DNA from: a virus
Length of the DNA stretch: 64,000 nucleotides
Reading direction: 5' to 3' (one strand)
IMG/VR virus record: IMGVR_UViG_3300045988_005351
Coordinates: 1-64,000 of that record
Made by a program: the position numbers and the translations under genes. The notes below the pieces were generated by a model. It had not been told where the DNA came from and made no database searches. It was given only the letters and a program-made list of their open reading frames with translations. Shown here piece by piece: positions 1 through 64,000 of the stretch; positions within the stretch are counted from its first letter, which is position 1, and each line of letters begins with the position of its first letter.

Positions 1-459
1 TAGGTGGGTATAGTAAATATCCCACTTAGCCACTATTTCATACACACAACACAAGGTGTATCACATTGAGACAGAGGATGAAGATTACCCTCATGCCAGA
101 AAAGCTATATCTTCTATCATGGAGGATGTACTTGGCTATAAGCAGGGTACTAATTCTAATGAGTGTTAAGAGTATGAGGTTTCTATTAAGGAGATGATAC
201 TATCAGCCTGACTTATATAGCATATACTTAGTTATCCCTATATAATGTATAAGAATGGTATCTACTAAACTCTCTAATATCTTAAAGTACTGGAGGTCAC
301 TAGCTTTAATAAATACAGTGCTTAAGGTGATTAGTATATATTGATTAATGCAGTAGTTATCCTATGACATGAGTCTCAGCTTGTTATCTGGATTACTATG
401 CAAATAGGCTCAAATCCTATATCACCTACTATTTATTAACACATTAAATCCACAAGAAA

Positions 460-783
460 ATGAAGAAGTACATTGTTTATGACACCACTGGTAATCCAGT
501 AGGTGTTCCTTTCAACACATGGAAGGATGCAGAGACCTATAAGATAGTCTATGGGAGACCTGATTGGACTGTCAAGTTAGCACACATCCATATAGACCAC
601 AAGTCAACTGAGAGACAGAGAAGAGCTGTCTCATTTGTTGAAGAATGGTGTAATATCTCATTTGAAGGTAATATAAATGACTTCTATGAGGTATCAGACT
701 TCCTTGCAGACTATCTGGACACTGCTAAAGAGATTGCAGAAGATGCTGCTGCATCATATTGGTCAATGATAAATGGTTACTAA
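460..783 (+). CDS. hypothetical protein (107 aa)
   Basis: ATG ORF at the head of the co-directional + strand gene train; no motif recognised. Confidence 0.45.
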   Translation: MKKYIVYDTTGNPVGVPFNTWKDAETYKIVYGRPDWTVKLAHIHIDHKSTERQRRAVSFVEEWCNISFEGNINDFYEVSDFLADYLDTAKEIAEDAAASYWSMINGY

Positions 784-1006
784 GATGAACACAGTGAAGA
801 AGATATTGAAGGGCATGTTGCTATGGGTGACAACCTTCACAGTCATACTATTCATATCAGGAGTGAATAGTATAACTGACCAAGGTTACTTAGTGCCTTG
901 GTTGGTAGTTTGTGCCATTCTATGCTACTTATGCTACAAGTTCATATCTGAGGAGGAGTTAGAAATTCTCTCAGGTTATAAGTGGCTAGACAAGAAAATT
1001 ACGTAG
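773..1006 (+). CDS. small membrane protein (77 aa; alternative ATG at 785)
   Basis: Two hydrophobic helices (LLWVTTFTVILFISGV, VPWLVVCAILCYLCY); overlaps the upstream stop. Confidence 0.45.
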   Translation: MVTKMNTVKKILKGMLLWVTTFTVILFISGVNSITDQGYLVPWLVVCAILCYLCYKFISEEELEILSGYKWLDKKIT

Positions 1007-1067
1007 TAATAATCTGTTAAAATGATTTGATTGTACACTCCCAGTCTGTGAAGATAGGGAGTGAAAT

Positions 1068-1250
1068 GCCTCCATAGTTCAAAGGATAGAACAACTCTAA
1101 GTAAATCATTTATACTATTGCATAAAAGCTAAGGCTGATTAGCTCAACTGCACAGAGCAGGGGTTTCCTAAACCTCAGGTTGGGAGTTGGAGTCTCCCAT
1201 CAGCCACATTTTGCTTAGAGTAAATACTGGTTCGAGTCCAATTAGAGGTA
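1068..1250 (+). tRNA. split tRNA-like gene: 5' half 1068-1098, 3' half 1210-1250, separated by about 111 nt that contains tRNA-Arg
   Basis: Hand fold. 5' half: acceptor gcctcca, D arm gttc/gaac, anticodon-stem strand actct. 3' half: loop tttgctt, agagt, T arm actgg-ttcgagt-ccaat, acceptor tagaggt. The anticodon stem actct/agagt is perfect across the insertion. The acceptor has one C-A mismatch and one G-U, and the T stem has one mismatch. Possible anticodon UGC with atypical U37. Confidence 0.3.
1133..1206 (+). tRNA. tRNA-Arg (anticodon CCU)
   Basis: Hand-folded cloverleaf: acceptor ggctgat/atcagcc, D stem gctc/gagc, anticodon stem ggggt/acctc with loop ttCCTaa, T stem gggag/ctccc. Atypical T loop ttggagt, and the D loop lacks GG. 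Confidence 0.7.
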
Positions 1251-1281
1251 CTAGAATGTTAAACAATTAAATTACTAGAAT

Positions 1282-1482
1282 ATGGTTAGGACTATGAAAG
1301 AAGCAGTTATAACCATACCACAAGATGAGTATGAACATCTGAGGAGACTCAAGCAATTTATCAATAATTGGTATAGAACACCTATATGGGCATGTCCTAA
1401 ATGTGGTACATATAACCCTGAGGGATATATCTGTATAAATTGTTCTTATGACAATTCTACTGGTAAGTTTAGAATACAGTAG
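1282..1482 (+). CDS. zinc-ribbon protein (66 aa)
   Basis: Two CxxC pairs (CPKCG ... CINCS). The ATG lies 6 nt after the 13-mer acaattaaattac. Confidence 0.55.
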   Translation: MVRTMKEAVITIPQDEYEHLRRLKQFINNWYRTPIWACPKCGTYNPEGYICINCSYDNSTGKFRIQ

Positions 1483-1547
1483 TAAAGTGCGCAGCCAGTA
1501 TCATCCTATGTATCTAACTGGTCATAGGGTGTACTGGCACTACTCAT

Positions 1548-1932
1548 GGGGCTGTTTGGTTTTGACTGGTGGCTACTGGGTATGAGGACATGCAGAGACT
1601 GATGGAGAGACATCAAAACTTTAGGTGGCAACAGAATTTCTGCACCTGTAGCTCTTGCTGCTTAAGCAATCTACTGAGTTAGTCACTGACTTGGAAACAG
1701 AATAGTGACAAAACAAGTAAGGTCAAGAAGGAAGTATAATAAAGCTATACCTACTTTCAGTGCTTAATGGGTGTGACCTTTCAGATTTCTTGCATAGATG
1801 AATGCAAGTGGTGGATGATGTTGACAATCCAGTCAACCCCAGCAGAGAACCAACTGCATAATAAAGTGGTAAGCATGTGTAATCCTTATATTGAGGGCTA
1901 TTAGGACAGGGGTTCAACTCCCCTCAGCTCCA
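1548..1932 (+). ncRNA. ssrA: tmRNA (SsrA), tag peptide GNRISAPVALAA
   Basis: The 5' end ggggctgtttggttttgac and 3' end ggacaggggttcaactcccctcagctcca match the tRNA-like ends of bacterial SsrA (acceptor ggggctg/cagctcc, T arm gggg-ttcaact-cccc). The internal frame ggc aac aga att tct gca cct gta gct ctt gct gct taa (1627-1665) ends in the canonical ALAA-stop. Confidence 0.9.
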
Positions 1933-1963
1933 CAATTAACATCAACAATTAAATTACATTAGA

Positions 1964-2245
1964 ATGGCAAAGATTGTAAACAATGACAAGGGGTTCAAGG
2001 TAATCAGCTTGTCAATCGAAGATGCTGCATCTCTAGGCTTTGGTCTATATGGTTCAGGTGCTTGTGTCTGTATGCACTGTGACAAGGGTTGCTTAAGTGG
2101 AGACATCTACTATATAGCAGTACTTAATGACACCATGTGCAAGGACTGCTATGAGGAGTGGCTCAAAGATGCTGTGAAGTATGCAGATGATGCTCCATAC
2201 GAGGAGCAGAACTTCAACCGTTATAAGGAGGCATTGGGCTTATGA
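1964..2245 (+). CDS. Cys-rich hypothetical protein (93 aa)
   Basis: Cysteine clusters CVCMHCDKGC and CKDC. The ATG lies 6 nt after the second copy of acaattaaattac. Confidence 0.55.
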   Translation: MAKIVNNDKGFKVISLSIEDAASLGFGLYGSGACVCMHCDKGCLSGDIYYIAVLNDTMCKDCYEEWLKDAVKYADDAPYEEQNFNRYKEALGL

Positions 2246-2373
2246 TTATCCTTATATTAGAGTGTATGCTGCTTGGTATAGTAGCTGCACTGACAGGTAT
2301 CTTCTATAACTATACTCTATGTAATGTAGTATTGGTAAATTGGGCAGAGAATGAGGGTGGCTTCAAAGGTTAG
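2242..2373 (+). CDS. small hydrophobic protein (43 aa)
   Basis: ATGA overlap with the upstream stop. Translation MIILILECMLLGIVAALTGIFYNY... is one transmembrane helix. Below the ORF-track size cutoff. Confidence 0.35.
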   Translation: MIILILECMLLGIVAALTGIFYNYTLCNVVLVNWAENEGGFKG

Positions 2374-2709
2374 ATAGCTAACCCTTTAGGTGCTTGTATA
2401 TATATTGTAGTACTACATGGATAACTATATTCATTATGGCTATTTATTGGCTATCATGGAGTAGTTGCCCAGATGTAGCTACTATAATAATATGTACCTT
2501 AGCTGCTATAGGTGTGCAACATCTTATAATCAGAATATTTGTAGAACTTAACAATTGAGAGTAGATTATGTATTTCAAAGAGGATGAGCCAACAGGAGTA
2601 CTTATAACAATACCTCTTCCTGACCCTACTTATCAGGGTAGTTATTGGTATTAGAGTTAAATTTATGTTAAAGGTAGGTCATTTGTTTGATAGTATCAAA
2701 CTTTTGGCT

Positions 2710-2717
2710 TACCTTTG
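2710..2717 (+). promoter_or_regulatory. Bacteroides-type -7 promoter box TAccTTTG (TAnnTTTG)
   Basis: Exact match to the TAnnTTTG consensus, 29 nt upstream of the ATG at 2747. Confidence 0.3.
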
Positions 2718-2746
2718 CAAAGTCAAACAAGATAAAGAGAAGAGAC

Positions 2747-2917
2747 ATGAGTAAAGAGGTATGGAAAGATGTAGTAGGTTATGAGGGATTATACCAAGTT
2801 TCCTCTATAGGAAGAGTAAAGTCCTTACCTAAGAGTGGCTCAGGAGGGCATCTTGAATCTATTATTCTTAAACAGAATACTGATAAGGGTGGTTATAAAT
2901 GGAAATATAAAGTATAA
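2747..2917 (+). pseudogene. truncated homing-endonuclease remnant (NUMOD4-type N-terminus only)
   Basis: MSKEVWKDVVGYEGLYQVSSIGRVKSL is the typical N-terminal DNA-binding module of phage HNH/NUMOD4 endonucleases. The ORF stops after 56 aa with no nuclease domain. Confidence 0.5.
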
Positions 2918-2932
2918 TTTAATTTTAGTGGT

Positions 2933-4351
2933 ATGTGTTCTAAATTAAATCCAAGATTAAAGCCTGCACCTAAGTTTGAGGACACTCAACTGGCAGGTGG
3001 TTATGGTGCATTAGCTGCTAGACAATCCAATGTAGCATTGCTTAGAAGAGCAGTGCTGGCTAATCTCCTTTGGGAAGATGTAGCATACATGGATGGTGAG
3101 AAAGTAGCCAATGAGATTAAGAGGTTAATACCTCTGTGTCCTGCTGAGGATGTATATAACATAGCTCTTGAAGCTAGGTTAATGCAGAAACTGAGACATA
3201 CTCCATTGTTTATAGCAGTGGAAATGTGCAAGTACCCTGAACATAAGTTATTTGTTAAGGACTTGTTACCAAAGATAATCACAAGAGCTGATATGCTCAC
3301 TGACTTCTTGGCTATATATTGGAAGGGCAAGAAATGCCCTATCTGTAACCAAGCTAAGAAAGGTCTGGCTTTAGCCTTCCACAACTTCAATGAGTATAAG
3401 TTGGCTAAGTATGACAGAGATGCTGCTATCAAGCTCAGAGATGTGATGTTCTTGGTACATGCCAAGCCTAGAAATCAGTATGAGCAGGAGTTGTTCAATA
3501 AGGTAGCTGAGAGAACTCTCACACCACCTGAGACATGGGAAGTCATGTTATCTAGAGGTGAGGATAAGAAAGCTACTTGGACTAAGCTCATTACAGAAGG
3601 TAAGATAGGAGGATTAGCTATGTTGAGGAATATAGCTAATATGCAGAAAGCTAATGTGGATAGAAAGACTATTCAAGATGGTCTTAAGACACTGAGAAGC
3701 TCAATGCTGTTACCTCTTGACTTCTGGAAGGCTGCTAGGATGAACTCAGTATTTGAGAGAGACATTGAGGATGCTATGATTGAGGCATATAAGAACTTAC
3801 CTAAACTTCCTGGTAAGACACTGTTTATAGTGGATGTATCAGGTTCTATGGGTTCTTTAACCTCTGGTAGTTCTCAGTTCAATAGAATGGACCAAGCCTG
3901 TGCTATGGCTATCTTGGCAGCTAATCAGTGTGAGGACTATGAGCTTGTAGCCACAGCAGGTAATGATGGTTCAAGAAGGAATGCCTCAGAGTGGATTGAA
4001 TATCCCAAGAGAGGTTTTGCTCTTGCTCCACAGATAATGGAGACCAGACATAGGATTGGTGGTGGAGGTATATTCACCAGACAGTGCCTAGAATGGTGTA
4101 AGAATAAGTTCAAAGACAAGAAGTTTGATAGAATTATTATATTCTCAGACTCTCAAGACTGTGACTATCCTGAGAAGATAGTACCTAAACCATTTGGTAC
4201 ATATAACTACATTGTAGATGTATCTGCCCATACAAGAGGAGTGAACTACAAGGGTGTATGGACTGCTGAAGTGAGTGGTTGGAGCGAGAGCTTTATAACA
4301 TTTATAGCTGCTTTAGAAGGTTTGGAAAACAAATTTGATGAAGATGCTTAA
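2933..4351 (+). CDS. rsr: Ro60/Rsr-like RNA-binding protein (TROVE domain + vWA domain)
   Basis: KYDRDAAIKLRDVMFLVHAKP and GGLAMLRNIANM align by eye with the Ro60 blocks [21 protein letters not shown] and LTALLRNLGKM. A C-terminal vWA MIDAS motif follows (FIVDVSGSMGS). Confidence 0.75.
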   Translation: MCSKLNPRLKPAPKFEDTQLAGGYGALAARQSNVALLRRAVLANLLWEDVAYMDGEKVANEIKRLIPLCPAEDVYNIALEARLMQKLRHTPLFIAVEMCKYPEHKLFVKDLLPKIITRADMLTDFLAIYWKGKKCPICNQAKKGLALAFHNFNEYKLAKYDRDAAIKLRDVMFLVHAKPRNQYEQELFNKVAERTLTPPETWEVMLSRGEDKKATWTKLITEGKIGGLAMLRNIANMQKANVDRKTIQDGLKTLRSSMLLPLDFWKAARMNSVFERDIEDAMIEAYKNLPKLPGKTLFIVDVSGSMGSLTSGSSQFNRMDQACAMAILAANQCEDYELVATAGNDGSRRNASEWIEYPKRGFALAPQIMETRHRIGGGGIFTRQCLEWCKNKFKDKKFDRIIIFSDSQDCDYPEKIVPKPFGTYNYIVDVSAHTRGVNYKGVWTAEVSGWSESFITFIAALEGLENKFDEDA

Positions 4352-4462
4352 GTTGTGTAAAGTTTGTCAAATCTCAGACTTAGTAATGAGTAGAGAAAAG
4401 ATGAAAGAGCAACTGTGATAATTTCAACACTCTGACGAGTGTTCTATAGGCTTTTAACTATA

Positions 4463-4554
4463 AAAGGTATCATTAGTGAGGATAGGAGTTACTTCAGCTT
4501 GAAAATGTAATTCTAGCCAATCAATACTCCTGTCAGGAGTTCTATGATACCTTT
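4463..4554 (+). ncRNA. 92-nt stem-enclosed structured RNA element carrying motif copy 1
   Basis: An 11-bp perfect closing stem aaaggtatcat (4463-4473) / atgataccttt (4544-4554). Inside are the TAGTGA..AGTTACTTCA hairpin and the hairpin actcct-gtc-aggagt. It abuts tRNA-Lys. Confidence 0.35.
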
Positions 4555-4560
4555 CACATG

Positions 4561-4705
4561 GAGGAGTTAGCTCAGATGGTAGAGCAGTTTTATAGAATCA
4601 TACTCTATACACCTTTCTCTCTATATCAATGAGTAGTGAAGTGTAGAGTTACTTCAATAATGCCTTTTAAGCAACAGGTCATAGGTTCAAGTCCTATACT
4701 CCTCC
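4561..4705 (+). tRNA. tRNA-Lys (UUU) interrupted by a 72-nt insertion (4590-4661) in the anticodon stem
   Basis: Acceptor gaggagt/actcctc, D arm gctc-agatggta-gagc, T arm atagg-ttcaagt-cctat. Joining gtt (to 4589) to gc (from 4662) gives anticodon stem gttgc/gcaac with loop ctTTTaa and a canonical 73-nt tRNA. Confidence 0.65.
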
Positions 4706-4769
4706 CTTACTTTGTTGGATTTGTGTGTTCTACCTCACTGGTATGTGAATATAGGTGAGGTTTCTACAA

Positions 4770-4908
4770 GGCGGAGTAGCTAAATGGTAAAGCAACACCC
4801 TTACAGAATTTCTCTGGTAAAGCAGTAGTGAGTTGTTAGGGTTACTTCAAGGTTATAGCATTAGTTTCATGGTACTAAAGTATGTAAGTTCGAGTCTTAC
4901 CTCCGCCA
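4770..4908 (+). tRNA. tRNA-like gene (CAU-type anticodon, 8-nt loop) with a ~66-nt insertion (4795-4860) after the D arm
   Basis: Acceptor ggcggag/ctccgcc, D arm gcta-aatggta-aagc, anticodon stem ttagt/actaa with loop ttCATggt (8 nt), variable agtat, T arm gtaag-ttcgagt-cttac. Confidence 0.55.
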
Positions 4909-5112
4909 CTTATTACCTACCTCACCTAGCGTAGTTGTACAGAGTGAGACCTAATAGGAAGCATCAAAGGAACTATCCTAGCCACACTGGTATGCTGTTC
5001 AGTGAGTGAGAAAATGAGCAGCCCCGAAGCATAGTGGGGATAATGTCAAGGAGTACCATCCTTAAGCAGCTATGTAAAACTGGTTGACAATCTGGAAAGA
5101 CAGATAATAAAT

Positions 5113-5240
5113 GGGGGAGTAGCTAAATTGGTTACAATACTCTAGCTGTTATTCTCTGGAAGCAGTAGTGTTAGCAAAGAGTTACTTCAAGCATTCATCT
5201 GATAAATGAAAGTATATTGGTTCGAGTCCAATCTCCCCCA
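5113..5240 (+). tRNA. tRNA-Ile (GAU) with a ~54-nt insertion (about 5135-5188) in the D loop
   Basis: Acceptor gggggag/ctccccc. D-stem strands gcta (5122-5125) and aagc (5189-5192) are separated by the insertion. Anticodon arm ttcat-ctGATaa-atgaa, variable agtat, T arm attgg-ttcgagt-ccaat. Confidence 0.6.
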
Positions 5241-5464
5241 CAAGATAGAGATTAGTGAATGTTACAGTTACTTCATATTATGACTAGTATATTTGTTTAA
5301 CATTCAATCAAGAAAGGAGTAGATTTATTTACAACTTTTCAATTCAACCAACTGTGGCAGAGTTGTTCTACCTCTATTAAGAGGGCTGTGGTAGCAATAC
5401 TATAGTCCTCTTTCTTTTTGATAACTGTGTTAGCTACATATATTGTATTACTAAAAGAAAAAGT

Positions 5465-5860
5465 ATGACAAAGACAAAGGAAAGTGTCGAGAGAGTCGAG
5501 GACTTGAAGGCACAAGTGAAAGACCTTCTTGGTGTAGATGCCATGATGGATGAAGATGTGACTAAGGACATGAAGGAAACCCTTATCACTCAAGCTAAGA
5601 ACAATGGTGAGGAACACATCGAAGAGGTGATTGACACCATTGAGAAAGCACTTGAGAAGATTAAGGACCCTGAGTTCAAGGCTATCATCGCTTCTATCAT
5701 CTGGACTAAGTGTCCTATGGGTATGCAGGAGTCCTGCATTGAACTCCACAACAAGATACTATGTGCTGCAATGGCTGCTCATATGCAGAAGCACACTGAG
5801 GGCAATCCCCTTGTAGGTCTTGCACTGCTGGCAGCTACATTGAAAAACAAACTGCAATGA
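5465..5860 (+). CDS. hypothetical acidic protein (131 aa)
   Basis: ATG ORF, plausible composition, coupled to the next gene (ATGA overlap at 5857). Confidence 0.55.
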   Translation: MTKTKESVERVEDLKAQVKDLLGVDAMMDEDVTKDMKETLITQAKNNGEEHIEEVIDTIEKALEKIKDPEFKAIIASIIWTKCPMGMQESCIELHNKILCAAMAAHMQKHTEGNPLVGLALLAATLKNKLQ

Positions 5861-6228
5861 GTGAAATCAAGGTGAGTGTCAGTATTACACTACAAGGTGG
5901 TGTGATGCTGACCCAAGCTGAGGCTGAACAGCTTGAGAAGAACAAAGTAGGCACTGGCTATGACCTGACTAGAATCAAGGTTGAGAACAAGAAAGGTAAT
6001 GCTGATGTCATCAACGTGAGGACTAGGAAGTTCAGAACTGCCACACAGACCATAAGCATGTGCAAAGAGGCTTATGAGTACATGACAAGCAAGGATAGCT
6101 GTCCTCCCAGCATCAAACAGTTTGTATGGGCTAAGATGAAGCCTGTACAGAGACTGGAGGCACATCTGGACTTGGTGTGCAAGCACCTCAAAGGCATCTC
6201 CTATACCTATAAGGTATTTGATGATTGA
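5857..6228 (+). CDS. hypothetical protein (123 aa)
   Basis: ATG ORF overlapping the upstream stop. Confidence 0.55.
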   Translation: MSEIKVSVSITLQGGVMLTQAEAEQLEKNKVGTGYDLTRIKVENKKGNADVINVRTRKFRTATQTISMCKEAYEYMTSKDSCPPSIKQFVWAKMKPVQRLEAHLDLVCKHLKGISYTYKVFDD

Positions 6229-6259
6229 GTAATAACAACATCACTTATACTGTAGAAGT

Positions 6260-6448
6260 ATGGAGTTTCTTGTGGTATTAGTGTCCTTATTGGGAGTTAT
6301 ACTCCTGATAAGGACATTTACTAGGTATGACCCTAATCTTGACTTGGTACAGTCAGGTAGAAAGTACATACTGTTCCTGTGGTACAACAAGTACAACTGG
6401 AGTGGTGAGTATGAGGGCAGAAGGTACATTAAACTGTTTGAGATATGA
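6260..6448 (+). CDS. small membrane protein (62 aa)
   Basis: N-terminal hydrophobic helix MEFLVVLVSLLGVILLI; ATGA coupling to the next ORF. Confidence 0.45.
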   Translation: MEFLVVLVSLLGVILLIRTFTRYDPNLDLVQSGRKYILFLWYNKYNWSGEYEGRRYIKLFEI

Positions 6449-7164
6449 TAGAGTTTGGACTTAAAAGAGCCAGAAATGGTAAGAAATCAAGATTTCTCAA
6501 GAAGTTCCCTCGTAAGAGAATACTCAATAGAGGGGATGAGAAGACTGCCTTTTGGTTCAGAAGCAATTGGATAGATGATAACTACAGGTACTTCAAGGGT
6601 AACTTGGACAAGTTCCTTAAGTCCAATGTAGGTAGACCAGTTGATAAGGTATTCTCAGAGTTCCTTGATAGGTGTAATAAATCTGCCAAGGTATATAATT
6701 TGAGGAAGAGGTTCTATGATATGTTTGAGGAGAAGTCAGAGATTGGCTGGTCAGGTGGTTTCTACATCACCAATGGCATATTGAACTACAAGAAGAGAAC
6801 CAAGAAACTTAAGTCCAAGCCTTACATTAGCATAGGTGACTATAACAGACAGATAATGCCTGATATAGTTACTCTGTGCAAACAATGTGAGTCAAGTCAT
6901 CTCAAGCAACCTGTTGGAGAGTTCAAGCTTACCTATAAGGTCCAGAAGAGAGTTTACTTAGTAGAGAGGGAGATATGGTTAAATGACCTAAAGCTTCAAG
7001 CACACTATAGGTTATGCTCTATTTATGGAGTAGGTAAGGGAGTATCTAAAAGTATATGGGACTCTCAAGACAAGATGTACAAGGCTACCTATGAGCTATG
7101 GGATGATTGGAGCTGGTCTGAACCATCTGAGTTTGTATTTATTACCAAGATTGGGAAGATATGA
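6445..7164 (+). CDS. hypothetical protein (239 aa)
   Basis: Long ATG ORF in the gene train; no motif recognised. Confidence 0.6.
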   Translation: MIEFGLKRARNGKKSRFLKKFPRKRILNRGDEKTAFWFRSNWIDDNYRYFKGNLDKFLKSNVGRPVDKVFSEFLDRCNKSAKVYNLRKRFYDMFEEKSEIGWSGGFYITNGILNYKKRTKKLKSKPYISIGDYNRQIMPDIVTLCKQCESSHLKQPVGEFKLTYKVQKRVYLVEREIWLNDLKLQAHYRLCSIYGVGKGVSKSIWDSQDKMYKATYELWDDWSWSEPSEFVFITKIGKI

Positions 7165-7361
7165 AGAAAGGTCTTACAGTAGTAATATTGTTCATAATGT
7201 GTATGGCTATACTGACAGGTTGCCTCAACCTAATATCAGCACCCAACACTACAGAGAACATATTGGGAGTAGTGATACTGGCTGTCACTATGATAACAAC
7301 AGTAAATCTAATCAAGAGTCAAGTTCAAAAAGATGACAGAAGAGAAGATAAAGCAGGGTGA
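7161..7361 (+). CDS. small membrane protein (66 aa)
   Basis: Two hydrophobic helices (VVILFIMCMAILTGC, VVILAVTMITTV); ATGA overlap. Confidence 0.45.
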   Translation: MKKGLTVVILFIMCMAILTGCLNLISAPNTTENILGVVILAVTMITTVNLIKSQVQKDDRREDKAG

Positions 7362-7566
7362 GGAGTTGCTCAAGAAGTTGAACCATCTCAAAGACCAGAA
7401 GAGGAGATGGGAAAGAGCAGTTGGCTTTTCTAGACCTGAGGTCAAGGACAGTCATGGATATGATGGTAGGGGCAATACCTACAGTATAGATGACTCCTTT
7501 ATCAACTTTGATGAGGTAAAGCTACTCGCCATAGCTAAGATTGACAGAAGAATTGATGAGCTGTAA
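7333..7566 (+). CDS. hypothetical coiled-coil protein (77 aa)
   Basis: ATG ORF with a charged heptad-like N-terminus. Confidence 0.4.
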   Translation: MTEEKIKQGEELLKKLNHLKDQKRRWERAVGFSRPEVKDSHGYDGRGNTYSIDDSFINFDEVKLLAIAKIDRRIDEL

Positions 7567-7598
7567 GTGTTTAACAAACTTAATAATTGAAAGGAGAC

Positions 7599-8384
7599 AT
7601 GAGAAGTAAGATTATGGACTTTATGTTAGCCCTGTTTGCAGTGTTCTCCATGACATCATGTATGGAGAAAGTGGATGCTGGTTGTGAAGGCATCAAGGTG
7701 AACTTGTATGGTAGTGACAAGGGAGTAGATGATGCTTCCTTGGTAACTGGTATTGTATGGTACAATCCTTGGACCACTACAGTATATGAGTACCCTACCT
7801 ATGTACAGACTATTGACTATGAGCCATTTACAATCAATGCTAAGGATGGTTCAGAGTTCACTGTAGACCCTACTATATCATTGAAGATTATTGATGGTAA
7901 ATCACCTGCTGTCTTCAAGAAATACAGGAAAGAGTTGAATGAGGTAATCAAGGGTACTCTGTATAACTATGTGAAGGATGCCTTTAGAATCCAGTTGAAT
8001 AAGTTCACCACTGATGATATTGTAAGTAAGAGGGATAGTATTGAAAATGCCATTGAGAGATACTTGACCCAAGCACTTGCCAAAGAGAGCTTCCAACTAG
8101 AACAACTCACTTCTGGACTTAAATATCCTCAAACCATTGTAGAGTCTGTGAATGCCAAGAACAAGGCTATTCAACAAGCTATGCAAGTAGAGAATGAGGT
8201 AAAAGTAGCAGAAGCTCAAGCAAAGAAACTCATTGTAGCTGCTGAGGCAGAGAAGAAAGCCAATGAATTAAGGCAACAGGCCCTCACTCCAGCTATTCTT
8301 GAGAAGATGTGGATTGAGAAATGGGATGGCAAACTCCCTGTGTATGGTCAAGTACCTACAATCTTTAAGGACATTAGCAAATGA
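7599..8384 (+). CDS. SPFH/band-7 (prohibitin-like) domain lipoprotein
   Basis: ATG at 7599 preceded by aaggag (the ORF-track start 7587 is TTG). Signal peptide ending FSMTSC. SPFH-like core plus an Ala/Glu-rich coiled coil (VKVAEAQAKKLIVAAEAEKKANEL). Confidence 0.6.
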   Translation: MRSKIMDFMLALFAVFSMTSCMEKVDAGCEGIKVNLYGSDKGVDDASLVTGIVWYNPWTTTVYEYPTYVQTIDYEPFTINAKDGSEFTVDPTISLKIIDGKSPAVFKKYRKELNEVIKGTLYNYVKDAFRIQLNKFTTDDIVSKRDSIENAIERYLTQALAKESFQLEQLTSGLKYPQTIVESVNAKNKAIQQAMQVENEVKVAEAQAKKLIVAAEAEKKANELRQQALTPAILEKMWIEKWDGKLPVYGQVPTIFKDISK

Positions 8385-8707
8385 GTTGGGTAATATCAAG
8401 GATAGTGTTCCTCTTAATAACCATCTGGATGTTAAGGGGAACCACCTTTGCCTCCTATACTGGGAGGCATAAGGAGGATGAGTTCAATATGACGTTATGG
8501 GTATTGCTCATCATGTATCTGCTCTTCTTGATACCTTACTGTGGAGTATTGTTCTTCATTGCATGGGTTGTATGGTTCTGTATATGGTCTTTTGCCAAAC
8601 CTCATGGTAGTTACAATAAGTATGTACTTATTACCCTATCAGAGAAGAACAGGCTACATAAGGTGTTTAGAGCTATTTATAACTTCGTAACAAAGCAGAT
8701 AAAATGA
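8381..8707 (+). CDS. multi-pass membrane protein (108 aa), holin-like
   Basis: About three hydrophobic helices; ATGA coupling on both sides, between the SPFH gene and the glycosidase gene. Confidence 0.45.
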   Translation: MSWVISRIVFLLITIWMLRGTTFASYTGRHKEDEFNMTLWVLLIMYLLFLIPYCGVLFFIAWVVWFCIWSFAKPHGSYNKYVLITLSEKNRLHKVFRAIYNFVTKQIK

Positions 8708-9189
8708 GAAATAAGTTATCCATCCTTATAAGTGTAGTCTACTATCTTGGGGTACTGGTATGGTTATCAGTTCTTACCCACAAGGTAAATGACTTGAGCA
8801 AACCACCCAGTATTGAGTTTGAGTTGAAGCTCAATGACTCAGAGTTTATGAAAGACTGGGATGCTAGTGACAGCACTATGCTCAGAGCTTGTGAGTACTA
8901 TGGTGTCAAGCACCCTAGGATAGTCACAGCTCAAGCCATACTTGAGTCTGGTAATTTCAAGTCTGAGTTATTTAGGAAGTATAACAATCCCTTTGGTCTC
9001 TACAATAGTAAGAAGAAGGATTACTTCAAGTTCAAGCATTGGACAGATGCAATAGTAGCCTATATCTCTATGGTAGAGTACAAGTATAAGGGAGGAGACT
9101 ATTACAGGTTTCTTGAAAGGCTTCCTTATGCAGGTGATAAGAGATACATATATAAAGTAAAAGCAATAGAAAGTAATTTACCCCTGTAG
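8704..9189 (+). CDS. GH73-type N-acetylglucosaminidase (endolysin candidate) with N-terminal membrane anchor
   Basis: TAQAILESGNFKSELFRKYNNPFGL matches the glucosaminidase (FlgJ/LytD) catalytic block; N-terminal helix LSILISVVYYLGVLVWLSVL. Confidence 0.65.
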   Translation: MRNKLSILISVVYYLGVLVWLSVLTHKVNDLSKPPSIEFELKLNDSEFMKDWDASDSTMLRACEYYGVKHPRIVTAQAILESGNFKSELFRKYNNPFGLYNSKKKDYFKFKHWTDAIVAYISMVEYKYKGGDYYRFLERLPYAGDKRYIYKVKAIESNLPL

Positions 9190-9191
9190 AT

Positions 9192-10376
9192 ATGAATAGA
9201 GAAGATGCAAGAGAAGAGATATTGAGATTGGCCAATAAGGCAATACTCTTGGAACTCCCAACTGGCTATGGTAAGTCATTGATGGGTATGGACTTATGCT
9301 TGAGAGATAATCCTCACAGCATTCTTATAGTAGTACCTAGAGTTGTTCTTATACAGAACTGGAAGGATGAGTTTAAGAAGTGGGGAAATGATGAGTACCT
9401 AGACAGAGTTACATTCAGTACTTATGCTGGGTTACACAAAGTTCCTGATATTCGAGGACACTTTAACTGTGTCATATTGGATGAAGCTCATCACATAACT
9501 CCTAGAGTTCAGGATTTGCTTACCTATATAACATATGACAAGATAATCATGTTGTCAGCTACAGTCAAGAGAGACCTCAAGTATGACTTGAAGGATATGT
9601 TTCCTAACTTATATTGTTATAAGGTGAACATGAAGGAAGCTATAGAGAATGAAGTCCTTCCTGACCCTATGGTCTATCTGTTACCTCTTACTCTTGATAG
9701 CAGATATAATTCAGAGAAGATAGTGAAGCACAGTAGTGGTAAAACCTCAGTGACTTGCTCCTATAAGGATAGGTGGAACTACCTGAAAAACAAGAACATC
9801 AAGTTGACTATTGAGTGTACTCAGCTCCAGAAGAGTGTTGAATTGGATAATGAGATAAACTTCTGGAAGGATAAGTACATGAGAACTAGGAATGAGATGT
9901 TCAAGAACAAGTGGTTACATCTCGCAGGTCAGAGGTTGAAGTGGTTGTCAAACCTAAAGAACCCTGTTGTGCTTAGTCTGCTGGCTCTATTCAGGAATGA
10001 GAGAGTATTAACTTTCTGTAACTCCATAGACCAGACCATTGAACTGGGTAGGAACTGTATCAACAGTAAGAACAAGGATGCAGTGAAAGTGCTTGAGTCC
10101 TTCAATAAGGGAGAGATAAGGCATATCACAGCTTGTAATATGCTCAATGAGGGTATGAACTTGTCTAACTGTAGGATAGGTATATATGCCAATCTCAATA
10201 GTTCAGAGATAATCATCAAGCAAAGGCTTGGTAGAATACTAAGGCATAAGAACCCAGTGATAGTGATACCTTTCTATAAGGGTACTAGGGAAAAGGAGTT
10301 AGTTGCTAAGATGCTTGAGGATTACAATCCTCAGTTGATTCATACAGTAGAAAACATAACTGACATAAAGATATGA
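9192..10376 (+). CDS. SF2 DEAH-box helicase
   Basis: Walker A PTGYGKS, DEAH box ILDEAHH, SAT-like MLSAT, C-terminal helicase motif QRLGRILR. Confidence 0.75.
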   Translation: MNREDAREEILRLANKAILLELPTGYGKSLMGMDLCLRDNPHSILIVVPRVVLIQNWKDEFKKWGNDEYLDRVTFSTYAGLHKVPDIRGHFNCVILDEAHHITPRVQDLLTYITYDKIIMLSATVKRDLKYDLKDMFPNLYCYKVNMKEAIENEVLPDPMVYLLPLTLDSRYNSEKIVKHSSGKTSVTCSYKDRWNYLKNKNIKLTIECTQLQKSVELDNEINFWKDKYMRTRNEMFKNKWLHLAGQRLKWLSNLKNPVVLSLLALFRNERVLTFCNSIDQTIELGRNCINSKNKDAVKVLESFNKGEIRHITACNMLNEGMNLSNCRIGIYANLNSSEIIIKQRLGRILRHKNPVIVIPFYKGTREKELVAKMLEDYNPQLIHTVENITDIKI

Positions 10377-10774
10377 GAAATAGAGTTTTGATTGAGAAGT
10401 CCACATTCCATGTGGATGAGGCAAACAAGGTAGTGGTATGTGTACTTGAGTGTAATATGCAGCTTTATAAGCATCCTGCTTGGAATGCTATTGACTATGA
10501 TATGCTCAAGAAACTTCCCTATGTAGATTGTCATGGTAGATTTACTACCAAGGCTAAGGCAAGATGCAATGCCACTGACACATTTGATGTTGAGACTGGT
10601 AAGATGATTGCTGAGAGCAGGGCTAAAGCCAAGATGTTCAATATCTCAAGCAGGGCATATAAGCTCTGTGCAGATGCTCTGACAAAGTTGGCAAAGGAAT
10701 GTAGTAACTCATCTGTAGCTTGTGAGCAGGCTATGATGATTGAGAATGACCATGTTCTTGAGCTGACTAGATAA
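10373..10774 (+). CDS. hypothetical protein (133 aa)
   Basis: ATGA-coupled ORF; no motif recognised. Confidence 0.5.
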   Translation: MRNRVLIEKSTFHVDEANKVVVCVLECNMQLYKHPAWNAIDYDMLKKLPYVDCHGRFTTKAKARCNATDTFDVETGKMIAESRAKAKMFNISSRAYKLCADALTKLAKECSNSSVACEQAMMIENDHVLELTR

Positions 10775-10783
10775 GGAGGAACT

Positions 10784-11374
10784 ATGGCAAAGCTAACTGA
10801 TAAGGCATGTAAGAAACATGGTCTGCTACTTAGTGAGGGTATGGCTTTGCTTGCTATCAGTACTACCACTGATGAAACATACAGGTCATTAGTTAGTAAG
10901 GGGTTAATCACTAAGGCTAATGGTACTATGCAATCCTTGAACAGGAAGTATAGTGCTACTGAGAAAGGCATAGCCTTGGCTGATGAACTTCTTGCTGACA
11001 GTGAGGAGAGTATAGTTATTAAGGAGGATGGTATCAAAGAGCTTGCTGATAAGCTCAGAGAGATATATCCTGAGGGTAAGATGGCTGGTACATCCTATTA
11101 CTACAGATGTAATAGAGCTGATATAGTCAGAAAGCTCAAGTCTTTCTTTAGGAGATATGGAGAATATACTCCTGAACAGATTATAGAAGCTACCCAAAGA
11201 TATGTAGCATCCTTCAATGGTAACTATACCTACCTGCGACTCTTGAAGTACTTCATCTGGAAGGATGAGAACAAGGATGGAGAGACATTGCAAGTCTCAC
11301 AATTAGCAGATTGGATTGAGAACAAGGGTAGTGTAAACCCCTCAAACTCTGATTGGACAACTAGCTTGAACTGA
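10784..11374 (+). CDS. hypothetical protein (196 aa)
   Basis: ATG ORF directly upstream of the helicase; no motif recognised. Confidence 0.55.
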   Translation: MAKLTDKACKKHGLLLSEGMALLAISTTTDETYRSLVSKGLITKANGTMQSLNRKYSATEKGIALADELLADSEESIVIKEDGIKELADKLREIYPEGKMAGTSYYYRCNRADIVRKLKSFFRRYGEYTPEQIIEATQRYVASFNGNYTYLRLLKYFIWKDENKDGETLQVSQLADWIENKGSVNPSNSDWTTSLN

Positions 11375-11375
11375 T

Positions 11376-11536
11376 ATGGATGTATTTGACAGGTCAATAG
11401 AGAAGCTTAAGGTTAGGAGACAAAGGATATTGGATGGGCAGATTAACTGTATTCCATTACCTTTCCCTAGATTGAGAACCTGGTTGCCAGGTATTGAGAA
11501 AAGAAGATATACTATAGTTACTGCAAACCAGAAGAT
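11376..11536 (+). CDS. DnaB-family replicative helicase, exon 1
   Basis: MDVFDRSIEKLKV...YTIVTANQKI ends in the first half of a Walker A motif (A-N-Q-K-I). The unspliced frame stops at 11547-11549. Confidence 0.7.
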
Positions 11537-11585
11537 AAAGGCTAAGTAATTCGTTTATTCTCTTGTAAGTTTGGAAATATTGTTT

Positions 11586-11593
11586 TATATTTG
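11586..11593 (+). promoter_or_regulatory. Bacteroides-type -7 box TAtaTTTG ahead of the intron ORF
   Basis: Exact TAnnTTTG match 20 nt upstream of the ATG at 11614. Confidence 0.3.
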
Positions 11594-11613
11594 TAGTAGT
11601 AAATTAAAGCAAT

Positions 11614-12252
11614 ATGGATAAAATTACAAAAGAATTAAAGGTATCAGGTATTTATTGTATTGAAAATATCACTAATCATAAAACCTACATAGGTAGTTCC
11701 AAGAATATCTATCAAAGATTACTTAAACATTTTGCTCTATTAAGGCACAATAAGCATCAGAATGCTCATTTGCAGAGTGCTTGGAATAAGTATGGAGAAA
11801 GTAGTTTTAGGTGGTTTATTCTAGAATTATGCGATAGTGTGGAACTTACAGAGAAGGAGCAATATTGTATAGATTTATTTGGGGCAGAGTATAATATTAC
11901 TAGAATAATAGAGAGAAATATTTTGTCCAGAGAGTCTAGAATAAAGCAAGGAGAGACTAGGAGAAGGTTACATCAAGAGGGAAAACTTGAATGGAACTTC
12001 AATCCAGTTACTCTGTATGTTTATGATTTAGAAGGTAAGCTATTGTTTAGTAACCCTTTAGGACTTAAAGATACTGCTAGGAGATTAGGTATATCTCCTT
12101 CAAGTATTTGTAGAGTTACTAATGGTACTTATCAGCAGTGTAAAGGATATAGGTTTTCTTATAAACTGGAGACCTTACTACCTCTAAATATTAAATCAAT
12201 ACAACAAAATACTAAGTATCAGAATTATATGCAATGTCGTGTAACAGAGTAA
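11614..12252 (+). CDS. GIY-YIG homing endonuclease
   Basis: GIYCIENITNHKTYIGSSKNIYQRL ... N-terminal GIY-YIG module. C-terminal helix-turn-helix-like tail (LGISPSSICRVTNG...GYRFSY). Confidence 0.8.
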   Translation: MDKITKELKVSGIYCIENITNHKTYIGSSKNIYQRLLKHFALLRHNKHQNAHLQSAWNKYGESSFRWFILELCDSVELTEKEQYCIDLFGAEYNITRIIERNILSRESRIKQGETRRRLHQEGKLEWNFNPVTLYVYDLEGKLLFSNPLGLKDTARRLGISPSSICRVTNGTYQQCKGYRFSYKLETLLPLNIKSIQQNTKYQNYMQCRVTE

Positions 12253-12447
12253 TCTGTTATATTATTACTCCTGAATATCCTCGAAGCTTTTATAGGAAAC
12301 TATAATGGTAACTTGAGGAGGCATAGTGGGTAAAGCTACAGCCCCAGAGACTAGATGCAGGAGTGCCCTAATAGTAAGGCTAAGGGTAAAGAAATAGTCC
12401 AGACCACAAACAAGTAATTACTTGGTAGTGAAAACTATAGTGGTATG

Positions 12448-13510
12448 AGGTAAGTCAAAGCTGAGTGACTATCTGTATGTCTATGAGCCTTTCTTCTATA
12501 TGATAGAGCATCCAGACCAGTTAAGGTTCAAGGTGCTTTACTTCACTCTTGAAATGGGTAGGGAAGAGAAGTTCTATGAGTTTCTCTGCCACCTGTTATA
12601 TAGATTGGATAACATAAGGATAAGCCCTACTAATCTTAAGAGTACTAATGCTGACAATCCTTGTCCTGAGCATATACTTGAACTCATTGAGAGTGAGAGG
12701 TATCAGGAGTATATAAGGAGGTTCAAGGAGACTGTCATCTATATAGATGATATAAGGAATCCTACTGGTATCTATAAGAGAATCAGAGGGTTTATGCTTG
12801 AGAGAGGTCAGTTCCACTACAAGAAAGGTACTGTTAAGGATGAGAATGGTCTACCTATGGAGGTAGATGTCATTGATTACTTTGAACATGCTGATGAAGA
12901 TGAGTATATAGAAGTAATCCTTGATAACTATTCCAATCTAATGCAAGAGCAAGGTATGGATAAGAGAGCTGCCATTGAGAAGATGAGTAAGTATGCCATT
13001 GAACTCAGGGATAAGTTTGATATTCATTTCTGTGCTATCCAGCATCAGGCTCAAGCTCAGGAAGGTATTGAGAATCAGAAGCTCAATAAGCTATATCCAT
13101 CATCAGATGGTCTGGCTGACTGTAAGACTACCACTAGGGATGCTAATCTGGTATTAGGTCTGTTCAGTCCATTCAAGTATGGACTTACAGAATATGAGAA
13201 GTATGACATAACCAGATTCAAGAACAACATCAGGTTCTTATTAGTCATTGAAGATAGGGACAATGGTGCAGGTGGTCAAGTATGTCCATTGCTCTTTGAT
13301 GGTGAGGTAAGTAGCTTCTGTGAATTACCTCTTCCTGACAATAAGAGGGAGATTGAGTCAGCACTACAGTATGTAGAGCAAGTCATAAGAAGGAGGGCTA
13401 CTCCAGTATTTATGATGTTCATAAGAGAGTTCTCAAGAGAGAAAAGAAAAGTAGTTAAAGGCTCGCACAGATGGTTCAATAGAAGTATCTTTGCAAACAG
13501 AAACAAGTAA
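12448..13510 (+). CDS. DnaB-family replicative helicase, exon 2
   Basis: The frame is open from 12449 (GKSKLSDYLY...). DnaB/RecA-fold motifs are present: FTLEM, VILDNYSNL and AIQHQAQA. Confidence 0.7.
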
Positions 13511-13516
13511 AGTAAT

Positions 13517-14257
13517 ATGGCAAAAGCATTGATTTTAGCTAAAACTGGGTTTGGTAAATCCAGTTCATTGGTTGGTGTGCCTTCTGCTGGCATATTAGGC
13601 TTGAACCCTAAGGAGACTTATCTCCTTAGTTGTGTTAATAAGCCTCTGCCTATCAAAGGTGCATCTAAGATTTATATGCCTGTACCTATGCAGGGTGTTA
13701 CTCCTGCCAACTTAGGTTCAGTCATAGGTAAGGGCAACAGGATTATCACCAAGGATGCCAAGATTGTAGCTGCTGCTATAGAGTTGTTAATCAACTCACC
13801 TTTCAAGAACATAGTGGTTGATGATATGAACTATCTATCACAGGACTACTATATGAAGAATGCCATGAAAGGTGGTTGGGACACTCCTAAGCAGATAGGT
13901 TACAACATGGGTCTTATCTTTGACCAGATTGACAATGTGCCTGAGGATAAGAACATTATCTGTATGGCTCACTTTGAGACCTACAAGGATAAGAATGGTG
14001 ACTCTATCTCTTACAAGTACAAATCAACTGGTAACATGGTTGATGAGTACATTACCCCAGAAGGTAAGTTTGAGACAGTACTCTTTGGAAAGATGTCTTG
14101 GGATGATACAGCTAAGGTAGCTGTAAGGCAGTTTGTAACCAATAATGATGGTGAATATCCTGCCAAGAGTCCTGTTGGTATGTTTGAATCCCTGTATATT
14201 CCTAATGACTTGGGTATAGTAGCTCAGAAGATGCAGGAGTACTATGAGGGAGAATGA
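13517..14257 (+). CDS. P-loop ATPase (AAA_24/Sak4-like)
   Basis: Walker A LILAKTGFGKSSS and Walker B-like NIVVDDMNY; size and position are typical of phage recombination/replication ATPases. Confidence 0.55.
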   Translation: MAKALILAKTGFGKSSSLVGVPSAGILGLNPKETYLLSCVNKPLPIKGASKIYMPVPMQGVTPANLGSVIGKGNRIITKDAKIVAAAIELLINSPFKNIVVDDMNYLSQDYYMKNAMKGGWDTPKQIGYNMGLIFDQIDNVPEDKNIICMAHFETYKDKNGDSISYKYKSTGNMVDEYITPEGKFETVLFGKMSWDDTAKVAVRQFVTNNDGEYPAKSPVGMFESLYIPNDLGIVAQKMQEYYEGE

Positions 14258-14388
14258 CCAGAGAGGAAGTAATCAGGTTAAGCTACTGGATGGTATGAGA
14301 GAAAATATGCCATAAATAAGCTGTATTCAGCACCTAATCCTATGGATTTAGGTGATGGGAGAAGAATAATCTTAATATATTAAGTAAA

Positions 14389-14859
14389 ATGAAAGAGTTA
14401 AGCAAATTTGAGATTGCAGCCATCAAGAGGACTGCACAGAATGTGAATGCAATGGTCACTAAGAAGACCAAGTTGAAGGAGAAGATTGATGCACTTCAAG
14501 CTGAGTATGACCAGATTGAAGAGGCACAGGAGCAGTTTGAAGCACCTATCAGGAAGATGACTGGTGGTTATGGTACAGAAGACCTTGTTGAAAAGGTGAT
14601 TGAGGACACTGGCAAGCTGGATAAGGATGGAAAGCCTGTTAAGCTGACCAAGTATGTCTTGAAGTACTCTGACACTATCCTTCCTCCTGCTATGGATAAT
14701 GGTGATGGTGCAGTGGATGACACTGAGAAAGCTCCTGAGGTTGAAGTACCTGCTGAGGATGCAGTTGCTATTGACCCTACAGTAGAATCTCCTCTTGCTC
14801 CTGCTATGGAGAACAAAGAGCATGGTACAGACCCTAGTGACCTTCCCTTTATGAACTAA
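14389..14859 (+). CDS. acidic protein with SSB-like C-terminal tail
   Basis: The C-terminus ...GTDPSDLPFMN resembles the acidic D-(I/L)-P-F tail of bacterial SSB; no OB fold recognisable by eye. Confidence 0.4.
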   Translation: MKELSKFEIAAIKRTAQNVNAMVTKKTKLKEKIDALQAEYDQIEEAQEQFEAPIRKMTGGYGTEDLVEKVIEDTGKLDKDGKPVKLTKYVLKYSDTILPPAMDNGDGAVDDTEKAPEVEVPAEDAVAIDPTVESPLAPAMENKEHGTDPSDLPFMN

Positions 14860-14876
14860 TCAAATAAGTGATAAAC

Positions 14877-15815
14877 ATGAAAAGAGAACCTATTTTCGCA
14901 TTTGCACAGGGCAGTGAATCTAAGGAAGTTGTAAGAAAGCTGTACATTGGTATAGCTCCTGTCTTTGTGTTGGCTGTCAATCCTAATAAGGAAGAGACAG
15001 AGAAGCTCTATAACACAGAGCTTGATGAAGCTCCTAACTATCTGAGTGAGACTGAGGTTGGTCCAGAAGGTAATAAGTCTAAAGTACCTCAGGCTAGGAT
15101 TGACTTTGTAGTCAAGTCAGATAAGGAGAAGTGCAATGGAATTGAGATGCTCACCAGAGTAACTTTCTTCCTTAACAAGGCATATAGGTATAACAAGGAC
15201 AACACCAAGGTTGAGGTAATCAACAAGTATGGTGAGACTACTTGGTTGCCTATTGGTGCAGCTAAAGATACTGAACCTATCCCTGACAACATGAAGTGGT
15301 ATGATACTTCTGACATGAGACCTGCTTATATTGGTGAGGCAGAGCTTACTGACTTCATCAAGAAGTATCTGAACATTCCCAGCAAGTCATTCACTAACCC
15401 TAAGACTAAGGAGGTTAAGTTTATTCCTAACTTGGCTGATGCTGAGGCTAGACTTGACAAGATTGAGAACTACTTCAAGGGTGACTTCACTGAGTTGAAG
15501 AACATCATCAAGTTGCAGCCCAACAACAGGGTTAAGGGTATGTTTGGTGTAAGGACTACTGATGATAATAAGCAGTATCAGGCTGTTTATGCTCAGAAGT
15601 TCCTGAAACTCAATGTTACAGACTACAGTAAACTTGATGAGGAAATGCAGAACAGAAAGGCTGCTGGGGCATATCCTACAACTGAGTTCAGCATTGAACC
15701 TCTGCATGAGTACAATGTAGCTGCAACTGATTTCAACTCACCTGAGAATGACCCATTGGGTGCAGGTTCAGCACCTGCTAGTACCCCTTGGGATGCTTGG
15801 GGTGGTAACAAGTAA
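14877..15815 (+). CDS. hypothetical protein (312 aa), possible ssDNA-binding/annealing factor
   Basis: ATG at 14877 (the ORF-track start 14868 is GTG). Function is guessed from position between the ATPase and the primase only. Confidence 0.5.
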   Translation: MKREPIFAFAQGSESKEVVRKLYIGIAPVFVLAVNPNKEETEKLYNTELDEAPNYLSETEVGPEGNKSKVPQARIDFVVKSDKEKCNGIEMLTRVTFFLNKAYRYNKDNTKVEVINKYGETTWLPIGAAKDTEPIPDNMKWYDTSDMRPAYIGEAELTDFIKKYLNIPSKSFTNPKTKEVKFIPNLADAEARLDKIENYFKGDFTELKNIIKLQPNNRVKGMFGVRTTDDNKQYQAVYAQKFLKLNVTDYSKLDEEMQNRKAAGAYPTTEFSIEPLHEYNVAATDFNSPENDPLGAGSAPASTPWDAWGGNK

Positions 15816-15846
15816 GAGTAATTAACTTTACAAACTATTAAACTGT

Positions 15847-16848
15847 ATGGCATTTGGTACTGGAGAACATAGCATTACCCTAGAAGATGTCCTAGCAAGA
15901 ACTACGGAATTTGACATACTATACTATTATTTCAATGTAAGTGAACTGCCTACTATAATACATTCACCTTTGAGGCAGGACAACAGACCTTCATTTGGTC
16001 TATATACATTAGATGGTAAGAGGGTACATTACACTGACTTAGCTACTAAGGATAGAGGTGGACTGTTTGATTTGCTTATGAAGTATTGGGGGGAGAGTTA
16101 CAAAGATATGCTTAATCATCTTTGGGAGGACTTACCCAATTTCTCCAATGCCAATGTCCAGTTTAATAGTGTGAAGAGTGAGAGGTCTTACCAGTATCAG
16201 TCTCTCAAGTCAAGGAACATAGACCTTCAATGTAAGGTCAGAGAGTGGAGGGATTATGATTTAGAATACTGGGCTTCTTATGGTATATCACTAGAGTGGC
16301 TCAAGTATGCTGACATATATCCCATATCGCATAAGATTGTAATTAGGGATGGTCAGAGATATGTATTTGGAGCTGACAAGTATGCCTATGCCTATGTAGA
16401 GAGGAAAGAGGGTAAAGTAACCCTCAAGATATACCAACCTTATAATAAAGGTGGGTACAAGTGGAGCAACAGGCATGACAGGAGTGTCATATCACTTTGG
16501 ACTAAAGTACCTGAGTATGGAGATAGAATCTGCATATGTTCATCCATGAAGGATGCCTTGTGCTTATGGGCTAACACAGGAATACCAGCACTAGCTATTC
16601 AAGGGGAAGGCTATGGTATGAGTGATACTGCTGTTGGTGAACTCAAAAGGAGGTATAGTAGGATATACATTCTTCTGGACAATGATGAAGCTGGACTGCA
16701 AGATGCGGTGAAACTGTCAGAGTCCACTGGGTTCACCAATGTAGTATTACCCAGAGTGAATGATGCTAAGGACATCAGTGACTTATACAAATCTCTTCAA
16801 GACCCTAATAGGTTTAGGGGTATTGTCATGCCCTTATTTAAGGACTAA
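15847..16848 (+). CDS. DnaG-type primase (TOPRIM domain)
   Basis: TOPRIM signature CSSMKDALC ... IYILLDNDEAGLQDAVKL (E ... DxD). Confidence 0.7.
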   Translation: MAFGTGEHSITLEDVLARTTEFDILYYYFNVSELPTIIHSPLRQDNRPSFGLYTLDGKRVHYTDLATKDRGGLFDLLMKYWGESYKDMLNHLWEDLPNFSNANVQFNSVKSERSYQYQSLKSRNIDLQCKVREWRDYDLEYWASYGISLEWLKYADIYPISHKIVIRDGQRYVFGADKYAYAYVERKEGKVTLKIYQPYNKGGYKWSNRHDRSVISLWTKVPEYGDRICICSSMKDALCLWANTGIPALAIQGEGYGMSDTAVGELKRRYSRIYILLDNDEAGLQDAVKLSESTGFTNVVLPRVNDAKDISDLYKSLQDPNRFRGIVMPLFKD

Positions 16849-16900
16849 GATTGTTTTAGGATAACATTAACAAAAGTTTTAACATTTAACATCTCAAATT

Positions 16901-17587
16901 ATGGAAACTCGTAAAGTAACTATCATCAATTCCAAGACCCAGAGCCAGAAGGTAATTCAGGACTCTAAGGCTACAACTCTCGGTGAACTCAAACAGGAAA
17001 TGAGGGAGAGAGATATTGACTACACAGGCATGACTTTCTTTGAAGGTCACATGAGAGCTGAACTCAAGGATGATGCAGCCCCTCTGCCTACCAACATCCC
17101 CTATAAGGGTCAGGTAGTCAATGACTTGATATTCATGTTGACTGCACCTGAGAAGAAGGTTAAGTCTGGTGCTATGTCAAGAGCAGAAGCCTATGCAGAA
17201 ATCAAGAAGAGAGGCTTGCAGGGTGCTTATGTGGATAAGTTCGGTAAGAACTTCACACAGTGTTCCACTGCTGACCTCATCTCTCTGATTGAGGAGAACT
17301 CTACCAAGGCAGCTCCTGCACCTAAAGCTGAGAAGCCTGTAGAAGTAGCAGCTCCTACTGCTCCTGCAAAGGCAGAGGAAGCTCCTGTAGCACCTGAAAC
17401 TCCTGCCACTGAATGTAACTGTTCAAAGGCTCTTGCTATCCTCACAGAGGCTCTCTATGGGAATGACACCATTGAGGAGGAGACCTATGATGCAGTCATG
17501 GCTACTCTCAAAGGTGGTTCTTACAATGCACCTGAGAAGATGAGCAAGAGGGAGATTGATGAGATGTTTGGCTTTGTTGAAAGATAA
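16901..17587 (+). CDS. protein with ubiquitin-like (beta-grasp) N-terminus, HeH/SAP-like motif and Pro/Ala linker
   Basis: Residues 5-88 follow the ubiquitin secondary-structure pattern (VTIINS / SQKVIQD / TLGELKQEMRERDID / MTFFEG / RAELKDD / DLIFMLTAPEKKVKSG). CSTADLISLIEEN is HeH-like. A PAPKAEKPVEVAAPTAPAKAEEAPVAPE linker follows. Confidence 0.55.
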   Translation: METRKVTIINSKTQSQKVIQDSKATTLGELKQEMRERDIDYTGMTFFEGHMRAELKDDAAPLPTNIPYKGQVVNDLIFMLTAPEKKVKSGAMSRAEAYAEIKKRGLQGAYVDKFGKNFTQCSTADLISLIEENSTKAAPAPKAEKPVEVAAPTAPAKAEEAPVAPETPATECNCSKALAILTEALYGNDTIEEETYDAVMATLKGGSYNAPEKMSKREIDEMFGFVER

Positions 17588-17606
17588 GGTCAGATTGAAC
17601 AACACA

Positions 17607-17649
17607 GGTGGAGGGTGAGTAGTATGCTTGCCCTTCACCTTTTTTTTTA
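17607..17649 (+). terminator. rho-independent terminator
   Basis: 9-bp stem ggtggaggg/cccttcacc (one G-U), 15-nt loop, followed by a run of about 9 T. Confidence 0.7.
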
Positions 17650-17657
17650 TACACAGT

Positions 17658-18974
17658 ATGAGTGAAGAAGTAACTAATAAGGTAAGGGAGTTATATGACG
17701 ACATCATGTACTTCCCTAATAAGGTTCTTAGCATATTCAATGACTTCTTTGGAGAACAGAGAGTGGATATGCAGGGATTCTGGGGCTTTGATGAGTTCCT
17801 ACGTTCAATGTCTGAGAACAGGCTTAGTTCTTTCTTCTCCAGTAAGAGTGCTGTACTTGGTAGTCCAGAGTTCAGAAGTGCCAGTAAAGAGAATAAGGCT
17901 GTCATAGAAGATATGCTTGATAATGGTGCTTTGGATAGTGCTGTAACCAGTGATGAAGCACTTGCTACATACTTCTTACCTATAATGTTTACTGCTGTAA
18001 TGCAGATTATGCCACAAGGTTTCATTCTTGTACATTTCCCTCGTGTAAGGGTTACTAATGAGAATGACAGGTTTGTGGATATAAACCATCTATGGGTTAA
18101 AGTAGGTATAAAGGCAAGTGGTGCAGGCATAGGTTACTTTACTGTAAATAGGAGTGAGTATGAACTCTCTCATATGAAGGCAGACTATATGCACAGTCAT
18201 GTACCAGGAATACCATTTGATAGGTTTACAGAGTTCAAGTCTCCCTGTCTTGGCAGTGGACCTATCAGAAGTACAGTAGCTACTCTTGCAGTGAGGTATG
18301 ATGAGGCTATATGGCAGTTGTTCTGTCTTGAGTTGGATAAGTATGTCAGGGTTGAAAGTATCTCTGGAGTACCTTACAGGTATCTGGAGAGGATAGGTAC
18401 AGGTGGTGGTACAACCAATGGAGAAACTGACTTCTCTATGCAGTCTACCACATTCAATGACTACAATACTATATTCTCTAAAGAGGATATGAAGGACTTT
18501 GTAAGGCATCTGATAAGAGACAAGAAACTCAAGTTCAACTTCATCAGAGGAAGCTATGGCTTTGCAATGTCCTATCTTGACTATAGAATACTCATTAGTA
18601 ATGAGTTCATCAAGTGGTACAATCTGAGATATAACTTAGGAACTTCTGCTGCAAGTTATAATGACTTGATGGGTAGAGGAATACTGAAAGAATGTATCAT
18701 CAACAATGGTAAGATACAGTATCTCAACAGCAATGCGAGAAGGAATGGTAGGGACTATTATAGCTATGAAGGAGCTAATGTATGTACATTCAAGGGTAAT
18801 CCTATCAATATACATATAGTAGACAGTGCTACTGATACCCTTAACAAGACAGTGTTAGTCAATGCAGGTATTGCTGAGGAAATAGCAAAGGCAGTACTTA
18901 CAATAGTAAATTACAAGTATGGGAGAGAACAAAGAGAAGAAGCTGGAATTAGTACACCAGCAATCTATCTATAA
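17658..18974 (+). CDS. putative E2-like (UBC-fold) protein, 438 aa
   Basis: ATG at 17658 (the ORF-track TTG start 17628 lies inside the terminator). A beta-rich core is followed by YMHSHV-x13-SPCLGSG, resembling the HPN...Cys layout of E2/prokaryotic E2-like families. Weakest call of the cassette. Confidence 0.4.
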   Translation: MSEEVTNKVRELYDDIMYFPNKVLSIFNDFFGEQRVDMQGFWGFDEFLRSMSENRLSSFFSSKSAVLGSPEFRSASKENKAVIEDMLDNGALDSAVTSDEALATYFLPIMFTAVMQIMPQGFILVHFPRVRVTNENDRFVDINHLWVKVGIKASGAGIGYFTVNRSEYELSHMKADYMHSHVPGIPFDRFTEFKSPCLGSGPIRSTVATLAVRYDEAIWQLFCLELDKYVRVESISGVPYRYLERIGTGGGTTNGETDFSMQSTTFNDYNTIFSKEDMKDFVRHLIRDKKLKFNFIRGSYGFAMSYLDYRILISNEFIKWYNLRYNLGTSAASYNDLMGRGILKECIINNGKIQYLNSNARRNGRDYYSYEGANVCTFKGNPINIHIVDSATDTLNKTVLVNAGIAEEIAKAVLTIVNYKYGREQREEAGISTPAIYL

Positions 18975-18975
18975 G

Positions 18976-20130
18976 ATGGTAATCCCTCAGGAAGTTGAGA
19001 AGAAGATAAGACTTCTGTGTAGGGAGATACACAATGTGGAATGGTCTGGAGTACTGTTCTACAAGGTAAGTGGTTCATTTGAGGATAAATCTTTGACAAT
19101 CACTTGTGTAGACTTGTTCCAGATGGATGAAGGTACTGGAGGATATACTGAATATGATATGTCTCCAGATGTCATGGGTTATATGGTAGACCATTCTGAG
19201 CTGCTTGATACAGGTGTATATCAGGGACTTATCCATAGTCATAACAACATGGCTACATTCTTTAGTGGTACTGATACAGCCACCTTGCAGTCAGAAGGCA
19301 GTGATATGAACCACTTTGTATCACTGATTGTAAACAATGCTGGTAAATACACAGCAGGAGTAACTAGGAAGGCTAAGCTCAAACAGACAGTCAATGAGGA
19401 GTTCACATATCCCACATGGGGTGATGAGAGGGTATCTGGCAATAGAACCTTTACAGTAGAGAAGGAGTATATCCAATGGTTTAACCTTGACATTGAAATT
19501 GAAGGAGTTAGTAATGACTTTGAAACGGAAATGCTTGAAAGGATTAAGGCTATTAGAGCTAGCAAAGCTAATGCTAATAAGGGGAATATTGAGAATGTCA
19601 GAAGTCCTTACTATAGTGGAGGTTATAAGAAAGAGGACTATGGCAAATACCCAATAGGTTCTTATGGTAGTCCTAAAGGGTATACAGTACCTGCTGGTCC
19701 AGCCAATACTACTCCTATCAAGAGAGAGGTCAAGCAACCTACACTCTTTGATGATGCCAATGAGGAGTTTATGATTGACTATGAGAAGTTAAAGCTCAGT
19801 GATGAGATAGTGGACTGGGTGGTTAAGCAGACCATCACTTGTAGTGTAATCATTCCTAACTCCAGTAACATTGATGTAGAGAAATGGGCTAGGTCTATGG
19901 ACTCTCTGTATAAGAAGAGATTCGCAGACAAGAAGGAGTTTGAAGCCTTTGCATCAAACTTTGTGGACTTTGTGGTTAACTATACAGAAGACCCAGAGGC
20001 TGCTGCTTTCTTGGATGCTACGGAGATGGCTGCTGTATTGGCTTATCAGGTAAGAGAGAAACTAAGTACCCTGCCTAAGAATGAATGGCTGGATGCTTGG
20101 ATAGAATTGTATGATGATTATATACTGTAA
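18976..20130 (+). CDS. JAB/MPN (JAMM) metalloisopeptidase domain protein
   Basis: NVEWSG glutamate plus HSHNNMATFFSGTD (HxHx7Sx2D) at nt 19234-19275. The ATG at 18976 lies 1 nt after the upstream stop. Confidence 0.75.
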   Translation: MVIPQEVEKKIRLLCREIHNVEWSGVLFYKVSGSFEDKSLTITCVDLFQMDEGTGGYTEYDMSPDVMGYMVDHSELLDTGVYQGLIHSHNNMATFFSGTDTATLQSEGSDMNHFVSLIVNNAGKYTAGVTRKAKLKQTVNEEFTYPTWGDERVSGNRTFTVEKEYIQWFNLDIEIEGVSNDFETEMLERIKAIRASKANANKGNIENVRSPYYSGGYKKEDYGKYPIGSYGSPKGYTVPAGPANTTPIKREVKQPTLFDDANEEFMIDYEKLKLSDEIVDWVVKQTITCSVIIPNSSNIDVEKWARSMDSLYKKRFADKKEFEAFASNFVDFVVNYTEDPEAAAFLDATEMAAVLAYQVREKLSTLPKNEWLDAWIELYDDYIL

Positions 20131-20132
20131 GT

Positions 20133-21041
20133 ATGGAAGATATAGTAAGTGAAATAACTGCTCAGGCTCTTAACCAGTTAGCTGAACGTAGGGCAGGGCA
20201 GTCTAGTCAAGAGTTTGAAAGAGCTATAGAGGCGGTTCAGTTGAGTCCAGAAGAGGAAGCAATGTTAGGAGCAGTATTGGAGAGTGAGCATCAAGAGATA
20301 CCAGTAAACTCACAGACTATCACTGTAGATGAGACTACAAGTAGGTTCAGTGGGGCTATATGGTATGAGGAAATACAGAAGCAGACTGTCACTTTGGCAG
20401 GTGTTGGAGGTATTGGCAGTTATGTAGGTTTCTTGTTAGGTAGATTGAAGCCTCAGAGACTTATCATATATGACCCTGACAGGGTTGAGACTGTCAATAT
20501 GTCAGGTCAGTTGTATGGTCAGACAGATGTTGGTAATTATAAGAGTGTAGCCCTTGCCAATATGGTCAGGAACTATGCTAACTATAACAATATAGTGGCA
20601 TTGAATAACAGGTTTGAGGCTAACTCTGAGGCTACTGACATTATGATATGTGGCTTTGACAATATGACAGCCAGAAGGACATTCTATGAGAAGTGGAAGC
20701 AGAAGGTACTGTCCTATCCTGCTGGTAGTGATAACAGGAAGAAGTGTTTGTTCATAGATGGAAGATTGGCAGCAGAAGAGTTCCAAGTACTGTCCATTCA
20801 AGGAGATGATGAAAGAGCTATGGTGGAGTATGAGGATAAGTGGCTGTTCAGTGATGCAGAAGCTGAGGAGACTATATGCTCCTATAAGCAGACTACTTTC
20901 ATGGCTAACATGATTGCATCAGTGATGGTCAATGTCTTTGTGAACTTCGTAGCTAACCAGTGTGGTCCTATCATAGACAGGGATGTTCCTTTCTTCATAT
21001 CCTATGATGCAAGTACAATGTTTACTAAAGTTGAAATGTAA
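20133..21041 (+). CDS. ThiF/MoeB/E1-like adenylyltransferase
   Basis: LAGVGGIGSYVGFLLG Rossmann loop followed by IIYDPDRVETVNMSGQLY, as in E1-like enzymes. Confidence 0.75.
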   Translation: MEDIVSEITAQALNQLAERRAGQSSQEFERAIEAVQLSPEEEAMLGAVLESEHQEIPVNSQTITVDETTSRFSGAIWYEEIQKQTVTLAGVGGIGSYVGFLLGRLKPQRLIIYDPDRVETVNMSGQLYGQTDVGNYKSVALANMVRNYANYNNIVALNNRFEANSEATDIMICGFDNMTARRTFYEKWKQKVLSYPAGSDNRKKCLFIDGRLAAEEFQVLSIQGDDERAMVEYEDKWLFSDAEAEETICSYKQTTFMANMIASVMVNVFVNFVANQCGPIIDRDVPFFISYDASTMFTKVEM

Positions 21042-21841
21042 TGCAAAGAGTGAGTAGTAGAATGAGTTATACTATTGAGCATATGTATAACTCAAGGGGA
21101 GATATAACTTCCTGTAGCAGTACAGATGCTAGACTAGTCAATTACTCTATGCACACTGTGTTCCCATCATTCTTTAGGATTTCCCTACAGGAAAACAAGA
21201 TTGAGCTTCCTATATTTGCCAAGGAGTATGTGCAAGGCAAGCTCCTTGAAAGATTGGAAGATAGGTCAAACCCTATGAGAAGAAGTGACATTATTATACA
21301 CTTCCACACTGTAGAGAGTAACTATGCTCCCTATAGGACAGCAGATACTTTAATCAGGAATCTGGTGGAGTTCAACTCCAGTAGAAGAGGTATGTATCTA
21401 ACTGCCAGTACCAATAAAGGAGAGACATATCATGGATGTAATGGTACTATATTCAATAAGGATATGGTTCCACTTATTTTCAATGTCATAGAATGTGAGA
21501 TTGTGGATAATGCTCTTGTATATAAGAGAGTCAAGAGTTATATACATCCATCGGTATTCTATTCTGATGGTACTGTGGAGAAGTGCATAGCCAATAAGAT
21601 TATTCCATTTGTCATGCAGAATGGTATAGAGATAAAACCCTATGACTCAAGGGTAGTTGATAACATCAGCTATGTAGGTACAGGAAGAATCAGGAAGACT
21701 ATACCAGAGTTGTCAGTTGCCAATATAGCTGACAGGTTCTTCTGTAAACCTGTTCTTCCTAGTGTGGCATATAGTGATGATGACATCAATGATATGCTGA
21801 ACAGGAACATTGATGATGTATTCAATATCATTGGGTTATGA
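21041..21841 (+). CDS. hypothetical protein (266 aa), fourth gene of the E2/JAB/E1 cassette
   Basis: Start overlaps the E1-like stop (taATG); ATGA overlap with the UDG gene; no motif recognised. Confidence 0.55.
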   Translation: MQRVSSRMSYTIEHMYNSRGDITSCSSTDARLVNYSMHTVFPSFFRISLQENKIELPIFAKEYVQGKLLERLEDRSNPMRRSDIIIHFHTVESNYAPYRTADTLIRNLVEFNSSRRGMYLTASTNKGETYHGCNGTIFNKDMVPLIFNVIECEIVDNALVYKRVKSYIHPSVFYSDGTVEKCIANKIIPFVMQNGIEIKPYDSRVVDNISYVGTGRIRKTIPELSVANIADRFFCKPVLPSVAYSDDDINDMLNRNIDDVFNIIGL

Positions 21842-22548
21842 CACTTGAGGAATACTTTGGTGATTGGCTTAGAGTGATTGACAGAGCAGAGTTAGATAAG
21901 GTATTGACACTCCTTAACAGGATGTATAGGGTAAAACCTATATGTCCTGCACAGGAGAATGTATTCAAGGCATTCAACTTGTGTAAGTACCGTGACTGTA
22001 AGGTGGTATTCATAGGTCAAGACCCATACCCTCAGAAGGGTGTGGCTACTGGCATATTGTTTGGTAATGATGCAAGTACTAGAGAGGATGACTGGTCTCC
22101 TTCATTAAAAATTGTTAGAGATTCAGTTATAGACTTGCGCAGACCACATAATTTGATTACCTTTGTCCCCACCTTAGAGTCATGGGCTAAGCAAGGCATC
22201 CTTATGATTAACTCTGCTTTGACCGTGGAGATGAATAAGGTAGGCTCACACACTATGTTGTGGAGACCTTTCATCTCAAAGCTGCTAAAGAAGATGTCTG
22301 AGTATGATACTGGTATGATATATGTGCTGTTTGGTGGTACCGCCCGTACCTTCAAACCATATATAGGAAAGTATAATGATGTGATAGAGATAGAGCATCC
22401 TGCATACTTTGCAAGAATCAACCAAGACATGCCCTCAGATGTATTCTATGAGATTAACAAACTATTAAAAGCAAGGTATAACACCACTATTAAATGGTAT
22501 GATGAGGAACAGTGCAATGGAGATATGGAAGAGTATAACAGGCTATGA
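21838..22548 (+). CDS. ung: uracil-DNA glycosylase (family 1)
   Basis: VVFIGQDPYPQKGVATGILFG catalytic motif and an EHPAY block corresponding to the HPSP loop. Confidence 0.8.
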   Translation: MTLEEYFGDWLRVIDRAELDKVLTLLNRMYRVKPICPAQENVFKAFNLCKYRDCKVVFIGQDPYPQKGVATGILFGNDASTREDDWSPSLKIVRDSVIDLRRPHNLITFVPTLESWAKQGILMINSALTVEMNKVGSHTMLWRPFISKLLKKMSEYDTGMIYVLFGGTARTFKPYIGKYNDVIEIEHPAYFARINQDMPSDVFYEINKLLKARYNTTIKWYDEEQCNGDMEEYNRL

Positions 22549-22714
22549 TAACTTATATATATATATAGTTAGAGATATTAGTGGGGAGATTATAGCGGAG
22601 TATTCTTCAATATCCCAAGCATCTATTGCTCTTAATATGGACAAGAGCAATATATCAAAATGCTGTAGAGGTGTTATGTGTTCCTATAAAAGTTTAACAT
22701 TTTCCTATAAATAG
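22517..22714 (+). pseudogene. decayed homing-endonuclease remnant (NUMOD4 start fused to C-terminal HTH, no nuclease core)
   Basis: MEIWKSITGYDN... then (TA)7 at 22554-22567, then ...SISQASIALNMDKSNISKCCRG....YKSLTFSY. This keeps only the two DNA-binding ends of an HNH/GIY-type endonuclease. Confidence 0.45.
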
Positions 22715-22724
22715 AAGAAAAAAT

Positions 22725-23258
22725 ATGAACAAGTTGAAACTGAAAGAGACTGGTAAAGAAGTCAAGATGGGTGAGAAGCTCATCAAAGTTGTGGAATTGT
22801 TTGGCGTTCCTGTACCTGTAGCACATGTTGAGGTCAATGAAACTACTCTTCCTGACCTTATCAAGCATGGTATAGTAGTAGCGGAGGGTTCTGATAGTGA
22901 CATTGATGTTACTATTGAGAGTGCAGTACAGCATCTGGCTAATAGGATTGGCTGGAACAAAGAGAACCTTGAGAAGTACTTCAATAACCTCTATAAGATT
23001 AGCCCTGCTGCTGCCTTTGAGATTGTGTTGAAGGAAGTGGCTATCCTGCTTGATGAGAAGTACCCTGACCACATCAGCAACAGTAAGGAGATTTGGGTAA
23101 TCAATAAGGTCAATGGAGAGATTCAGAAACTCAAAGACCTGAGTAAAATCAAGAGCTTCCAGCACTTTGCTGCTTTCAGAAGCCTTGAGGATGCTCTTGT
23201 AGCCAAGAGAGTAATGGCTCCTGCATTGAAGGACTTGTATGGAAAACAGAAGAATTAA
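22725..23258 (+). CDS. hypothetical protein (177 aa)
   Basis: ATG ORF with protein-like composition; the longer antisense ORF 22674-23303 is Leu/Ser-rich and judged spurious. Confidence 0.55.
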   Translation: MNKLKLKETGKEVKMGEKLIKVVELFGVPVPVAHVEVNETTLPDLIKHGIVVAEGSDSDIDVTIESAVQHLANRIGWNKENLEKYFNNLYKISPAAAFEIVLKEVAILLDEKYPDHISNSKEIWVINKVNGEIQKLKDLSKIKSFQHFAAFRSLEDALVAKRVMAPALKDLYGKQKN

Positions 23259-23691
23259 AGGTGCTACACCTTTAGTTGTTGATGACATCAAGTTTAAGTC
23301 CAAGATTGAGGCAAGTGTATATAAGCACTTGCTTCAAGCTGGATTTGACCCAGTGTATGAGGGTATGAAGTTCACTATATGGAGTGGCTTCAAGCCTACA
23401 GTCCCATTCTATACAAGGATAGGGCGAAGCAATGGGCTTAATATGAAGAAAACTATAGACATCACCTATACCCCAGACTTCACATTCATGTATAATGGTA
23501 AGCTAATTATCATAGAGGTCAAAGGGTTACAGAATGATGTCTTTCCATATAAGTTCAAGATGTTCAGAGGTATGCTTGAGAGAGAACCTTATGTAGGTAA
23601 TACCCTACTGTTTGAGATATTCAGCATCAAGCAACTAAAGGAGTGTATAGAAATCATAAAATCTTATGACTCCAATACAGAGACTAAATAG
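23239..23691 (+). CDS. endonuclease I-like PD-(D/E)xK nuclease (Holliday-junction resolvase candidate)
   Basis: ITYTPDFTFMYNGKLIIIEVKG matches the YxPDF ... E-x-K core of T7 endonuclease I-like nucleases. Confidence 0.6.
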   Translation: MENRRIKGATPLVVDDIKFKSKIEASVYKHLLQAGFDPVYEGMKFTIWSGFKPTVPFYTRIGRSNGLNMKKTIDITYTPDFTFMYNGKLIIIEVKGLQNDVFPYKFKMFRGMLEREPYVGNTLLFEIFSIKQLKECIEIIKSYDSNTETK

Positions 23692-23950
23692 TTTGGTAAA
23701 GTCATTCCCAGAGAAGGATAGGGAATTGATGCAGAAGATGTTAGATGAAAGGAAGTTTGAAGACTTGTGGGAACTTGTGAAGTCCTCCATCTATATGGTG
23801 AGAAAGTACAAGGACAAGTATGAGGCTGACCTTACTGACATGACTGTGTTCAAGTCTGAACTATCCTCCTATATGGACCAATTAGGTCTAGGGGATGATG
23901 AGGAGTTTGAGGGTGAGAAAGAAATGATTGACACTTATGAAGAGTATTAG
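23666..23950 (+). CDS. hypothetical acidic protein (94 aa)
   Basis: ATG ORF in the gene train. Confidence 0.45.
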   Translation: MTPIQRLNSLVKSFPEKDRELMQKMLDERKFEDLWELVKSSIYMVRKYKDKYEADLTDMTVFKSELSSYMDQLGLGDDEEFEGEKEMIDTYEEY

Positions 23951-24974
23951 AGAACTGGCATGGAATGTGGATGAACCAACCTATAGGGCTGATAGTGCTA
24001 TAAGCTATTCAACTCTTAGTAGGTTTGAGAGGGAAGGATGGAGAAAGCTTGACTCACTCTTTGATAAGATTGAGACACCTTCACTCACATTTGGAAGTGC
24101 TGTTGATACTAAGCTGACTGATGGGGATGAGGCATTCAATGAGAGGTTCATTGTATGTGACTTCCCACCATTGTCAGATACATTGATAAGCATTACAAAG
24201 TTCCTCCACAAGAACTTCCATGAGAACCATAGGAAACTCAGCATGATAGATGATGCTGAGATAAGCAGGGCTGCACTGATGTTCAACTATTATGCTAATC
24301 CCAAGTATGAGAACTTTAGGGTAAAGAGCATTAAGGAGAGCTGTAGTGAATACTATTCACTTCTTACATTAGCAGGAGACAAGACTGTACTATCACAGAA
24401 TGACTATGCTGATGTAATGGCTTGTGTGGATGAGTTAAAGACCAATCCAGCAACCAAGTACTTCTTTAGCTCAAATCCTTTTGAGACTCATATTGAGAAG
24501 GTGTTCCAGTTGAAGTTAAGGGCAGAGTTCCAAGGCATACCTGTCAGATGTATGTTTGATGAGATTATTGTAGACCATGAGAAGAAGATGATATACCCTA
24601 TAGACTTAAAGACCACAGGTCATCCTGAGGAAGAGTTTGAAGGGTCTTTCTCTCAATGGAGATATGATATTCAAGCCAAGCTATATACCTATATATTACA
24701 GGAGAGTATCAAGAATGATGAGTACTTCAAGGATTTCAAGATACAGCCCTATCAGTTTGTGGTTATAAACAGAAGGACTGTAGCTCCTATTGTATGGGTG
24801 TATGAAGGAAACTTTGGACAGGTAGACCTTAGAGATGAGAAAGGTAATATATTGAGGGATTGGAGGAAGATACTCGATGAACTCCATTATTACCTGAGAT
24901 ATGCTGGTAAGTACAGTATAAGGGCAATGACAAATAATTGTGTATTAAAGATAAGTAATTTGACACCATGTTGA
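23937..24974 (+). CDS. RecB/Cas4-like PD-(D/E)xK exonuclease
   Basis: MFDEIIVDH ... IYPIDLKTTG (D...D-x-K) and WRYDIQAKLYTY (QxxxY). ATG at 23937 (the ORF-track start 23928 is TTG). Confidence 0.6.
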   Translation: MKSIRELAWNVDEPTYRADSAISYSTLSRFEREGWRKLDSLFDKIETPSLTFGSAVDTKLTDGDEAFNERFIVCDFPPLSDTLISITKFLHKNFHENHRKLSMIDDAEISRAALMFNYYANPKYENFRVKSIKESCSEYYSLLTLAGDKTVLSQNDYADVMACVDELKTNPATKYFFSSNPFETHIEKVFQLKLRAEFQGIPVRCMFDEIIVDHEKKMIYPIDLKTTGHPEEEFEGSFSQWRYDIQAKLYTYILQESIKNDEYFKDFKIQPYQFVVINRRTVAPIVWVYEGNFGQVDLRDEKGNILRDWRKILDELHYYLRYAGKYSIRAMTNNCVLKISNLTPC

Positions 24975-27169
24975 AAGTAGTTAAGAGAGACAGAAGTATT
25001 GAGGACTTTAATGTCCAGAAGGTAGTCAATGCAGTCCAGAAGGCATTTGCATCAGTAGGGTGTGAGCTACCTGAGTATCTGAACACAATGATACCTACCT
25101 TATTTGAAGAGGGAGATGTCATTGGTGTAGAGGATATACAGGATAGAGTAGAGCAACTACTGATGAATGACAAGCACTTCAAGGCTGCTAAGTCATATAT
25201 CCTGTATAGAGAGAAGCACAAGCAGGCTAGGTTTATCAAGGAGAGGATTGACTATATGGATAAGTACAGTCAGTCCAATGAGAATGCAGCCACTTCATCA
25301 GAGACAGATGCCAATGCAAATGTCACTATGAAGAATGTAGCTAACCTTGAGGGAGAGGTCTATAAGACCACTAATAGAGTAGTGCAGAGACAAAGGATGA
25401 AGGATGAGCTGAATAAGTTATATCCAGAGGTAGCCAAGCAGTATGAGGAGGATTTGAACCATCATATCATATACACACATGATGAGGCTACTACTCCTGT
25501 GTTGAAGCAGTATTGTATGGCAGTCTCACTATATCCTCTTATGACAGAGGGTGTAGGTAATATAGATGGAATAACTCCTTCTGCTCCTAATGACCTACAG
25601 TCATTCAGTGGGCAAATCACCAACCTTATATTCTTACTCTCATCACAGTGTAAGGGTGCAGTTGCAGTAGGTGAATACTTTATTGCATTGAACTATTATA
25701 TTGTGCAGGAGTTTGGTACTAACTGGTATGAGAAGCTGGATGTAGTGACTACCACAGAGCATTGCAGTAAGCAGAGAACTGTAAGGGATGCTATTTATAA
25801 GGCATTTAAGCAGTTCATCTATGGTGTAAACCAACCTGCTGGTAATAGGTCTTATCAGAGTCCATTCACCAATGTGTCATACTATGACCATACCTACTTC
25901 AACTCTTTGTTCAGTGATTTCTGCTATCCTGATGGTACTAAACCTCAGTGGGAAGCTATAGACTGTCTGCAAAGACTGTTTATGAAATTCTTCAATAAGC
26001 TGAGAACCAAGCAGATACTTACCTTCCCTGTAGAAACTATGGCTATGGTGTATGACCCTAAGACCAATGATATTATAGATAAGGACTATAAGGACTTTAC
26101 TGCTGAGATGTATGCAGAGGGTCATAGCTTCTTTACCTATATATCAGATAGTGCTGATAGTCTTGCATCATGTTGTAGATTGAGGAATGAGCTTGCAGAG
26201 AATACTTTCAATCCTACATCAGGTCTTACTGGTGTTATGACTGGTAGCTGTAATGTTATCACTCTCAACATCAATAGGATTGTACAGGACTGGTTCAAGT
26301 CTATAGGAGGTGTTTATCCTATGGATAGATTATCTACTGACTTTAAGTCCTACCTTACATCCATACTTGAAAGAGTCTATAAGTACCACATTGCCTTCAA
26401 GACAATGCTGTATGACCTTGAGAATAGAGGTATGTTTGCTGCTTCAAATGGTGGATATATCAGAGTGTCAAAGCTATACAGTACCGTAGGTATCAATGGC
26501 TTGAATGAGGCTGCAAGGTTCTTGGGTCTTGAAGTGTCTAATAATAAGGAGTATATTGAGTTCCTGCAACTTGTCCTTGGTACTATTAAGGAACAGAACA
26601 AGTTGCACAGCTGTACTAAGCAGATACATTATACAGACCATTATGGTAAGAAGAATATTACCCTTACCAGGCCATTCTTGTTTAATAGTGAAGTCGTGCC
26701 TGCCGAAGGTCTTGGTGGTAAGAACTATAATTGGGATAAGGAGCAAAATTACTGGGTTCCTAATGATGAGAACTTGTATAACTCTTACTTCTATAATGCC
26801 CATGATAATACATCTGTACTTGATAAGTTCATACTTCATGGAAGACAGACTTACCAATATACTGATGGAGGTAGTGCAGCTCATATCAATCTTGAAGACC
26901 ATTTGAGTAAGGAACAGTATCTCAAGCTGATAGACTTTGCCATAGTCAATGGAACTAATTACTTCACATTTAATATTCCTAATAGTAAGTGTGATGAATG
27001 TGGTTACATTACTAAGCATCCTATCACTGAGTGTCCTAAGTGCCATAGTAAGAACATTACCCAATATACAAGGGTTATAGGATATTTAAGACCAGTGAAG
27101 AGCTTCGGGAAAGATAGACAAATAGAAGCTAACAAAAGAGTTTACAGTAAGGATGTTGAAGTATGCTGA
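24968..27169 (+). CDS. nrdD: anaerobic ribonucleoside-triphosphate reductase
   Basis: N-terminal ATP-cone (VVKRDRSIEDFNVQKV), C-terminal zinc ribbon CDECGY...CPKCHS and glycyl-radical loop TRVIGYLRPV. Confidence 0.85.
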   Translation: MLKVVKRDRSIEDFNVQKVVNAVQKAFASVGCELPEYLNTMIPTLFEEGDVIGVEDIQDRVEQLLMNDKHFKAAKSYILYREKHKQARFIKERIDYMDKYSQSNENAATSSETDANANVTMKNVANLEGEVYKTTNRVVQRQRMKDELNKLYPEVAKQYEEDLNHHIIYTHDEATTPVLKQYCMAVSLYPLMTEGVGNIDGITPSAPNDLQSFSGQITNLIFLLSSQCKGAVAVGEYFIALNYYIVQEFGTNWYEKLDVVTTTEHCSKQRTVRDAIYKAFKQFIYGVNQPAGNRSYQSPFTNVSYYDHTYFNSLFSDFCYPDGTKPQWEAIDCLQRLFMKFFNKLRTKQILTFPVETMAMVYDPKTNDIIDKDYKDFTAEMYAEGHSFFTYISDSADSLASCCRLRNELAENTFNPTSGLTGVMTGSCNVITLNINRIVQDWFKSIGGVYPMDRLSTDFKSYLTSILERVYKYHIAFKTMLYDLENRGMFAASNGGYIRVSKLYSTVGINGLNEAARFLGLEVSNNKEYIEFLQLVLGTIKEQNKLHSCTKQIHYTDHYGKKNITLTRPFLFNSEVVPAEGLGGKNYNWDKEQNYWVPNDENLYNSYFYNAHDNTSVLDKFILHGRQTYQYTDGGSAAHINLEDHLSKEQYLKLIDFAIVNGTNYFTFNIPNSKCDECGYITKHPITECPKCHSKNITQYTRVIGYLRPVKSFGKDRQIEANKRVYSKDVEVC

Positions 27170-27614
27170 TACTAAGGTAGTCTTTGCAGAGATACCTGAT
27201 GAAATAACTCTTGCTATCAATATAAGTGGCTGCCCTTGTAACTGCAAGGGTTGCCACTCTTCTTATTTAGCAGAAGACATTGGCAACCCATTGAATAAGA
27301 CATCCCTAAGTGAACTCTTGGAAGATAACAAGGGAATATCTTGTGTGTCTTTCATGGGTGGTGATAGGGACACTATACATATAGTAGCTTTGGCAAGTTG
27401 GGTGAAAACTCATACTAACTTAAAGGTTGCATGGTATAGTGGTAGACAGGAGCTTAATGATTCGGTGAAAAGACAACTAAGGTGGTTTGATTATATAAAA
27501 CTCGGTCCATATATAGAGGAACTGGGTCCATTGAGTAGCAGGACTACCAACCAAAGACTCTATAGAGTAGAGAAAGAAGTGTTAATAGATATAACAAATA
27601 AGTTTTGGAAATGA
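27153..27614 (+). CDS. nrdG: anaerobic RNR activating enzyme (radical SAM)
   Basis: The radical-SAM triad CPCNCKGC fits the CxxxCxxC cluster; immediately downstream of nrdD with overlap. Confidence 0.75.
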   Translation: MLKYADTKVVFAEIPDEITLAINISGCPCNCKGCHSSYLAEDIGNPLNKTSLSELLEDNKGISCVSFMGGDRDTIHIVALASWVKTHTNLKVAWYSGRQELNDSVKRQLRWFDYIKLGPYIEELGPLSSRTTNQRLYRVEKEVLIDITNKFWK

Positions 27615-28078
27615 AGATAAAAGTAAAAGAAATAACTGAGGGGTGCTTCCCTGTAAGGTCTAATGGTTCAGCATCAGACTGTTATGACCTGTTCCTTGCA
27701 GAGGATGTAACACTCAAGAAAGGTGAAATATATGTAGCCAAGCTGGGAGTAGCTATGGAGATGCCTAAAGGTATCATAGCTAGAGTATATAGCAGAAGCA
27801 GCTCTCCCAGTAAGTTAGGTATAGGAGTAGCCAATGGGTTAGGATTCATTGATACTGTCTATTGTGGAGACAATGATGAGTGGAAGTGTCCTATCATAGC
27901 ATATAAGGATGTCACTATACCTAAGGGTACAAGGATATGCCAGTTTGAGGTAGCCCCCTCCCAGTTTGCCAAATGGTATCATAAGCTGAGATGGCTATTA
28001 ACTACTCCTCTTCTGGAGCAGGTTGACCACCTTGGTAATGTTGATAGAGGAGGTATTGGGACTACTGGTACTAATTAA
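27611..28078 (+). CDS. dut: dUTPase
   Basis: ATGA overlap with nrdG. Motifs RSSSPSKLGI, GFIDTVYCGD and the C-terminal DRGGIGTTG. Confidence 0.75.
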   Translation: MKIKVKEITEGCFPVRSNGSASDCYDLFLAEDVTLKKGEIYVAKLGVAMEMPKGIIARVYSRSSSPSKLGIGVANGLGFIDTVYCGDNDEWKCPIIAYKDVTIPKGTRICQFEVAPSQFAKWYHKLRWLLTTPLLEQVDHLGNVDRGGIGTTGTN

Positions 28079-28092
28079 AACAAGTATAGAAT

Positions 28093-28593
28093 ATGGAATT
28101 TGTATTGAAAATAGTGTTTGTATTGCTACTAGTAGTCATTGCTGCCATAGTAGCACATTTCGTTGATTTGGCTAGGAAGAAAACTTCCTATGATAGTATG
28201 TCTTTTAGAGAGATTATGGACTTGACAGGTTTACCTATAGTAACTTTCAAGCAAGGAGAGAATAAGTTTAACTTTGTCTTAGATACTGGTGCATTCAGTT
28301 CTATCATAGACTCAAGAGTACTTAACAAGCTGCAATATACAGAGCTTGAGGGTAAGTCTGTGGGTTATGGTGTTGATGGTGTAGAGCATCATATGGATAG
28401 GGTAGGTATAGTGCTTACCTATAAGAACAAAGACTACTCTGATGCTTTTAGAGTGCTTGATATGTCAGCATCATTTGATGCACTCAAGAGAGATTATGGA
28501 GTTACTGTGCATGGCTTGTTGTCCAGTGCTTTCTTTGAAAGGTATAAGTATGTATTGAACTACAATGAACTGGTAGCTTATTCTATGGTATGA
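28093..28593 (+). CDS. membrane-anchored retropepsin-like aspartic protease
   Basis: N-terminal helix IVFVLLLVVIAAIVAHFV, catalytic FVLDTGAFSSIID (DTGA) and a downstream HGLLSSAFF block (GxLGxDFL-like). Confidence 0.5.
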   Translation: MEFVLKIVFVLLLVVIAAIVAHFVDLARKKTSYDSMSFREIMDLTGLPIVTFKQGENKFNFVLDTGAFSSIIDSRVLNKLQYTELEGKSVGYGVDGVEHHMDRVGIVLTYKNKDYSDAFRVLDMSASFDALKRDYGVTVHGLLSSAFFERYKYVLNYNELVAYSMV

Positions 28594-28859
28594 AAGACTT
28601 GATTAAACTTAAGCCAAGAAGCTATGAGGAGAACTACTTGAAGAAGCTAAAGAAACCTGATGGTTCAGAGTCAAAGACTTATGTACTCAAGGTACCTACT
28701 CCCTATCTTAGATGTGGGGAAGTGGAAGGAGGCAGAAAGTTCATTGACCTATCAGGGGGTCCTATGATTGTAGTAGGTGCTTATCTTGAGGAAGCTGAGG
28801 CAGTAGTCAAATCAATAGACTTCACTGTAGGTTATGGCTACACTATAACATTTGAGTAA
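28590..28859 (+). CDS. hypothetical protein (89 aa)
   Basis: ATGA-coupled ORF. Confidence 0.45.
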   Translation: MKDLIKLKPRSYEENYLKKLKKPDGSESKTYVLKVPTPYLRCGEVEGGRKFIDLSGGPMIVVGAYLEEAEAVVKSIDFTVGYGYTITFE

Positions 28860-30980
28860 TGGATGAGTGGTTTGAAGAAGGAAAGCATGAAGCTATCAAG
28901 TACTATGGTGAGCAGATATACTATGTGTCTGGAGTTGCAAACTTATTTAGTGATGCAGAGATAGGATGTCCTTATAAGAATATATCAGTAAGGGAATCAC
29001 TGGAGCTTCTCAGTACACTAAAGGTTGTAGGATTGGATAGTGAGACTAGAGGTACAGAGATATGGCAAGGTCAGCTGCTGTTACTTCAATTAGGTAACAA
29101 GCACTTTCAAGTAGTCATTGACTGTACCACTGTAGATGTCAAGCTATACAAGGAGTTCCTTGAGAGTGATAGGCTTTTCATAATTCATAATGCCAAGTTT
29201 GACCTAAGATGGTTATATAAGGAGGGTATTGTAATCAGAAATGTATTTGATACTTTCCTTGCAGAGAAGATACTGTTCCTGGGATTTCCACCAGGAATAG
29301 TGTCACTCAGCTTGCAGGCTTGTTGTGACAGGTATCTTAATGTCTACCTTGACAAGACAGTCAGAGGTAAGATTAACTATGGTGTCACTGATGAGGTAAT
29401 AATCTATTCAGCCAATGATGTTGTGTTCCTTGAAGATGTCATGGAAGCACAGTTAAAGCAGATAGAGGCTAGAGGTCAGAGAGTTGCCTTAGAGATAGAG
29501 AACAGGTTTGTGAGAGTATTGGCTTATATTGAGTTCTGTGGTATAAGGCTTGACATTGAAAGGTGGAAAGCCAAGATGGTTAAGGATGCTGAAAGACTGA
29601 GAGAAGCAGAGCAGAAACTCAATGATTGGGTTGTAGAGTATGTGATGTCCAAAGGAGACACAGATGCTATAGCCTATGATGTTCAGACTAAGGGAGGAAA
29701 GGTAAAGAGAGCTAAGGGTACTGTAGGTAAGTATGTTGCCATAGACCCGCAGCAGAACCTCTTTGAGGAGAACAAGCCAAGATGTATCATTAACTGGAAC
29801 AGTAACAAGCAGGTTATACCATTGTTTGAGGAGTTAGGGTTCAATGTATGGGCTAAAGACAAGAAGACTGGAAAGATGAAGAAGTCAGTAGACTCAAAGC
29901 TGCTTAAACAGCAGTTGGATAAGAGTCCTCTGGCTAAGTTATATCTTGATTACTCTGGTGAGTTCAAGGTAGTTACTTCATTTGGTCAGAACTTCTTGGA
30001 TGCAGTCAATCCTGTTACAGGGAGAATACACCCTACATTCAATCAGATGATGGACACTGGCAGGTTGAGTTGTGGTAAAGGAGGAAAGAAAGGTGGAGGT
30101 AAGACTAAGGATGATGACTTTGCTGAGGAAGAGCAGACTGAGCAGGATGCTGATGTTATCATAGCAGTAGATAAGAGTGTGAATGTTCAGCAGTTGCCAT
30201 CTGATGCAGAGACTAGAGCTTGCTTCATACCTGATAGAGACCATATGTTAGTTGATTGTGATTATGGAGACCAAGAAGGTCATGTCTTTACTGAGCTAAG
30301 TCAGGATAAGGCATGGATTGATTTCTATAATGACCCCAATGAGAGAGATGGTCACTCCTTTGTAGCCAAGATGATATTCTCTGATGAGCTAAAGGATATA
30401 CCAGAGAAGGAAGTAAAGAAGAAGAGGAAAGACTTGAGGGATGCTGCTAAGCCAGCTAGGTTCACATTTAATTATAATGGAACAGCCAATGCTCTAGCAG
30501 CTAACACAGGTAAGTCTCTTGAGTTCTGTGAGTTATGCTTTAAGAAGTATTTCTCAGCATTCAAAGGTATAGCCAGCTACTTTAGGGTAAGTAAGGCTAA
30601 TATGTGGAAAAGAGGTTATATCCTAATCTCAAAGTACACTGGATTGAGAGCTTACATCTATGACTATCCTATACTGAAAGGCATAGAGAGAAGAATCAAG
30701 GGAATGGGTCAGGAGTTCTGGGATTCCTATAGGAAAGCCAGAGACTCTGGTCAAGTCATTGATGATGTCCCTGTTGTGGTTCTTCAACAGATGGCAAGGA
30801 AGTTTGCCAATGGAGAGCCTATGGAGGCTATTGCTATAAGGTATGAGTATAAGGTCAAGAAGGGTAAGAAGATTGAGACAAAGTATATAGACATTAACAG
30901 GGAGACTGTATTGATTAAACTCTGGAAGCATCTGGCAAAGAGGAGGTCATCATCTGAGAATCAGTCCTGTAACTATCCCT
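28859..30980 (+). CDS. family A DNA polymerase, exon 1 (3'-5' exonuclease + palm/fingers to motif B)
   Basis: Exo I VGLDSET, Exo II HNAKFDLRWL, Exo III YSANDVVFL, motif A LVDCDYGDQEGHVF, motif B RDAAKPARFTFNYNGT. Homology ends at ...ENQSCNYP; the unspliced frame adds unrelated LIVGAYSGDII-stop. Confidence 0.75.
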
Positions 30981-31204
30981 TAATTGTGGGGGCATATAGT
31001 GGTGACATTATATGAAAACTCAGTGAATTGCTGGAAGGCTAAGGAGAAATCTATGCTAATCAGCAGCCAAGACTTGTAGAAATGCAAGTAAGGTTCAGAG
31101 ACTAATCAAAGTAAGCTAAGGAGAAATCTATGCTGAAATGGGCAAGAGTGCTGAGTATCTCTTAATTATTTATTTACCCTATTGGACAATTAAGAAATAA
31201 TTTG

Positions 31205-31212
31205 TATCTTTG
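31205..31212 (+). promoter_or_regulatory. Bacteroides-type -7 box TAtcTTTG ahead of the HNH ORF
   Basis: Exact TAnnTTTG match 25 nt upstream of the ATG at 31238. Confidence 0.3.
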
Positions 31213-31237
31213 TACTATAAATTAAAGATAACAAATT

Positions 31238-31813
31238 ATGAAGAGATGTTCAAGTTGTGGTAAGTTAAAGGATGAATCAGAGTTTTATCATTATAAGTCA
31301 TCAAAGGATGGCTTGACTCACCAGTGTAAGCAATGTATGTCTGAATATAGGGCTTCTAAAAGAGAGCATTATAAAGAGTATATGGCTTATAGGAGAGAGG
31401 TGGATAATGAAACTATAAAAGCTAATAGGAGAAAGCATTATAGGAATCATCCTGAGAGTAGAATGTTAATGGCAGCCAAGCAAAGAGCTAAGAATCAAGG
31501 ATTAGAATTTAACTTGACTATAGATGATATAGTCATCCCTGATAAATGCCCTTTGTTAGAAGTTCCTTTTGTTGCTGGAGAAAAAGGTAATTATGAATAT
31601 ACACCCTCCCTTGATAGAATAGACCCTACTAAGGGATATATTAAAGGGAATGTATGGGTAATTACTAAAAGAGCAAATACAATGAAGAATAATGCAACAA
31701 GGGAGGAATTATTAAAGTTTGCTGATAACATCTATAAATATTTTGGAGATAATGATATAGTCCAACCTATTGAGAAATCAATAGAACTACAGGATAAAGA
31801 GCCTGTAGGGTAA
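31238..31813 (+). CDS. HNH-family homing endonuclease
   Basis: N-terminal Cys4 cluster (CSSCG...CKQC). C-terminal SLDRIDPTKGYIKGNVWVITKRANTMKNN is a typical phage HNH core. Confidence 0.7.
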   Translation: MKRCSSCGKLKDESEFYHYKSSKDGLTHQCKQCMSEYRASKREHYKEYMAYRREVDNETIKANRRKHYRNHPESRMLMAAKQRAKNQGLEFNLTIDDIVIPDKCPLLEVPFVAGEKGNYEYTPSLDRIDPTKGYIKGNVWVITKRANTMKNNATREELLKFADNIYKYFGDNDIVQPIEKSIELQDKEPVG

Positions 31814-31822
31814 TAAATATTG

Positions 31823-32076
31823 CACAAGGTACAGCAGCAGCTATGACTAAGATTGCTGGTATAATGTACTTTGATTACTTGGTAGAGTCGGGATTGATAT
31901 TCAAGGTATTGATACCTAATGATGTCCATGATGAGTATCTGATAGAGCCACCTGCTGATATAGCTGAACAGGAAGCTAGGAAACTTAGTGAATGTATGGA
32001 AGCATCAGCAGCTATGTTCTGTCAGTCAGTTAAGATTAAGGCAGTTCCTGAAATTGCAACTCATTGGGTACATTAA
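31823..32076 (+). CDS. family A DNA polymerase, exon 2 (motif C)
   Basis: The frame is open upstream of the ORF-track ATG. ...QGTAAAMTKIAGIMYFDYLVESGLIFKVLIPNDVHDEYLIE contains the motif C HDE. Confidence 0.7.
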
Positions 32077-32079
32077 GAT

Positions 32080-32382
32080 ATGGAAGCATGGAAGATAGCT
32101 ATTCCTATAGTAGTGCTTATACTGTGTTCTATAGGTGCATGGTATGCAATAAAGCTAAGGTGGAAAGAGCTGAGAGACAGAATGTATGTATATCCTAAGA
32201 ATGGTCATCAATATATGCCACTATTCAGGTGCAGGATGAAATGTCCTGCATCTGGTGAGTGGTTTGATGCACTAATCTATCAGGATTATAATACTAAGCA
32301 CTTGTATGTCAGAGATAAGAAGGATTTCTTTGACAAGTTTGTCAAACTAAAAGATTATGAGAATGGAAACAACAGTAAATAA
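32080..32382 (+). CDS. membrane-anchored hypothetical protein (100 aa)
   Basis: N-terminal helix IAIPIVVLILCSIGAWYAI. Confidence 0.45.
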   Translation: MEAWKIAIPIVVLILCSIGAWYAIKLRWKELRDRMYVYPKNGHQYMPLFRCRMKCPASGEWFDALIYQDYNTKHLYVRDKKDFFDKFVKLKDYENGNNSK

Positions 32383-32794
32383 AGAATATCAGAAGCTTAT
32401 TGACATAATTAGGTCAGTAAGGGATATGGCTAGTCTTAGTCCTGAGATGAGTACTAGATTAAAGACAGCAGAACAAGGTCTTGCAAGTCTAGGTTCCAGA
32501 CCTATACTTGAAGAGAATGTGCAGAGATTCATGGATATAACTACTAATATGGCTAAGACCTATGCAGCTAAGAACCATGATTATGGCAATTCATTTGAGC
32601 AATCCTGTAATAAGTTTGGTATCATAGCAGCAATAGTCAGAATGGGTGACAAGATGAACAGGCTTGAATCTTTAGTTGTTAAAAGGGCAGAAGTAAAGGA
32701 TGAGTCTATCAAAGATACCCTTCTGGACCTTGCTAACTATGCTATAATGACTGTAATGTGGTTAGATGGAGAGAAAGATTTACAAGCAACTTGA
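32357..32794 (+). CDS. DUF1599/MazG-like all-alpha nucleotide pyrophosphohydrolase-type protein
   Basis: AAKNHDYGNSFEQS...VRMGDKMNRL resembles the K-x-x-DYG ... DK-x-x-R blocks of DUF1599; recalled, not searched. Confidence 0.45.
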   Translation: MRMETTVNKEYQKLIDIIRSVRDMASLSPEMSTRLKTAEQGLASLGSRPILEENVQRFMDITTNMAKTYAAKNHDYGNSFEQSCNKFGIIAAIVRMGDKMNRLESLVVKRAEVKDESIKDTLLDLANYAIMTVMWLDGEKDLQAT

Positions 32795-32981
32795 TATAGA
32801 TACCTTCAATAAGGTAGCTCTTGAGTTCAGATTGAAGCAAGCTGTAAAGGCTAAGCTTATTGGTCAAGGATTCACTCTTAGTGAAATCTATGGAGATTCA
32901 GAATATATAAGAGCTTATGATAACTTCTTGAGGTACTTAGAGAATAATAACATGATTCAAATAATTGAGATAGAATGGTAA
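32766..32981 (+). CDS. hypothetical protein (71 aa)
   Basis: ATG ORF in the gene train. Confidence 0.4.
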   Translation: MERKIYKQLDIDTFNKVALEFRLKQAVKAKLIGQGFTLSEIYGDSEYIRAYDNFLRYLENNNMIQIIEIEW

Positions 32982-33397
32982 TAGCAGTAGATTTCGATGG
33001 GACTTGTGTGACACATGAGTTCCCTAAAGTAGGTAAAGATATAGGTGCTGTACCTGTATTAAAGAAGCTTGTAGAAAAAGGTCATCAGATTATCCTTCAT
33101 ACTATGAGAAGTCATCCCGACAAGGATAATCAGGGTAAAACTCTTAGTGGGGAAACCATTTCTAATGACACTCTTCAAGATGCTATTGACTGGTTCAAGG
33201 AGAATAATATCCCCTTGTTAGGAGTGAATGAGAATCCTACTCAAAAGAGATGGGCTTCCTCACCCAAAATATTTGCTCATCTGTATATAGATGATGCAGC
33301 TCTTGGAGTACCACTTAAGATAGACTCACTAAGTCCTAGAGCTTATGTGGATTGGGAGAAAGTGTTGAACTGGCTAGTATTAAATGGAATAGTATGA
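32975..33397 (+). CDS. HAD-superfamily phosphatase
   Basis: N-terminal VIAVDFDGTCV (DxDxT nucleophile motif), later HTMRS and YIDDAA blocks. Confidence 0.55.
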   Translation: MVIAVDFDGTCVTHEFPKVGKDIGAVPVLKKLVEKGHQIILHTMRSHPDKDNQGKTLSGETISNDTLQDAIDWFKENNIPLLGVNENPTQKRWASSPKIFAHLYIDDAALGVPLKIDSLSPRAYVDWEKVLNWLVLNGIV

Positions 33398-33705
33398 CAC
33401 AGGGAGGAATTTATGCAGCACCTTGTCAGACTGCCCCTAACAGAGATAGGGTAGATACAAGTGTGGTTGCTTGTAAAGAGATGAGACTCTGGATTGTAGA
33501 GTTCAGTATTAAGGATATAGGTAATGGATGTGCAGTTGTAAAGGCTGATAATCCTAAGCAAGCTGAGGTACTATTGAAGACTCAAGGTACATTCAATGGC
33601 TTGCCCCACCTGTATAGTATCACTCGTATAGAGGAGATTATACCTTCACCTGACTCTATGTTAATCTGTGAGCAGTTAGCAACCAATGTAAAAGATTTGA
33701 ATTGA
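33394..33705 (+). CDS. hypothetical protein (103 aa)
   Basis: ATGA overlap with the upstream stop (the ORF-track start 33352 is TTG). Confidence 0.4.
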   Translation: MTQGGIYAAPCQTAPNRDRVDTSVVACKEMRLWIVEFSIKDIGNGCAVVKADNPKQAEVLLKTQGTFNGLPHLYSITRIEEIIPSPDSMLICEQLATNVKDLN

Positions 33706-33706
33706 C

Positions 33707-34246
33707 ATGGACAAGAAGTTAAGATTACTCTTAACTACTAGGTGTCCTAATAAATGTCCCATGTGTTGTAATAACTCATGGGACTTTTCACGACTGCCAG
33801 TAGTTGAGAGATGGGACTATGAGCAGATAATGTTCACTGGAGGTGAGCCTCTGCTCTATCTTGATAAACTATGTGGATTAGCAGACTCAATAAGAGCTAT
33901 CACTTCTGCTATGGGTACAGAACCAAAGCTCTATGTATATACAGCTTTGTGTGACTGGATGAAACTCAACAGGGTGATTGACCATGTAGATGGTATAGTA
34001 CTCACTCCTCATAGTAAAGAGAGTGCAGAAGCATTCAAGAAGTTCAATGAACTGGTCAATGCCAGTACTGTCCTAGTTAATAATCCACTTGAGGGTAAGT
34101 CGCTCAGACTTAACTTGTTTCCTGATATTAAGGAGTATCTTAAAGATGAAGACCTTTCAGGATGGCAAGTGAAGGATATGCAGTGGATTAAAGACTGCCC
34201 AGTACCTGAGGGTGAGGACTTTAGAAGGGTTGCATTACTTTGGTAG
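33707..34246 (+). CDS. small radical SAM protein (179 aa)
   Basis: CPNKCPMC is a CxxxCxxC cluster followed by FTGGEPLLY; a second rSAM gene distinct from nrdG. Confidence 0.6.
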   Translation: MDKKLRLLLTTRCPNKCPMCCNNSWDFSRLPVVERWDYEQIMFTGGEPLLYLDKLCGLADSIRAITSAMGTEPKLYVYTALCDWMKLNRVIDHVDGIVLTPHSKESAEAFKKFNELVNASTVLVNNPLEGKSLRLNLFPDIKEYLKDEDLSGWQVKDMQWIKDCPVPEGEDFRRVALLW

Positions 34247-34248
34247 GT

Positions 34249-34806
34249 ATGAGGCAATATACACAGAGGGAGTTTATCAAGATATGTATAGCAAATGGTT
34301 TCTATTATAGTAGACATAATGGAGACCATGCTATATATGTCAATGATAGAGGAAGACATATAAGCATTCCATCAAACCTTGAGTGTGCTATTGCTAGAAG
34401 GCTTATTAAAGAGAATAACCTTGAAGCTGATATTAAGAAACTGAAAAGGAAAAAGAAGATGGACAATTACAATTATCCAATGGGAGCTGATACTCCTGAT
34501 GCACCTTGGAATCAAGTAGACAATCCTGAGCGAGAGATAGAGGTACTAGTCAGTGTAACCCTTAGTAAGACCTTTAAGGTCAAGGTATCTGACTATACCA
34601 TAACTGACTCTGGTAAAGATGAGGATGGTGACTACTTTGAGGACATAGACTATTCAGAGTGCGACCTAAAGAGTGCAGTAGAGGAGCAAGTTGTACTACC
34701 CCATAAGGCTTGGGATTACATACCTCCAAAGTCTAAGAGAGAAGTTAATGCTATCTTTGACTTGAAAGGCTGGGATGTTGATGACTTTGAAGTTCTTCCT
34801 GAATAA
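34249..34806 (+). CDS. HicA-like domain protein with acidic C-terminal extension
   Basis: REFIKICIANGFYYSRHNGDHAIYVNDRGRHISIPSN...IARRLIKENNL follows the HicA pattern (GSH..., ..P.H, ...Il). ATG at 34249 (the track start 34240 is TTG). Confidence 0.45.
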   Translation: MRQYTQREFIKICIANGFYYSRHNGDHAIYVNDRGRHISIPSNLECAIARRLIKENNLEADIKKLKRKKKMDNYNYPMGADTPDAPWNQVDNPEREIEVLVSVTLSKTFKVKVSDYTITDSGKDEDGDYFEDIDYSECDLKSAVEEQVVLPHKAWDYIPPKSKREVNAIFDLKGWDVDDFEVLPE

Positions 34807-34834
34807 AGTAAAGGAAAGTATAATTAAATTAATT

Positions 34835-35281
34835 ATGAAAGAAATAACAAAAGAAAAGAAGAGTACCTACACTGTATACCAGGCTATAGATGGTACTGAG
34901 TTCAATAGTAAGGAAGAGTGTCAGAAGTATGAAGATACTGCCAAGTGTGCATTGCTTACTAAGTACAAGCCTCTGGTAAAGAGGACAGCCAGTGAGTGTG
35001 ATATATTCAATGCTGGCAGTGATGAGTACATGATAGACATTCTTCAATACTTGTCAAGTGAGTCTGATATTGATATTCTCATTCAACTGCATAGGTTATA
35101 TTGTAGTGGTAGGAAGCTCAATGATGAACACTATGTGGATATGAGGAACAAGTTGGAGAAGTGCCTCAAGAATAGGGATATTGTCCTCATAGGTAGAGGC
35201 ACTGAGTATGATGGTTATGACAACTTCTTCATACTTACAACTCTACAAGAGGTTACTGATAACATAACTAAAGCAGAATAA
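34835..35281 (+). CDS. hypothetical protein (148 aa)
   Basis: ATG at 34835, downstream of the upstream stop at 34806 (the ORF-track start 34775 overlaps it). Confidence 0.45.
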   Translation: MKEITKEKKSTYTVYQAIDGTEFNSKEECQKYEDTAKCALLTKYKPLVKRTASECDIFNAGSDEYMIDILQYLSSESDIDILIQLHRLYCSGRKLNDEHYVDMRNKLEKCLKNRDIVLIGRGTEYDGYDNFFILTTLQEVTDNITKAE

Positions 35282-35284
35282 GGT

Positions 35285-36124
35285 ATGAAGTTGTGTAAAT
35301 CTTCGTTTGAAATATGGCAGCAGCCCTCTGGTCTTGAAGGTGTTTATAAGCAGATAGAGCATGTAGGTAGAGTCTGCTATAAATCTGAGGACAAGATAAC
35401 AGAAGATAGTGCTAAGCCATTTGTGGATAGGATGATTAAGTCTGGTCATGGTGCTATGTTGGAACATGGTACAGTGTATCTGGCTATGCCTATGGAGACT
35501 ATACTACCTATAGAAGCTAATGGTTGGGGTAAATATACTAAGAACCCTTATTCAAAAGGTTTCAAGGTATGTGAGGTTGATGGTCATAGGAGAGTAGCTG
35601 TTACTACTAACCTTAGAGTATTGGTAGAGAATGACTGGCTTGATGACTTACAGTATATCTGTGAGCCTACAGAGTACCATGAGAGGAGAGTCACTGCATA
35701 CTTTATAGCTGATGCTGGAGTAATGAGAGAGTTCTTTAGACATAGAGTATTCTCAATGGCTCAAGAAAGCACTCGTTACTGTAACTACCTTAGAGATAAG
35801 TTTGGTAATTCAATTACTGTGATTTATCCATGTTGGCTTAAGGAAGAAGAGGAGTTAGAGTTTGAAGAGGATATGAGAGTTATAGAAGAACTCTACTTCA
35901 AATGGTTGAAGAAAGGGTGGACTGCTCAACAAGCAAGAGTATTTCTTCCATTAAGTGTAAAGGCAGAAGCAGTAATGACTGGTTTTGTCAGTGACTGGAA
36001 GCACTTCTTTTCATTAAGGAGCAGAATTGCCCAAACAGGTAAACCACATCCTCAAGCCCAAGAGTTAGCTGACCCCCTCATGGATGAATTTGTCAAGAAG
36101 GGCATAATGGAAACACTTCTTTAA
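35285..36124 (+). CDS. thyX: FAD-dependent thymidylate synthase ThyX
   Basis: ThyX signature RHRVFSMAQESTRY (RHRxxSxxxxSxRY). Confidence 0.85.
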   Translation: MKLCKSSFEIWQQPSGLEGVYKQIEHVGRVCYKSEDKITEDSAKPFVDRMIKSGHGAMLEHGTVYLAMPMETILPIEANGWGKYTKNPYSKGFKVCEVDGHRRVAVTTNLRVLVENDWLDDLQYICEPTEYHERRVTAYFIADAGVMREFFRHRVFSMAQESTRYCNYLRDKFGNSITVIYPCWLKEEEELEFEEDMRVIEELYFKWLKKGWTAQQARVFLPLSVKAEAVMTGFVSDWKHFFSLRSRIAQTGKPHPQAQELADPLMDEFVKKGIMETLL

Positions 36125-36194
36125 GTGTAAGTATTCTATTAAAGTGTGTCCATAATTCAATCATTTTTAGTGTATTTGCTAAAAATATTGGGTT

Positions 36195-36812
36195 ATGGGC
36201 AATTTTATAGTGTATAAACATACCTCTCCAAGTGGTAAATGTTATATAGGAATAACTTGTCAAGCCCCAGAGTATAGATGGGGTAACAATGGTTACAAGT
36301 ATTTGGAAGTTCTCAAAAGTGGTAAACTTAAGCATCCTTATTTTGCTCAAGCTATATTAAAGTATGGTTGGAGTAACATAAAGCATGAATTACTACATGA
36401 AGGACTATCTAAAGAAGAGGCTTGTAGATTAGAGCAAGAATATATAGCAGGGTATAAATCTCAAAGTCTATCTTATAATATTACTGATGGAGGAGAAGGG
36501 GTGTGGGGATTTCAATTCTCTGAGGAACAAAAAGAAAAACTCAGAGAGAGTCATAGAGGTAAGAAGCAAAGTCCTGAGACTGTGGCTAAAAGGGTGGCAA
36601 AGAATACTGGGAAAAGAAGAACAGATGAACAAAAAGCTAAAACTAGTAAACCTGTTTATCAATTTGACTTAGATGGTAATCTCGTAGCTGCCTATTTTGG
36701 GGTTAGAGAAGCATCAAGATGCACAGGGATAAGTGCATCTCATATAACTCAGTGTTGCAATCACTTACCTAGTAGAAAGACTGCTGGGGGTTTTAAGTGG
36801 GAGTGGCAATGA
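36195..36812 (+). CDS. free-standing GIY-YIG homing endonuclease (I-TevI/Seg-like)
   Basis: FIVYKHTSPSGKCYIGIT...YRW GIY-YIG module, NUMOD3-like repeats (SEEQKEKLRESHRGKKQSPETVAKR), C-terminal HTH (TGISASHITQCCNH...GGFKWEW). No group I core elements flank it. Confidence 0.8.
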   Translation: MGNFIVYKHTSPSGKCYIGITCQAPEYRWGNNGYKYLEVLKSGKLKHPYFAQAILKYGWSNIKHELLHEGLSKEEACRLEQEYIAGYKSQSLSYNITDGGEGVWGFQFSEEQKEKLRESHRGKKQSPETVAKRVAKNTGKRRTDEQKAKTSKPVYQFDLDGNLVAAYFGVREASRCTGISASHITQCCNHLPSRKTAGGFKWEWQ

Positions 36813-36902
36813 GCTATGGGTACTACAGGTCAGCCCCATCCACAAGCTAAGGAGCTTGCTTTACCTTTATTAAATGAGTTTGTAACTAACAAATACTTTT
36901 GA
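36813..36902 (+). pseudogene. orphan duplicate of the thyX 3' end
   Basis: Starts immediately after the endonuclease stop. Translates AMGTTGQPHPQAKELALPLLNEFVTNKYF-stop. 15 of 20 aa match the thyX tail TGKPHPQAQELADPLMDEFV (36035-36094 vs 36825-36884, about two thirds nt identity by hand). Confidence 0.6.
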
Positions 36903-37129
36903 CATTATAGGAATATTTAGTAAAACAGAAGTACCTACAGGTACTGCCTCCTTTGCGGAGAAGATGTCTAACATCAAGAAAGCCTTCAAAGAGGCACATG
37001 AGAATGCAAATACATTGCATGGTGAGATGGAGCAGCAGATTTAGCTTAAGCTCTCTAAGATTGATGAAATCAATGTAACTAAGAAGGAAGCTGAGGAGTT
37101 TATGGCAAACATTTCTAAACTTATCTAGT

Positions 37130-37750
37130 ATGAGAACAGGTATCAAAGTAGGAGATGTGCTTAGTGAGACCAGTCATTATATAGTGGCTGGTCTTAATTT
37201 TGATGGTAGCATCAGATGCAAGCACTTTGAGAGTGGTGAAGAAGTCAATATAGGCAAGTCCTATGTAGACAACTACATCAAGTCTGGGGATAACTATGAC
37301 CAAGAGGTTAGGGTAACTAAGGAGGATAAGAAGGATGGTACTTTGGGTATAAGAACTATCTTTGAGAATATCCACTCTGGTCAGGTATTTACTGTGTGCT
37401 TTAAGAAGCAGGATAAACCTAGAAGCAAGAAGGCTATCAATGCTGATATTGAGAAGAAGGTAGAACTCTTCACAGCAGCTATTGAAAGGGCTAAAGCTCA
37501 GAAGAAGAGTATATCTGAGGTAGCTAAGAAACACTTCTCAGACCTTATGCTTAATCCTATATTGGGTTATGAAGAAGGAGAGGAGAGAGTACTTAGAGGC
37601 TATAAGATACAGTTTGCATCTAGGGATGGCAGGTATGATTGTGTTGATATGGATATTGTCAAGACTGATAAAGAGTCAGGTATTAGACCAGTCAATATCA
37701 ACACAATCAGATGGTTAGTTTATAATGGTGTTAAATACATAGTGGAATGA
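37130..37750 (+). CDS. hypothetical protein (206 aa)
   Basis: ATG ORF in the gene train. Confidence 0.55.
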   Translation: MRTGIKVGDVLSETSHYIVAGLNFDGSIRCKHFESGEEVNIGKSYVDNYIKSGDNYDQEVRVTKEDKKDGTLGIRTIFENIHSGQVFTVCFKKQDKPRSKKAINADIEKKVELFTAAIERAKAQKKSISEVAKKHFSDLMLNPILGYEEGEERVLRGYKIQFASRDGRYDCVDMDIVKTDKESGIRPVNINTIRWLVYNGVKYIVE

Positions 37751-38343
37751 ATGTGTCAGTAACTAAAGAAGATTTGATTGGTCAGATTGCCAACTTCCCG
37801 TTGAAGATAGTGGAAGCTATGGTGGCAAATCAAGTGAGACAAGGTAATCCAGCCAATGTAAAAGTATTCCAAGAAAAGGTAGATGCCTCCTTTGTTGAAG
37901 GTGGTTTCAGTTGGAATAAGTCAGCAGAAGGTCAGTTCTTCTGGAGTAAGGTAATCAATGGTAAGCAATTTCCTAAAGAGATTGTTCCTCCTGATAAGTC
38001 CATTGAACCTGTCAAACCAGAAGAGCCTGTCAATGAGAGTCCAGAAGAGGTTGTTGAAGAAGCTAAGGAAGCATCTGCTTATAAGGTAGGTGATGTCATT
38101 AGAGTTAAGGCAGGAAGTAATACAAGGTCAAGGGTAATTATAGGATATTTTCCTGAGATGCCTAATCCTTATCTTACAATAATTGAGGAATCATTCAAAG
38201 ACTTTATGAAGGGTAAGACAAGCTGTCATATCAATGTGACTGCTATTGAAGAGCCTAAGAAGTATGTATATCTGACTCTCAAAGATATATCTGAGGGTAA
38301 GGGTGTGGGTATAGACCCAGACCTTATCAAGATAGTACAGTAA
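37747..38343 (+). CDS. hypothetical protein (198 aa)
   Basis: ATGA-coupled ORF. Confidence 0.55.
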   Translation: MNVSVTKEDLIGQIANFPLKIVEAMVANQVRQGNPANVKVFQEKVDASFVEGGFSWNKSAEGQFFWSKVINGKQFPKEIVPPDKSIEPVKPEEPVNESPEEVVEEAKEASAYKVGDVIRVKAGSNTRSRVIIGYFPEMPNPYLTIIEESFKDFMKGKTSCHINVTAIEEPKKYVYLTLKDISEGKGVGIDPDLIKIVQ

Positions 38344-38350
38344 GACATAG

Positions 38351-38376
38351 GGTAGGGTGTAGTAATACATCCTACC
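38351..38376 (+). terminator. stem-loop after 37747-38343 (weak terminator candidate)
   Basis: 9-bp stem ggtagggtg/catcctacc with an 8-nt loop; only a short T-rich tail. Confidence 0.3.
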
Positions 38377-38453
38377 TTACTGTTATATTATTAAAGGTGT
38401 TAGGGGTGGAGTAAAAACAGCCTTAATACCTTGCGCAACTACAATTAAATTAC

Positions 38454-38461
38454 TACTTTTG
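38454..38461 (+). promoter_or_regulatory. Bacteroides-type -7 box TActTTTG ahead of the RNA polymerase gene
   Basis: Exact TAnnTTTG match 25 nt upstream of the ATG at 38487, just after the third copy of acaattaaattac. Confidence 0.35.
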
Positions 38462-38486
38462 CACAAACTAATTAAAGGAAATCAGT

Positions 38487-41400
38487 ATGATAAATGCTAA
38501 TTGTTTAGTTATGACTCCTGAGTTGAAGGAGCTTAACGGTCAGTTTCCTAAGATGCCTGCTCAAATATTTAGAGTTCTAGTATCTAAATGGCAATATGAG
38601 TATGGTAAGGCAGATAGCTTACCTACTAGAGATGATATTATAAGTATTGCTACTAAGACACAGGATAACTGGTCTGACTATATCAATCCTGATGAAGTAA
38701 AGGTTACTAATATATATGCTGGTGCTAATCAGAATACTATACTTAGTAACTTTGCGGAGAGACCTTTCATCTTCACTTCTACTATAAGTGGTGATGATTA
38801 TGTGGTGAACTCTGTAGAACAAGCTTTCCAATTAGAGAAATTACTTAGTTCTAGTATATGGGATGATGATAGTAGATGGCAAGAGATGGATTCTTATAGG
38901 GATAAAATGCTTGATGCTAGAAGTGCAAATAAAGCAAGAGCTTTAGGCAGGAAAGTCCCTTTAACAGAAGAAGATTTGATGAACTGGGATAAGAACAAGA
39001 GGGCTATTATGAAAGCACTCATAAGAACCAGCTTGAAACAGAATCTCAAAGCTCTTCAAGCACTGCTAGCTACTGGCAACAGTTCCCTTACTCATATTCA
39101 GGATAGAAGTATGTGGAGAACCCAGTTCCCTATTATATTAGAGGAACTTAGAGAAGAGTTCAGAGGAACACAAGTAGGTGATAACTTTAACCCAATCAGT
39201 AATGCTGAGGTCATTCCTATGCTAGGAGATAATAGTGTAAAGGTATATGACAAGAGTAATACTGCTGAGGGAGTAGAGATTACCAAGAGTGGTGATACCT
39301 ATAATATCAGTGTTCCTAGTGAGTTTGACCTTGACAAGAGTAGAGCTACTAACTTTGCTCAAGCTCTCTATGACCTTATCCCTTCTGGAGTGGAAGTAAC
39401 AAGCAGTGATGACTCCAAGTCCAAGACTATCCTGAACTTGGTAAAGAAGCAGGGTCTTGAGGAAAAGGATGGCAAACTTGTGAAGAGTGCTATAGACACA
39501 TCCAGTCAGTCTGGCTATATCATCAATGAGCATGAGAGCAGGTGGACTAGAGATGAGGTTGAGAATGACCCTAGAACACTATATATCTTCACTGACAACA
39601 CTGACAGAACATCTGGGGGTGAGGAAATAGGTGATGGATGGTATGCTGAAAAGTATGGTAAAGGTGGATTTGGTACAGTCAATAATCCTACCTCTGCTGT
39701 TATTAGAGGCTTACCTAATGCTGCTCCTATAAGTACTATGAAGTGGTTCTACAGAGAGCATGGAGTATCTGTAGAGCAAGCAAGGTGGACAGACTCTGAC
39801 CTTGAGGAGTTCAAGGAAGTCATTGATGATGAGATTGAACAAATCAAGCAGCTATGGGACAGTGGCAACTTTGATAGTATAGAGCTTCCTCAGAATGGTA
39901 TATTTGGTAAGAGCATAAAGAGTGATAAGGATAGAGGTATATCTAGACTTACAGCTACTAGAACTCCTAAGTTATACCAGTACCTCAATAAGAAGTTACA
40001 GGAGCTATCAGAGTATGTGCAAGATACCAAGAAGGCTAAGGAATATGAGAGTGAATCATCCAGTATAGATGAGAGCAACTGGCATAAGGTTGATGCTGAG
40101 TTCACTTCTATAGTAAAGAGACAAAGGGTTAACTTAATCAATGACCTGTTCACACAGGAAGTTGAGAAAGCTCAAGAAGCTACAGTTGCAAGACTGAATG
40201 ATGAAATGGCTAAGGCATCTACCATTGGTAAGAAGTTGGAAATAGCTAAAGCTATCAAGAACCTTAGACCTTATGTGGTGATAAAACAGGAAAAACCGTT
40301 TAAGCTTTTTGAAAAAGTGAGAGCTAGGTTTGAGCAGCTTGTTAATTATATCACAGATAGTAGGGAGGACTATGTTAATAGTCTTATAGGTAGCTGGGCT
40401 GGGAAAGCAAACTCAAGACTTCCTATGGCAGCTCAAAAGGCTTTGGCTGAGAGAATGGCAGATGTTCATTTACTCAAGTACAAGCAAATACTTGATAACT
40501 GGAGTGACTTGGTTATGGATGCTGCTAATACCTACAGCTATGACTATGGGGTAATCATGGATGTTACTGTCAATGACATTGAGGAGGATATTGATAATAC
40601 TCCTACTGATGATGAGGGTAACAACCAGAATGAGCAGATAGCTGATGAGAAGGAAGAGACTCCCTACAAGGAAGGTTGGCAAGTAAAGGTGAGGGAACTC
40701 TCAGCATTTGAGAGTATGACCAATCAGGTAAGGCAAGCTATTGGCAGGATATATAGGAGAGACAGGAATGGTGACATAGTTGTGGATGACTTAGGTTTTC
40801 CACAGAAGTTACAGCAATCCTATGTATTTGCTGAGTTAATCTCTGCTCTTAGAGATATGACTAATGCCAAGCAGATGGTGCCTATGCTTGAGGCACTGCA
40901 AGCCAGAAAGTCTTGGGCTGTTCAGATAGTTGATGCCATTAAGAATGATGAGAGGCTCTTCACATCATTCTATAGAGTATTCAGAAAGGATTACTTGAAT
41001 ATGTGGATTCAGATTGAAAGCACTGCCCCTGATGGTAGTGTTACTATCAAGACCCACAATATCAATAAGCCTGCTGGTACTGCCCACTATTTTGATGAGT
41101 GGAGGGATAACTTTGAGTATGGTATCACCCTTGATGAGGACAGTATCTATGACCAGAATGGTGAGATAAGACTGGATAAGGCTGAGCTTGGTCTTAAGCT
41201 GGTAGATGCAGCTATGGATAAGTTCAGGGGACTAAAGTCCAAGGAAGAGAAGCAGCAAGTGATACTTGAGAATGTGGATAGCATCCATAAGTTGTTAGAT
41301 ATGCTTGGTATCTTTGTTACTCCTGACACACTGAATGATATACTTACATTCAATGTGAACTTGAATAACAAGGCTGAACTTCCTGGTAGTATAGTACTCT

Positions 41401-44400
41401 CAAACCTTAGAACCATCTTCAAGGATATGCCTACTAATGATGGTATCAAGAATGGTGAGCCTGCTGACCTAATCAACATATATGGTAGAGCTTTCAACAA
41501 TATAGCTACTGCTATTAACAATGTTGAGGAGGATGAAGTGGAATCATCAGTAAGACAAGGTAAGAAGACTCTCTATGCACATACAAGACCTTCTTATGCT
41601 ACTACTCTGGTGAAGAAGCTGAGAGGTCCAGAGTTCAAAGAGTTCATTGAAAGTGAATATAAGCCTGTTGACTTCCTGTATGATAAGGAACAAGGCAGAT
41701 GGCTCAACTCACTTATTGATGACTTGGAGAATGATGCTGATGCTAGGGATAAGTTCAATCATATAGTAGTGATAGAACACAACAGAAAGGAATACCCGCA
41801 GTGGACTCCACTTGACACATTCCTTACTCTGTTCAATCAATATAATGCAGAACCCATCAAGGGTGGTGAAGGATATGCTTGGTATCAGATGCCTCTGTTA
41901 TCAGATGCAACCAGTGCTGAGTTCCTTAGAGCCAAGAGAGTCAGGAAGAACTATGAAGAAGTACTTCTTGACAAGTTTGCAGATGTTGTAAGACAAGAGT
42001 ACAATAGGATTGTAACAGTCAAGCAGAGAAACAATACTCCCAATATCAAAAAGATTGCCTACTATGACATGACTGATGATAGTGAGGGAGGTGCTAGATT
42101 CCACTTCTTCCCTAAGCTGAACACAGAAGCCTTCAATAAGGATGGAAAGACATTCTTTGAGCAGTTGGCTGAGGTAGCTGATGATACAGATGCTTTCAAC
42201 CAAAGAGCTAAGGAAGCTGTCCAGACTATTATGAATGAGGACTTTATAGCTGCACTTGACAACTGGGCATCTATTGGAGTGTTTGATAGAGTGGATGAGA
42301 ACAATGAGAACTCATCATTCAGATACTTCAAGCAGAGAACCAGAGAGAATGTAGAGGCAGCTCTTAGAGAGTATTACTGGAACACTACTTATATGCAGTC
42401 TCAAATCATACAGCTAATGACTACTGACCTTGCATACTATGGCAACTATACTAACTTTACCAAGAGAGCATTGGAGTTTCACTCTCCTACAGAGAAGTTG
42501 AATACCCTTGCAAAGTGGAATGGTGAGTATGTGCTGGCAAGTGAGGATGAGAATGGCAATGTGACTGTAAGACCTGAAAGAGTTATCTATCTGACTGATG
42601 AGGTCAAGCCTTCCAACTGGATGAAGGATGTTGAGGAAATCATTGACCAGAAGATAGCTAAAGGAGAACTTACAGAGTATGATAAGACTGTCATACTTAA
42701 GAAGTGGGGTGATACCAATGTTACTGATGCTCAGGCATTCAGAACATTGAAGTCCTTTAGGGCAACCCAGATAGCTGCTGATATGTGGAGTGATGATGCT
42801 GAAACAGCCTATAATAACATAAGGAATAACACATGGACTGCACAGGACTTTGTAATCCTGTGGAATACCAGAAAGCCTTATCTTTATACTCAGACCAACC
42901 AATCAGACAGAGTTGGTGGTACTATGAGACTGGCTGCACAGCATAAGAACTCTGAAATGATAATGCTCACACAAGCTATATTTGGTTCTATACTTCACCA
43001 ATCTGGTAAACTTAAAGGTTTATCAGAGTTCATGGAGGATAAGAACATAGATGTAGCTATGTTTGGTACAGCAGTTAAAGTAGGAGGTCAAGGCTTCATA
43101 GACCTTAATGGTATCGAGAATGCAGAAGATGTCAAGAGTAAGCTCCAGAAGGAAGTTTATATAGGAGGAACTGATGCTATAAATCCTGAGGTTGTGCATG
43201 AGTATAACTGGGATGATTATGGTATTCAGGTTGCTACCCCTGAGCATGGTATCAATGCCATTCAGCTTGTAGGTACTCAGATTAGGAGACTTATAGGTAC
43301 TGATATGGGAGCTGATGCTGTGTTTAAGGTAGGTAACAAGAGCCTTACTAGAGACCAATGGAGAGACTACTTCAATGCAGTCAATACAGCTAATATAAGA
43401 GAAGCCTTTGAGAAGCTGGATAAGGAGTTCAGAGACCCTAAGAAGATTTCTGACTTGCTTATTAGTGAAATCAAGAGCAACTCTAGGTACAGCAATGACC
43501 TTATAGAAGCTGTTACACTTGATAAGAATGGACAGTTCAATATACCTATCTTTGACCCTTCACAGAGTCAGAAGATACAGGAGCTACTTAACAGTATAGT
43601 TAAGTCTAGGATAGTGAAGCAAAAGATAAATGGAGGTTCACTTATCCAAGCTACTGCATGGGCATTGAATGAGAAGGACAGACCTCAGATTGAGTGGGGT
43701 ATAGATAAGAATGGTCAGAAGTATATCAAGTATATGGAAGCCTATATTGCTTGCCCTGATGACAGACTGTATGAACTCCTGCTTGAAGATGATGGAAGTA
43801 TCAACATAAATAAGAAGGACAGTAAAGGAAACTATATTGTACCTGCTAAGTACAGAGAGGCTATTGGCTATAGAATCCCAACTGAGGATAAGTACTCAAT
43901 GATACCTATAAGGGTCAAAGGGTTCTTGCCTAGACAAGTGGGTTCTGTAATCATACTTCCAGAGGAAATCACTACCACTACTGGTTCTGACTTTGACGTG
44001 GATAAAATCTACATGATGTATCATAGCTTGAACTTCAAGAACATCTATGACATCAAAGCTGCTTGGGATGCTTTCTATAAGAGCCACCCAGACATAGTAG
44101 AGTCCATTGAAGAGGCAAAGAGAGTAAACTTCAAGAGAGCTATGGATGAGGCTATTGAGAAGAATCCAGAAGCTGACTTGAGCCAGTATGATACAGATGA
44201 GTTATTTGAGGACTTCACCAGACCATACAAGAACTATGAGTGGGTTAAGGGTGTGAAGGAAGCATTCTCTGCTTGGTTCAATCCTATCAAGGATAGATAC
44301 CTGAGCCAGAAGTCTGTAGAAGTAGTTACCTATAATGATGCAGATATAGACCTCAGTGATTCTAATGAGAACAGAAAGGTTGATATATACAGACAAGCCA

Positions 44401-46805
44401 AGAAGAATACTAAAGCTCAAAGAGACAGTATGATGATTGACTTGATGTGGTCAGTATTGACTAACTCTGATACTGCTGGAAAAATGATTAACCCTGGTAA
44501 CTTCGATGAACAAAAGAGAAATGCCAGAATAGTCAATCTTCTGGACAGTCTTTCATTGGATGAGATTGATAGGCTTGGTGGTATTGACAAGATACTTAAC
44601 CTAAGTCTCAAAGAGGCTAACAAGATGTTGGAGAAGTATGGCAGGATTGTAAATCCTCTTACTCCTGACACTTGGATTACTTATCAACAGAGGAATATGT
44701 CTGGTGCAGGTCTTGTACCTATGGCAGCTACTCAGAATGCCTCTCATGCCTTGACACAGTTGACTAAGAACTTTGGTTTGAAGAAGCCTTACAGGTTCAT
44801 ATTCAATGGTAAGAGGTTAGGCTCTCTCAACTCTGTAAAGAGTGCAAATGACAAGTTCATCTCTAGGAATGTATGTAGTTATCTGGCTGCTTTTGTTGAT
44901 AATGCCAAAGACCCTGTAGCAGGTGATTTGAACATTAACAATAATACAGCTAACCTAGCATTCTTATTGCTTAGAATTGGTAACTCTCCTATCACTACCA
45001 GTCTTATATTAAGACAACCTGCAATGATGAAGGTTATGAAGTATGTGAATAGTGGCAGATACTCAATGAGTCAAGCTATTGAGGAAGCTATGGAGGACTA
45101 CAGAAAGCAGGGAGGTAATTCCTCTTATGGTGGTAAGACTATTGACTTTAATTTCACTGATGAGTGGTTAGCTGCTAATATAGCTGCCGAGAAGAATGGT
45201 GGTGATATTCACTCAAGCCATATAGAAGAGATGGAGTTTGCAGTCAACCAGATAAAGGTTCTAGTCATGCTAAAGCAGATGAACACTGCTGCTGATGCTC
45301 TAGGAGATGTGGTAAGAAGAATAAGAAGTGACTCTCAAAGTGGTGGTGCTGGTGGCTCTATTGCTGCTGGTAATGATAAGATAGATGGTCTTGAGAGGAT
45401 ACTTGAGGATGCAGCTACTAAAGTTTCTTATCCTTTACAAGGTTTGGGCTTTGTAAATGAGATGATGATGAGCAGGACAGAGGAGGATATAATAAACAGT
45501 ACTCTTCCTATTCAAACTGCTACATTCCAATGGGGCCTGATGGCTACACATGACTGGTATGCTAGGTTATTCCCCCAAGTATCTGAACAATTCAGAAGAG
45601 TAGCAGATTTAGCTAAGGATTTCACAACCTATGGTAATCTTGATGATACTACTATCAACAGGATTTACAGCCAATATCTGATATACCTTATGACTGGTAT
45701 CTCCAATGACTTTAGAGGTGATGCAAATACCAGAAACTACTATATCAATGAGTTCCCTGTTGAGTTCAATGAGTTCAAGTCAAAGAACTCATATATTATT
45801 GAGAGTGTGCCTCTTCTTAGAAGATTGAAAGTACTGTTCTCAAACAATTATAATGGCTCTCCTACTATTGTGTTCAATAATGTTGGTAAGGTAACTGATA
45901 TTCAATCTGAGGATTACAGAAGTGATTTCAGAAACCTACTGGCTAACGAGAGTACAAGAGATATGGCAGCCAAGTTACTAATATATTCTTTTTATAGAGG
46001 TCTTGGATTTAGTCCTAGTGGTTTCTCAAACCTGATTCCTACACAGTTGAAGATGAGTGATGTTACTGATTATGTTGATACATTAAGAGGTGTTCTGAAT
46101 ATGAAGACCAATGATAAAGACAATCTCCAATTCATGTATCAATATATAAGGAACAACATGGAGGACAGAAGGTTTGTACCTGAGGTATCAATGACTGGTA
46201 TCTTTAAGGGAGAACCTGAGGACAGCTTCACTGTTACAGTAACCGAGAGGTCTTCACAGGATATGAAGAGATTCATATATCCTATAAAGGATGACGGTAG
46301 GATTGTGTACAGAAAGTTTGTATGCTATACATATAAGGGAGGTAAATACTACTATTATTATGATGGTACAAGTAACACCTATAAAAGAATAAAGCCTCTT
46401 GGAAGTTCTCAATATCAAGAGTATGACTACAATGCTGTGGGACTTGTAATGAAGGCCCAGATTAAGGAAGCCAAGCAGAAGAGCTTTAACTTTAGGGATG
46501 ACTATAGAGCTGCTAACTCAGCAGAGTCCTCAATGATTCAGTTTGAACTGTCAGAAGAAGCATATAGGAATATGCCTAGCTTTGATGGTATGCCTGCTCC
46601 TACACTGGATGACTTATATAGTACCAGTAGAGAAGCCAGAGCTGCTCAAATGGCTGCTCAATGGCAAGAGCTGGATAGGCAGTTTGAGCCTAGAACCCCT
46701 ACAGCAGAAGACCTTAGCAGGCTTGGTGCAATGGAAAAGTTTGGGAACTTCGATAGACTTGATGCAATGTCTCAAGACTTAGAAGGTAACAATAAATGTC
46801 AATAA
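38487..46805 (+). CDS. virion-type multidomain RNA polymerase (crAss-like gp66 type) with N-terminal NADAR domain
   Basis: 2772-aa ORF with a DFDVD metal-binding motif at 43989-44003 (TTGSDFDVDKIYMMY). Residues ~70-225 match NADAR/YbiA blocks. Confidence 0.75.
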   Translation: MINANCLVMTPELKELNGQFPKMPAQIFRVLVSKWQYEYGKADSLPTRDDIISIATKTQDNWSDYINPDEVKVTNIYAGANQNTILSNFAERPFIFTSTISGDDYVVNSVEQAFQLEKLLSSSIWDDDSRWQEMDSYRDKMLDARSANKARALGRKVPLTEEDLMNWDKNKRAIMKALIRTSLKQNLKALQALLATGNSSLTHIQDRSMWRTQFPIILEELREEFRGTQVGDNFNPISNAEVIPMLGDNSVKVYDKSNTAEGVEITKSGDTYNISVPSEFDLDKSRATNFAQALYDLIPSGVEVTSSDDSKSKTILNLVKKQGLEEKDGKLVKSAIDTSSQSGYIINEHESRWTRDEVENDPRTLYIFTDNTDRTSGGEEIGDGWYAEKYGKGGFGTVNNPTSAVIRGLPNAAPISTMKWFYREHGVSVEQARWTDSDLEEFKEVIDDEIEQIKQLWDSGNFDSIELPQNGIFGKSIKSDKDRGISRLTATRTPKLYQYLNKKLQELSEYVQDTKKAKEYESESSSIDESNWHKVDAEFTSIVKRQRVNLINDLFTQEVEKAQEATVARLNDEMAKASTIGKKLEIAKAIKNLRPYVVIKQEKPFKLFEKVRARFEQLVNYITDSREDYVNSLIGSWAGKANSRLPMAAQKALAERMADVHLLKYKQILDNWSDLVMDAANTYSYDYGVIMDVTVNDIEEDIDNTPTDDEGNNQNEQIADEKEETPYKEGWQVKVRELSAFESMTNQVRQAIGRIYRRDRNGDIVVDDLGFPQKLQQSYVFAELISALRDMTNAKQMVPMLEALQARKSWAVQIVDAIKNDERLFTSFYRVFRKDYLNMWIQIESTAPDGSVTIKTHNINKPAGTAHYFDEWRDNFEYGITLDEDSIYDQNGEIRLDKAELGLKLVDAAMDKFRGLKSKEEKQQVILENVDSIHKLLDMLGIFVTPDTLNDILTFNVNLNNKAELPGSIVLSNLRTIFKDMPTNDGIKNGEPADLINIYGRAFNNIATAINNVEEDEVESSVRQGKKTLYAHTRPSYATTLVKKLRGPEFKEFIESEYKPVDFLYDKEQGRWLNSLIDDLENDADARDKFNHIVVIEHNRKEYPQWTPLDTFLTLFNQYNAEPIKGGEGYAWYQMPLLSDATSAEFLRAKRVRKNYEEVLLDKFADVVRQEYNRIVTVKQRNNTPNIKKIAYYDMTDDSEGGARFHFFPKLNTEAFNKDGKTFFEQLAEVADDTDAFNQRAKEAVQTIMNEDFIAALDNWASIGVFDRVDENNENSSFRYFKQRTRENVEAALREYYWNTTYMQSQIIQLMTTDLAYYGNYTNFTKRALEFHSPTEKLNTLAKWNGEYVLASEDENGNVTVRPERVIYLTDEVKPSNWMKDVEEIIDQKIAKGELTEYDKTVILKKWGDTNVTDAQAFRTLKSFRATQIAADMWSDDAETAYNNIRNNTWTAQDFVILWNTRKPYLYTQTNQSDRVGGTMRLAAQHKNSEMIMLTQAIFGSILHQSGKLKGLSEFMEDKNIDVAMFGTAVKVGGQGFIDLNGIENAEDVKSKLQKEVYIGGTDAINPEVVHEYNWDDYGIQVATPEHGINAIQLVGTQIRRLIGTDMGADAVFKVGNKSLTRDQWRDYFNAVNTANIREAFEKLDKEFRDPKKISDLLISEIKSNSRYSNDLIEAVTLDKNGQFNIPIFDPSQSQKIQELLNSIVKSRIVKQKINGGSLIQATAWALNEKDRPQIEWGIDKNGQKYIKYMEAYIACPDDRLYELLLEDDGSININKKDSKGNYIVPAKYREAIGYRIPTEDKYSMIPIRVKGFLPRQVGSVIILPEEITTTTGSDFDVDKIYMMYHSLNFKNIYDIKAAWDAFYKSHPDIVESIEEAKRVNFKRAMDEAIEKNPEADLSQYDTDELFEDFTRPYKNYEWVKGVKEAFSAWFNPIKDRYLSQKSVEVVTYNDADIDLSDSNENRKVDIYRQAKKNTKAQRDSMMIDLMWSVLTNSDTAGKMINPGNFDEQKRNARIVNLLDSLSLDEIDRLGGIDKILNLSLKEANKMLEKYGRIVNPLTPDTWITYQQRNMSGAGLVPMAATQNASHALTQLTKNFGLKKPYRFIFNGKRLGSLNSVKSANDKFISRNVCSYLAAFVDNAKDPVAGDLNINNNTANLAFLLLRIGNSPITTSLILRQPAMMKVMKYVNSGRYSMSQAIEEAMEDYRKQGGNSSYGGKTIDFNFTDEWLAANIAAEKNGGDIHSSHIEEMEFAVNQIKVLVMLKQMNTAADALGDVVRRIRSDSQSGGAGGSIAAGNDKIDGLERILEDAATKVSYPLQGLGFVNEMMMSRTEEDIINSTLPIQTATFQWGLMATHDWYARLFPQVSEQFRRVADLAKDFTTYGNLDDTTINRIYSQYLIYLMTGISNDFRGDANTRNYYINEFPVEFNEFKSKNSYIIESVPLLRRLKVLFSNNYNGSPTIVFNNVGKVTDIQSEDYRSDFRNLLANESTRDMAAKLLIYSFYRGLGFSPSGFSNLIPTQLKMSDVTDYVDTLRGVLNMKTNDKDNLQFMYQYIRNNMEDRRFVPEVSMTGIFKGEPEDSFTVTVTERSSQDMKRFIYPIKDDGRIVYRKFVCYTYKGGKYYYYYDGTSNTYKRIKPLGSSQYQEYDYNAVGLVMKAQIKEAKQKSFNFRDDYRAANSAESSMIQFELSEEAYRNMPSFDGMPAPTLDDLYSTSREARAAQMAAQWQELDRQFEPRTPTAEDLSRLGAMEKFGNFDRLDAMSQDLEGNNKCQ

Positions 46806-49800
46806 AGATGAGTACAAGTTGTGTATTACATCCTAGATTGAGCAATGGGGAGAAATCCCCATTGTTCTCTAGGTTAAAAAATTTCCTAGGTGACAGGAAG
46901 CTAGCAGAGAATGTATATTATAAGGCTATCAATCCAGCCTTTAGAGAGACATTCCCTAATGTAAGGTTTGACCATAATGGAGAACCACTGCTCGAAGACC
47001 TTATAACCCAGTGTGGTATTGGCTATAATAAGGATAGTGAGTCAATGCTTGATTTCCTTAATAGTGAGTATGGTACTAAATCTGTACCAAAGACTATACA
47101 ATCAGTTATAGAACTACAGAATAGAGCAGCTTCTTTCAATATCAACAATCCTCTTAATAAGAGATACTCTGCTGAAATAACCTCTTCTGGACATGATGTG
47201 TCTATGGAGATAGTTACAGCTACAGGTAATGAGAGAGACTTAGGTAGACAGCAGAAGTTCAATGCTGAGCTTAATAATCAGTTAGTCAAGCTATTGAATA
47301 GCTGGGGTGCTGATGTTGCAGCTCTAACTGAGCTTGAAGAGGCTAGCAATGTCAATGGAGTCATGGACTTAAGTGCTGGTATCAATGCTGCTACTGGACT
47401 TAAGGAAGTTATCAGAATAGCTAAAGGTGAGAGAGGTCAAGTTGCACTAGCTGAGGAGTGGGGTCACTTTGTAGTTGATGCTGTAAAGGACAGCCCATTA
47501 AGAGACAGGATGCTTAACTCATTAAAGAATGAGGAAGTATTACAAAGAGTGCTTGGTAGTGAGTATAACAGGTACAATGAGGTTTATAATGGTGATATAG
47601 ACCTTATGGCTAAGGAAGCACTAGGCAAGATGATGGCTCAGGTGCTTAACAACTATGATGCTACAGCTCCTAATGACAGGCTCTTTGAGAGATACAAGAA
47701 GAATGTCTTGGATTTCTTTGGAAAGAGAGATACTGATGAGATTGATGAGATAATCAACAAGGTCAGAGAACAGGTATATGAGTTCACTACCAATGTCTTT
47801 AATGGCAAGTATCAACTTGATATTAGCAGTAGAGACTATAACAGGAGATTATTCAACCTTGGTAATGATGTATCAAGGGACTATAACATCTTGAAGAGGA
47901 TTATTCAACAAGAGAAGAAGAGGCTAGCTATCTATGGTAAGGGAGCTAAGGCTACTGCTAGGGAAAGGGAAGAGAAGAAAGGCTCATTTGATGAGAAGCA
48001 GAAACTCTTCATAGATAAACTAAGCAATGACCTTGAGAATCATAGGGAACTGGAAGGTATATATACATACCTGACAGAGGCTGTCAGAATGTTGAGACAG
48101 CTTAGTGATAGACTTGATGCTGTGCATAACTCACAGACTAGTTGGAAGGATAAGTTCTCAGCACTCAGGAGTATCAGGGATTATATGTCATCCTATGGCA
48201 GTATCATGGAGGAGCTAAGACAAGAGATGTATAAGGCAAAGCAAGAGGGTGATATGAGATTCAAGGAGAAGCTACAAGAGTCTCTTGATGAGTTCTCAGG
48301 TCTACTTGCCAGACTAGGCTCTGACTGGGCAGAAGTGTCTAAGGATGAGTTTGCCAGATTCCTTGCTCCCTTTGAGGGAGAGGGTATCTCAATGTCTATT
48401 AGAGGTGAGAGAAAGCAGTACAATATAAGAGAGCTTCTTGACTATATAGAGAAGGATATTTCTATAGTAGAGAGATGGACTGATGCTATGGCAGACAGTA
48501 CTGACCCTATACTTAGAATATATGACTCTTTAGTTAAAGACCAGAAGAATAAGGCTAGGTATAACACTATCAATAATGAGAAGGAGATACTGATGCACTC
48601 CAAGAAGCTGGAAGATGCTGGTATAAAGAACACTGACTTCATGTATGAAAAGACCAGTGATGGTAAGATTACAGGTAACTTTGTAACCAGATACAACTGG
48701 GGAGACTACTTTGCAGCACTTAGCAAGTATGCCAAGAGCCTACCTCAGGATATGGGCAGAGAGGAGAAGTCTATCTTAATCAGCAGATGGAAGAGAGCCA
48801 ATACAGATAAGAAGGGTAATCCTATAGAGAAGTACTATAATCCTCAGTATGATGCTATCCAAAGGAATGCAGCTATGAAGGAGTACTATGACTTTATGAT
48901 TAACCTAAAGAGGAATCTAGATTATAGATTACCAGCAAGGTATGTAAGGTTCAATAAAGCTCCTCAGATAAGGAGAGACTTCTTGGAAAGAGTAATGGGT
49001 AAGGGTAATAAGTTCCAATACCTATGGGAGAGCTTCAAGGATAACTTGGTAAGAAGGGAAGATGATACTGAGTTTACTTATGCAAGGCAAGACTTTGAAG
49101 GCAATCAGATATACAATCTTCCTATCTACTATACAAGACCCCTTAAGGATAAGAATGACCTATCAACTGACTGTACATCAACTATGATAGCTTATGCTGC
49201 TATGGCTAATGACTATGCAGCTATGAATGATGTCATAGATGCTCTTGAGACAGGAAGAACAATACTCTCTGAGAGAAGGGTGGCACAAACCAGAGGTGGT
49301 AAGATTATGAGAGAGGTACTTAATAAAATACCCAGCAATCTGACCAAGAAAGGTGATGTGGCTAACTTTATGGGCAGGCTTAATGACTTCATGCTTATGC
49401 AGGTATATGGTGAGCAGATGAAGGATGAGGGTACTGTACTTGGAGTTGATGTTGGTAAGGCTGTCAATATGCTGAATAAGCTGCAAAGCTATGGTACTAC
49501 TGCCCTGTCAGTACTTACTGGTACTGCTAACTTGGCACAGAATATTGTGATAAGCAACATAGAGTCTATCTCTGGTCAGTTCTTCAATAAGTCTGAGCTT
49601 GCTAAGGCTGATTGGGAGTACACAAAGCTGTTACCTCAGTACCTAAGTGAGATAGGCAATAGAATACAGACTAGTAAGATGGCTCTCTTTGCAGAGAAGT
49701 TCAATGTTCTTCAAGACTACAAGCAGCATGTGAGGGGAGTAGATTGGGATAGAAAGACTTGGTTCTCAAGGTTCTTCAAGGAAGATACTCTATGGTTCAC

Positions 49801-50725
49801 TACTAGTGCAGGAGACCACTACACTCAAATGAGGACTGGTCTAGCTTTGGCTATGAGGTTGAAGCTACAGGACAAAGATGGTAAACCTATAAGTCTTTAT
49901 GATGCTCTTGAAGTGAAGTATCTTGATGAGGCTCATCCTGAGTATGGAGCTAACCTAGTAATTAAGGAAGGAGTTACTGACCAAGATGGTAAAGCTGTGG
50001 ATAACAAGTACTTCACTGGTGTCACTAAGAAGATAAGGGGTATCAACAACAAGCTGTATGGTATCTATAACCAAGAGGATAAGAATGCTATGCAGTCCAG
50101 AGCAGTAGGTAGATTGCTTATGATGTATAGGAACTGGATGAGACCCCTATGGTTGAAGAGATATGGAGTTGAAAGGTATAACTACGACACTGGTACTTTC
50201 GAGGAGGGCTACTACAGAACCTTATGGAACTTTATGAATACTCTTAGAAAGGACTTGAAGAAAGGTGAACTTGATATAGTGAAGCAATGGCACAATCTTG
50301 ATGATGCTCAAAAGAGCAACATATATAGAGGTCTTGCTGAGATAGCTACATTCTTATCTCTTATGGGTATTATTGCAACACTCAAGGGTACACCAGATGA
50401 TGATGAGAAGGATGACTGGTTGACTGAGTATATTACTTATTCAATCATCAGGTTGAAAGCTGACTTAGGTTCTCTAATGCCTGGTCCTACTATGCTTGAT
50501 GAAGGTCTAAGGTTGTTTGACAATCCATTTGCAGCAGTAAGGGTTCTAAAGAACTCAAGACAGTTGCTTAACTTGTTTGACCCTGATACTTGGACTACTG
50601 AGATAGACCAAGGTATCTATAAGGGATATACTCAAGCAGAGAAGATAATGTTACAACCTGTACCATTTATCAGACAATTCCAGAACTTGTTTGACCCAGA
50701 GGAGCCAACAAGGTGGTATAAATAA
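46796..50725 (+). CDS. large virion-associated protein (1309 aa), function unknown
   Basis: Overlaps the RNAP stop (alternative ATG 46808); coiled-coil-rich; hydrophobic segment IATFLSLMGIIATL near the C-terminus. Confidence 0.65.
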   Translation: MSIKMSTSCVLHPRLSNGEKSPLFSRLKNFLGDRKLAENVYYKAINPAFRETFPNVRFDHNGEPLLEDLITQCGIGYNKDSESMLDFLNSEYGTKSVPKTIQSVIELQNRAASFNINNPLNKRYSAEITSSGHDVSMEIVTATGNERDLGRQQKFNAELNNQLVKLLNSWGADVAALTELEEASNVNGVMDLSAGINAATGLKEVIRIAKGERGQVALAEEWGHFVVDAVKDSPLRDRMLNSLKNEEVLQRVLGSEYNRYNEVYNGDIDLMAKEALGKMMAQVLNNYDATAPNDRLFERYKKNVLDFFGKRDTDEIDEIINKVREQVYEFTTNVFNGKYQLDISSRDYNRRLFNLGNDVSRDYNILKRIIQQEKKRLAIYGKGAKATAREREEKKGSFDEKQKLFIDKLSNDLENHRELEGIYTYLTEAVRMLRQLSDRLDAVHNSQTSWKDKFSALRSIRDYMSSYGSIMEELRQEMYKAKQEGDMRFKEKLQESLDEFSGLLARLGSDWAEVSKDEFARFLAPFEGEGISMSIRGERKQYNIRELLDYIEKDISIVERWTDAMADSTDPILRIYDSLVKDQKNKARYNTINNEKEILMHSKKLEDAGIKNTDFMYEKTSDGKITGNFVTRYNWGDYFAALSKYAKSLPQDMGREEKSILISRWKRANTDKKGNPIEKYYNPQYDAIQRNAAMKEYYDFMINLKRNLDYRLPARYVRFNKAPQIRRDFLERVMGKGNKFQYLWESFKDNLVRREDDTEFTYARQDFEGNQIYNLPIYYTRPLKDKNDLSTDCTSTMIAYAAMANDYAAMNDVIDALETGRTILSERRVAQTRGGKIMREVLNKIPSNLTKKGDVANFMGRLNDFMLMQVYGEQMKDEGTVLGVDVGKAVNMLNKLQSYGTTALSVLTGTANLAQNIVISNIESISGQFFNKSELAKADWEYTKLLPQYLSEIGNRIQTSKMALFAEKFNVLQDYKQHVRGVDWDRKTWFSRFFKEDTLWFTTSAGDHYTQMRTGLALAMRLKLQDKDGKPISLYDALEVKYLDEAHPEYGANLVIKEGVTDQDGKAVDNKYFTGVTKKIRGINNKLYGIYNQEDKNAMQSRAVGRLLMMYRNWMRPLWLKRYGVERYNYDTGTFEEGYYRTLWNFMNTLRKDLKKGELDIVKQWHNLDDAQKSNIYRGLAEIATFLSLMGIIATLKGTPDDDEKDDWLTEYITYSIIRLKADLGSLMPGPTMLDEGLRLFDNPFAAVRVLKNSRQLLNLFDPDTWTTEIDQGIYKGYTQAEKIMLQPVPFIRQFQNLFDPEEPTRWYK

Positions 50726-50729
50726 CAAA

Positions 50730-50766
50730 ATAGGGAGAGTATTTCTACTCTCCCTATTTTTTTTTT
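50730..50766. terminator. bidirectional rho-independent terminator at the convergence point
   Basis: 12-bp perfect stem atagggagagta/tactctccctat with loop tttc, a run of 9 T downstream on + and an A-rich run upstream (T-rich on -). Confidence 0.8.
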
Positions 50767-50778
50767 ACTATCACGAGA

Positions 50779-53700
50779 TTACTTGCAAGCTGGTATGAAT
50801 GATTCCCTTGTCAAGGGGTCAGCACCATCCCAGAACTTCTGCATATCTTCTTCACTTAGTCCATCAAGAGCCACATAACTTTTCTCATCTGCTGTAAGTT
50901 CGTTCCACTTCTTATGTGAAAAGAGACTCCTCTCCATAGAGGTGCTTGGCTTATCTGATGTAACTTTCTTATCTTTCTCTCTCCTGTCTATTGATGCTTG
51001 TCTTGGGTCTGGTACACCATCAGGGTTTCTTAAGTTGTTGAAGATTTCAAAAGTCTTCCTCATTTCAGGAGTCACTTTCTTATCTTTTTTCTTTTCTGGC
51101 TCTTCTTTAAGCTCTATTGAAGTACCATAAGGGCTATTCTCCAATGGTGTAGAACTCATAGCATCCTGTATAACAGCAGCTACATTATCAGCTTGTATGA
51201 AGTCCATGATGTTGTTTCTAGTCCTTCCTGCCTCATCAGATACTAATGATGGGTCTATTGTCAATGACCTGCCATTAGGTAGTACCAACTTATAACCATC
51301 ACCTACCTTAGCTAAGTAGAATGTCTGACCATTCTTAGTGGTGAACAGTACCTGCATATCTGTCTGATGGTACTCTGGCTTTCCCTTACCCATAGTAACA
51401 TACTGACCCTTTACAGTTCTAAGTGATGTTGGTGACTGACTTGCTGGTACTTCATCAGTTCTCTCAAATACACCACTCTGATATGTCAAAGGTACATAGT
51501 TCTCTGGGGATATCCTAGCTATTCCTCCATCCTTCTCTCTACTATATCTGAGTTGGAATGGTACTATAACTAGATTAGATACTGGAACACCAAAGCTATC
51601 CTCAAACAACTTAGCATAGGCACTCAACTGTAGAGTATATTGGTCTTTGTTACTTCTAGTAAAGTATCTAGGATTCTCAACTCTTGAGAAACCAGAGTCC
51701 TTAGTGGAGTACTTACTAGTCTTGAAGTCAAAGATACTTATCTCACCTGTGCTAGGATTATAAGCAAACACATCAAGCTCTCCTGCTATTCTTCTACCAT
51801 CAGAGTACTTATGGAATACCACAGTTCTATCAGTAACCAACTTGAGACCTCTTCTATTTGCATCATCCCTGAACTTGCCTAATCCTCTCTTCAAAGCACC
51901 AAAGGCTTCATCAGACATACCCTCAGGCTTAGTTACATTAGTAGGGTCAATCAAGAATTGTCTTGCTACTTCATCTACTAGAGAGCCTCTACTTGTAGCA
52001 GCATCTCCTCTGCTTGGTCCTATATAGTTAGAACCTATTACAGAGTGTACTCTTTGATACTCATGGTATTGACCATCTTCCTCCTTAATCATGTAAGAAC
52101 CATTGGAGGTGTCTGGATTACCATTGTCATCTCTAAGCACAAGCTTCTGAGAGTCTTGAAGGGATTTTACAGCAGTGGCTGATTGAGATGCCTTACTCTT
52201 TCTACCATCAAGAGTAGCTTCTAACTCCTCAACCTCTTTAGGAGACAGGTACTTGTTAGTAGCTCTATTATAGCCTCTCTTACCATTCCTATCTACGATG
52301 AGTACTTTACCATCATGTTGATTAACACCAAAGTAGTTAGTACCATAAGCAGAATTTATATAAGCAAGGTCTTTGATTTGTTGGGCATCCTCCCCTATGT
52401 CTACTATAGAACCAGACTGGTCAAATATATAACCATTCCTTACAAAGTATTCCTTACCACCATACTGTACTCTAGTACCTCCTTTGGCTTGCTGTGATGC
52501 CTTAGCTCTCTCAAATGCACTATTAGTATGAGTGGTGTTAGGTTTCTCATTCAATAAGAACCAGGTTCCCTGCATTCTCTTACCAGTAAGATAAGTAGCA
52601 AGTACATTACTATCCCTTAATCTATTAGCATACTCTTGACCTTTCTTGCCAGTGAGCTTCTTAGCATCAACATTAAAGGCAAGGTTAGCTTCATAGAAGG
52701 CATCAAGCACTTGGTTATATACCTCCTCTACAGGTGCTGTATAAGGTTCAGATGCTTGTGTAGTACCAGCTCCTATATTAAGAAGTGACTTCTTTGCAAA
52801 CCTCTTTAACAGTATATTCCTGTTCTGTCTCTTACCATCCCTATTAGCAAAAGCTATCTGTAATGATACATCATTAGCTCTGCTTATTATATTGATGTGG
52901 AAACTATCTGGTATATATAGTAACTCTATCAAGTCCATATATACATTGTCAAGAGCCTCATCAAATCCCTTCTCAAGGTTAGCTATACCAGCTAAGTCAT
53001 TAAAGGCTTTCTTCAAGTCATTAGCTATAGGATTATCCTGTGTAGATAGGTCAAACTCAGTCTTATTCAGGTGTCTTATATAGACCTTCTTAGGACTAAG
53101 AGTACCTTTACTGTTAGGTAGAAGTATATATACCTTACCGTCAGAGTTAGCCTCATCGAACACTGGCTCTACAAAGGTATCTGTATTAGCTTCCATAGAC
53201 CTGTTCTTCATAACACCTATAGTAGCATTATCAGTACCTAGCAGGTCTCCTACTGATTGAGTCTTACTCATATCATAGCCATACTGACCATTCATTATCT
53301 TAGATACTCTTACAGTAGGTTGTTCACCCTTCTTAGCCTTATTCTTTATTTCCTTTACTCCCTCAATAGCCTCATCAGTGTTCATATAGTTCACTAATGT
53401 GCCTTTATGGTAGAGTGCCAGTAACTCAGGATGTTCATCTGTAGCAGGCTCATATCTTACCTCAAGCTCATCACCTTCCTTTATATTACCCTCATTAACA
53501 TAGTCAAAGGCATTCTTACCAGTCTTAGGGTCTACTTCCTTTAACTTGTTATATACATAAGAGTAGCCTTGATTCCTGTCATCACCAACAAAGTCAATCA
53601 ATACTCCATCCCTCTTTGCATCCAAGTCAAACTGTGGTATGACTGCCTTAAGAACTCCTGTTACTGCTGTAGGTTTATACTTACTTACCTCAGCCTCAGC

Positions 53701-56700
53701 TTCTCTTAATACCTCTTCTGGACTTGAAGGATTAAAGGTATCAGGTTTAGACAACTCTCTTACTCTGTCAATTATATCTGCTATTGCATCATTACCAACC
53801 ATAGCAGAGAGAGCATTGACACTTCTCTGTGTTTGTCTTATGAGCTTAGGGTCTTTAGACTTACTGAGCTTTTCAATATCCTTAGCTATCTGACTAACTA
53901 ATGCTTTAGCTTCTGTCTTAGCCTCTGGTGCTATATTGAGCTTATCAGTCTTGCTAATAGTCTCATCAGCACTGAAAGGCTTATCAACAGGTGGCTGGGC
54001 TACATCATCCTTACCTACATTATCAGGTCTCTTTGTTCCAGTCTTCTTAGCTTCAACATCCTGCTTCTGGCTATTGCCACTATTAACCTTATCCCTTGCT
54101 GACTTTAGTATCTCATTGAACTCACTCTCAAAAGACTCCTGAGCTTTCTCATCCCAAGTTGTTGCTTCAAGTGGAAGCTCTGTTACCAATGCCTCATCAC
54201 TTAAATCATCATAGGTAGCATTCTCATTGAATCTTCTGTTAAGCATATCAAGAAGTTCAGACTTATGCTCACTATCAGAGCTATTGATTAACTCAGTAGC
54301 TTTCTTCTTGAACAGTGATGCTTTCTTATAGCTCCTAGCTGCATCTGAGTTACTGCCATCCAAGTCATCCAGTGTAGCTTCACCATTGTTTATAAGTGCT
54401 TCTACTTCTTGGAAGTTAGCAGTCTTATTCAATGCCTCAACTTGCTTAGCTCTTGTTATTTCTGCATCCTTGTCAATGTTCTGCTTGTCAGCCTCTGCAT
54501 GGTCTTCCTCTTGCTTCTTAGGATTGAAGAGATACTCAGCAAACTTATCCTGATATATCTTTGAGGCATTACCCAGTCTTAACAGGTCATCAAGCTTCTT
54601 CAATACACTCTCCTTGTCATTGGCACTAAGTACATCATTGTCAAGTTTATTAACCTGTTCCTTTAGTCCCTCAAGTATATTAGGATTCTGAGCAAGAGTA
54701 GCAGCCATAGTCTCATTATCAAGACTTCTGACTAGGTTAAGATTATTGATAGCCTCTGTTATGGATTGTATAACCCTATCTGCTCTCCTATAGTTCTCAC
54801 TAAGGTCTGCATGAGCCATACCTTCATGTGTCCTGATAGCCTCAGCAGCTCTCATCTGAGAGTCAAGTCTACCTATCACATTACCTATAACATCCTTAAC
54901 TTGACCAGACATCTCACCAGCTCTCTTAGCCCAGTTGCCAAGCTGAGTCTGCATCCAAGTAAGTTCATCAAGCTGCTCATCAGTAAACCTCTGACCAGTC
55001 TCACTATCAAGCTTGTTTCTAGTCTTTACATACTCATCTATAGTACCTAGTATCTCATCCCTTTGCTTTGTAAGCTCAGCAATCATATCCTCTTTACCCA
55101 TAGGATTACCATTCTTATCTATGAATGGTCCTACCTTGACTTCCTTACCATCCTTATTGATAGTAGTGGTAGTGTTGTCTATGATTGATTGAAGGTTCTC
55201 ATCAGAAGTATCATAAGCAGAGTTTATAAGGGTCATAAGGTCACCAAGCTTACCTGCATTTGAGAACATTGATATATCTGATATAAGCTGTGCATGTTCT
55301 GCATTCTTATAGTCAAACTCATCATCTCTAAGAGCAGCATCATTCATATCATTCTGATACTTATTATGCCTTATAAGACCCTGATAGTAGTTCTTGAACT
55401 CAGGAGAGTTTACTCTCTCATTCATGTGAGTGGCAATAGCTTGGTTTCTATCAGCCTCTTGCTTTAACTCCTTCCACTTTGAGAACATATTCTCTTCTAG
55501 TACTACAGGGCTTTGTAGCTTTCCATCCTCATTCCTTATACCTCTGAATTTAGGCATACCCATAAGACCAGTAAGACCACCAATGAAGAATTGCTCCCAA
55601 GTAGAGCCTTCTCCCAGTGTTCTACCTAAAGTCTCACCAAATGATTTAGTCCAGCTTAATGTCTCCTGTGCAGCATCAGGGTCTTGAAGAGACCTGTAGT
55701 AGTTATTGACATCAGTAGCATAGTAATGCTGTGATACATCAGTAGCTATCTGTTGTTCAACCTCTTCTTTACCTTCCATAAGACCACCACCAAGTATTCT
55801 ACCTGCTCTAGCTGTTTTACTTAGACCTCTAGCCTCATACTTACCCACATCTCCTACTATATCAGCGGTTCTTCTAGCAGTATTGAAACCTCTTGAGTAT
55901 AGTTTACCAAACTGATAGAAGTTTGATGCAGTCAGTATAGGTATGTTCATAAGCAGGGTAGCATTACCTACCTTAGCCTTATCCTCTTCCAGTTTAGCCA
56001 GTGCCTGATTATAGTTGTTTCTCTCCCTCTCAATAGCTTCCTTATACTTTACATAAGCTGGGTCATAGAAGCTTTGGCTATCACCATCCATTCTTACAAG
56101 TTCCTTCCCAGCATTGGCATTATACTCTGCTTGGATGGCTTCTAATCTTTGTCTAAACTCACCATCAAGGGCTGTCTTATACTTCTCCTCAAACTCATTA
56201 GCAGCATTAAGGGCTTCTATACTTCCTTCATTGGCAGCAGATATAACTGAACCTACACCAGAAGTTACCATAGAAGTAGCCTTGCTTCCTACCTTTACAG
56301 CTTGCATTATAGCACCTAGTCCCTTTGAGTATATACCACCAGAATAGAATGCACCTACAGTAAAGCCTATATTCTTGATGAACTTATCACCCCAGAAGTT
56401 AGCTGTGAATATATTAGTGTACCAAGGTTGGTTAAGTTCATCTTGTGTATAGTAGTTTGGAAGTACTTCCTCTGCACCTTTATTGATAGAGTCCATAGCT
56501 CTTGAGAAATCATTATCCCATAAGCCAGACCATCTACCCTCAGTAACAGCAGTACCTGCACCAGCAACTAGACCTACAGTACCATTAAGGAATGTAGTAC
56601 CTGCAAGTACCACTCCCTTAGCTAGACCTGCACCTATCTTAGCATACCAAGGTTGTCTCTCTCCTCTGTAGTCACCATAGTTCTCAAATTCATATTGGTT

Positions 56701-56961
56701 TGCTACTCCAGAGTCAAACATACTGTTACCCCAATCACTAGGAGTTTCAGTATAATTAACCTTACCAGCTCTGCTAAGAGTAGAAGTTACTCCTATATCA
56801 TCTGGTAATAGAGAGTTTGCCTCAGACTCCTGAGGCAGACCCCCATTAAGCATTTGCAACTCTCTATATGAAACAGGACCTGTCTTTGTAAGGTCTATAT
56901 AGCCAGTGTTTATTTTATCTTCTATAGTTGGTTGCTTCTTATTTGCCATATCATTGTACAA
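50779..56961 (-). CDS. giant virion/ejection protein (2060 aa) with C-terminal PD-(D/E)xK nuclease-like domain
   Basis: Gly/hydrophobic N-terminal segments and long coiled coils. AGELDVFAY (51763-51786), ISIFDFKTSK (51721-51740) and LQLSAYAK (51611-51634) form a D...DxK...QxxxY set. Confidence 0.7.
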   Translation of the reverse strand: MYNDMANKKQPTIEDKINTGYIDLTKTGPVSYRELQMLNGGLPQESEANSLLPDDIGVTSTLSRAGKVNYTETPSDWGNSMFDSGVANQYEFENYGDYRGERQPWYAKIGAGLAKGVVLAGTTFLNGTVGLVAGAGTAVTEGRWSGLWDNDFSRAMDSINKGAEEVLPNYYTQDELNQPWYTNIFTANFWGDKFIKNIGFTVGAFYSGGIYSKGLGAIMQAVKVGSKATSMVTSGVGSVISAANEGSIEALNAANEFEEKYKTALDGEFRQRLEAIQAEYNANAGKELVRMDGDSQSFYDPAYVKYKEAIERERNNYNQALAKLEEDKAKVGNATLLMNIPILTASNFYQFGKLYSRGFNTARRTADIVGDVGKYEARGLSKTARAGRILGGGLMEGKEEVEQQIATDVSQHYYATDVNNYYRSLQDPDAAQETLSWTKSFGETLGRTLGEGSTWEQFFIGGLTGLMGMPKFRGIRNEDGKLQSPVVLEENMFSKWKELKQEADRNQAIATHMNERVNSPEFKNYYQGLIRHNKYQNDMNDAALRDDEFDYKNAEHAQLISDISMFSNAGKLGDLMTLINSAYDTSDENLQSIIDNTTTTINKDGKEVKVGPFIDKNGNPMGKEDMIAELTKQRDEILGTIDEYVKTRNKLDSETGQRFTDEQLDELTWMQTQLGNWAKRAGEMSGQVKDVIGNVIGRLDSQMRAAEAIRTHEGMAHADLSENYRRADRVIQSITEAINNLNLVRSLDNETMAATLAQNPNILEGLKEQVNKLDNDVLSANDKESVLKKLDDLLRLGNASKIYQDKFAEYLFNPKKQEEDHAEADKQNIDKDAEITRAKQVEALNKTANFQEVEALINNGEATLDDLDGSNSDAARSYKKASLFKKKATELINSSDSEHKSELLDMLNRRFNENATYDDLSDEALVTELPLEATTWDEKAQESFESEFNEILKSARDKVNSGNSQKQDVEAKKTGTKRPDNVGKDDVAQPPVDKPFSADETISKTDKLNIAPEAKTEAKALVSQIAKDIEKLSKSKDPKLIRQTQRSVNALSAMVGNDAIADIIDRVRELSKPDTFNPSSPEEVLREAEAEVSKYKPTAVTGVLKAVIPQFDLDAKRDGVLIDFVGDDRNQGYSYVYNKLKEVDPKTGKNAFDYVNEGNIKEGDELEVRYEPATDEHPELLALYHKGTLVNYMNTDEAIEGVKEIKNKAKKGEQPTVRVSKIMNGQYGYDMSKTQSVGDLLGTDNATIGVMKNRSMEANTDTFVEPVFDEANSDGKVYILLPNSKGTLSPKKVYIRHLNKTEFDLSTQDNPIANDLKKAFNDLAGIANLEKGFDEALDNVYMDLIELLYIPDSFHINIISRANDVSLQIAFANRDGKRQNRNILLKRFAKKSLLNIGAGTTQASEPYTAPVEEVYNQVLDAFYEANLAFNVDAKKLTGKKGQEYANRLRDSNVLATYLTGKRMQGTWFLLNEKPNTTHTNSAFERAKASQQAKGGTRVQYGGKEYFVRNGYIFDQSGSIVDIGEDAQQIKDLAYINSAYGTNYFGVNQHDGKVLIVDRNGKRGYNRATNKYLSPKEVEELEATLDGRKSKASQSATAVKSLQDSQKLVLRDDNGNPDTSNGSYMIKEEDGQYHEYQRVHSVIGSNYIGPSRGDAATSRGSLVDEVARQFLIDPTNVTKPEGMSDEAFGALKRGLGKFRDDANRRGLKLVTDRTVVFHKYSDGRRIAGELDVFAYNPSTGEISIFDFKTSKYSTKDSGFSRVENPRYFTRSNKDQYTLQLSAYAKLFEDSFGVPVSNLVIVPFQLRYSREKDGGIARISPENYVPLTYQSGVFERTDEVPASQSPTSLRTVKGQYVTMGKGKPEYHQTDMQVLFTTKNGQTFYLAKVGDGYKLVLPNGRSLTIDPSLVSDEAGRTRNNIMDFIQADNVAAVIQDAMSSTPLENSPYGTSIELKEEPEKKKDKKVTPEMRKTFEIFNNLRNPDGVPDPRQASIDRREKDKKVTSDKPSTSMERSLFSHKKWNELTADEKSYVALDGLSEEDMQKFWDGADPLTRESFIPACK

Positions 56962-58675
56962 TTATTGTTCCATCATTTGTAGAAATACCAGTACCCTCAT
57001 TATAGTTGAGAATAGCTCCCAAGTAAGAGTTGGCATTATTAAGGTTGACAGCAGCTTCCTGTGGTGATGCTGATTGCATAATCTTGATATTTGCTCCTGT
57101 CAAGTTCTCTTGACTGAGCCTATCAAGCATACCTACAGGCATTATAAATCTACTTCCATCAGTCAACTCAATAATCTGGTTATTAGTAACAGGGCTATTA
57201 GCTACATACAGTATAGGAGAGTCTTTCACAAGTTTCTTGAAACCTTCCTGTGACATTCCTTTACCCTTACCCATAGTAACCTTACCATTAGATACTGTCA
57301 GGTCTCCTACTCTATATATCTTACCATCAGCTCCTATAGTGCTTGTTACCTTATCAGCTAGGAAGTCCCTAGTGGTCTTATCCCTTACTGCTTGTCTATA
57401 GATGTCTATGTTTGGAGTACCTGTTACAAGTTCCCCACTATTTATCCTAGACAATGTAGTTCTATAGTAGTTGTTTATAGAGGCATTACCAACATTACCA
57501 GCATCTATATTAGCTTGAGTTAGCCCATGCTTCAATGCCCAGTTCTTGAACTCCCAGTCACCAGTCCTAATTGGTACTTTATAGTAATCACTACCTGGTC
57601 CTCCCTCCCATGTGGTTCCCACAGTAGCACTCTGTAATGCTTTCATTCCTGCATTAGTTAATGCACCTCTAGAATTAAAGTAACCCCTGCTCTTGAACTT
57701 CTCCAGTAACTCTTTAGTTGCTTTATTCTGTGCTGCTACTTCTTCTTTACCATACAGGGATGATGGGTTTATATTATACATCTTCAACCTGCTTTGCTCT
57801 GCTTGTTGTCTCCCATAGTCCTTCAACCCCCTCTGCATAGCTTCTTGAGCAGCAAGTCTAGCACCATAGTCCTCATAGGTAGATATATTAGTCTGACCTA
57901 TAGCACTCCACAATCCTTGTCTAGCATAGTTATATGCCTTATCCATAGTAGGTTGGTCTGCCCAACTAGTCATACCTGATGAACCCATCACCTGCTCTAC
58001 TATAGCATTAAGCACTGGTTGTGACTGTGCCCTATTAGGATTACTGATAGCATCAAGAACTTGGTCTCTTGTAAATCCATGTTGCTGTAGGAATGTCTTA
58101 GTATAAGCATCAAGTCTCTTACCATTACCATAGTTAGAGAGTTCCTTAGCTAGATTACCAGCAGCTTGTGATACTTGTTGTGTAAGTAAAGCACCTGAGT
58201 ATCTCTCTCCATAGTCATAGTCTGGGTTCTCCAAGAACCTATCCAATGAACTTTCATGGCTCATAGAGTTCATGTCTCTCTGGAACATCAGAGTAGGATT
58301 CTGTAGTAGAGCCTTTCTCTGTTCATCCGCCAGTTCTCTTCTTCTAGTGATGGCATTCTGTATAGGAGTTATGTCCTTTGCATATCTACCTTTAAGGTCC
58401 AGAAGGGATTGTCTAGAACCAGGGGTCAAGCCATTCTTAGCTAAAGCATCTGCTTGAGTTCTCAATGTTGACTCATAAGCTTTATATCTCTGATAGGTTA
58501 CTGGGTCATTAGCTTCATTAGCCAGTGAGCCTATAGCATTAGCTTGAGAGTCTAACTCACTATATGCTTCCTCTACTGCTTGATGAGCCTGAGTAGCCAT
58601 CAATACAGGAGCTAGCATCTCCTGATATGAGAATGGTCTAAAGTTAGTTTGATTAGTATATGCAAAGTTAGGCAT
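56951..58675 (-). CDS. virion protein (574 aa), function unknown
   Basis: Long ORF coupled on both sides within the - strand structural block. Confidence 0.65.
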   Translation of the reverse strand: MPNFAYTNQTNFRPFSYQEMLAPVLMATQAHQAVEEAYSELDSQANAIGSLANEANDPVTYQRYKAYESTLRTQADALAKNGLTPGSRQSLLDLKGRYAKDITPIQNAITRRRELADEQRKALLQNPTLMFQRDMNSMSHESSLDRFLENPDYDYGERYSGALLTQQVSQAAGNLAKELSNYGNGKRLDAYTKTFLQQHGFTRDQVLDAISNPNRAQSQPVLNAIVEQVMGSSGMTSWADQPTMDKAYNYARQGLWSAIGQTNISTYEDYGARLAAQEAMQRGLKDYGRQQAEQSRLKMYNINPSSLYGKEEVAAQNKATKELLEKFKSRGYFNSRGALTNAGMKALQSATVGTTWEGGPGSDYYKVPIRTGDWEFKNWALKHGLTQANIDAGNVGNASINNYYRTTLSRINSGELVTGTPNIDIYRQAVRDKTTRDFLADKVTSTIGADGKIYRVGDLTVSNGKVTMGKGKGMSQEGFKKLVKDSPILYVANSPVTNNQIIELTDGSRFIMPVGMLDRLSQENLTGANIKIMQSASPQEAAVNLNNANSYLGAILNYNEGTGISTNDGTIIVQ

Positions 58676-60971
58676 AAGTAGTCCTCCTCTTCTTCTTTAA
58701 TTTACCACCATTCTTCTTACCATTACCTTTATAACCTACTCTACCTATTCCAGATAGATTGTAGTATAGGGCAGGATTACTGTTAATCCATTCTCTCTGA
58801 TAATCTTCCCATCCTATATTACCAAGGTTAGTAATGAAGCTGTTGAGGTTGTTAGACCTTCTAGCATCATAAGCATTCCTAGCAGCTTGTCTTAACTTGG
58901 CTACCTCTTCTGCTTGAGCCAGTCTCATCTTAGTAGCATCATTCCTAGATTGTGCATTAACTGACTGTGCTTGCATACTCTGTTGAGAGTTGAACATATC
59001 AGTCTGTCTGTTGAACCCAGCTACTCTTTCTCTTTGAGCTTGATTATACTCCTCTGCTTGTCTAGCTAGCTGACCTAAGTTCTCACCATAGTTATAGTCT
59101 GCTGCCAATATACCAGCTAGAGCTGCTGCTCTATTACCACCAGAAGTATTCTGTATAGCTCTTCTACCAGCAGCAGTGTTCTTATTCAATTGATTGATAT
59201 AGAACATTCTATCCAGTGGTCTATATGATAAGTACTGACCAATAGGGTCTGCACTTACAAGAGCTGGTTGAATATCTATTGATGCTATTCTATCAGCAGC
59301 ACTATAGTCAGGTTTGCTAAATAAATCTGTGAATGCAGATGTACCTGACATAAGAGCAGGTGCAAACCTTAGATATGACAGATTAGACTTATCACCTGTG
59401 GTAGCACCCTTCTCAGCAGCAGCTCTAGTGATAGCATCATCTATCTCTTCACTAGTACCTGTAAGAGGTATTGCACTACCATCTATACCTAAGTCCATCA
59501 TCCTCTCTAGCTGCTCATAAGATATAGGAGAAGCTAATGTACTAAAGTCCATATAGTTGTCATCTGGTCCATAACCCTCATATCTCTTACCTAGCTTTCC
59601 ACCTTTAGCATATCTATTCATTCTCCTATCCTCATTCTTAATTCTTACCTCTTCCTGACTCTCAGCCAAAGCACTCATAAATGCCTCAAGTCCTCTCTGA
59701 CTGATTGGGTCATTAGGTCTTTCCTCACTTTCTCTACTTAGTTCCTTAGCTGCATCAGCAAAGGTCTCACCTTTAATACTATACTTCTCCTTGAGCTTCT
59801 TAGGTAACTTCATTCTATCACTGAATACATAGTCATTGAAGATTACCTCTCCTTCCTCTACTAAGTTAGGTACTCCTTGTGGGTCAATACCCATCTGCAC
59901 TCCCTCAAATGGATTAGCTTCATGTGAGCCACCATTATCAATGAATGTAACTCCATTAGTAAAGTCTCCGCCTTGTGAGTTCAACCATCCACCGAATGAG
60001 TGCCACTTTCTAGCATTTCTAGCAAAGTTAGCTCTCTTCCTTGTAGTAGGGTTACTAGAGTGAAGTCCCCTCTGAATACATTCTGATGTTACCTTGCCAC
60101 CGCAGTAATCAGTGAACTTACCTCTATTCTTTTTCTTGATATGAATACCACCACCCTTACTGAATGTGTTGATTGTACTGACATCAGGCATAGCATTGAA
60201 TGAATTAGGTAGACTGGTCAGTCTCATATCACCCAGTGCTTTCATCTGCTTGTTATTAAGGTCTCTTGAAGCCAAGTCATATCCAATAGCACCAGTGCTG
60301 AATATTGGTCCACCATAAGCAGAGAAGTTAGCCATTGCCAAGAAGTCATTGTTAGTATCTACATTACTTGCAGTATTACTTAATGAGTGCCAAGTTCTTA
60401 GGTTAGCCTCATCAATAGCCCTATTGAGTGCCTTTGTTTTATTCTTGGCTTTATTGCTGAACCATCCATCAGAACCTACTTGACTCTTCTTAACATGAGC
60501 CATATCAGTATATGAAGCCCAATCACTTAGCAGTGAGGCATTATCCTTAGCTGATGATGTATAACCAGCTTGTTGCTTGGTCTTATCCTCTGTCTGAGCA
60601 ATGAACTCCTCATTAAGGTTACTACCAAAGGCTGCATTGACGAGACCACCAACAAGGTTGGCTCCAGCACCAATAACTCCACCAATACCAGGGATGTTTG
60701 AAGCTATAGAACCAATACCTTGTAGAGCATTACCAACACCTGTGCTATTACCACTAGGGTTGATAAGACCACTTACAGTAGAAGCAGCAGCATTGGCTAT
60801 ACCTCCAAGACCAGAGCCTGATACTCCTAATTTACCCAAGGCTCCTCCAACACCAGAACCCATGAACTTATTGGTAGCTGCCTCATTCCAGTTGGCAAAC
60901 TTACCTATAAGCCCACCATCATCATAGGTGTTGAAGTATCTATCATTTCTCTTAATTCTTTTCTTAGCCAT
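58668..60971 (-). CDS. virion protein (767 aa) with Gly-rich N-terminal region
   Basis: N-terminal GSGVGGALGKLGVSGSGLGGIANAAAS... low-complexity Gly-rich segment as in phage internal/ejection proteins. Confidence 0.65.
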   Translation of the reverse strand: MAKKRIKRNDRYFNTYDDGGLIGKFANWNEAATNKFMGSGVGGALGKLGVSGSGLGGIANAAASTVSGLINPSGNSTGVGNALQGIGSIASNIPGIGGVIGAGANLVGGLVNAAFGSNLNEEFIAQTEDKTKQQAGYTSSAKDNASLLSDWASYTDMAHVKKSQVGSDGWFSNKAKNKTKALNRAIDEANLRTWHSLSNTASNVDTNNDFLAMANFSAYGGPIFSTGAIGYDLASRDLNNKQMKALGDMRLTSLPNSFNAMPDVSTINTFSKGGGIHIKKKNRGKFTDYCGGKVTSECIQRGLHSSNPTTRKRANFARNARKWHSFGGWLNSQGGDFTNGVTFIDNGGSHEANPFEGVQMGIDPQGVPNLVEEGEVIFNDYVFSDRMKLPKKLKEKYSIKGETFADAAKELSRESEERPNDPISQRGLEAFMSALAESQEEVRIKNEDRRMNRYAKGGKLGKRYEGYGPDDNYMDFSTLASPISYEQLERMMDLGIDGSAIPLTGTSEEIDDAITRAAAEKGATTGDKSNLSYLRFAPALMSGTSAFTDLFSKPDYSAADRIASIDIQPALVSADPIGQYLSYRPLDRMFYINQLNKNTAAGRRAIQNTSGGNRAAALAGILAADYNYGENLGQLARQAEEYNQAQRERVAGFNRQTDMFNSQQSMQAQSVNAQSRNDATKMRLAQAEEVAKLRQAARNAYDARRSNNLNSFITNLGNIGWEDYQREWINSNPALYYNLSGIGRVGYKGNGKKNGGKLKKKRRTTYA

Positions 60972-60993
60972 AGTATAAATTCTATATTTGTTG

Positions 60994-61001
60994 CAAAGGT
61001 A
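60994..61001 (-). promoter_or_regulatory. Bacteroides-type -7 box TAccTTTG (- strand)
   Basis: The reverse complement of caaaggta is an exact TAnnTTTG match 22 nt upstream of the ATG at 60971. Confidence 0.35.
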
Positions 61002-61032
61002 GCTAATCTACTTAATATAGACAAGCTTATAA

Positions 61033-61075
61033 TTAAAAAAGAAAGGCCAGCCTAATTGAATTAGTTAGGCTGACC
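61033..61075 (-). terminator. rho-independent terminator (- strand)
   Basis: 11-bp stem (one mismatch) ggtcagcctaa/ttaggctggcc followed on the - strand by tttctttttt. Confidence 0.6.
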
Positions 61076-61082
61076 TTATATG

Positions 61083-64000
61083 TTAGACAAAGTAGTGTAC
61101 TATCATATCATGGAACTCCATTCTATCAGTATTCTCCTTGTTCATGGATAGCTTGACATAAGCCCAAGTGTTCCTTATTCTATCCATCTTGTTGGCTTTA
61201 ACACCATTCCAATCTGTATTAGCTCTAGGAACATTAGCTCTCCATACCCTGAACTTCTTCTTTAATGGTGATGGTCTAGCTGCAAGATTAGTTAAGCTAG
61301 ATACACCCTTCTGATATTCATTCCATACTTCAAGAGTATCAAAGGTATGACCACTTGCAAGTACTTCATTACCTGAGTTATCCTTAGTCCAACAGTCAGC
61401 TCTGAACTCTACAGTGTTGAATATCTTATCATAAGGTTCATCTGCATTAGACACAAAGGTTACACTATATGGATAGTAGTGACCAAAGAACATATTGTAG
61501 TCTCCTGCAAACTGTTCCCACATCTTACCATATTGTATAGCATAGAAGTCACTATTGATATTGAACATTGCTGGTACTTGACCATAACTCATAAATGATG
61601 TAAATTGACCTAGCAACTCTGAGTAGACTAATGCTGTCTCATTGTTTACAAAGTACACATCACCATTGTTCTTGTCATAGTAAGTCACAAAGTTCTTGAA
61701 CCCTACTGGGTCCCATTTCTCAAGACTATTATTCTCACTAGTCCATTGTCTAAAGCCTAGCTTATCCGACAGAGAACCTATCTGACCATTGAACAGATAG
61801 ATGCTATTAGTGATGTTGTCTATGAAGTATAGTCCAGAAGGAGATTCTATTATTGACCACTTGTTATTGCATCCTATAGTGTTGCTGATATATCTCTTTC
61901 CATCTACCTTGAGACCATTGGAAATCTCAATAGGCATACCATCAGAGGTAGGTATCTGAACCCTAGAGTTAAACAGGATATTACTAAAGCCTTGTTTCTG
62001 GAAACAGAATACTTCATTGTTAAAGGTATTCAGTGATACTACTTCTCCCTTATCACCATCTAAGTCAAGTGTAGATGCCATAGTGATATTAGTCCAAGTA
62101 TCTACTATAGCCCCTGCTTGCTTCTCCTTAGTCCATGCGATAGTATTAGGGAAGTAATCAAGACCGTACTTATTATAGTTCAATGCTCTAGAGCTAAAGA
62201 AGTTATTCCTCTGACTATATACAGGATTGATAAGATTGAAGTTAGTAGGAGTCATAATAAGGTTACTTGTCTGACCTCTGTTCCTATCATATCTTCCATC
62301 TATATTAACCCTAGTCTCACAGTAGAATGACATTATCTCAACTACACTGTTCTGGTCTTCCATAGTATAGGGATAAGTCTTAAGGCAGTCATATCTCTGG
62401 AAGTATGTATCACCCTCTGTATATGTTACACTTAAGTAGTTCTTTGGTATAGGACTACCATCAGTGTCATAACCATCTATAAGTGATATAGGCTCACCTG
62501 CTGGAAGCCATATATTATTCTCCAGAGCTTCTGGTGTATTACCACCAAACCTATTCTCTACATTATCATTGTAAAGCTCAGCTAGCCATAGGAAACCAAA
62601 TCCATTTAAGTCACTGCCAGAGGTAAACCTGATTACATCCTGATATACACCAATACAACTATCATCCCAAGGCATCTTGGCATTATCAAGCACCTTATCT
62701 ACCTTGTTTACAATAGTACCTGTATCGCCCCAAGTTGTTGCAGGTAGTATAACCTGCTTTCTATCAGAAGTATAGTTGAATGCTATGACTGCATGAGTGG
62801 TTGACTTATACTTCATACTAACAGGGTCTACACCATAATTAGTACTTGAAGCTGTCTTTCCTCCACTATCTCTTGCAAGTTGCAGAGGGTGAGGACCACC
62901 TATAGACATGACATGGGCATTCTCACTATCATTTCCCCACTCTCCTATAATAATAGGATAACCATTCTTTCTATTTAACTCCTCTTCTTGTACCCAGTAC
63001 TTATCATCTACTCTTGAAGGTGCTATTACTTTATCTATATTACCATAGTAGTTTATATCTCCAAGACCTGAATGACTAGGTGCAGGAAGTCTTACAAGAC
63101 TCTGCTCCTCAGAGTTGAATATAGCTACTCCTGATATTCCAGTATGGTTATTGTCTCCCTCTACATAGGCATTCCAAGGGTTAGAGAAGTATTCAGTATA
63201 TGCAGCAAACTTTAAGTTTGACATCTTCTTCTGACTAAGCATAGCTGTCCTTGTGGTCTCATTGTCAACAAGAGTACTCTGGTTGTTAAGAGAACCATTT
63301 CTATGCCAAGGGTATATGTAGAATGGGAATGTCCAATCATCTCCATCTGCATCCTTAACTTGATAGTTATAAGGCTTGTCGAAGTAGAAGCCCCCTGATA
63401 TTAGACTTCTAGAGCCAAAGGCACTTACATTCTCAACACCCACAAACTCCTTATAGAATCCTCTCTTATATGTCTTGTTCTGGGGTGTACTAGTTTGTAT
63501 ATCTATATCAGAAGCATTTGCAGTGAATGGTACTCTACCTACTATTCTCAGCTTCAATGAAGAGGTATCAAGGTTAGCCACAGCATCATCAAACTCAAAC
63601 TCTGGTGAGTGCATTGTAACTATGGATTGGTCTATAAAGAAGAACTCACTTCTGTCTGCTATCCAAGAGTTCATATTCTCAACTCCAGTGGCATAAGGCT
63701 CTGATGGAGCATTAGCAATACATTGTATCTCAGCATTTCTATGCCAGTTACTAGGTATAGGATAGTTATGTCTGAACTCTGCCCATACTCCTTTACTTAC
63801 AAGGGTCTGACCTTGGTAGATAACATAAGTAGTTCCTCTATCCTCTCCTTCATCATTCTCTATCAATACCTTACCAGGGACATAATCCCTATCTGAATAC
63901 ATACTATCAGCATTGGCAATATCCACACCTAAGTAGGGTCTTGAGAACCATGATGCCTGTGCATAAGGAGAATTGGTAAACCTATCACTTAGGTTATATA
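61083..64000 (-). CDS. large tail/virion protein, 5'-truncated by the window edge
   Basis: The frame stays open upstream of the ORF-track GTG at 63926 to position 64000 (...YNLSDRFTNSPYAQASWFSRPYLGV-DIANADS...). Aromatic/Asn-rich composition typical of beta-rich tail proteins. Confidence 0.65.
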   Translation of the reverse strand, partial: YNLSDRFTNSPYAQASWFSRPYLGVDIANADSMYSDRDYVPGKVLIENDEGEDRGTTYVIYQGQTLVSKGVWAEFRHNYPIPSNWHRNAEIQCIANAPSEPYATGVENMNSWIADRSEFFFIDQSIVTMHSPEFEFDDAVANLDTSSLKLRIVGRVPFTANASDIDIQTSTPQNKTYKRGFYKEFVGVENVSAFGSRSLISGGFYFDKPYNYQVKDADGDDWTFPFYIYPWHRNGSLNNQSTLVDNETTRTAMLSQKKMSNLKFAAYTEYFSNPWNAYVEGDNNHTGISGVAIFNSEEQSLVRLPAPSHSGLGDINYYGNIDKVIAPSRVDDKYWVQEEELNRKNGYPIIIGEWGNDSENAHVMSIGGPHPLQLARDSGGKTASSTNYGVDPVSMKYKSTTHAVIAFNYTSDRKQVILPATTWGDTGTIVNKVDKVLDNAKMPWDDSCIGVYQDVIRFTSGSDLNGFGFLWLAELYNDNVENRFGGNTPEALENNIWLPAGEPISLIDGYDTDGSPIPKNYLSVTYTEGDTYFQRYDCLKTYPYTMEDQNSVVEIMSFYCETRVNIDGRYDRNRGQTSNLIMTPTNFNLINPVYSQRNNFFSSRALNYNKYGLDYFPNTIAWTKEKQAGAIVDTWTNITMASTLDLDGDKGEVVSLNTFNNEVFCFQKQGFSNILFNSRVQIPTSDGMPIEISNGLKVDGKRYISNTIGCNNKWSIIESPSGLYFIDNITNSIYLFNGQIGSLSDKLGFRQWTSENNSLEKWDPVGFKNFVTYYDKNNGDVYFVNNETALVYSELLGQFTSFMSYGQVPAMFNINSDFYAIQYGKMWEQFAGDYNMFFGHYYPYSVTFVSNADEPYDKIFNTVEFRADCWTKDNSGNEVLASGHTFDTLEVWNEYQKGVSSLTNLAARPSPLKKKFRVWRANVPRANTDWNGVKANKMDRIRNTWAYVKLSMNKENTDRMEFHDMIVHYFV

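Follow-up and report, generated by a model that had tools for sequence, protein, structure and literature searches.

The window analysed here, a stretch of 64,000 nucleotides, belongs to a crAss001-like gut phage (Steigviridae). A first-pass annotation had described four tightly coupled genes in its replication module (genes 1 to 4 in Table 1), and the plus-strand reading frames and junctions recorded for them were indeed found. The stop codon of gene 1 (TAA 18972–18974) is followed by an ATG at 18976 and that of gene 2 (TAA 20128–20130) by an ATG at 20133, while the TAA of gene 3 (21039–21041) overlaps the ATG of gene 4 at 21041 (TAATG) and the TGA of gene 4 overlaps the ATG of the UDG gene at 21838 (ATGA). 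The unit is larger than was assumed, however, and comprises five genes, as it includes the gene upstream of gene 1, termed g0 here. When gene 2 is read from ATG 18976 (18976–20130), its product has 384 residues. Its start is most likely ATG 18919, 56 nt into the end of gene 1, because homologues share the additional N-terminal peptide (…LELVHQQSIYK). The spacer between g0 and gene 1 harbors a hairpin with a minimum free energy of -24.5 kcal/mol (z = -5.2), and a hairpin with a T-run recurs in 42 of 48 distinct g0–gene 1 spacers across clades, although the stem sequences differ.

Table 1. Features of the five-gene cassette (positions refer to the window).
Feature	Position	Strand	Remarks
g0, putative ubiquitin-like protein (Ubl) precursor/fusion protein	16901..17587	+	228 aa, crAss001 gp79 homologue
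Predicted beta-grasp (ubiquitin-like) domain of g0	16901..17170	+	residues 1-90, end K-V-K-S-G90
C-terminal part of g0	17171..17587	+	three-helix module 94-134, linker, helical region, tail
Terminator/attenuator-like hairpin and T9 run	17606..17649	+	16-bp stem, between g0 and gene 1
Gene 1, orphan-family protein	17658..18974	+	438 aa, crAss001 gp78 homologue
Gene 2, JAB/MPN+ metallopeptidase	18919..20130	+	403 aa from ATG 18919 (most likely start), crAss001 gp77 homologue
JAMM zinc-site motif in gene 2 (HxHx7Sx2D)	19234..19275	+	translates to HSHNNMATFFSGTD
Gene 3, minimal E1-like adenylating enzyme	20133..21041	+	302 aa, crAss001 gp76 homologue
Gene 4, cassette-linked, fast-evolving	21041..21841	+	266 aa, crAss001 gp75 homologue

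The order Ubl(g0)–gene 1–JAB–E1(–gene 4) is conserved in about 160 phage loci, and g0 lies directly 5′ of gene 1 in about as many. Co-occurrence and order of g0 and genes 1 to 4 are strict both in the 84 loci found via the E1-like protein and in the 76 sufficiently long loci found separately via gene 1 (76/76). The cassette is present in Flavobacterium phage FpV4 at identities of 23–39%, and its order is also kept on a contig of a Puia sp. metagenome-assembled genome. Gene 4 follows the E1 gene in 83/84 and 76/76 loci, respectively. Its between-clade identity is only 22–28%, neither FpV4 nor locus L094 has a detectable copy, Pfam and PDB searches gave no match, and few residues are invariant (P57, Y130, G132, G135, K181 and P189). 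That the cassette lies among the replication genes of a phage related to crAss001 proved correct and holds generally: it is always flanked by a primase gene on one side and by recombination or polymerase genes on the other. A Pfam sweep of the window identified NrdD, ThyX, dUTPase, UDG and DUF1599 as neighbours related to nucleotide metabolism.

The strongest new evidence is the upstream Ubl-like protein g0, a partner to which the first-pass annotation had referred only briefly. Residues 1–82 were modelled by AlphaFold2 with pLDDT values of 92–95 in the order beta-beta-alpha-beta-beta…beta, and the best Foldseek matches in the PDB all have the ubiquitin superfold (DIX, UBX, SUMO1, ubiquitin, ISG15 and a B. 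fragilis ubiquitin-like protein; E = 3e-3 to 1.6e-2, probability about 1.0, TM 0.5–0.69). The N-terminal domain is thus confidently predicted to be a ubiquitin-like beta-grasp and, since a Pfam scan of g0 returned no match, it constitutes a new Ubl family in terms of sequence. It ends with a near-invariant K-x-[KR]-S-G, of which 78 of 83 homologues have the SG in alignment, and the Gly is followed by variable tails of 1–146 residues; none of the homologues ends at the Gly, and many are stand-alone versions of 89–92 residues. In the protein studied here, residues 94–134 reach a pLDDT of about 84 and residues 137–172 remain below 50; the linker is disordered and composed of Ala, Pro, Glu and Lys, and a conserved acidic-aromatic tail (…EIDEMFGF) follows the helical region. 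In two loci (L022 and L009) a homing endonuclease ORF splits the g0 gene exactly after SG-KF, in a third (L010) the gene is split at SG-KF without an endonuclease, and in all three the C-terminal part is a separate ORF. We infer that g0 is the precursor of a Ubl that terminates with SG and is followed by a tail.

Gene 2 encodes an N-terminal JAB/MPN+ domain, a low-complexity linker and a C-terminal helical domain, and its match to Pfam Prok-JAB (E = 1.8e-4, 21.8 bits) falls under the gathering score of 25. The JAMM motif reported for this gene is intact, and the full signature E…HxHx7Sx2D is invariant in 19–35 diverse homologues (E41, H106, H108, S116 and D119 in the numbering of the 403-residue protein). 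Its closest solved relatives are Ubl-specific peptidases, namely P. furiosus JAMM1 (best PDB match, E = 0.034), CSN5 and Rpn11. For gene 3, the assignment as ThiF/E1-like was borne out by the Pfam ThiF model (E = 7e-17), and the protein is a minimal UBA5/ThiF-like enzyme. In a profile search of the PDB it was matched by UBA5 (2e-10, spanning the Rossmann half only), MccB (1e-8), ThiF (4e-5) and Cap2 (3.5e-4) as well as by TcdA and PaaA. Invariant elements are GxGGxG, DxD, K137, FDNMxAR, R71 and, in the crossover loop, Cys249 within C-S-Y-K-Q-T-T, which we take to occupy the position of the catalytic Cys250 of UBA5. NMSGQ stands in place of the E1 motif NLxRQ and so lacks its canonical Arg, and both a CxxC zinc motif and a separate Cys domain are absent. 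Both the JAB peptidase and the E1-like enzyme appear to be active, and their co-inheritance is strict.

Gene 1 belongs to a family of 2326 clusters at 50% identity, and its viral matches are exclusively uncharacterised crAss-like orthologues. Nucleotides 18186–18263 translate to YMHSHVPGIPFDRFTEFKSPCLGSGP, with the His and Cys codons where they had been reported, and the described beta-rich core followed by H-S-H…C is reproduced in a model with a pLDDT of 84, in which strands (121–169) precede the H179/H181/C197 loop and helices (202–229). This order of secondary structure elements, a helix, four strands, a loop with the Cys and two helices, is compatible with an E2. Invariant residues are N134, E135, Y177, H179, S180, H181, C197, G199, G201, P202, E225, E233 and S234; C197 is the single invariant cysteine, and an Fe-S or PP-loop signature is absent among these residues. 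The proposal that gene 1 is an E2 did not find significant backing: the only E2 among the Foldseek matches in the PDB was UFC1 (E about 3, TM 0.27, not significant, as were all other fold matches), scans of 62 family members with Pfam, PADLOC and NCBIfam were empty, and profile-profile comparison with hhalign yielded insignificant probabilities of 0.1–0.3% for Cap2 and Prok-E2_D and of 0.1% for PRTRC protein B. In these comparisons neither the fold nor the profile of gene 1 matched UBC, Prok-E2, Cap2 or BilB significantly; an E2-like role is thus unproven, and we regard gene 1 as a candidate downstream carrier or ligase.

The first-pass annotation had cited Bil, Bub, Cap2/Cap3 and PRTRC as known combinations of E1, E2 and JAB. 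The gene order indeed mirrors BilA-B-C-D, with separate genes for Ubl, catalytic-Cys protein, JAB and E1, and in both cases the Ubl has residues past the reactive Gly for the JAB protein to remove (PMC10557695). On the other hand, BilABCD is host-encoded and its E1 is an IAD-AAD-CYS enzyme, whereas the phage-encoded E1 consists of one adenylation domain, the crossover loop of which bears the Cys, the second gene of the cassette encodes 438 residues without a recognisable UBC fold, the Ubl is one beta-grasp ending in SG and usually fused to a C-terminal region of 138 residues, and PADLOC Bil models gave no match except a weak one of BilD to the Rossmann region. Type I Bub (6E.1/DUF6527) shares the N-terminal Ubl within a fusion protein, JAB cleavage after a conserved Gly and a minimal homodimer-type E1 resembling UBA5/ThiF (PMC11601596). 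In Bub, however, the Ubl is fused to E2 and JAB to E1, whereas here the Ubl is fused to a small helical/disordered region and JAB and E1 are separate; E1 and E2 of Bub lack the Cys and form oxyesters, whereas the Cys of the cassette E1 is invariant; and the DUF6527 serine protease of Bub was not detected in the cassette. Archaeal SAMP/UbaA/JAMM1 and Thermus TtuB/TtuC likewise combine a Ubl, an E1 of MoeB/ThiF size and a JAMM peptidase without a recognisable E2/E3, but they are cellular, are not located near replication genes and lack equivalents of genes 1 and 4, and their Ubls end in Gly-Gly instead of Ser-Gly and double as sulfur carriers. At the C-terminus of UFM1, two further residues follow a single Gly. 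Its E1, UBA5, is the best solved relative of gene 3 and also has a Cys, the catalytic one, in the adenylation-domain crossover loop (PMC11601596). The insignificant UFC1 match and the restriction of the UBA5 match to the Rossmann half provide no evidence for direct descent from the UFM1/UBA5/UFC1 pathway. An E1-like enzyme together with a JAB peptidase is also present in CBASS Cap2/Cap3 and in PRTRC (ParB-related, ThiF-related), a cassette known from plasmids and from elements of Bacteroidota. PRTRC adds a Prok_Ub Ubl and a Prok-E2_D E2, and models for PRTRC proteins A–F, Prok_Ub and Prok-E2_D matched no cassette protein, apart from the ThiF domain alone (39 bits versus a cut-off of 144.75). 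Cap2 joins E2 and E1 in one protein and has a CD-NTase as its target; no CD-NTase is present here. We rejected membership of the cassette in Bil, Bub, Cap2/Cap3 or PRTRC, the defining features of which it does not share.

The reading that we prefer, and for which we see about as much reason for belief as for doubt, is that the locus encodes a self-contained phage-borne pathway in which a Ubl is processed, activated and conjugated. Much as BilC cleaves BilA and BubCD cleaves BubAB, the JAMM peptidase would cleave g0 after Gly90 and thus release the beta-grasp Ubl (residues 1–90) with its flexible K-x-K/R-S-G90 end from the C-terminal extension; it might later also reverse conjugates. Cleavage of BilA, which has a short tail, at Gly97-Ala98 (PMC10557695) and of the Ubl fusion protein BubAB after Gly229 (PMC11601596) provide precedents. 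Judging from its intact adenylation residues and invariant Cys249, gene 3 would adenylate Gly90 and load the Ubl onto Cys249 as a thioester. Transfer to protein targets could proceed either via Cys197 and His179/His181 of gene 1, located in the loop behind the four-stranded sheet of the model, in an E2-like role for which a UBC fold is not demonstrable, or straight from the E1 to the target, as known from archaeal SAMPylation. Gene 4 is a candidate specificity factor or substrate, and the conserved hairpin 3′ of g0 would yield more Ubl than enzymes. We favor such a pathway on account of the Ubl fold, the near-invariant SG with variable tails and the natural gene split after SG-KF, the invariant JAMM motif, the invariant E1 active-site residues and crossover-loop Cys, the strict co-occurrence and order, the translational coupling, the hairpin, and the absence of rhodanese, cysteine desulfurase and PP-loop families from the Pfam sweep of 33 other window proteins. 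We counted against it that an E2 is not demonstrable, that the penultimate Ubl residue is Ser instead of Gly, that the Arg of NLxRQ is replaced and that the JAB score is under the Pfam threshold.

The main rival, which we consider unlikely, is a sulfur-carrier role. The E1 would adenylate the JAMM-trimmed Ubl, a host persulfide would serve to turn its C-terminus into a thiocarboxylate, and the sulfur would be donated to whatever substrate gene 1 handles, such as a nucleotide or a DNA or tRNA base made during replication. Known sulfur-carrier pathways such as QbsC/D/E, in which QbsD trims QbsE, and CysO/Mec+ share the architecture of JAB, E1 and a Ubl with a short C-terminal tail, and the location among genes of nucleotide metabolism would fit nucleotide or DNA modification. 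The lack of a demonstrable UBC-type E2 also counts in favor of this rival. The first-pass annotation had named an E1–JAB pair serving sulfur transfer or nucleotide modification as the better explanation if gene 1 lacked a UBC-like fold and a Ubl partner did not exist; the fold was not found, but the partner exists. In NCBIfam, the E1 does score highest against ThiF-type sulfur-carrier adenylyltransferases, yet 59 bits lie far below the equivalog cut-offs of 152–159 bits. Furthermore, the Ubl lacks the Gly-Gly end typical of sulfur carriers, the E1 has no fused rhodanese domain, gene 1 has one invariant Cys and neither an Fe-S nor a PP-loop signature, and the best solved relatives are UBA5 for the E1 and Ubl isopeptidases for JAB. 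Desulfurase, PP-loop, ThiG, MoaE and CysM-like partners were found neither in the cassette nor among the 25 families that the window sweep listed outside the large late genes, which excludes a sulfur-mobilising partner only in part.

It appears equally improbable that conjugation is independent of an E2 and that Ubl, JAB and E1 constitute the whole pathway, as for SAMP/UbaA, with genes 1 and 4 as non-enzymatic targets, regulators or fellow-travelling replication proteins. E1 and JAMM peptidase are all that archaeal SAMPylation requires, PfJAMM1 is the closest solved JAB relative, and gene 1 shows neither E2 homology nor a fold matched in the PDB. Nevertheless, gene 1 is linked to the cassette as strictly as the enzymes are, it overlaps the JAB gene, and the invariant Cys and His-x-His of its loop suggest catalysis more than a structural role. 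We assign a still lower probability to an absence of any Ubl chemistry, with the beta-grasp as a structural or interaction module of the replisome, the E1-like protein adenylating in the manner of MccB, PaaA or TcdA, and JAB as an unrelated peptidase. While these three enzymes are among the best solved E1 relatives and the C-terminal part of g0 may resemble a replisome adaptor, the near-invariant SG right at the domain boundary, the obligatory yet non-conserved tails, the many short stand-alone versions and the clean natural split at SG are hard to explain without use of the Gly carboxylate. Least probable is counter-defence in place of a modification that serves the phage's own replication. 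The JAB protein of the phage would then take apart Ubl or cGAS conjugates of the host (Bil, CBASS type II), deconjugation being an option that the first-pass annotation had raised, or the phage Ubl and E1 would block conjugation by the host as decoys. E1/E2/JAB systems characterised in bacteria are mainly antiphage (PMC10557695, PMC11601596) and the E1 has weak PADLOC matches to Cap2 and BilD, yet these are limited to the shared Rossmann region. A lone deconjugase would do, whereas four to five genes stay together despite deep divergence and always at one site within the replication module, and the cassette resembles a core function rather than a variable anti-defence island.

Returning to the preferred reading of a Ubl conjugation pathway, the proteins targeted, whether of phage or host, most likely act in genome replication, since the cassette always resides between primase and recombination or polymerase genes. 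A phage Ubl cassette of this kind is not described in the literature searched. Most characterisation of Ubl machinery of this type to date concerns the antiphage defence of bacteria; here it would be encoded by the phage itself.

The protein encoded by gene 3 of the cassette is 65-70% identical to gp76 of crAss001 and to proteins of the PhiCrAssBcn isolates, Kehishuvirus 'tikkala' and bajarodcaudo virus 1, with identity falling to 52% for its DAC15 counterpart and 36% for the homologue in Flavobacterium phage FpV4. In GenBank, crAss001 gp76 is labelled 'thiamine biosynthesis protein' or 'ThiF', gp77 (homologous to gene 2) 'metalloprotease', and the bajarodcaudo virus 1 homologue of gene 3 'E1 enzyme family protein'. 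As megablast returned no nucleotide-level match for the region among GenBank phages, searches had to be performed at the protein level. The protein identities with crAss001 relatives and the lack of a nucleotide match lead us to regard the window, on these comparisons, as an undescribed crAss001-like (Steigviridae-type) phage. NrdD and its activase, PolA, ThyX, dUTPase/DCD, an SNF2 helicase and GIY-YIG/NUMOD homing endonucleases are among the 25 families listed in a Pfam sweep of 33 other plus-strand proteins, a set typical of replication and nucleotide metabolism. In the same sweep, the early-region proteins up to position 38343 included DUF1599 ('nucleotide modification associated domain 1'), HicA toxin-like and SPFH/Band 7 proteins as well as a weak OspG-kinase-like match. 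Near 50.7 kb, the coding strand and the GC/AT skew change sign, with plus-strand genes stopping at 50725 and minus-strand genes beginning at 50779; the ORFs flanking this switch at about 50700 are very large (2772, 1309 and 2060 aa).

The four cassette ORFs, their junctions and the motifs quoted in the first-pass annotation were all recovered at exactly the positions it had reported. Coupling reaches beyond its description, as gene 4 overlaps the start of the downstream uracil-DNA glycosylase (UDG) gene (ATGA at 21838), and the upstream gene g0, a homologue of crAss001 gp79, lies outside the coordinates it covered. Gene 2 probably starts within gene 1, because the additional N-terminal peptide is conserved among homologues.

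Features of the Ubl cassette and other elements located in the window
Feature	Position	Strand	Remarks
TROVE (Ro60-like) domain protein	2933-4351	+	Pfam sweep
g0, putative Ubl precursor	16901-17587	+	228 aa; crAss001 gp79 homologue
Acidic-aromatic tail of g0	17510-17587	+	C-terminus of g0
Terminator-like hairpin	17606-17649	+	16-bp GC-rich stem followed by T9; minimum free energy -24.5 kcal/mol, z = -5.2
Gene 1, candidate E2-like protein	17658-18974	+	438 aa; gp78 homologue
Gene 2, JAB/JAMM peptidase	18919-20130	+	probable start at ATG 18919; gp77 homologue
Gene 3, E1/ThiF	20133-21041	+	302 aa; gp76 homologue
Gene 4	21041-21841	+	gp75 homologue
ORF past the UDG gene	22499-22714	+	71 aa

The order primase–g0–gene 1–JAB–E1 was present in 84 of 84 loci retrieved through E1 (crAss001, bajarodcaudo virus, DAC15, FpV4 and 80 IMG/VR contigs), and gene 4 and the UDG gene come next in nearly all of them. 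When loci were retrieved independently with a gene 1 profile (80 loci), g0 and genes 1 to 4 followed each other in all 76 that carried enough flanking DNA. The g0–gene 1–JAB–E1 arrangement is kept in FpV4 at 23-39% identity, and a Ubl–gene 1–JAB–E1 block flanked by DnaB/RecT/primase and GIY-YIG/PD-(D/E)XK exonuclease/PolA occupies positions 5232-8714 of a 373-kb contig from a Puia sp. metagenome-assembled genome (MAG; DASYBV010000020.1). This constant linkage and order, extending to FpV4 and the Puia sp. contig, argues that the cassette is an old, fixed part of the replication module and not a mobile accessory island. A scan of genome contigs for cellular relatives of the E1 retrieved only crAss-like contigs binned in MAGs and the one Puia sp. 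contig, which is itself a phage-type replication module, and hence no cellular ancestor. The MAG in question is a soil Chitinophagaceae, and its contig, far bigger than a crAss-like genome, could represent a jumbo phage or prophage, or else have been mis-assembled. Some of the retrieved contigs with the crAss-like cassette (L087-L093) belong to MAGs named Bacilli, Spirochaetia, Acholeplasmatales and Clostridium, bins that are almost certainly contaminated with phage. Of all cassette genes, gene 4 is conserved least (22-28% identity between clades): a homologue was undetectable in FpV4 and on the Puia sp. contig, and neither Pfam nor the PDB yielded a match.

That gene 3 encodes a genuine ThiF/E1 adenylation domain, as originally proposed, is borne out by a PF00899 (ThiF) score of 61.7 bits against a cut-off of 28.1 and by its active-site residues. 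The protein exhibits the Rossmann-type adenylation domain, the GxGxxG loop and the Mg/ATP-binding Asp of the E1-like/ThiF superfamily, and the GxGGxG, DxD and FDNMxAR motifs, Lys137, the N-terminal Arg71 and Cys249 are invariant in 19 E1 homologues down to 36% identity, including that of FpV4. When the family profile was compared with the PDB, in alignments spanning residues 68-181 only, UBA5 came first (2e-10), followed by MccB, TcdA, PaaA, UBA6, NAE (UBA3), ThiF, UBA1/7 and Cap2. The single adenylation domain makes up a protein without an inserted Cys domain, a CxxC zinc site or a rhodanese domain, and its N-terminal extension differs in length among homologues. A thioester-forming E1 requires a catalytic Cys in its crossover loop. 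Cys249 (C-S-Y-K-Q-T-T-F-M) presumably sits at the position of the catalytic Cys250 of UBA5 (C-A-A-S-L-P-T-T-M), which we treat as a lead only, and it may likewise be equivalent to Cys184 of ThiF. Residues 122-126 read N-M-S-G-Q throughout the phage family in place of the usual E1 motif N-L-x-R-Q, i.e., with Gly instead of Arg; Arg71 (TSRFS) is invariant in the family with NMSGQ.

The assignment of gene 2 as a JAB peptidase with an intact JAMM motif likewise stands, as the complete signature (Glu, HxH, x7, S, x2, D) characteristic of JAB/MPN+ proteins is invariant in all its homologues. As a single sequence, gene 2 matches Prok-JAB with E = 1.8e-4 and 21.8 bits, under the gathering score of 25, and its alignment to Rpn11 and PSMD14 covers the JAMM motif. 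Its nearest solved relatives, all weak, are the Ubl-specific isopeptidases PfJAMM1 (profile match 0.034), CSN5 and Rpn11. The JAB domain takes up roughly the first 150 residues; a linker of low complexity connects it to a helical domain at the C-terminus, which is conserved.

The Ubl-like partner suspected upstream of the cassette was located in g0, for which a beta-grasp fold is predicted by AlphaFold2 and Foldseek. A search with the full-length protein retrieved only homologues at least 87% identical, which were of no use for modelling, and diverse homologues were obtained instead by profile searches with diverse Ubl domains. In the AlphaFold2 model built on 83 such sequences, residues 1-82 are predicted with a pLDDT of 92-95 in the order beta-beta-alpha-beta-beta…beta, followed by a flexible tail (83-93), a module of three helices (94-134), a linker predicted to be disordered and C-terminal helices of low confidence. 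The leading Foldseek matches all possess the ubiquitin superfold (Dvl DIX, UBX, SUMO1, ubiquitin, ISG15 and a B. fragilis ubiquitin-like protein), with a probability of about 1.0 and TM values of up to 0.69 at modest E values of 3e-3 to 1.6e-2; the predicted structure thus agrees with the beta-grasp fold of Ubl modifiers.

The Ubl domain of g0 is closed by K-K-[IV]-[KR]-S-G in 78 of the 83 homologues. Between 1 and 146 residues without conservation follow the SG, and no sequence ends at the Gly. Twenty homologues have just one or two residues past this point (IC, KF, KC, KI, N, K, I, DK), and stand-alone forms of 89-92 aa exist. In two relatives, L022 (cr106_1; 3083-3598) and L009 (an IMG/VR contig; 3532-3996), an ORF for a putative HNH/NUMOD-type homing endonuclease is inserted exactly after …KSG-KF, splitting g0 into a Ubl of 91-92 aa (…KSGKF*) and a second ORF of 130-135 aa that begins at residues aligned with Ala91-Met-Ser-Arg; a third relative, L010, retains the split without the endonuclease. 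The short ORF just past the UDG gene starts with MMRNSAMEIWKSITGYDNLY…, similar to the MEIWKDIVGYEGLY… with which the endonuclease in the L022 g0 begins; it may be what is left of a truncated endonuclease of this family. The flexible tail and the conserved Gly, at which cleavage would occur, are those expected of a Ubl modifier, and we read a conserved Gly with an obligatory but arbitrary extension as the signature of a Ubl precursor, which would account for the constant presence of the JAB peptidase. Comparable processing is established for BilA, which is trimmed by BilC (Gly97-Ala98; PMC10557695), and for the BubAB fusion, in which the JAB domain of BubCD cleaves behind Gly229 (PMC11601596). 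At its other end, g0 carries a conserved acidic-aromatic tail, S-x-x-E-I-D/N-x-M-F-x-F, after a disordered Ala/Pro/Glu/Lys linker. The tail is reminiscent of the protein-recruiting C-terminal tips of single-stranded-DNA-binding proteins, and this likeness suggests, by analogy, that the non-Ubl half of g0 may serve as a replisome adaptor.

The start codon of gene 1 lies just 8 nt past the T-run of the hairpin that separates it from g0. A strong hairpin with a T-run occurs in 42 of 48 distinct g0–gene 1 spacers, FpV4 included, with a stem sequence that varies by clade. The remaining six spacers are short and end partway into the stem sequence, which we attribute to gene 1 starts called too far upstream. 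From these features we infer that the hairpin acts as a terminator or attenuator and would thereby keep the Ubl in large excess over the enzymes.

In the first-pass annotation, gene 1 had been proposed, as its weakest call, to encode an E2-like protein. Its large family comprises 2326 clusters at 50% identity (842 at E <= 1e-30), and N134, E135, Y177, H179, S180, H181, F193, C197, G199, G201, P202, E225, E233 and S234 do not vary among 62 members sharing 32-46% identity. In a model with a pLDDT of 84, residues 100-229 form, in succession, one helix, four strands, a loop that bears Cys197 as well as H-S-H, and two more helices, which is the order of a UBC fold; His179/181 and Cys197 are 16-18 residues apart, in spacing and context unlike HPN-x8-C. 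Foldseek searches of the PDB retrieved nothing at E < 0.8, with UFC1 at chance level (E = 3-6, TM 0.23-0.27), and those of BFVD only uncharacterised crAss-like orthologues. The 62 members gave no recurrent match to Pfam, PADLOC or NCBIfam models and none to UQ_con or Prok-E2 at E <= 1, and the family profile produced merely a chance match to YbbR (E = 0.3) among PDB sequences. As E2 references, we used an authentic CBASS Cap2 and an authentic PRTRC locus; protein B of the latter is a Prok-E2_D protein with the canonical FPNISSNGQVCLGS active site, and an 11-sequence Prok-E2_D alignment was built. No Prok-E2_D relatives turned up in a metagenome scan. Comparison of gene 1 by hhalign with the E2 domain of Cap2 and with Prok-E2_D (single sequence and 11-sequence alignment) resulted in probabilities of 0.1-0.3%, and a PRTRC protein of unassigned type gave no significant match either. 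The best local pairing, which was recurrent but not significant, places …IP…F..F..P-C197-L-G-S-G on aP..NV…G.V-C-x-G and thereby C197 on the catalytic Cys of Prok-E2_D. While the order of helices and strands is compatible with an E2, the lack of a significant fold or profile match to E2 families means that we treat this assignment as a hypothesis. Two other identities were rejected: a divergent JAMM site, as no S-x2-D follows H-S-H and the His residues lie in coil and not at a strand-helix junction, and an Fe-S or PP-loop thiolase, as there is a single invariant Cys and no SGGxDS motif. The most apt description of the gene 1 product is an orphan-fold Cys/His protein, probably catalytic, that is obligatorily linked to Ubl, JAB and E1.

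The cassette resembles Bil in gene order and JAB pre-processing, type I Bub in a Ubl made as a fusion and a UBA5/ThiF-like E1, and SAMP/UbaA/JAMM1 in a minimal E1 and no recognisable E2. It belongs to none of these systems, because each has a defining feature that was looked for and found to differ. Unlike BilABCD, it resides in a phage replication module and relies on a short E1 with one adenylation domain, of which only about 100 residues match the PADLOC model for BilD (1e-5). Type I Bub (6E.1) combines a Ubl-E2 fusion, a JAB-E1 fusion, Cys-less E1/E2 and a DUF6527 protease, whereas here JAB and E1 are encoded separately, the E1 Cys is invariant and the Ubl in g0 is continued by only a short stretch of helical and disordered character; the one feature in common is a Ubl made as a fusion. 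DUF6527 was not detected in the cassette proteins, whose Pfam matches at E <= 0.1 were Prok-JAB and ThiF only. Membership in PRTRC (PRTRC proteins A-F, PRTRC ThiF and a ParB-related protein) was also rejected: the sole match, TIGR03736, reached 39.2 bits against a cut-off of 144.75, the other cassette proteins matched nothing in NCBIfam, and Prok_Ub and Prok-E2_D, markers of the genuine PRTRC locus, matched none of the cassette proteins.

The reading best supported by these data, to which we give about an even chance, is that the phage Ubl is processed, activated, transferred and released again by the products of the cassette. The JAMM peptidase would process the g0 precursor at Gly90, and the E1 would adenylate the Ubl and then carry it as a thioester. 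The Ubl would be passed on to targets either via gene 1 or straight from the E1 as in SAMPylation, and the JAB peptidase would reverse conjugation. Conjugation is directly testable by mass spectrometry: given the K/R-Ser-Gly tail, modified lysines should retain a Ser-Gly remnant of +144.05 Da upon tryptic digestion. A more far-reaching version, which we advance tentatively and consider rather unlikely in its entirety, holds that Ubl conjugation is a core, vertically inherited part of replication in crAss001-like phages and related Flavobacterium phages and that gene 1, with Cys197 and His179/His181, represents a new, non-UBC class of conjugating enzyme that takes over the Ser-Gly-ended Ubl from a minimal E1 and links it to proteins of the replisome or the host.

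A sulfur-carrier system instead of protein conjugation appears improbable to us. It would fit the ThiF-type models that give the highest E1 scores, the neighbouring genes of nucleotide metabolism and the precedent of QbsD/QbsE, where JAB trims two-residue tails. However, ThiS/ThiF and MoaD/MoeB systems comprise a ThiF or MoeB at equivalog level, a Ubl ending in Gly-Gly and, close by, a sulfur donor and acceptor enzymes, whereas gene 3 attains at best 59 bits with ThiF/MoeB-type equivalogs (cut-offs 152-159), the Ubl tail is Ser-Gly, and the affinities to UBA5 and JAMM1 point the other way. Nor was a sulfur-mobilising or acceptor family (ThiG, MoaE, rhodanese, desulfurase or PP-loop) found in the cassette or among the 25 families listed in the window sweep. 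Should the Ubl nevertheless be a sulfur carrier, these phages would be expected to thiolate a nucleotide or nucleic acid in a novel way, and that finding, too, would be new. A purely counter-defensive role and the absence of any Ubl chemistry are both poor fits to the deep, position-fixed conservation and to the pattern of SG and tail.

Bacterial Ubl conjugation has been demonstrated recently for Bil, Bub and CBASS Cap2/Cap3, and to our knowledge it has always been a weapon of the host against phages. No paper on the cassette, its Ubl or its conservation was found in the full-text literature searched; as subscription journals are mostly outside it, an earlier mention is possible. The finding amounts to a proposed Ubl pathway that is encoded by a phage and embedded in its replication module; the Ubl family is new, the precursor is a fusion and the partner enzyme is of an unrecognised kind. 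The same logic of Ubl precursor, trimming peptidase and E1 is conserved, apparently as a core element, in the replication module of the Steigviridae (crAss001-like), a major lineage of human-gut phages, and likewise in distant phages of Bacteroidota. If the cassette conjugates proteins, bacteriophages would have a system for post-translational modification that the virus itself encodes and that includes a new family of Ubl and, possibly, a conjugating enzyme of a new kind, and a function would be assigned to five 'hypothetical' genes, crAss001 gp75-gp79, in cultured and experimentally tractable phages.

Follow-up and report, generated by a model that had tools for sequence, protein, structure and literature searches.

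An RNA polymerase gene with an inserted module

The stretch of viral DNA analysed here (the window) spans 64,000 nucleotides, positions 1 to 64,000 of the IMG/VR record IMGVR_UViG_3300045988_005351. A single open reading frame (ORF) of 2772 amino acids on its plus strand (38487..46805, +) is, judged by homology to gp66 of phage phi14:2 and the presence of the DFDxD metal-binding motif, a crAss-like virion RNA polymerase (RNAP) of the gp66 family that carries an inserted module. A phmmer search aligned its residues 1237-2187 with phi14:2 gp66 (PDB 6VR4_A, E=1.9e-28), and a homologous polymerase body with the DFDxD motif is common to the window protein, phi14:2 gp66 and PhiCrAss001 gp47 (PDB 6VR4; PMC10172136). 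By tblastn, residues 639-2772 are ∼35% identical over 90% to the ‘putative RNA polymerase’ of cr128_1, Kehishuvirus and PhiCrAssBcn phages, and the body is likewise ∼35% identical to Steigviridae RNAPs. From residue ∼525 onwards, the RNAP body (40059..46805, +) is a homologue of crAss RNAPs that lack the insert; residues 534-900, for example, match residues 90-457 of the Kehishuvirus RNAP (E=1e-58). The source is a gut-type crAss-like phage without a close deposited relative, as a megablast search with the N-terminal 1.9 kb returned no DNA match among GenBank phages.

A preliminary description of this DNA had placed the DFDVD catalytic motif (43989-44003) in the same polypeptide as a NADAR domain. 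The motif indeed forms residues 1835-1839 of the ORF, and the fusion is intact in an unbroken ORF in four independent assemblies: the window, L002 (2771 aa), L003 (2764 aa) and P0036 (2809 aa). The further proposal that the NADAR is fused to the N-terminus needs revision. The domain is real and belongs to the same polypeptide, but it is inserted behind a conserved leader (residues 1-∼55). This leader (residues 1-60; 38487..38666, +) lies upstream of the insertion and is modelled by AlphaFold2 (AF2) as three helices with a pLDDT of ∼90. Its residues 5-47 match residues 3-46 of the RNAP of cr128_1 by BLASTP, and window residues 525-738 align to residues 80-298 of the same protein (E=2e-14). Because the cr128_1 RNAP is insert-free and aligns to both leader and body, the NADAR lies inside an insertion; on this alignment, ∼470 aa comprising the NADAR, a small alpha/beta domain and a DUF7831 domain are inserted between the conserved leader and the RNAP body. 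An intein or intron-encoded element was rejected as the nature of the insert, which contains no Hint or LAGLIDADG domain, is under purifying selection as protein and shows no Cys...His-Asn/Cys junctions in the flanking sequence inspected.

Leader residue Cys6 (38502-38504) is invariant in all 17 aligned RNAP homologues, and an M-x(1-5)-C start is found in nearly all full-length homologues and in Kehishuvirus. Two phages related to PhiCrAss001 in GenBank, cr128_1 and Kehishuvirus ‘tikkala’, also have the leader and the thyX-RNAP-subunit gene order; their RNAPs showed no inserted module. The conserved Cys leader, with an insertion site behind it, is a testable candidate for a packaging or ejection signal.

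Polymerases of this class travel with the virus particle. Orthologues of phi14:2 gp66 occur in virions, and the rifampicin-insensitive early transcription of phi14:2 indicates that gp66 accompanies the DNA into the cell (bioRxiv 10.1101/2020.03.07.982082). RNAP proteins of PhiCrAss001 were also found in virions and were modelled as ejected cargo (PMC10172136). The literature thereby backs the earlier statement that the crAss-like virion RNAP is packaged and translocated into the host, as known only for phi14:2 and PhiCrAss001 (bioRxiv 10.1101/2020.03.07.982082; PMC10172136). By analogy with these two phages, the window RNAP, into which the module is built, is most likely injected along with the phage DNA.

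A NADAR domain of the phage His-type

The NADAR domain occupies residues 61-235 (38667..39191, +), with a Pfam core at 81-203. It had been placed at 38690-39180, which corresponds to residues ∼69-232 in the frame of ORF 38487-46805. Pfam NADAR (PF08719; gathering cutoff 35.1 bits) matches the isolated domain with 39.7 bits (E=7.7e-10), the N-terminal 638 aa with 36.7 bits and the whole 2772-aa protein with 34.3 bits, marginally under the cutoff; PHROG 1017 matches the domain at E=2.7e-16. A single-sequence phmmer search with the N-terminal 638 aa gave no match among PDB sequences, and only a profile built from homologues reached YbiA (2B3W, E=5e-11) and the Phytophthora NADAR, PnNADAR (8BAU, E=3e-9). 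The same two structures were the only significant PDB matches that Foldseek found for an AF2 model of residues 1-345 (pLDDT 85), each with probability 1.00 (8BAU, E=2.1e-5; 2B3W, E=2.6e-4).

Catalytic residues E111 (38817-38819) and K118 (38838-38840) lie within SVEQAFQLEK and correspond, with the same i/i+7 spacing, to E43/K50 of PnNADAR, E88/K95 of the E. coli C7 NADAR and E36/K43 of T4 AdfN. This Glu/Lys pair has been proven essential in all three proteins (PMC11543638, PMC11125620, PMC11257639). The third catalytic position is the phage-type H203 (39093-39095), located by sequence alignment with no structure superposed: ‘SLTHIQD’ of the window aligns with ‘VLKHSMA’ of AdfN, and E125 of YbiA is absent. 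E111 and K118 are each conserved in 25 of 25 RNAP-embedded NADARs and H203 in 23 of 25, and the His is also kept in 68 of 68 others. With a profile match above the cutoff, an AF2 model that leads to known NADAR structures and E111, K118 and H203 all in place, the NADAR assignment of the preliminary description stands, and residues ∼61-235 can be identified from sequence and model as a true NADAR domain and a putative ADP-ribosyl glycohydrolase.

The epithet ‘YbiA-like’, used earlier, fits the fold (2B3W) and not the subfamily. The weak match to NCBIfam TIGR02464, ‘riboflavin biosynthesis intermediates N-glycosidase’, would suit a metabolic N-glycosidase of the YbiA type, which removes reactive intermediates of the riboflavin pathway. 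However, its 31.6 bits are far under the 73.7-bit cutoff, the subfamily Glu (E125) is replaced by His, and a metabolic enzyme in an injected polymerase has no rationale. We regard such an activity as very improbable.

T4 AdfN (gp30.3) and the NADARs of Bas32 and Bas60 have the NADAR fold, the Glu and Lys seven residues apart and a lytic-phage origin in common with the window NADAR, and AdfN also has His at the third catalytic position. These three neutralise DarTG1, whereas reversal of ADP-ribosylation is only presumed for the window NADAR. AdfN is free-standing and not described as packaged (PMC11257639), whereas the window NADAR forms part of a giant RNAP from a class packaged in virions, has a DUF7831 partner and is ∼25% identical to AdfN. 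It matches PF08719 and gives no match to PF08010 (Phage_30_3) even at E≤10, and is thus placed in a separate His-type lineage and not filed as an AdfN orthologue. Its subclass, as far as alignment defines it, is that of the phage His-type NADARs, neither YbiA-subfamily nor AdfN orthologue. Antitoxins of the DarG1/BC4488 family (DarT1-NADAR) share the superfamily and the Glu/Lys pair with the window NADAR, which lacks their third-site Asp, N-terminal DNA-binding extension and DarT1 operon partner. A DarG1-type antitoxin is ruled out by His in place of Asp, the phage RNAP gene context and the absence of any match to the DarG-type PADLOC defence models.

The near-invariance of E, K and H in the RNAP-embedded copies argues for retained chemistry. 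It therefore counts against a non-catalytic module that would sense NAD+/ADP-ribose, aid packaging or ejection of the polymerase, or autoinhibit the RNAP before packaging. Such roles would be in keeping with the position of the module next to a leader that may be a packaging or ejection signal and with the self-inhibition of gp66 by its accessory domains (bioRxiv 10.1101/2020.03.07.982082), and one phage NADAR, mentioned in PMC11257639, reportedly works without enzymatic activity. But cultured crAss-like phages (cr128_1, Kehishuvirus) package functional RNAPs without the insert, so it is not needed for packaging, and we judge a purely non-catalytic role to be highly improbable.

Companion domains

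Residues 236-340 (39192..39506, +) form a small alpha/beta ‘linker’ domain, which AF2 models with strands at 242-275 and 303-333 and helices at 284-297 and 310-320 (pLDDT 74-93). These residues have no Pfam match, and Foldseek gives GNAT-like matches only, at non-significant E values of 0.17-0.8. The linker is kept in L002, L003 and P0035. A phmmer match to it is missing in P0036 and L006, a MAFFT alignment shows a longer, divergent segment at its position in P0003, P0004 and P0006, and in L004 an extra 173 aa without a Pfam match lie between linker and DUF7831.

The DUF7831 domain follows at residues 341-520 (39507..40046, +; Pfam core 349-473). A ‘second unassigned domain’ had been noted at ∼39530-39760. 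The domain exists and can be assigned: PF25176 (DUF7831) scores 41.0 bits against a gathering cutoff of 27, and the second motif, LYIFTDNTDRTSGG...ISTMK at residues 365-419, falls within it. AF2 models an alpha/beta core with a pLDDT of ∼90. Foldseek found no PDB fold match for this model (best E=1.6), and its BFVD matches, with E down to 1.8e-15, are DUF7831 proteins of crAss-like phages, giant viruses and Rhizobium and Caulobacter phages. A SLOG/DprA-like identity was considered because GenBank calls some matching proteins ‘DprA-like’ (cr130_1) or ‘molybdenum carrier’ (IAS virus). It was rejected, as hhalign against cpYpsA segments gave a probability of 0.4% and no SLOG structure appeared among the Foldseek PDB matches. 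The GenBank labels probably reflect a separate SLOG-type domain in those proteins; a separate cpYpsA domain is confirmed for IAS virus only. DUF4326 (rhodanese-phosphatase-like) was also rejected, with no Pfam match at E≤10 and a meaningless E of 8.4 for the rhodanese-like structure 3G5J.

DUF7831 has the lowest dN/dS in the 2772-aa protein (0.04-0.06), compared with ∼0.10 for the RNAP core and, against L002 and L003, ∼0.23 for the NADAR. Being more constrained than the polymerase core, it is a good candidate for a new ADP-ribose/NAD-related enzyme. Its co-inheritance with NADAR and cpYpsA-SLOG suggests by analogy that it probably deals with a further substrate or product derived from ADP-ribose. 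The window copy thus gives a lead on the function of a virus-enriched domain without a solved structure.

Recurrence among crAss-like phages

Sequence comparison indicates that the NADAR-in-RNAP arrangement is not unique and recurs in crAss-like phages, including a GenBank genome, cr126_1 (Kolpuevirus hominis, uncultured). The RNAP of cr126_1 (QOR59539.1), encoded downstream of thyX, has at residues 62-189, the same site after the leader, a NADAR that GenBank annotates as ‘DUF1768’ and that is 42% identical to the window NADAR. At 2402 aa, this RNAP lacks both DUF7831 and the linker domain. Among the 150 best protein clusters at 50% identity, 42 are RNAP homologues with NADAR and/or DUF7831, and 37 have both domains. 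No second NADAR, DUF7831 or cpYpsA copy was found within the window. In IAS virus, an 838-aa ORF with DUF7831 and cpYpsA lies directly upstream of the annotated RNA polymerase gene with an 11 nt overlap; in L006, a NADAR-bearing upstream ORF and the polymerase ORF likewise overlap by 11 nt. The IAS virus junction holds runs of N, and in L006, at ∼5x coverage, the two frames join by a single-base shift. These split ORFs are most likely sequence artefacts rather than a real frameshift. A literature search found no paper that links crAss or Crassvirales with NADAR, YbiA, DUF1768 or DUF7831, the domain boxes in Fig. 3 of Yutin et al. 2021 being unreadable. The constant partnership of the NADAR with cpYpsA-SLOG and DUF7831 speaks against a nucleic acid substrate, being in line with a published prediction in which soluble ADP-ribose derivatives, not DNA adducts, are the targets of phage NADAR/SLOG sets (PMC9503650).

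The association of NADAR with DUF7831 in these clusters and with cpYpsA-SLOG in RNAP N-terminal regions would also favour a module that degrades soluble NAD+/ADP-ribose-derived immune signals or toxins at entry, such as Thoeris-type cyclic ADPR isomers or ADPr-1''P. Here no nucleic acid would be repaired, and the bonds cut by NADAR, cpYpsA-SLOG and DUF7831 would differ. This role is what Iyer et al. 2022 predict for phage NADAR/SLOG/Macro sets, likely virion-packaged (PMC9503650). However, the NADARs assayed in the papers cited here all acted on base-linked ADP-ribose or riboflavin intermediates, with no cyclic ADPR activity reported there (PMC11543638, PMC11125620, PMC11833690). A diffusible substrate gains no obvious advantage from a tether to a DNA-tracking polymerase, and the window RNAP protein has no SLOG domain. 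We consider it unlikely that soluble signals are the target.

Outside the module, positions 46796..50725 (+) encode a 1309-aa homologue of an ‘RNA-polymerase subunit’/cargo protein, recognised by homology to a gene of L006. Over its first 240 aa it shares 58% identity with the L006 product, which contains an ART-PolyVal domain (PF18760, 54.9 bits). With this ART-PolyVal, the L006 homologue shows the same insertion habit as the RNAP.

In L006, the ART-PolyVal gene lies directly 3' of the NADAR-bearing RNAP, and in P0013 DUF7831 is joined to ART-PolyVal. ART-NADAR toxin-antitoxin pairs are also known, namely DarT1-NADAR and YarT-YbiA (PMC11125620). The NADAR could on these grounds be an antidote or regulator for a phage-injected ADP-ribosyltransferase (ART), limiting the harm that this enzyme does to phage DNA, RNA or RNAP as it attacks the host. 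Yet no ART could be detected in the window: its 1309-aa and 2060-aa proteins have no Pfam domain, and tblastn with the L006 ART domain gives nothing at E<0.09. ART-PolyVal is also the least frequent partner, seen in 1 of 25 DUF7831 proteins and in none of 17 RNAP homologues scanned, and an antidote function is in our estimate improbable.

A proposed role at genome entry

Polyvalent proteins (Iyer et al. 2017, PMC5512222) include N4-type virion RNAPs joined to metallopeptidase, ART or lysozyme domains. Like these, the window ORF joins an early-transcription RNAP with unrelated host-conflict enzymatic domains in one giant polypeptide. By analogy it qualifies as a polyvalent protein, with leader, NADAR, alpha/beta domain, DUF7831 and two-barrel RNAP in one ORF and with injection assigned by homology. 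The polyvalent N4 RNAP is T7-like, whereas the scaffold in the window is a crAss-type two-barrel RNAP (gp66 family), and NADAR/DUF7831/cpYpsA cargo is not listed for RNAPs in PMC5512222, where NADAR is absent from the text. The window module extends the known ‘polyvalent injected protein’ theme with new cargo.

Taken as a whole, the explanation that we favour, with modest confidence, is that the three-domain RNAP module is injected cargo whose NADAR de-ADP-ribosylates nucleic acid at entry. The cargo would be residues ∼61-520, that is, the His-type NADAR, the small alpha/beta domain and DUF7831. Since this RNAP class is found in virions and the early transcription of phi14:2 points to entry of the polymerase, the module would come in as ready-made protein, joined to the polymerase that is the first enzyme to engage the entering genome. 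Its NADAR would most likely hydrolyse the N-glycosidic link that joins ADP-ribose to a nucleobase, presumably guanine, the one substrate cleaved by every NADAR tested. As the preliminary description stated, NADARs strip ADP-ribose from guanine and phage NADARs can neutralise DarT-type defence, which the literature supports for DarT1 with all three phage NADARs tested (PMC11543638, PMC11257639). All three de-ADP-ribosylate guanine in DNA and counter DarTG1 (PMC11257639), and guanosine-ADPr in RNA is also a NADAR substrate (PMC11833690). The substrate in the infected cell may be phage DNA or nascent early RNA that a host ADP-ribosyltransferase defence such as DarT1 has modified, and with its repair the template would stay readable at a stage when no phage gene is yet expressed.

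By analogy with these systems, it is plausible that de-ADP-ribosylation is delivered as the genome enters; the activity, substrate, virion retention and timing of the module are what we infer. Given ∼25% identity to T4 AdfN and no PF08010 match, the activity is an extrapolation from one subfamily to another. Cargo proteins probably cross the tail in a partly unfolded state (PMC10172136). The NADAR would need refolding after ejection and may also be cleaved off the polymerase; processing of gp66 was left open in the phi14:2 paper (bioRxiv 10.1101/2020.03.07.982082). In a bolder form, which we hold to be rather doubtful, the site behind the Cys leader would be a dedicated cargo site that, together with sites in neighbouring injected proteins, swaps NADAR, cpYpsA-SLOG, DUF7831 and ART-PolyVal. 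The polymerase-tethered NADAR would then de-ADP-ribosylate template or nascent RNA in cis, coupled to transcription, and DUF7831 would be a new ADP-ribose-processing fold. A literature search found no paper that describes RNAP-borne de-ADP-ribosylation delivered at genome entry.

Implications

Infection by Crassvirales, which are some of the most abundant phages of the gut, starts with their injected RNAP. For this phage, comparison with known NADARs suggests that the module is probably a ready-made counter to ADP-ribosylating host defences. If so, it would be among the few enzymatic counter-defences delivered ahead of all phage gene expression. The insertion site behind the leader may also prove usable as an engineering site to deliver proteins into Bacteroides. 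ADP-ribosylating defences in Bacteroidota are, to our knowledge, little studied. Recurrence of the module over many divergent RNAP clusters would point to such defences as an important pressure on phages in Bacteroidota hosts.

The polymerase and its inserted module

An uninterrupted crAss-like RNA polymerase (RNAP) ORF of 2772 aa occupies 38487-46805 on the plus strand. The polymerase identity proposed in the preliminary description is borne out by a match of residues 1237-2187 to gp66, the phi14:2 virion RNAP (PDB 6VR4_A; phmmer E=1.9e-28), by Steigviridae RNAP matches and by a crAss-like gene neighbourhood. The DFDVD motif lies at 43989-44003 (residues 1835-1839) as claimed, and every residue string quoted in that description is present in the translation. 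In tblastn, residues 639-2772 matched 111 phage records, the best being Steigviridae 'putative RNA polymerase' genes (cr128_1, Kehishuvirus, PhiCrAssBcn), which cover ~90% of the query with ~35% identity; a megablast of the N-terminal 1.9 kb gave no DNA-level relative among GenBank phages. Helicase, NrdD, DNA polymerase and ThyX genes lie upstream; downstream come an 'RNA-polymerase subunit' homologue and then, on the minus strand, a convergent block with a virion structural protein among its products. Between thyX (35285-36124) and the genes ahead of the RNAP there is a free-standing, homing-endonuclease-like GIY-YIG/NUMOD1 gene (36195-36812), with a NUMOD1 score of 25.4 bits and a weak GIY-YIG match.

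The segment originally described as a NADAR domain fused to the polymerase N-terminus (38690-39180, residues ~69-232) does belong to the same polypeptide, but it is inserted behind a conserved leader. In BLASTP, residues 5-47 align to residues 3-46 of the insert-free cr128_1 RNAP, and residues 525-738 to its residues 80-298 (E=2e-14). Residues 90-457 of the Kehishuvirus 'tikkala' RNAP, which begins MSKRCITT..., match window residues 534-900. These split alignments therefore place ~470 inserted residues (50-520) between leader and polymerase body. The protein thus reads as leader (residues 1-60), NADAR (61-235), a small alpha/beta linker domain (236-340), DUF7831 (341-520) and RNAP body (from 525).

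The leader is modelled by AlphaFold2 as three helices (pLDDT ~90), and its Cys at position 3-7 is shared by all 17 of the RNAP homologues aligned; the window RNAP starts at 38487-38510, with the Cys6 codon at 38502-38504. An M-x(1-5)-C start with a helical segment opens nearly every full-length crAss-type RNAP homologue (MINANC, MNNC, MSKRC, MSKTC, MAYC...). Downstream 'RNAP subunit' proteins share the M..C start: MSTSC in the window (1309-aa protein, N-terminus MSIKMSTSC, 46796-46822), MAKKC in Kehishuvirus and MSRNC in cr128_1. We found no description of this Cys-bearing start, which could serve as a signal for packaging, ejection or processing.

A His-type NADAR domain

Pfam, PHROG, homologue-profile and Foldseek matches agree with the catalytic residues in upholding the NADAR call. 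PF08719 covers residues 81-203; the isolated domain reaches 39.7 bits, the N-terminal 638 aa 36.7 and the full 2772-aa protein 34.3, the last slightly under the 35.1 cutoff. PHROG 1017 matches the region at E=2.7e-16, and a 17-homologue profile finds YbiA (2B3W, E=5e-11) and a Phytophthora NADAR (8BAU, E=3e-9) in the PDB. Structure prediction, suggested in the preliminary description, led to the same proteins: when an AlphaFold2 model of residues 1-345 (alignment of 18 sequences, pLDDT 85, pTM 0.70) was compared with the PDB by Foldseek, only 8BAU (E=2e-5) and 2B3W (E=3e-4) matched significantly, each with probability 1.00.

Characterised NADARs use a catalytic Glu/Lys pair: E43/K50 in PnNADAR, E88/K95 in E. 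coli C7 and E36/K43 in T4 AdfN (gp30.3) (PMC11543638, PMC11257639). The window counterparts E111 and K118, within SVEQAFQLEK, are present in the alignment with the same i/i+7 spacing. A third catalytic residue differs between groups: YbiA-subfamily members have Glu there, DarT1-linked NADARs Asp and phage NADARs His (PMC11543638, PMC11125620). As judged from aligned sequences and not from superimposed structures, the window domain is a predicted His-type NADAR: SLTHIQD aligns with VLKHSMA of T2/T4 AdfN and the YbiA Glu is absent. A YbiA-like metabolic role, for a domain that has the YbiA fold and lacks this Glu, is less likely. Three assignments were rejected, namely an AdfN orthologue (~25% identity; PF08010 without a match even at E<=10), a YbiA equivalog (TIGR02464 31.6 bits versus a cutoff of 73.7) and a DarG1-type antitoxin (no PADLOC match).

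The DUF7831 domain

The second domain, initially left unassigned, now has a family, although a solved-structure relative is still absent. The LYIFTDNTDRTSGG...ISTMK region is Pfam DUF7831 (PF25176; 41 bits versus a cutoff of 27). When residues 334-638 were modelled with AlphaFold2 (pLDDT ~90 in the alpha/beta core and 76 for the whole model), no PDB fold match emerged (best E-value 1.6). Its BFVD matches were DUF7831 proteins of the crAss-like phages cr131_1, cr130_1 and cr272_1, within 1300-1450-aa chains, and proteins of giant viruses (Tupanvirus, Hyperionvirus, Yasminevirus) and of Rhizobium and Caulobacter phages. The invariant polar residues R355, D370, N371, R374, R407, N411, S416, T417 and E449 may mark an enzyme or phosphate-binding site. 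DUF7831 has no detectable similarity to SLOG domains (hhalign against cpYpsA segments, probability 0.4%). GenBank calls the cr130_1 protein 'DprA-like' and that of IAS virus a 'molybdenum carrier', names that probably stem from a separate SLOG-type domain in those proteins; of the two, a cpYpsA domain was confirmed for IAS virus only.

Codon alignments with two full-length IMG/VR relatives (L002 and L003, ~85% identical) gave dN/dS values of 0.23 for NADAR, 0.24 for the linker domain, 0.04-0.06 for DUF7831 (39507-40046), 0.09-0.10 for the RNAP core and 0.22 for the RNAP C-terminal region. No other part of the protein is as constrained as DUF7831; the RNAP catalytic core stands at ~0.10. Among RNAP-embedded NADARs, E111 and K118 are each kept in 25/25 and H203 in 23/25. 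Low dN/dS and these near-invariant residues therefore indicate that both inserted domains are kept as functional proteins with the NADAR active site preserved; a non-catalytic role of the module is less likely.

Recurrence and cargo repertoire

Three relatives have the leader-NADAR-DUF7831-RNAP protein complete, namely L002 (2771 aa), L003 (2764 aa) and the homologue P0036 (2809 aa); in another relative, L004, it runs past the contig end. L004 has an additional 173 aa (10988-11506, no Pfam match) between linker and DUF7831, where the homologue P0002 carries a cpYpsA SLOG domain (residues 235-384), and the module seems to have a second swap point at this internal boundary. Kolpuevirus hominis cr126_1 has NADAR at residues 62-189 of a 2402-aa RNAP, whose gene is annotated just as 'DUF1768 domain-containing protein', one GenBank annotation that already flags the domain. 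In IAS virus, an 838-aa ORF carrying, in order, a short leader, DUF7831 and cpYpsA lies directly upstream of the annotated RNA polymerase gene and overlaps it by 11 nt (8294-8304). The cargo-bearing and polymerase ORFs of the relative L006 likewise overlap by 11 nt (2858-2868). The IAS virus junction holds runs of N and the L006 contig name gives ~5x coverage; the split ORFs are probably artefacts, but may alternatively reflect a real frameshift or split. DUF7831 also lies within a ~5800-aa 'DprA-like' protein of cr130_1. In cr131_1, an annotated 1401-aa DUF7831-containing CDS (6064-10269) is interrupted by 11 in-frame stops when read with table 11, which fits the reassignment of stop codons that some Crassvirales are known to have; table-11 ORF calling misses such proteins.

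A HMMER search of residues 1-520 against 1.84 billion cluster representatives matched 829 proteins at E<=1e-3, and the best 150 were classified by phmmer against pieces of window proteins. RNAP homology was detectable in 42 of these 150, a count that hinges on how well phmmer recognises a fast-evolving polymerase: 11 carry NADAR only, 20 DUF7831 only and 11 both. Another 54 are giants of at least 1000 aa without a detectable RNAP match. Within the same 150, NADAR is N-terminal to the RNAP core in 15 cases and not in 5, and DUF7831 in 24 and 4. Pfam on 17 cargo-bearing RNAPs found NADAR in 12, DUF7831 in 10, cpYpsA in 4 and DUF1848 in 1, and one also has a PD-(D/E)XK nuclease. The repertoire may extend beyond NADAR, DUF7831 and cpYpsA: a PD-(D/E)XK nuclease domain lies in the RNAP N-terminal region of P0044 (residues ~880-980; PF12705, 22.6 bits), and a 'GIIGNPF' segment of P0038 (residues ~430-450) resembles DUF4326, though without a Pfam match.

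Some copies reside in homologues of the two neighbouring giants. The 1309-aa protein (46796-50725), with no Pfam domain in the window, has homologues with NADAR or DUF7831 (P0118, P0123). Its L006 homologue (8896-10326) conserves the N-terminal 240 aa (58% identity) and continues into ART-PolyVal (PF18760, 54.9 bits); a second injected protein also appears to take enzymatic cargo behind a conserved N-terminus. That NADAR acts as self-antidote for an injected ART is less likely. The 2060-aa protein (50779-56961, minus strand), likewise without a Pfam domain, has homologues in other metagenomic phages with DUF7831 (P0108, 3372 aa) or NADAR (P0161, 2561 aa); translation of the window copy probably begins at MANKKQ..., downstream of the TTG listed as its start.

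Proposed delivery with the polymerase

Orthologues of gp66 are found in virions, and gp66 transcribes early genes despite rifampicin and must therefore come in with the DNA (bioRxiv 10.1101/2020.03.07.982082). PhiCrAss001 RNAP-associated proteins are also in virions; they are modelled as cargo that is ejected before the DNA in a partly unfolded state and refolds once in the cytoplasm (PMC10172136). Every assayed NADAR cleaves guanine-linked ADP-ribose in DNA (PMC11543638, PMC11125620, PMC11257639), guanosine-ADPr in RNA is also a substrate (PMC11833690), and three phage NADARs of different clades counter DarTG1 (PMC11257639). Taken with the anatomy of the window protein, these facts make one reading the best supported, and we lean modestly towards it: a pre-made de-ADP-ribosylase would arrive together with the polymerase and keep base-linked ADP-ribose off the phage template or the early transcripts. 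The main rival, to which we give a minor share, is that the module degrades soluble ADP-ribose-derived signals, as Iyer et al. 2022 predicted for phage NADAR/SLOG/Macro sets (PMC9503650); it fits NADAR's constant companions DUF7831 and cpYpsA.

Earlier work has already presented phage NADARs as anti-DarT1 enzymes and put forward the idea of virion packaging of NADAR and Macro proteins (PMC9503650). The concept of injected 'polyvalent' proteins is also published, with virion RNAPs of the N4 type that carry a fused peptidase, ART or lysozyme domain among them (PMC5512222). In the searchable literature, with subscription-only papers and figure labels outside it, no paper joins crAss or Crassvirales with NADAR, YbiA, DUF1768 or DUF7831. 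A NADAR/DUF7831/cpYpsA module behind the conserved Cys leader of a crAss-type two-barrel RNAP, recurrent in many lineages, seems undescribed. Overall, the picture is of giant injected proteins whose cargo domains come from a narrow repertoire centred on ADP-ribose.
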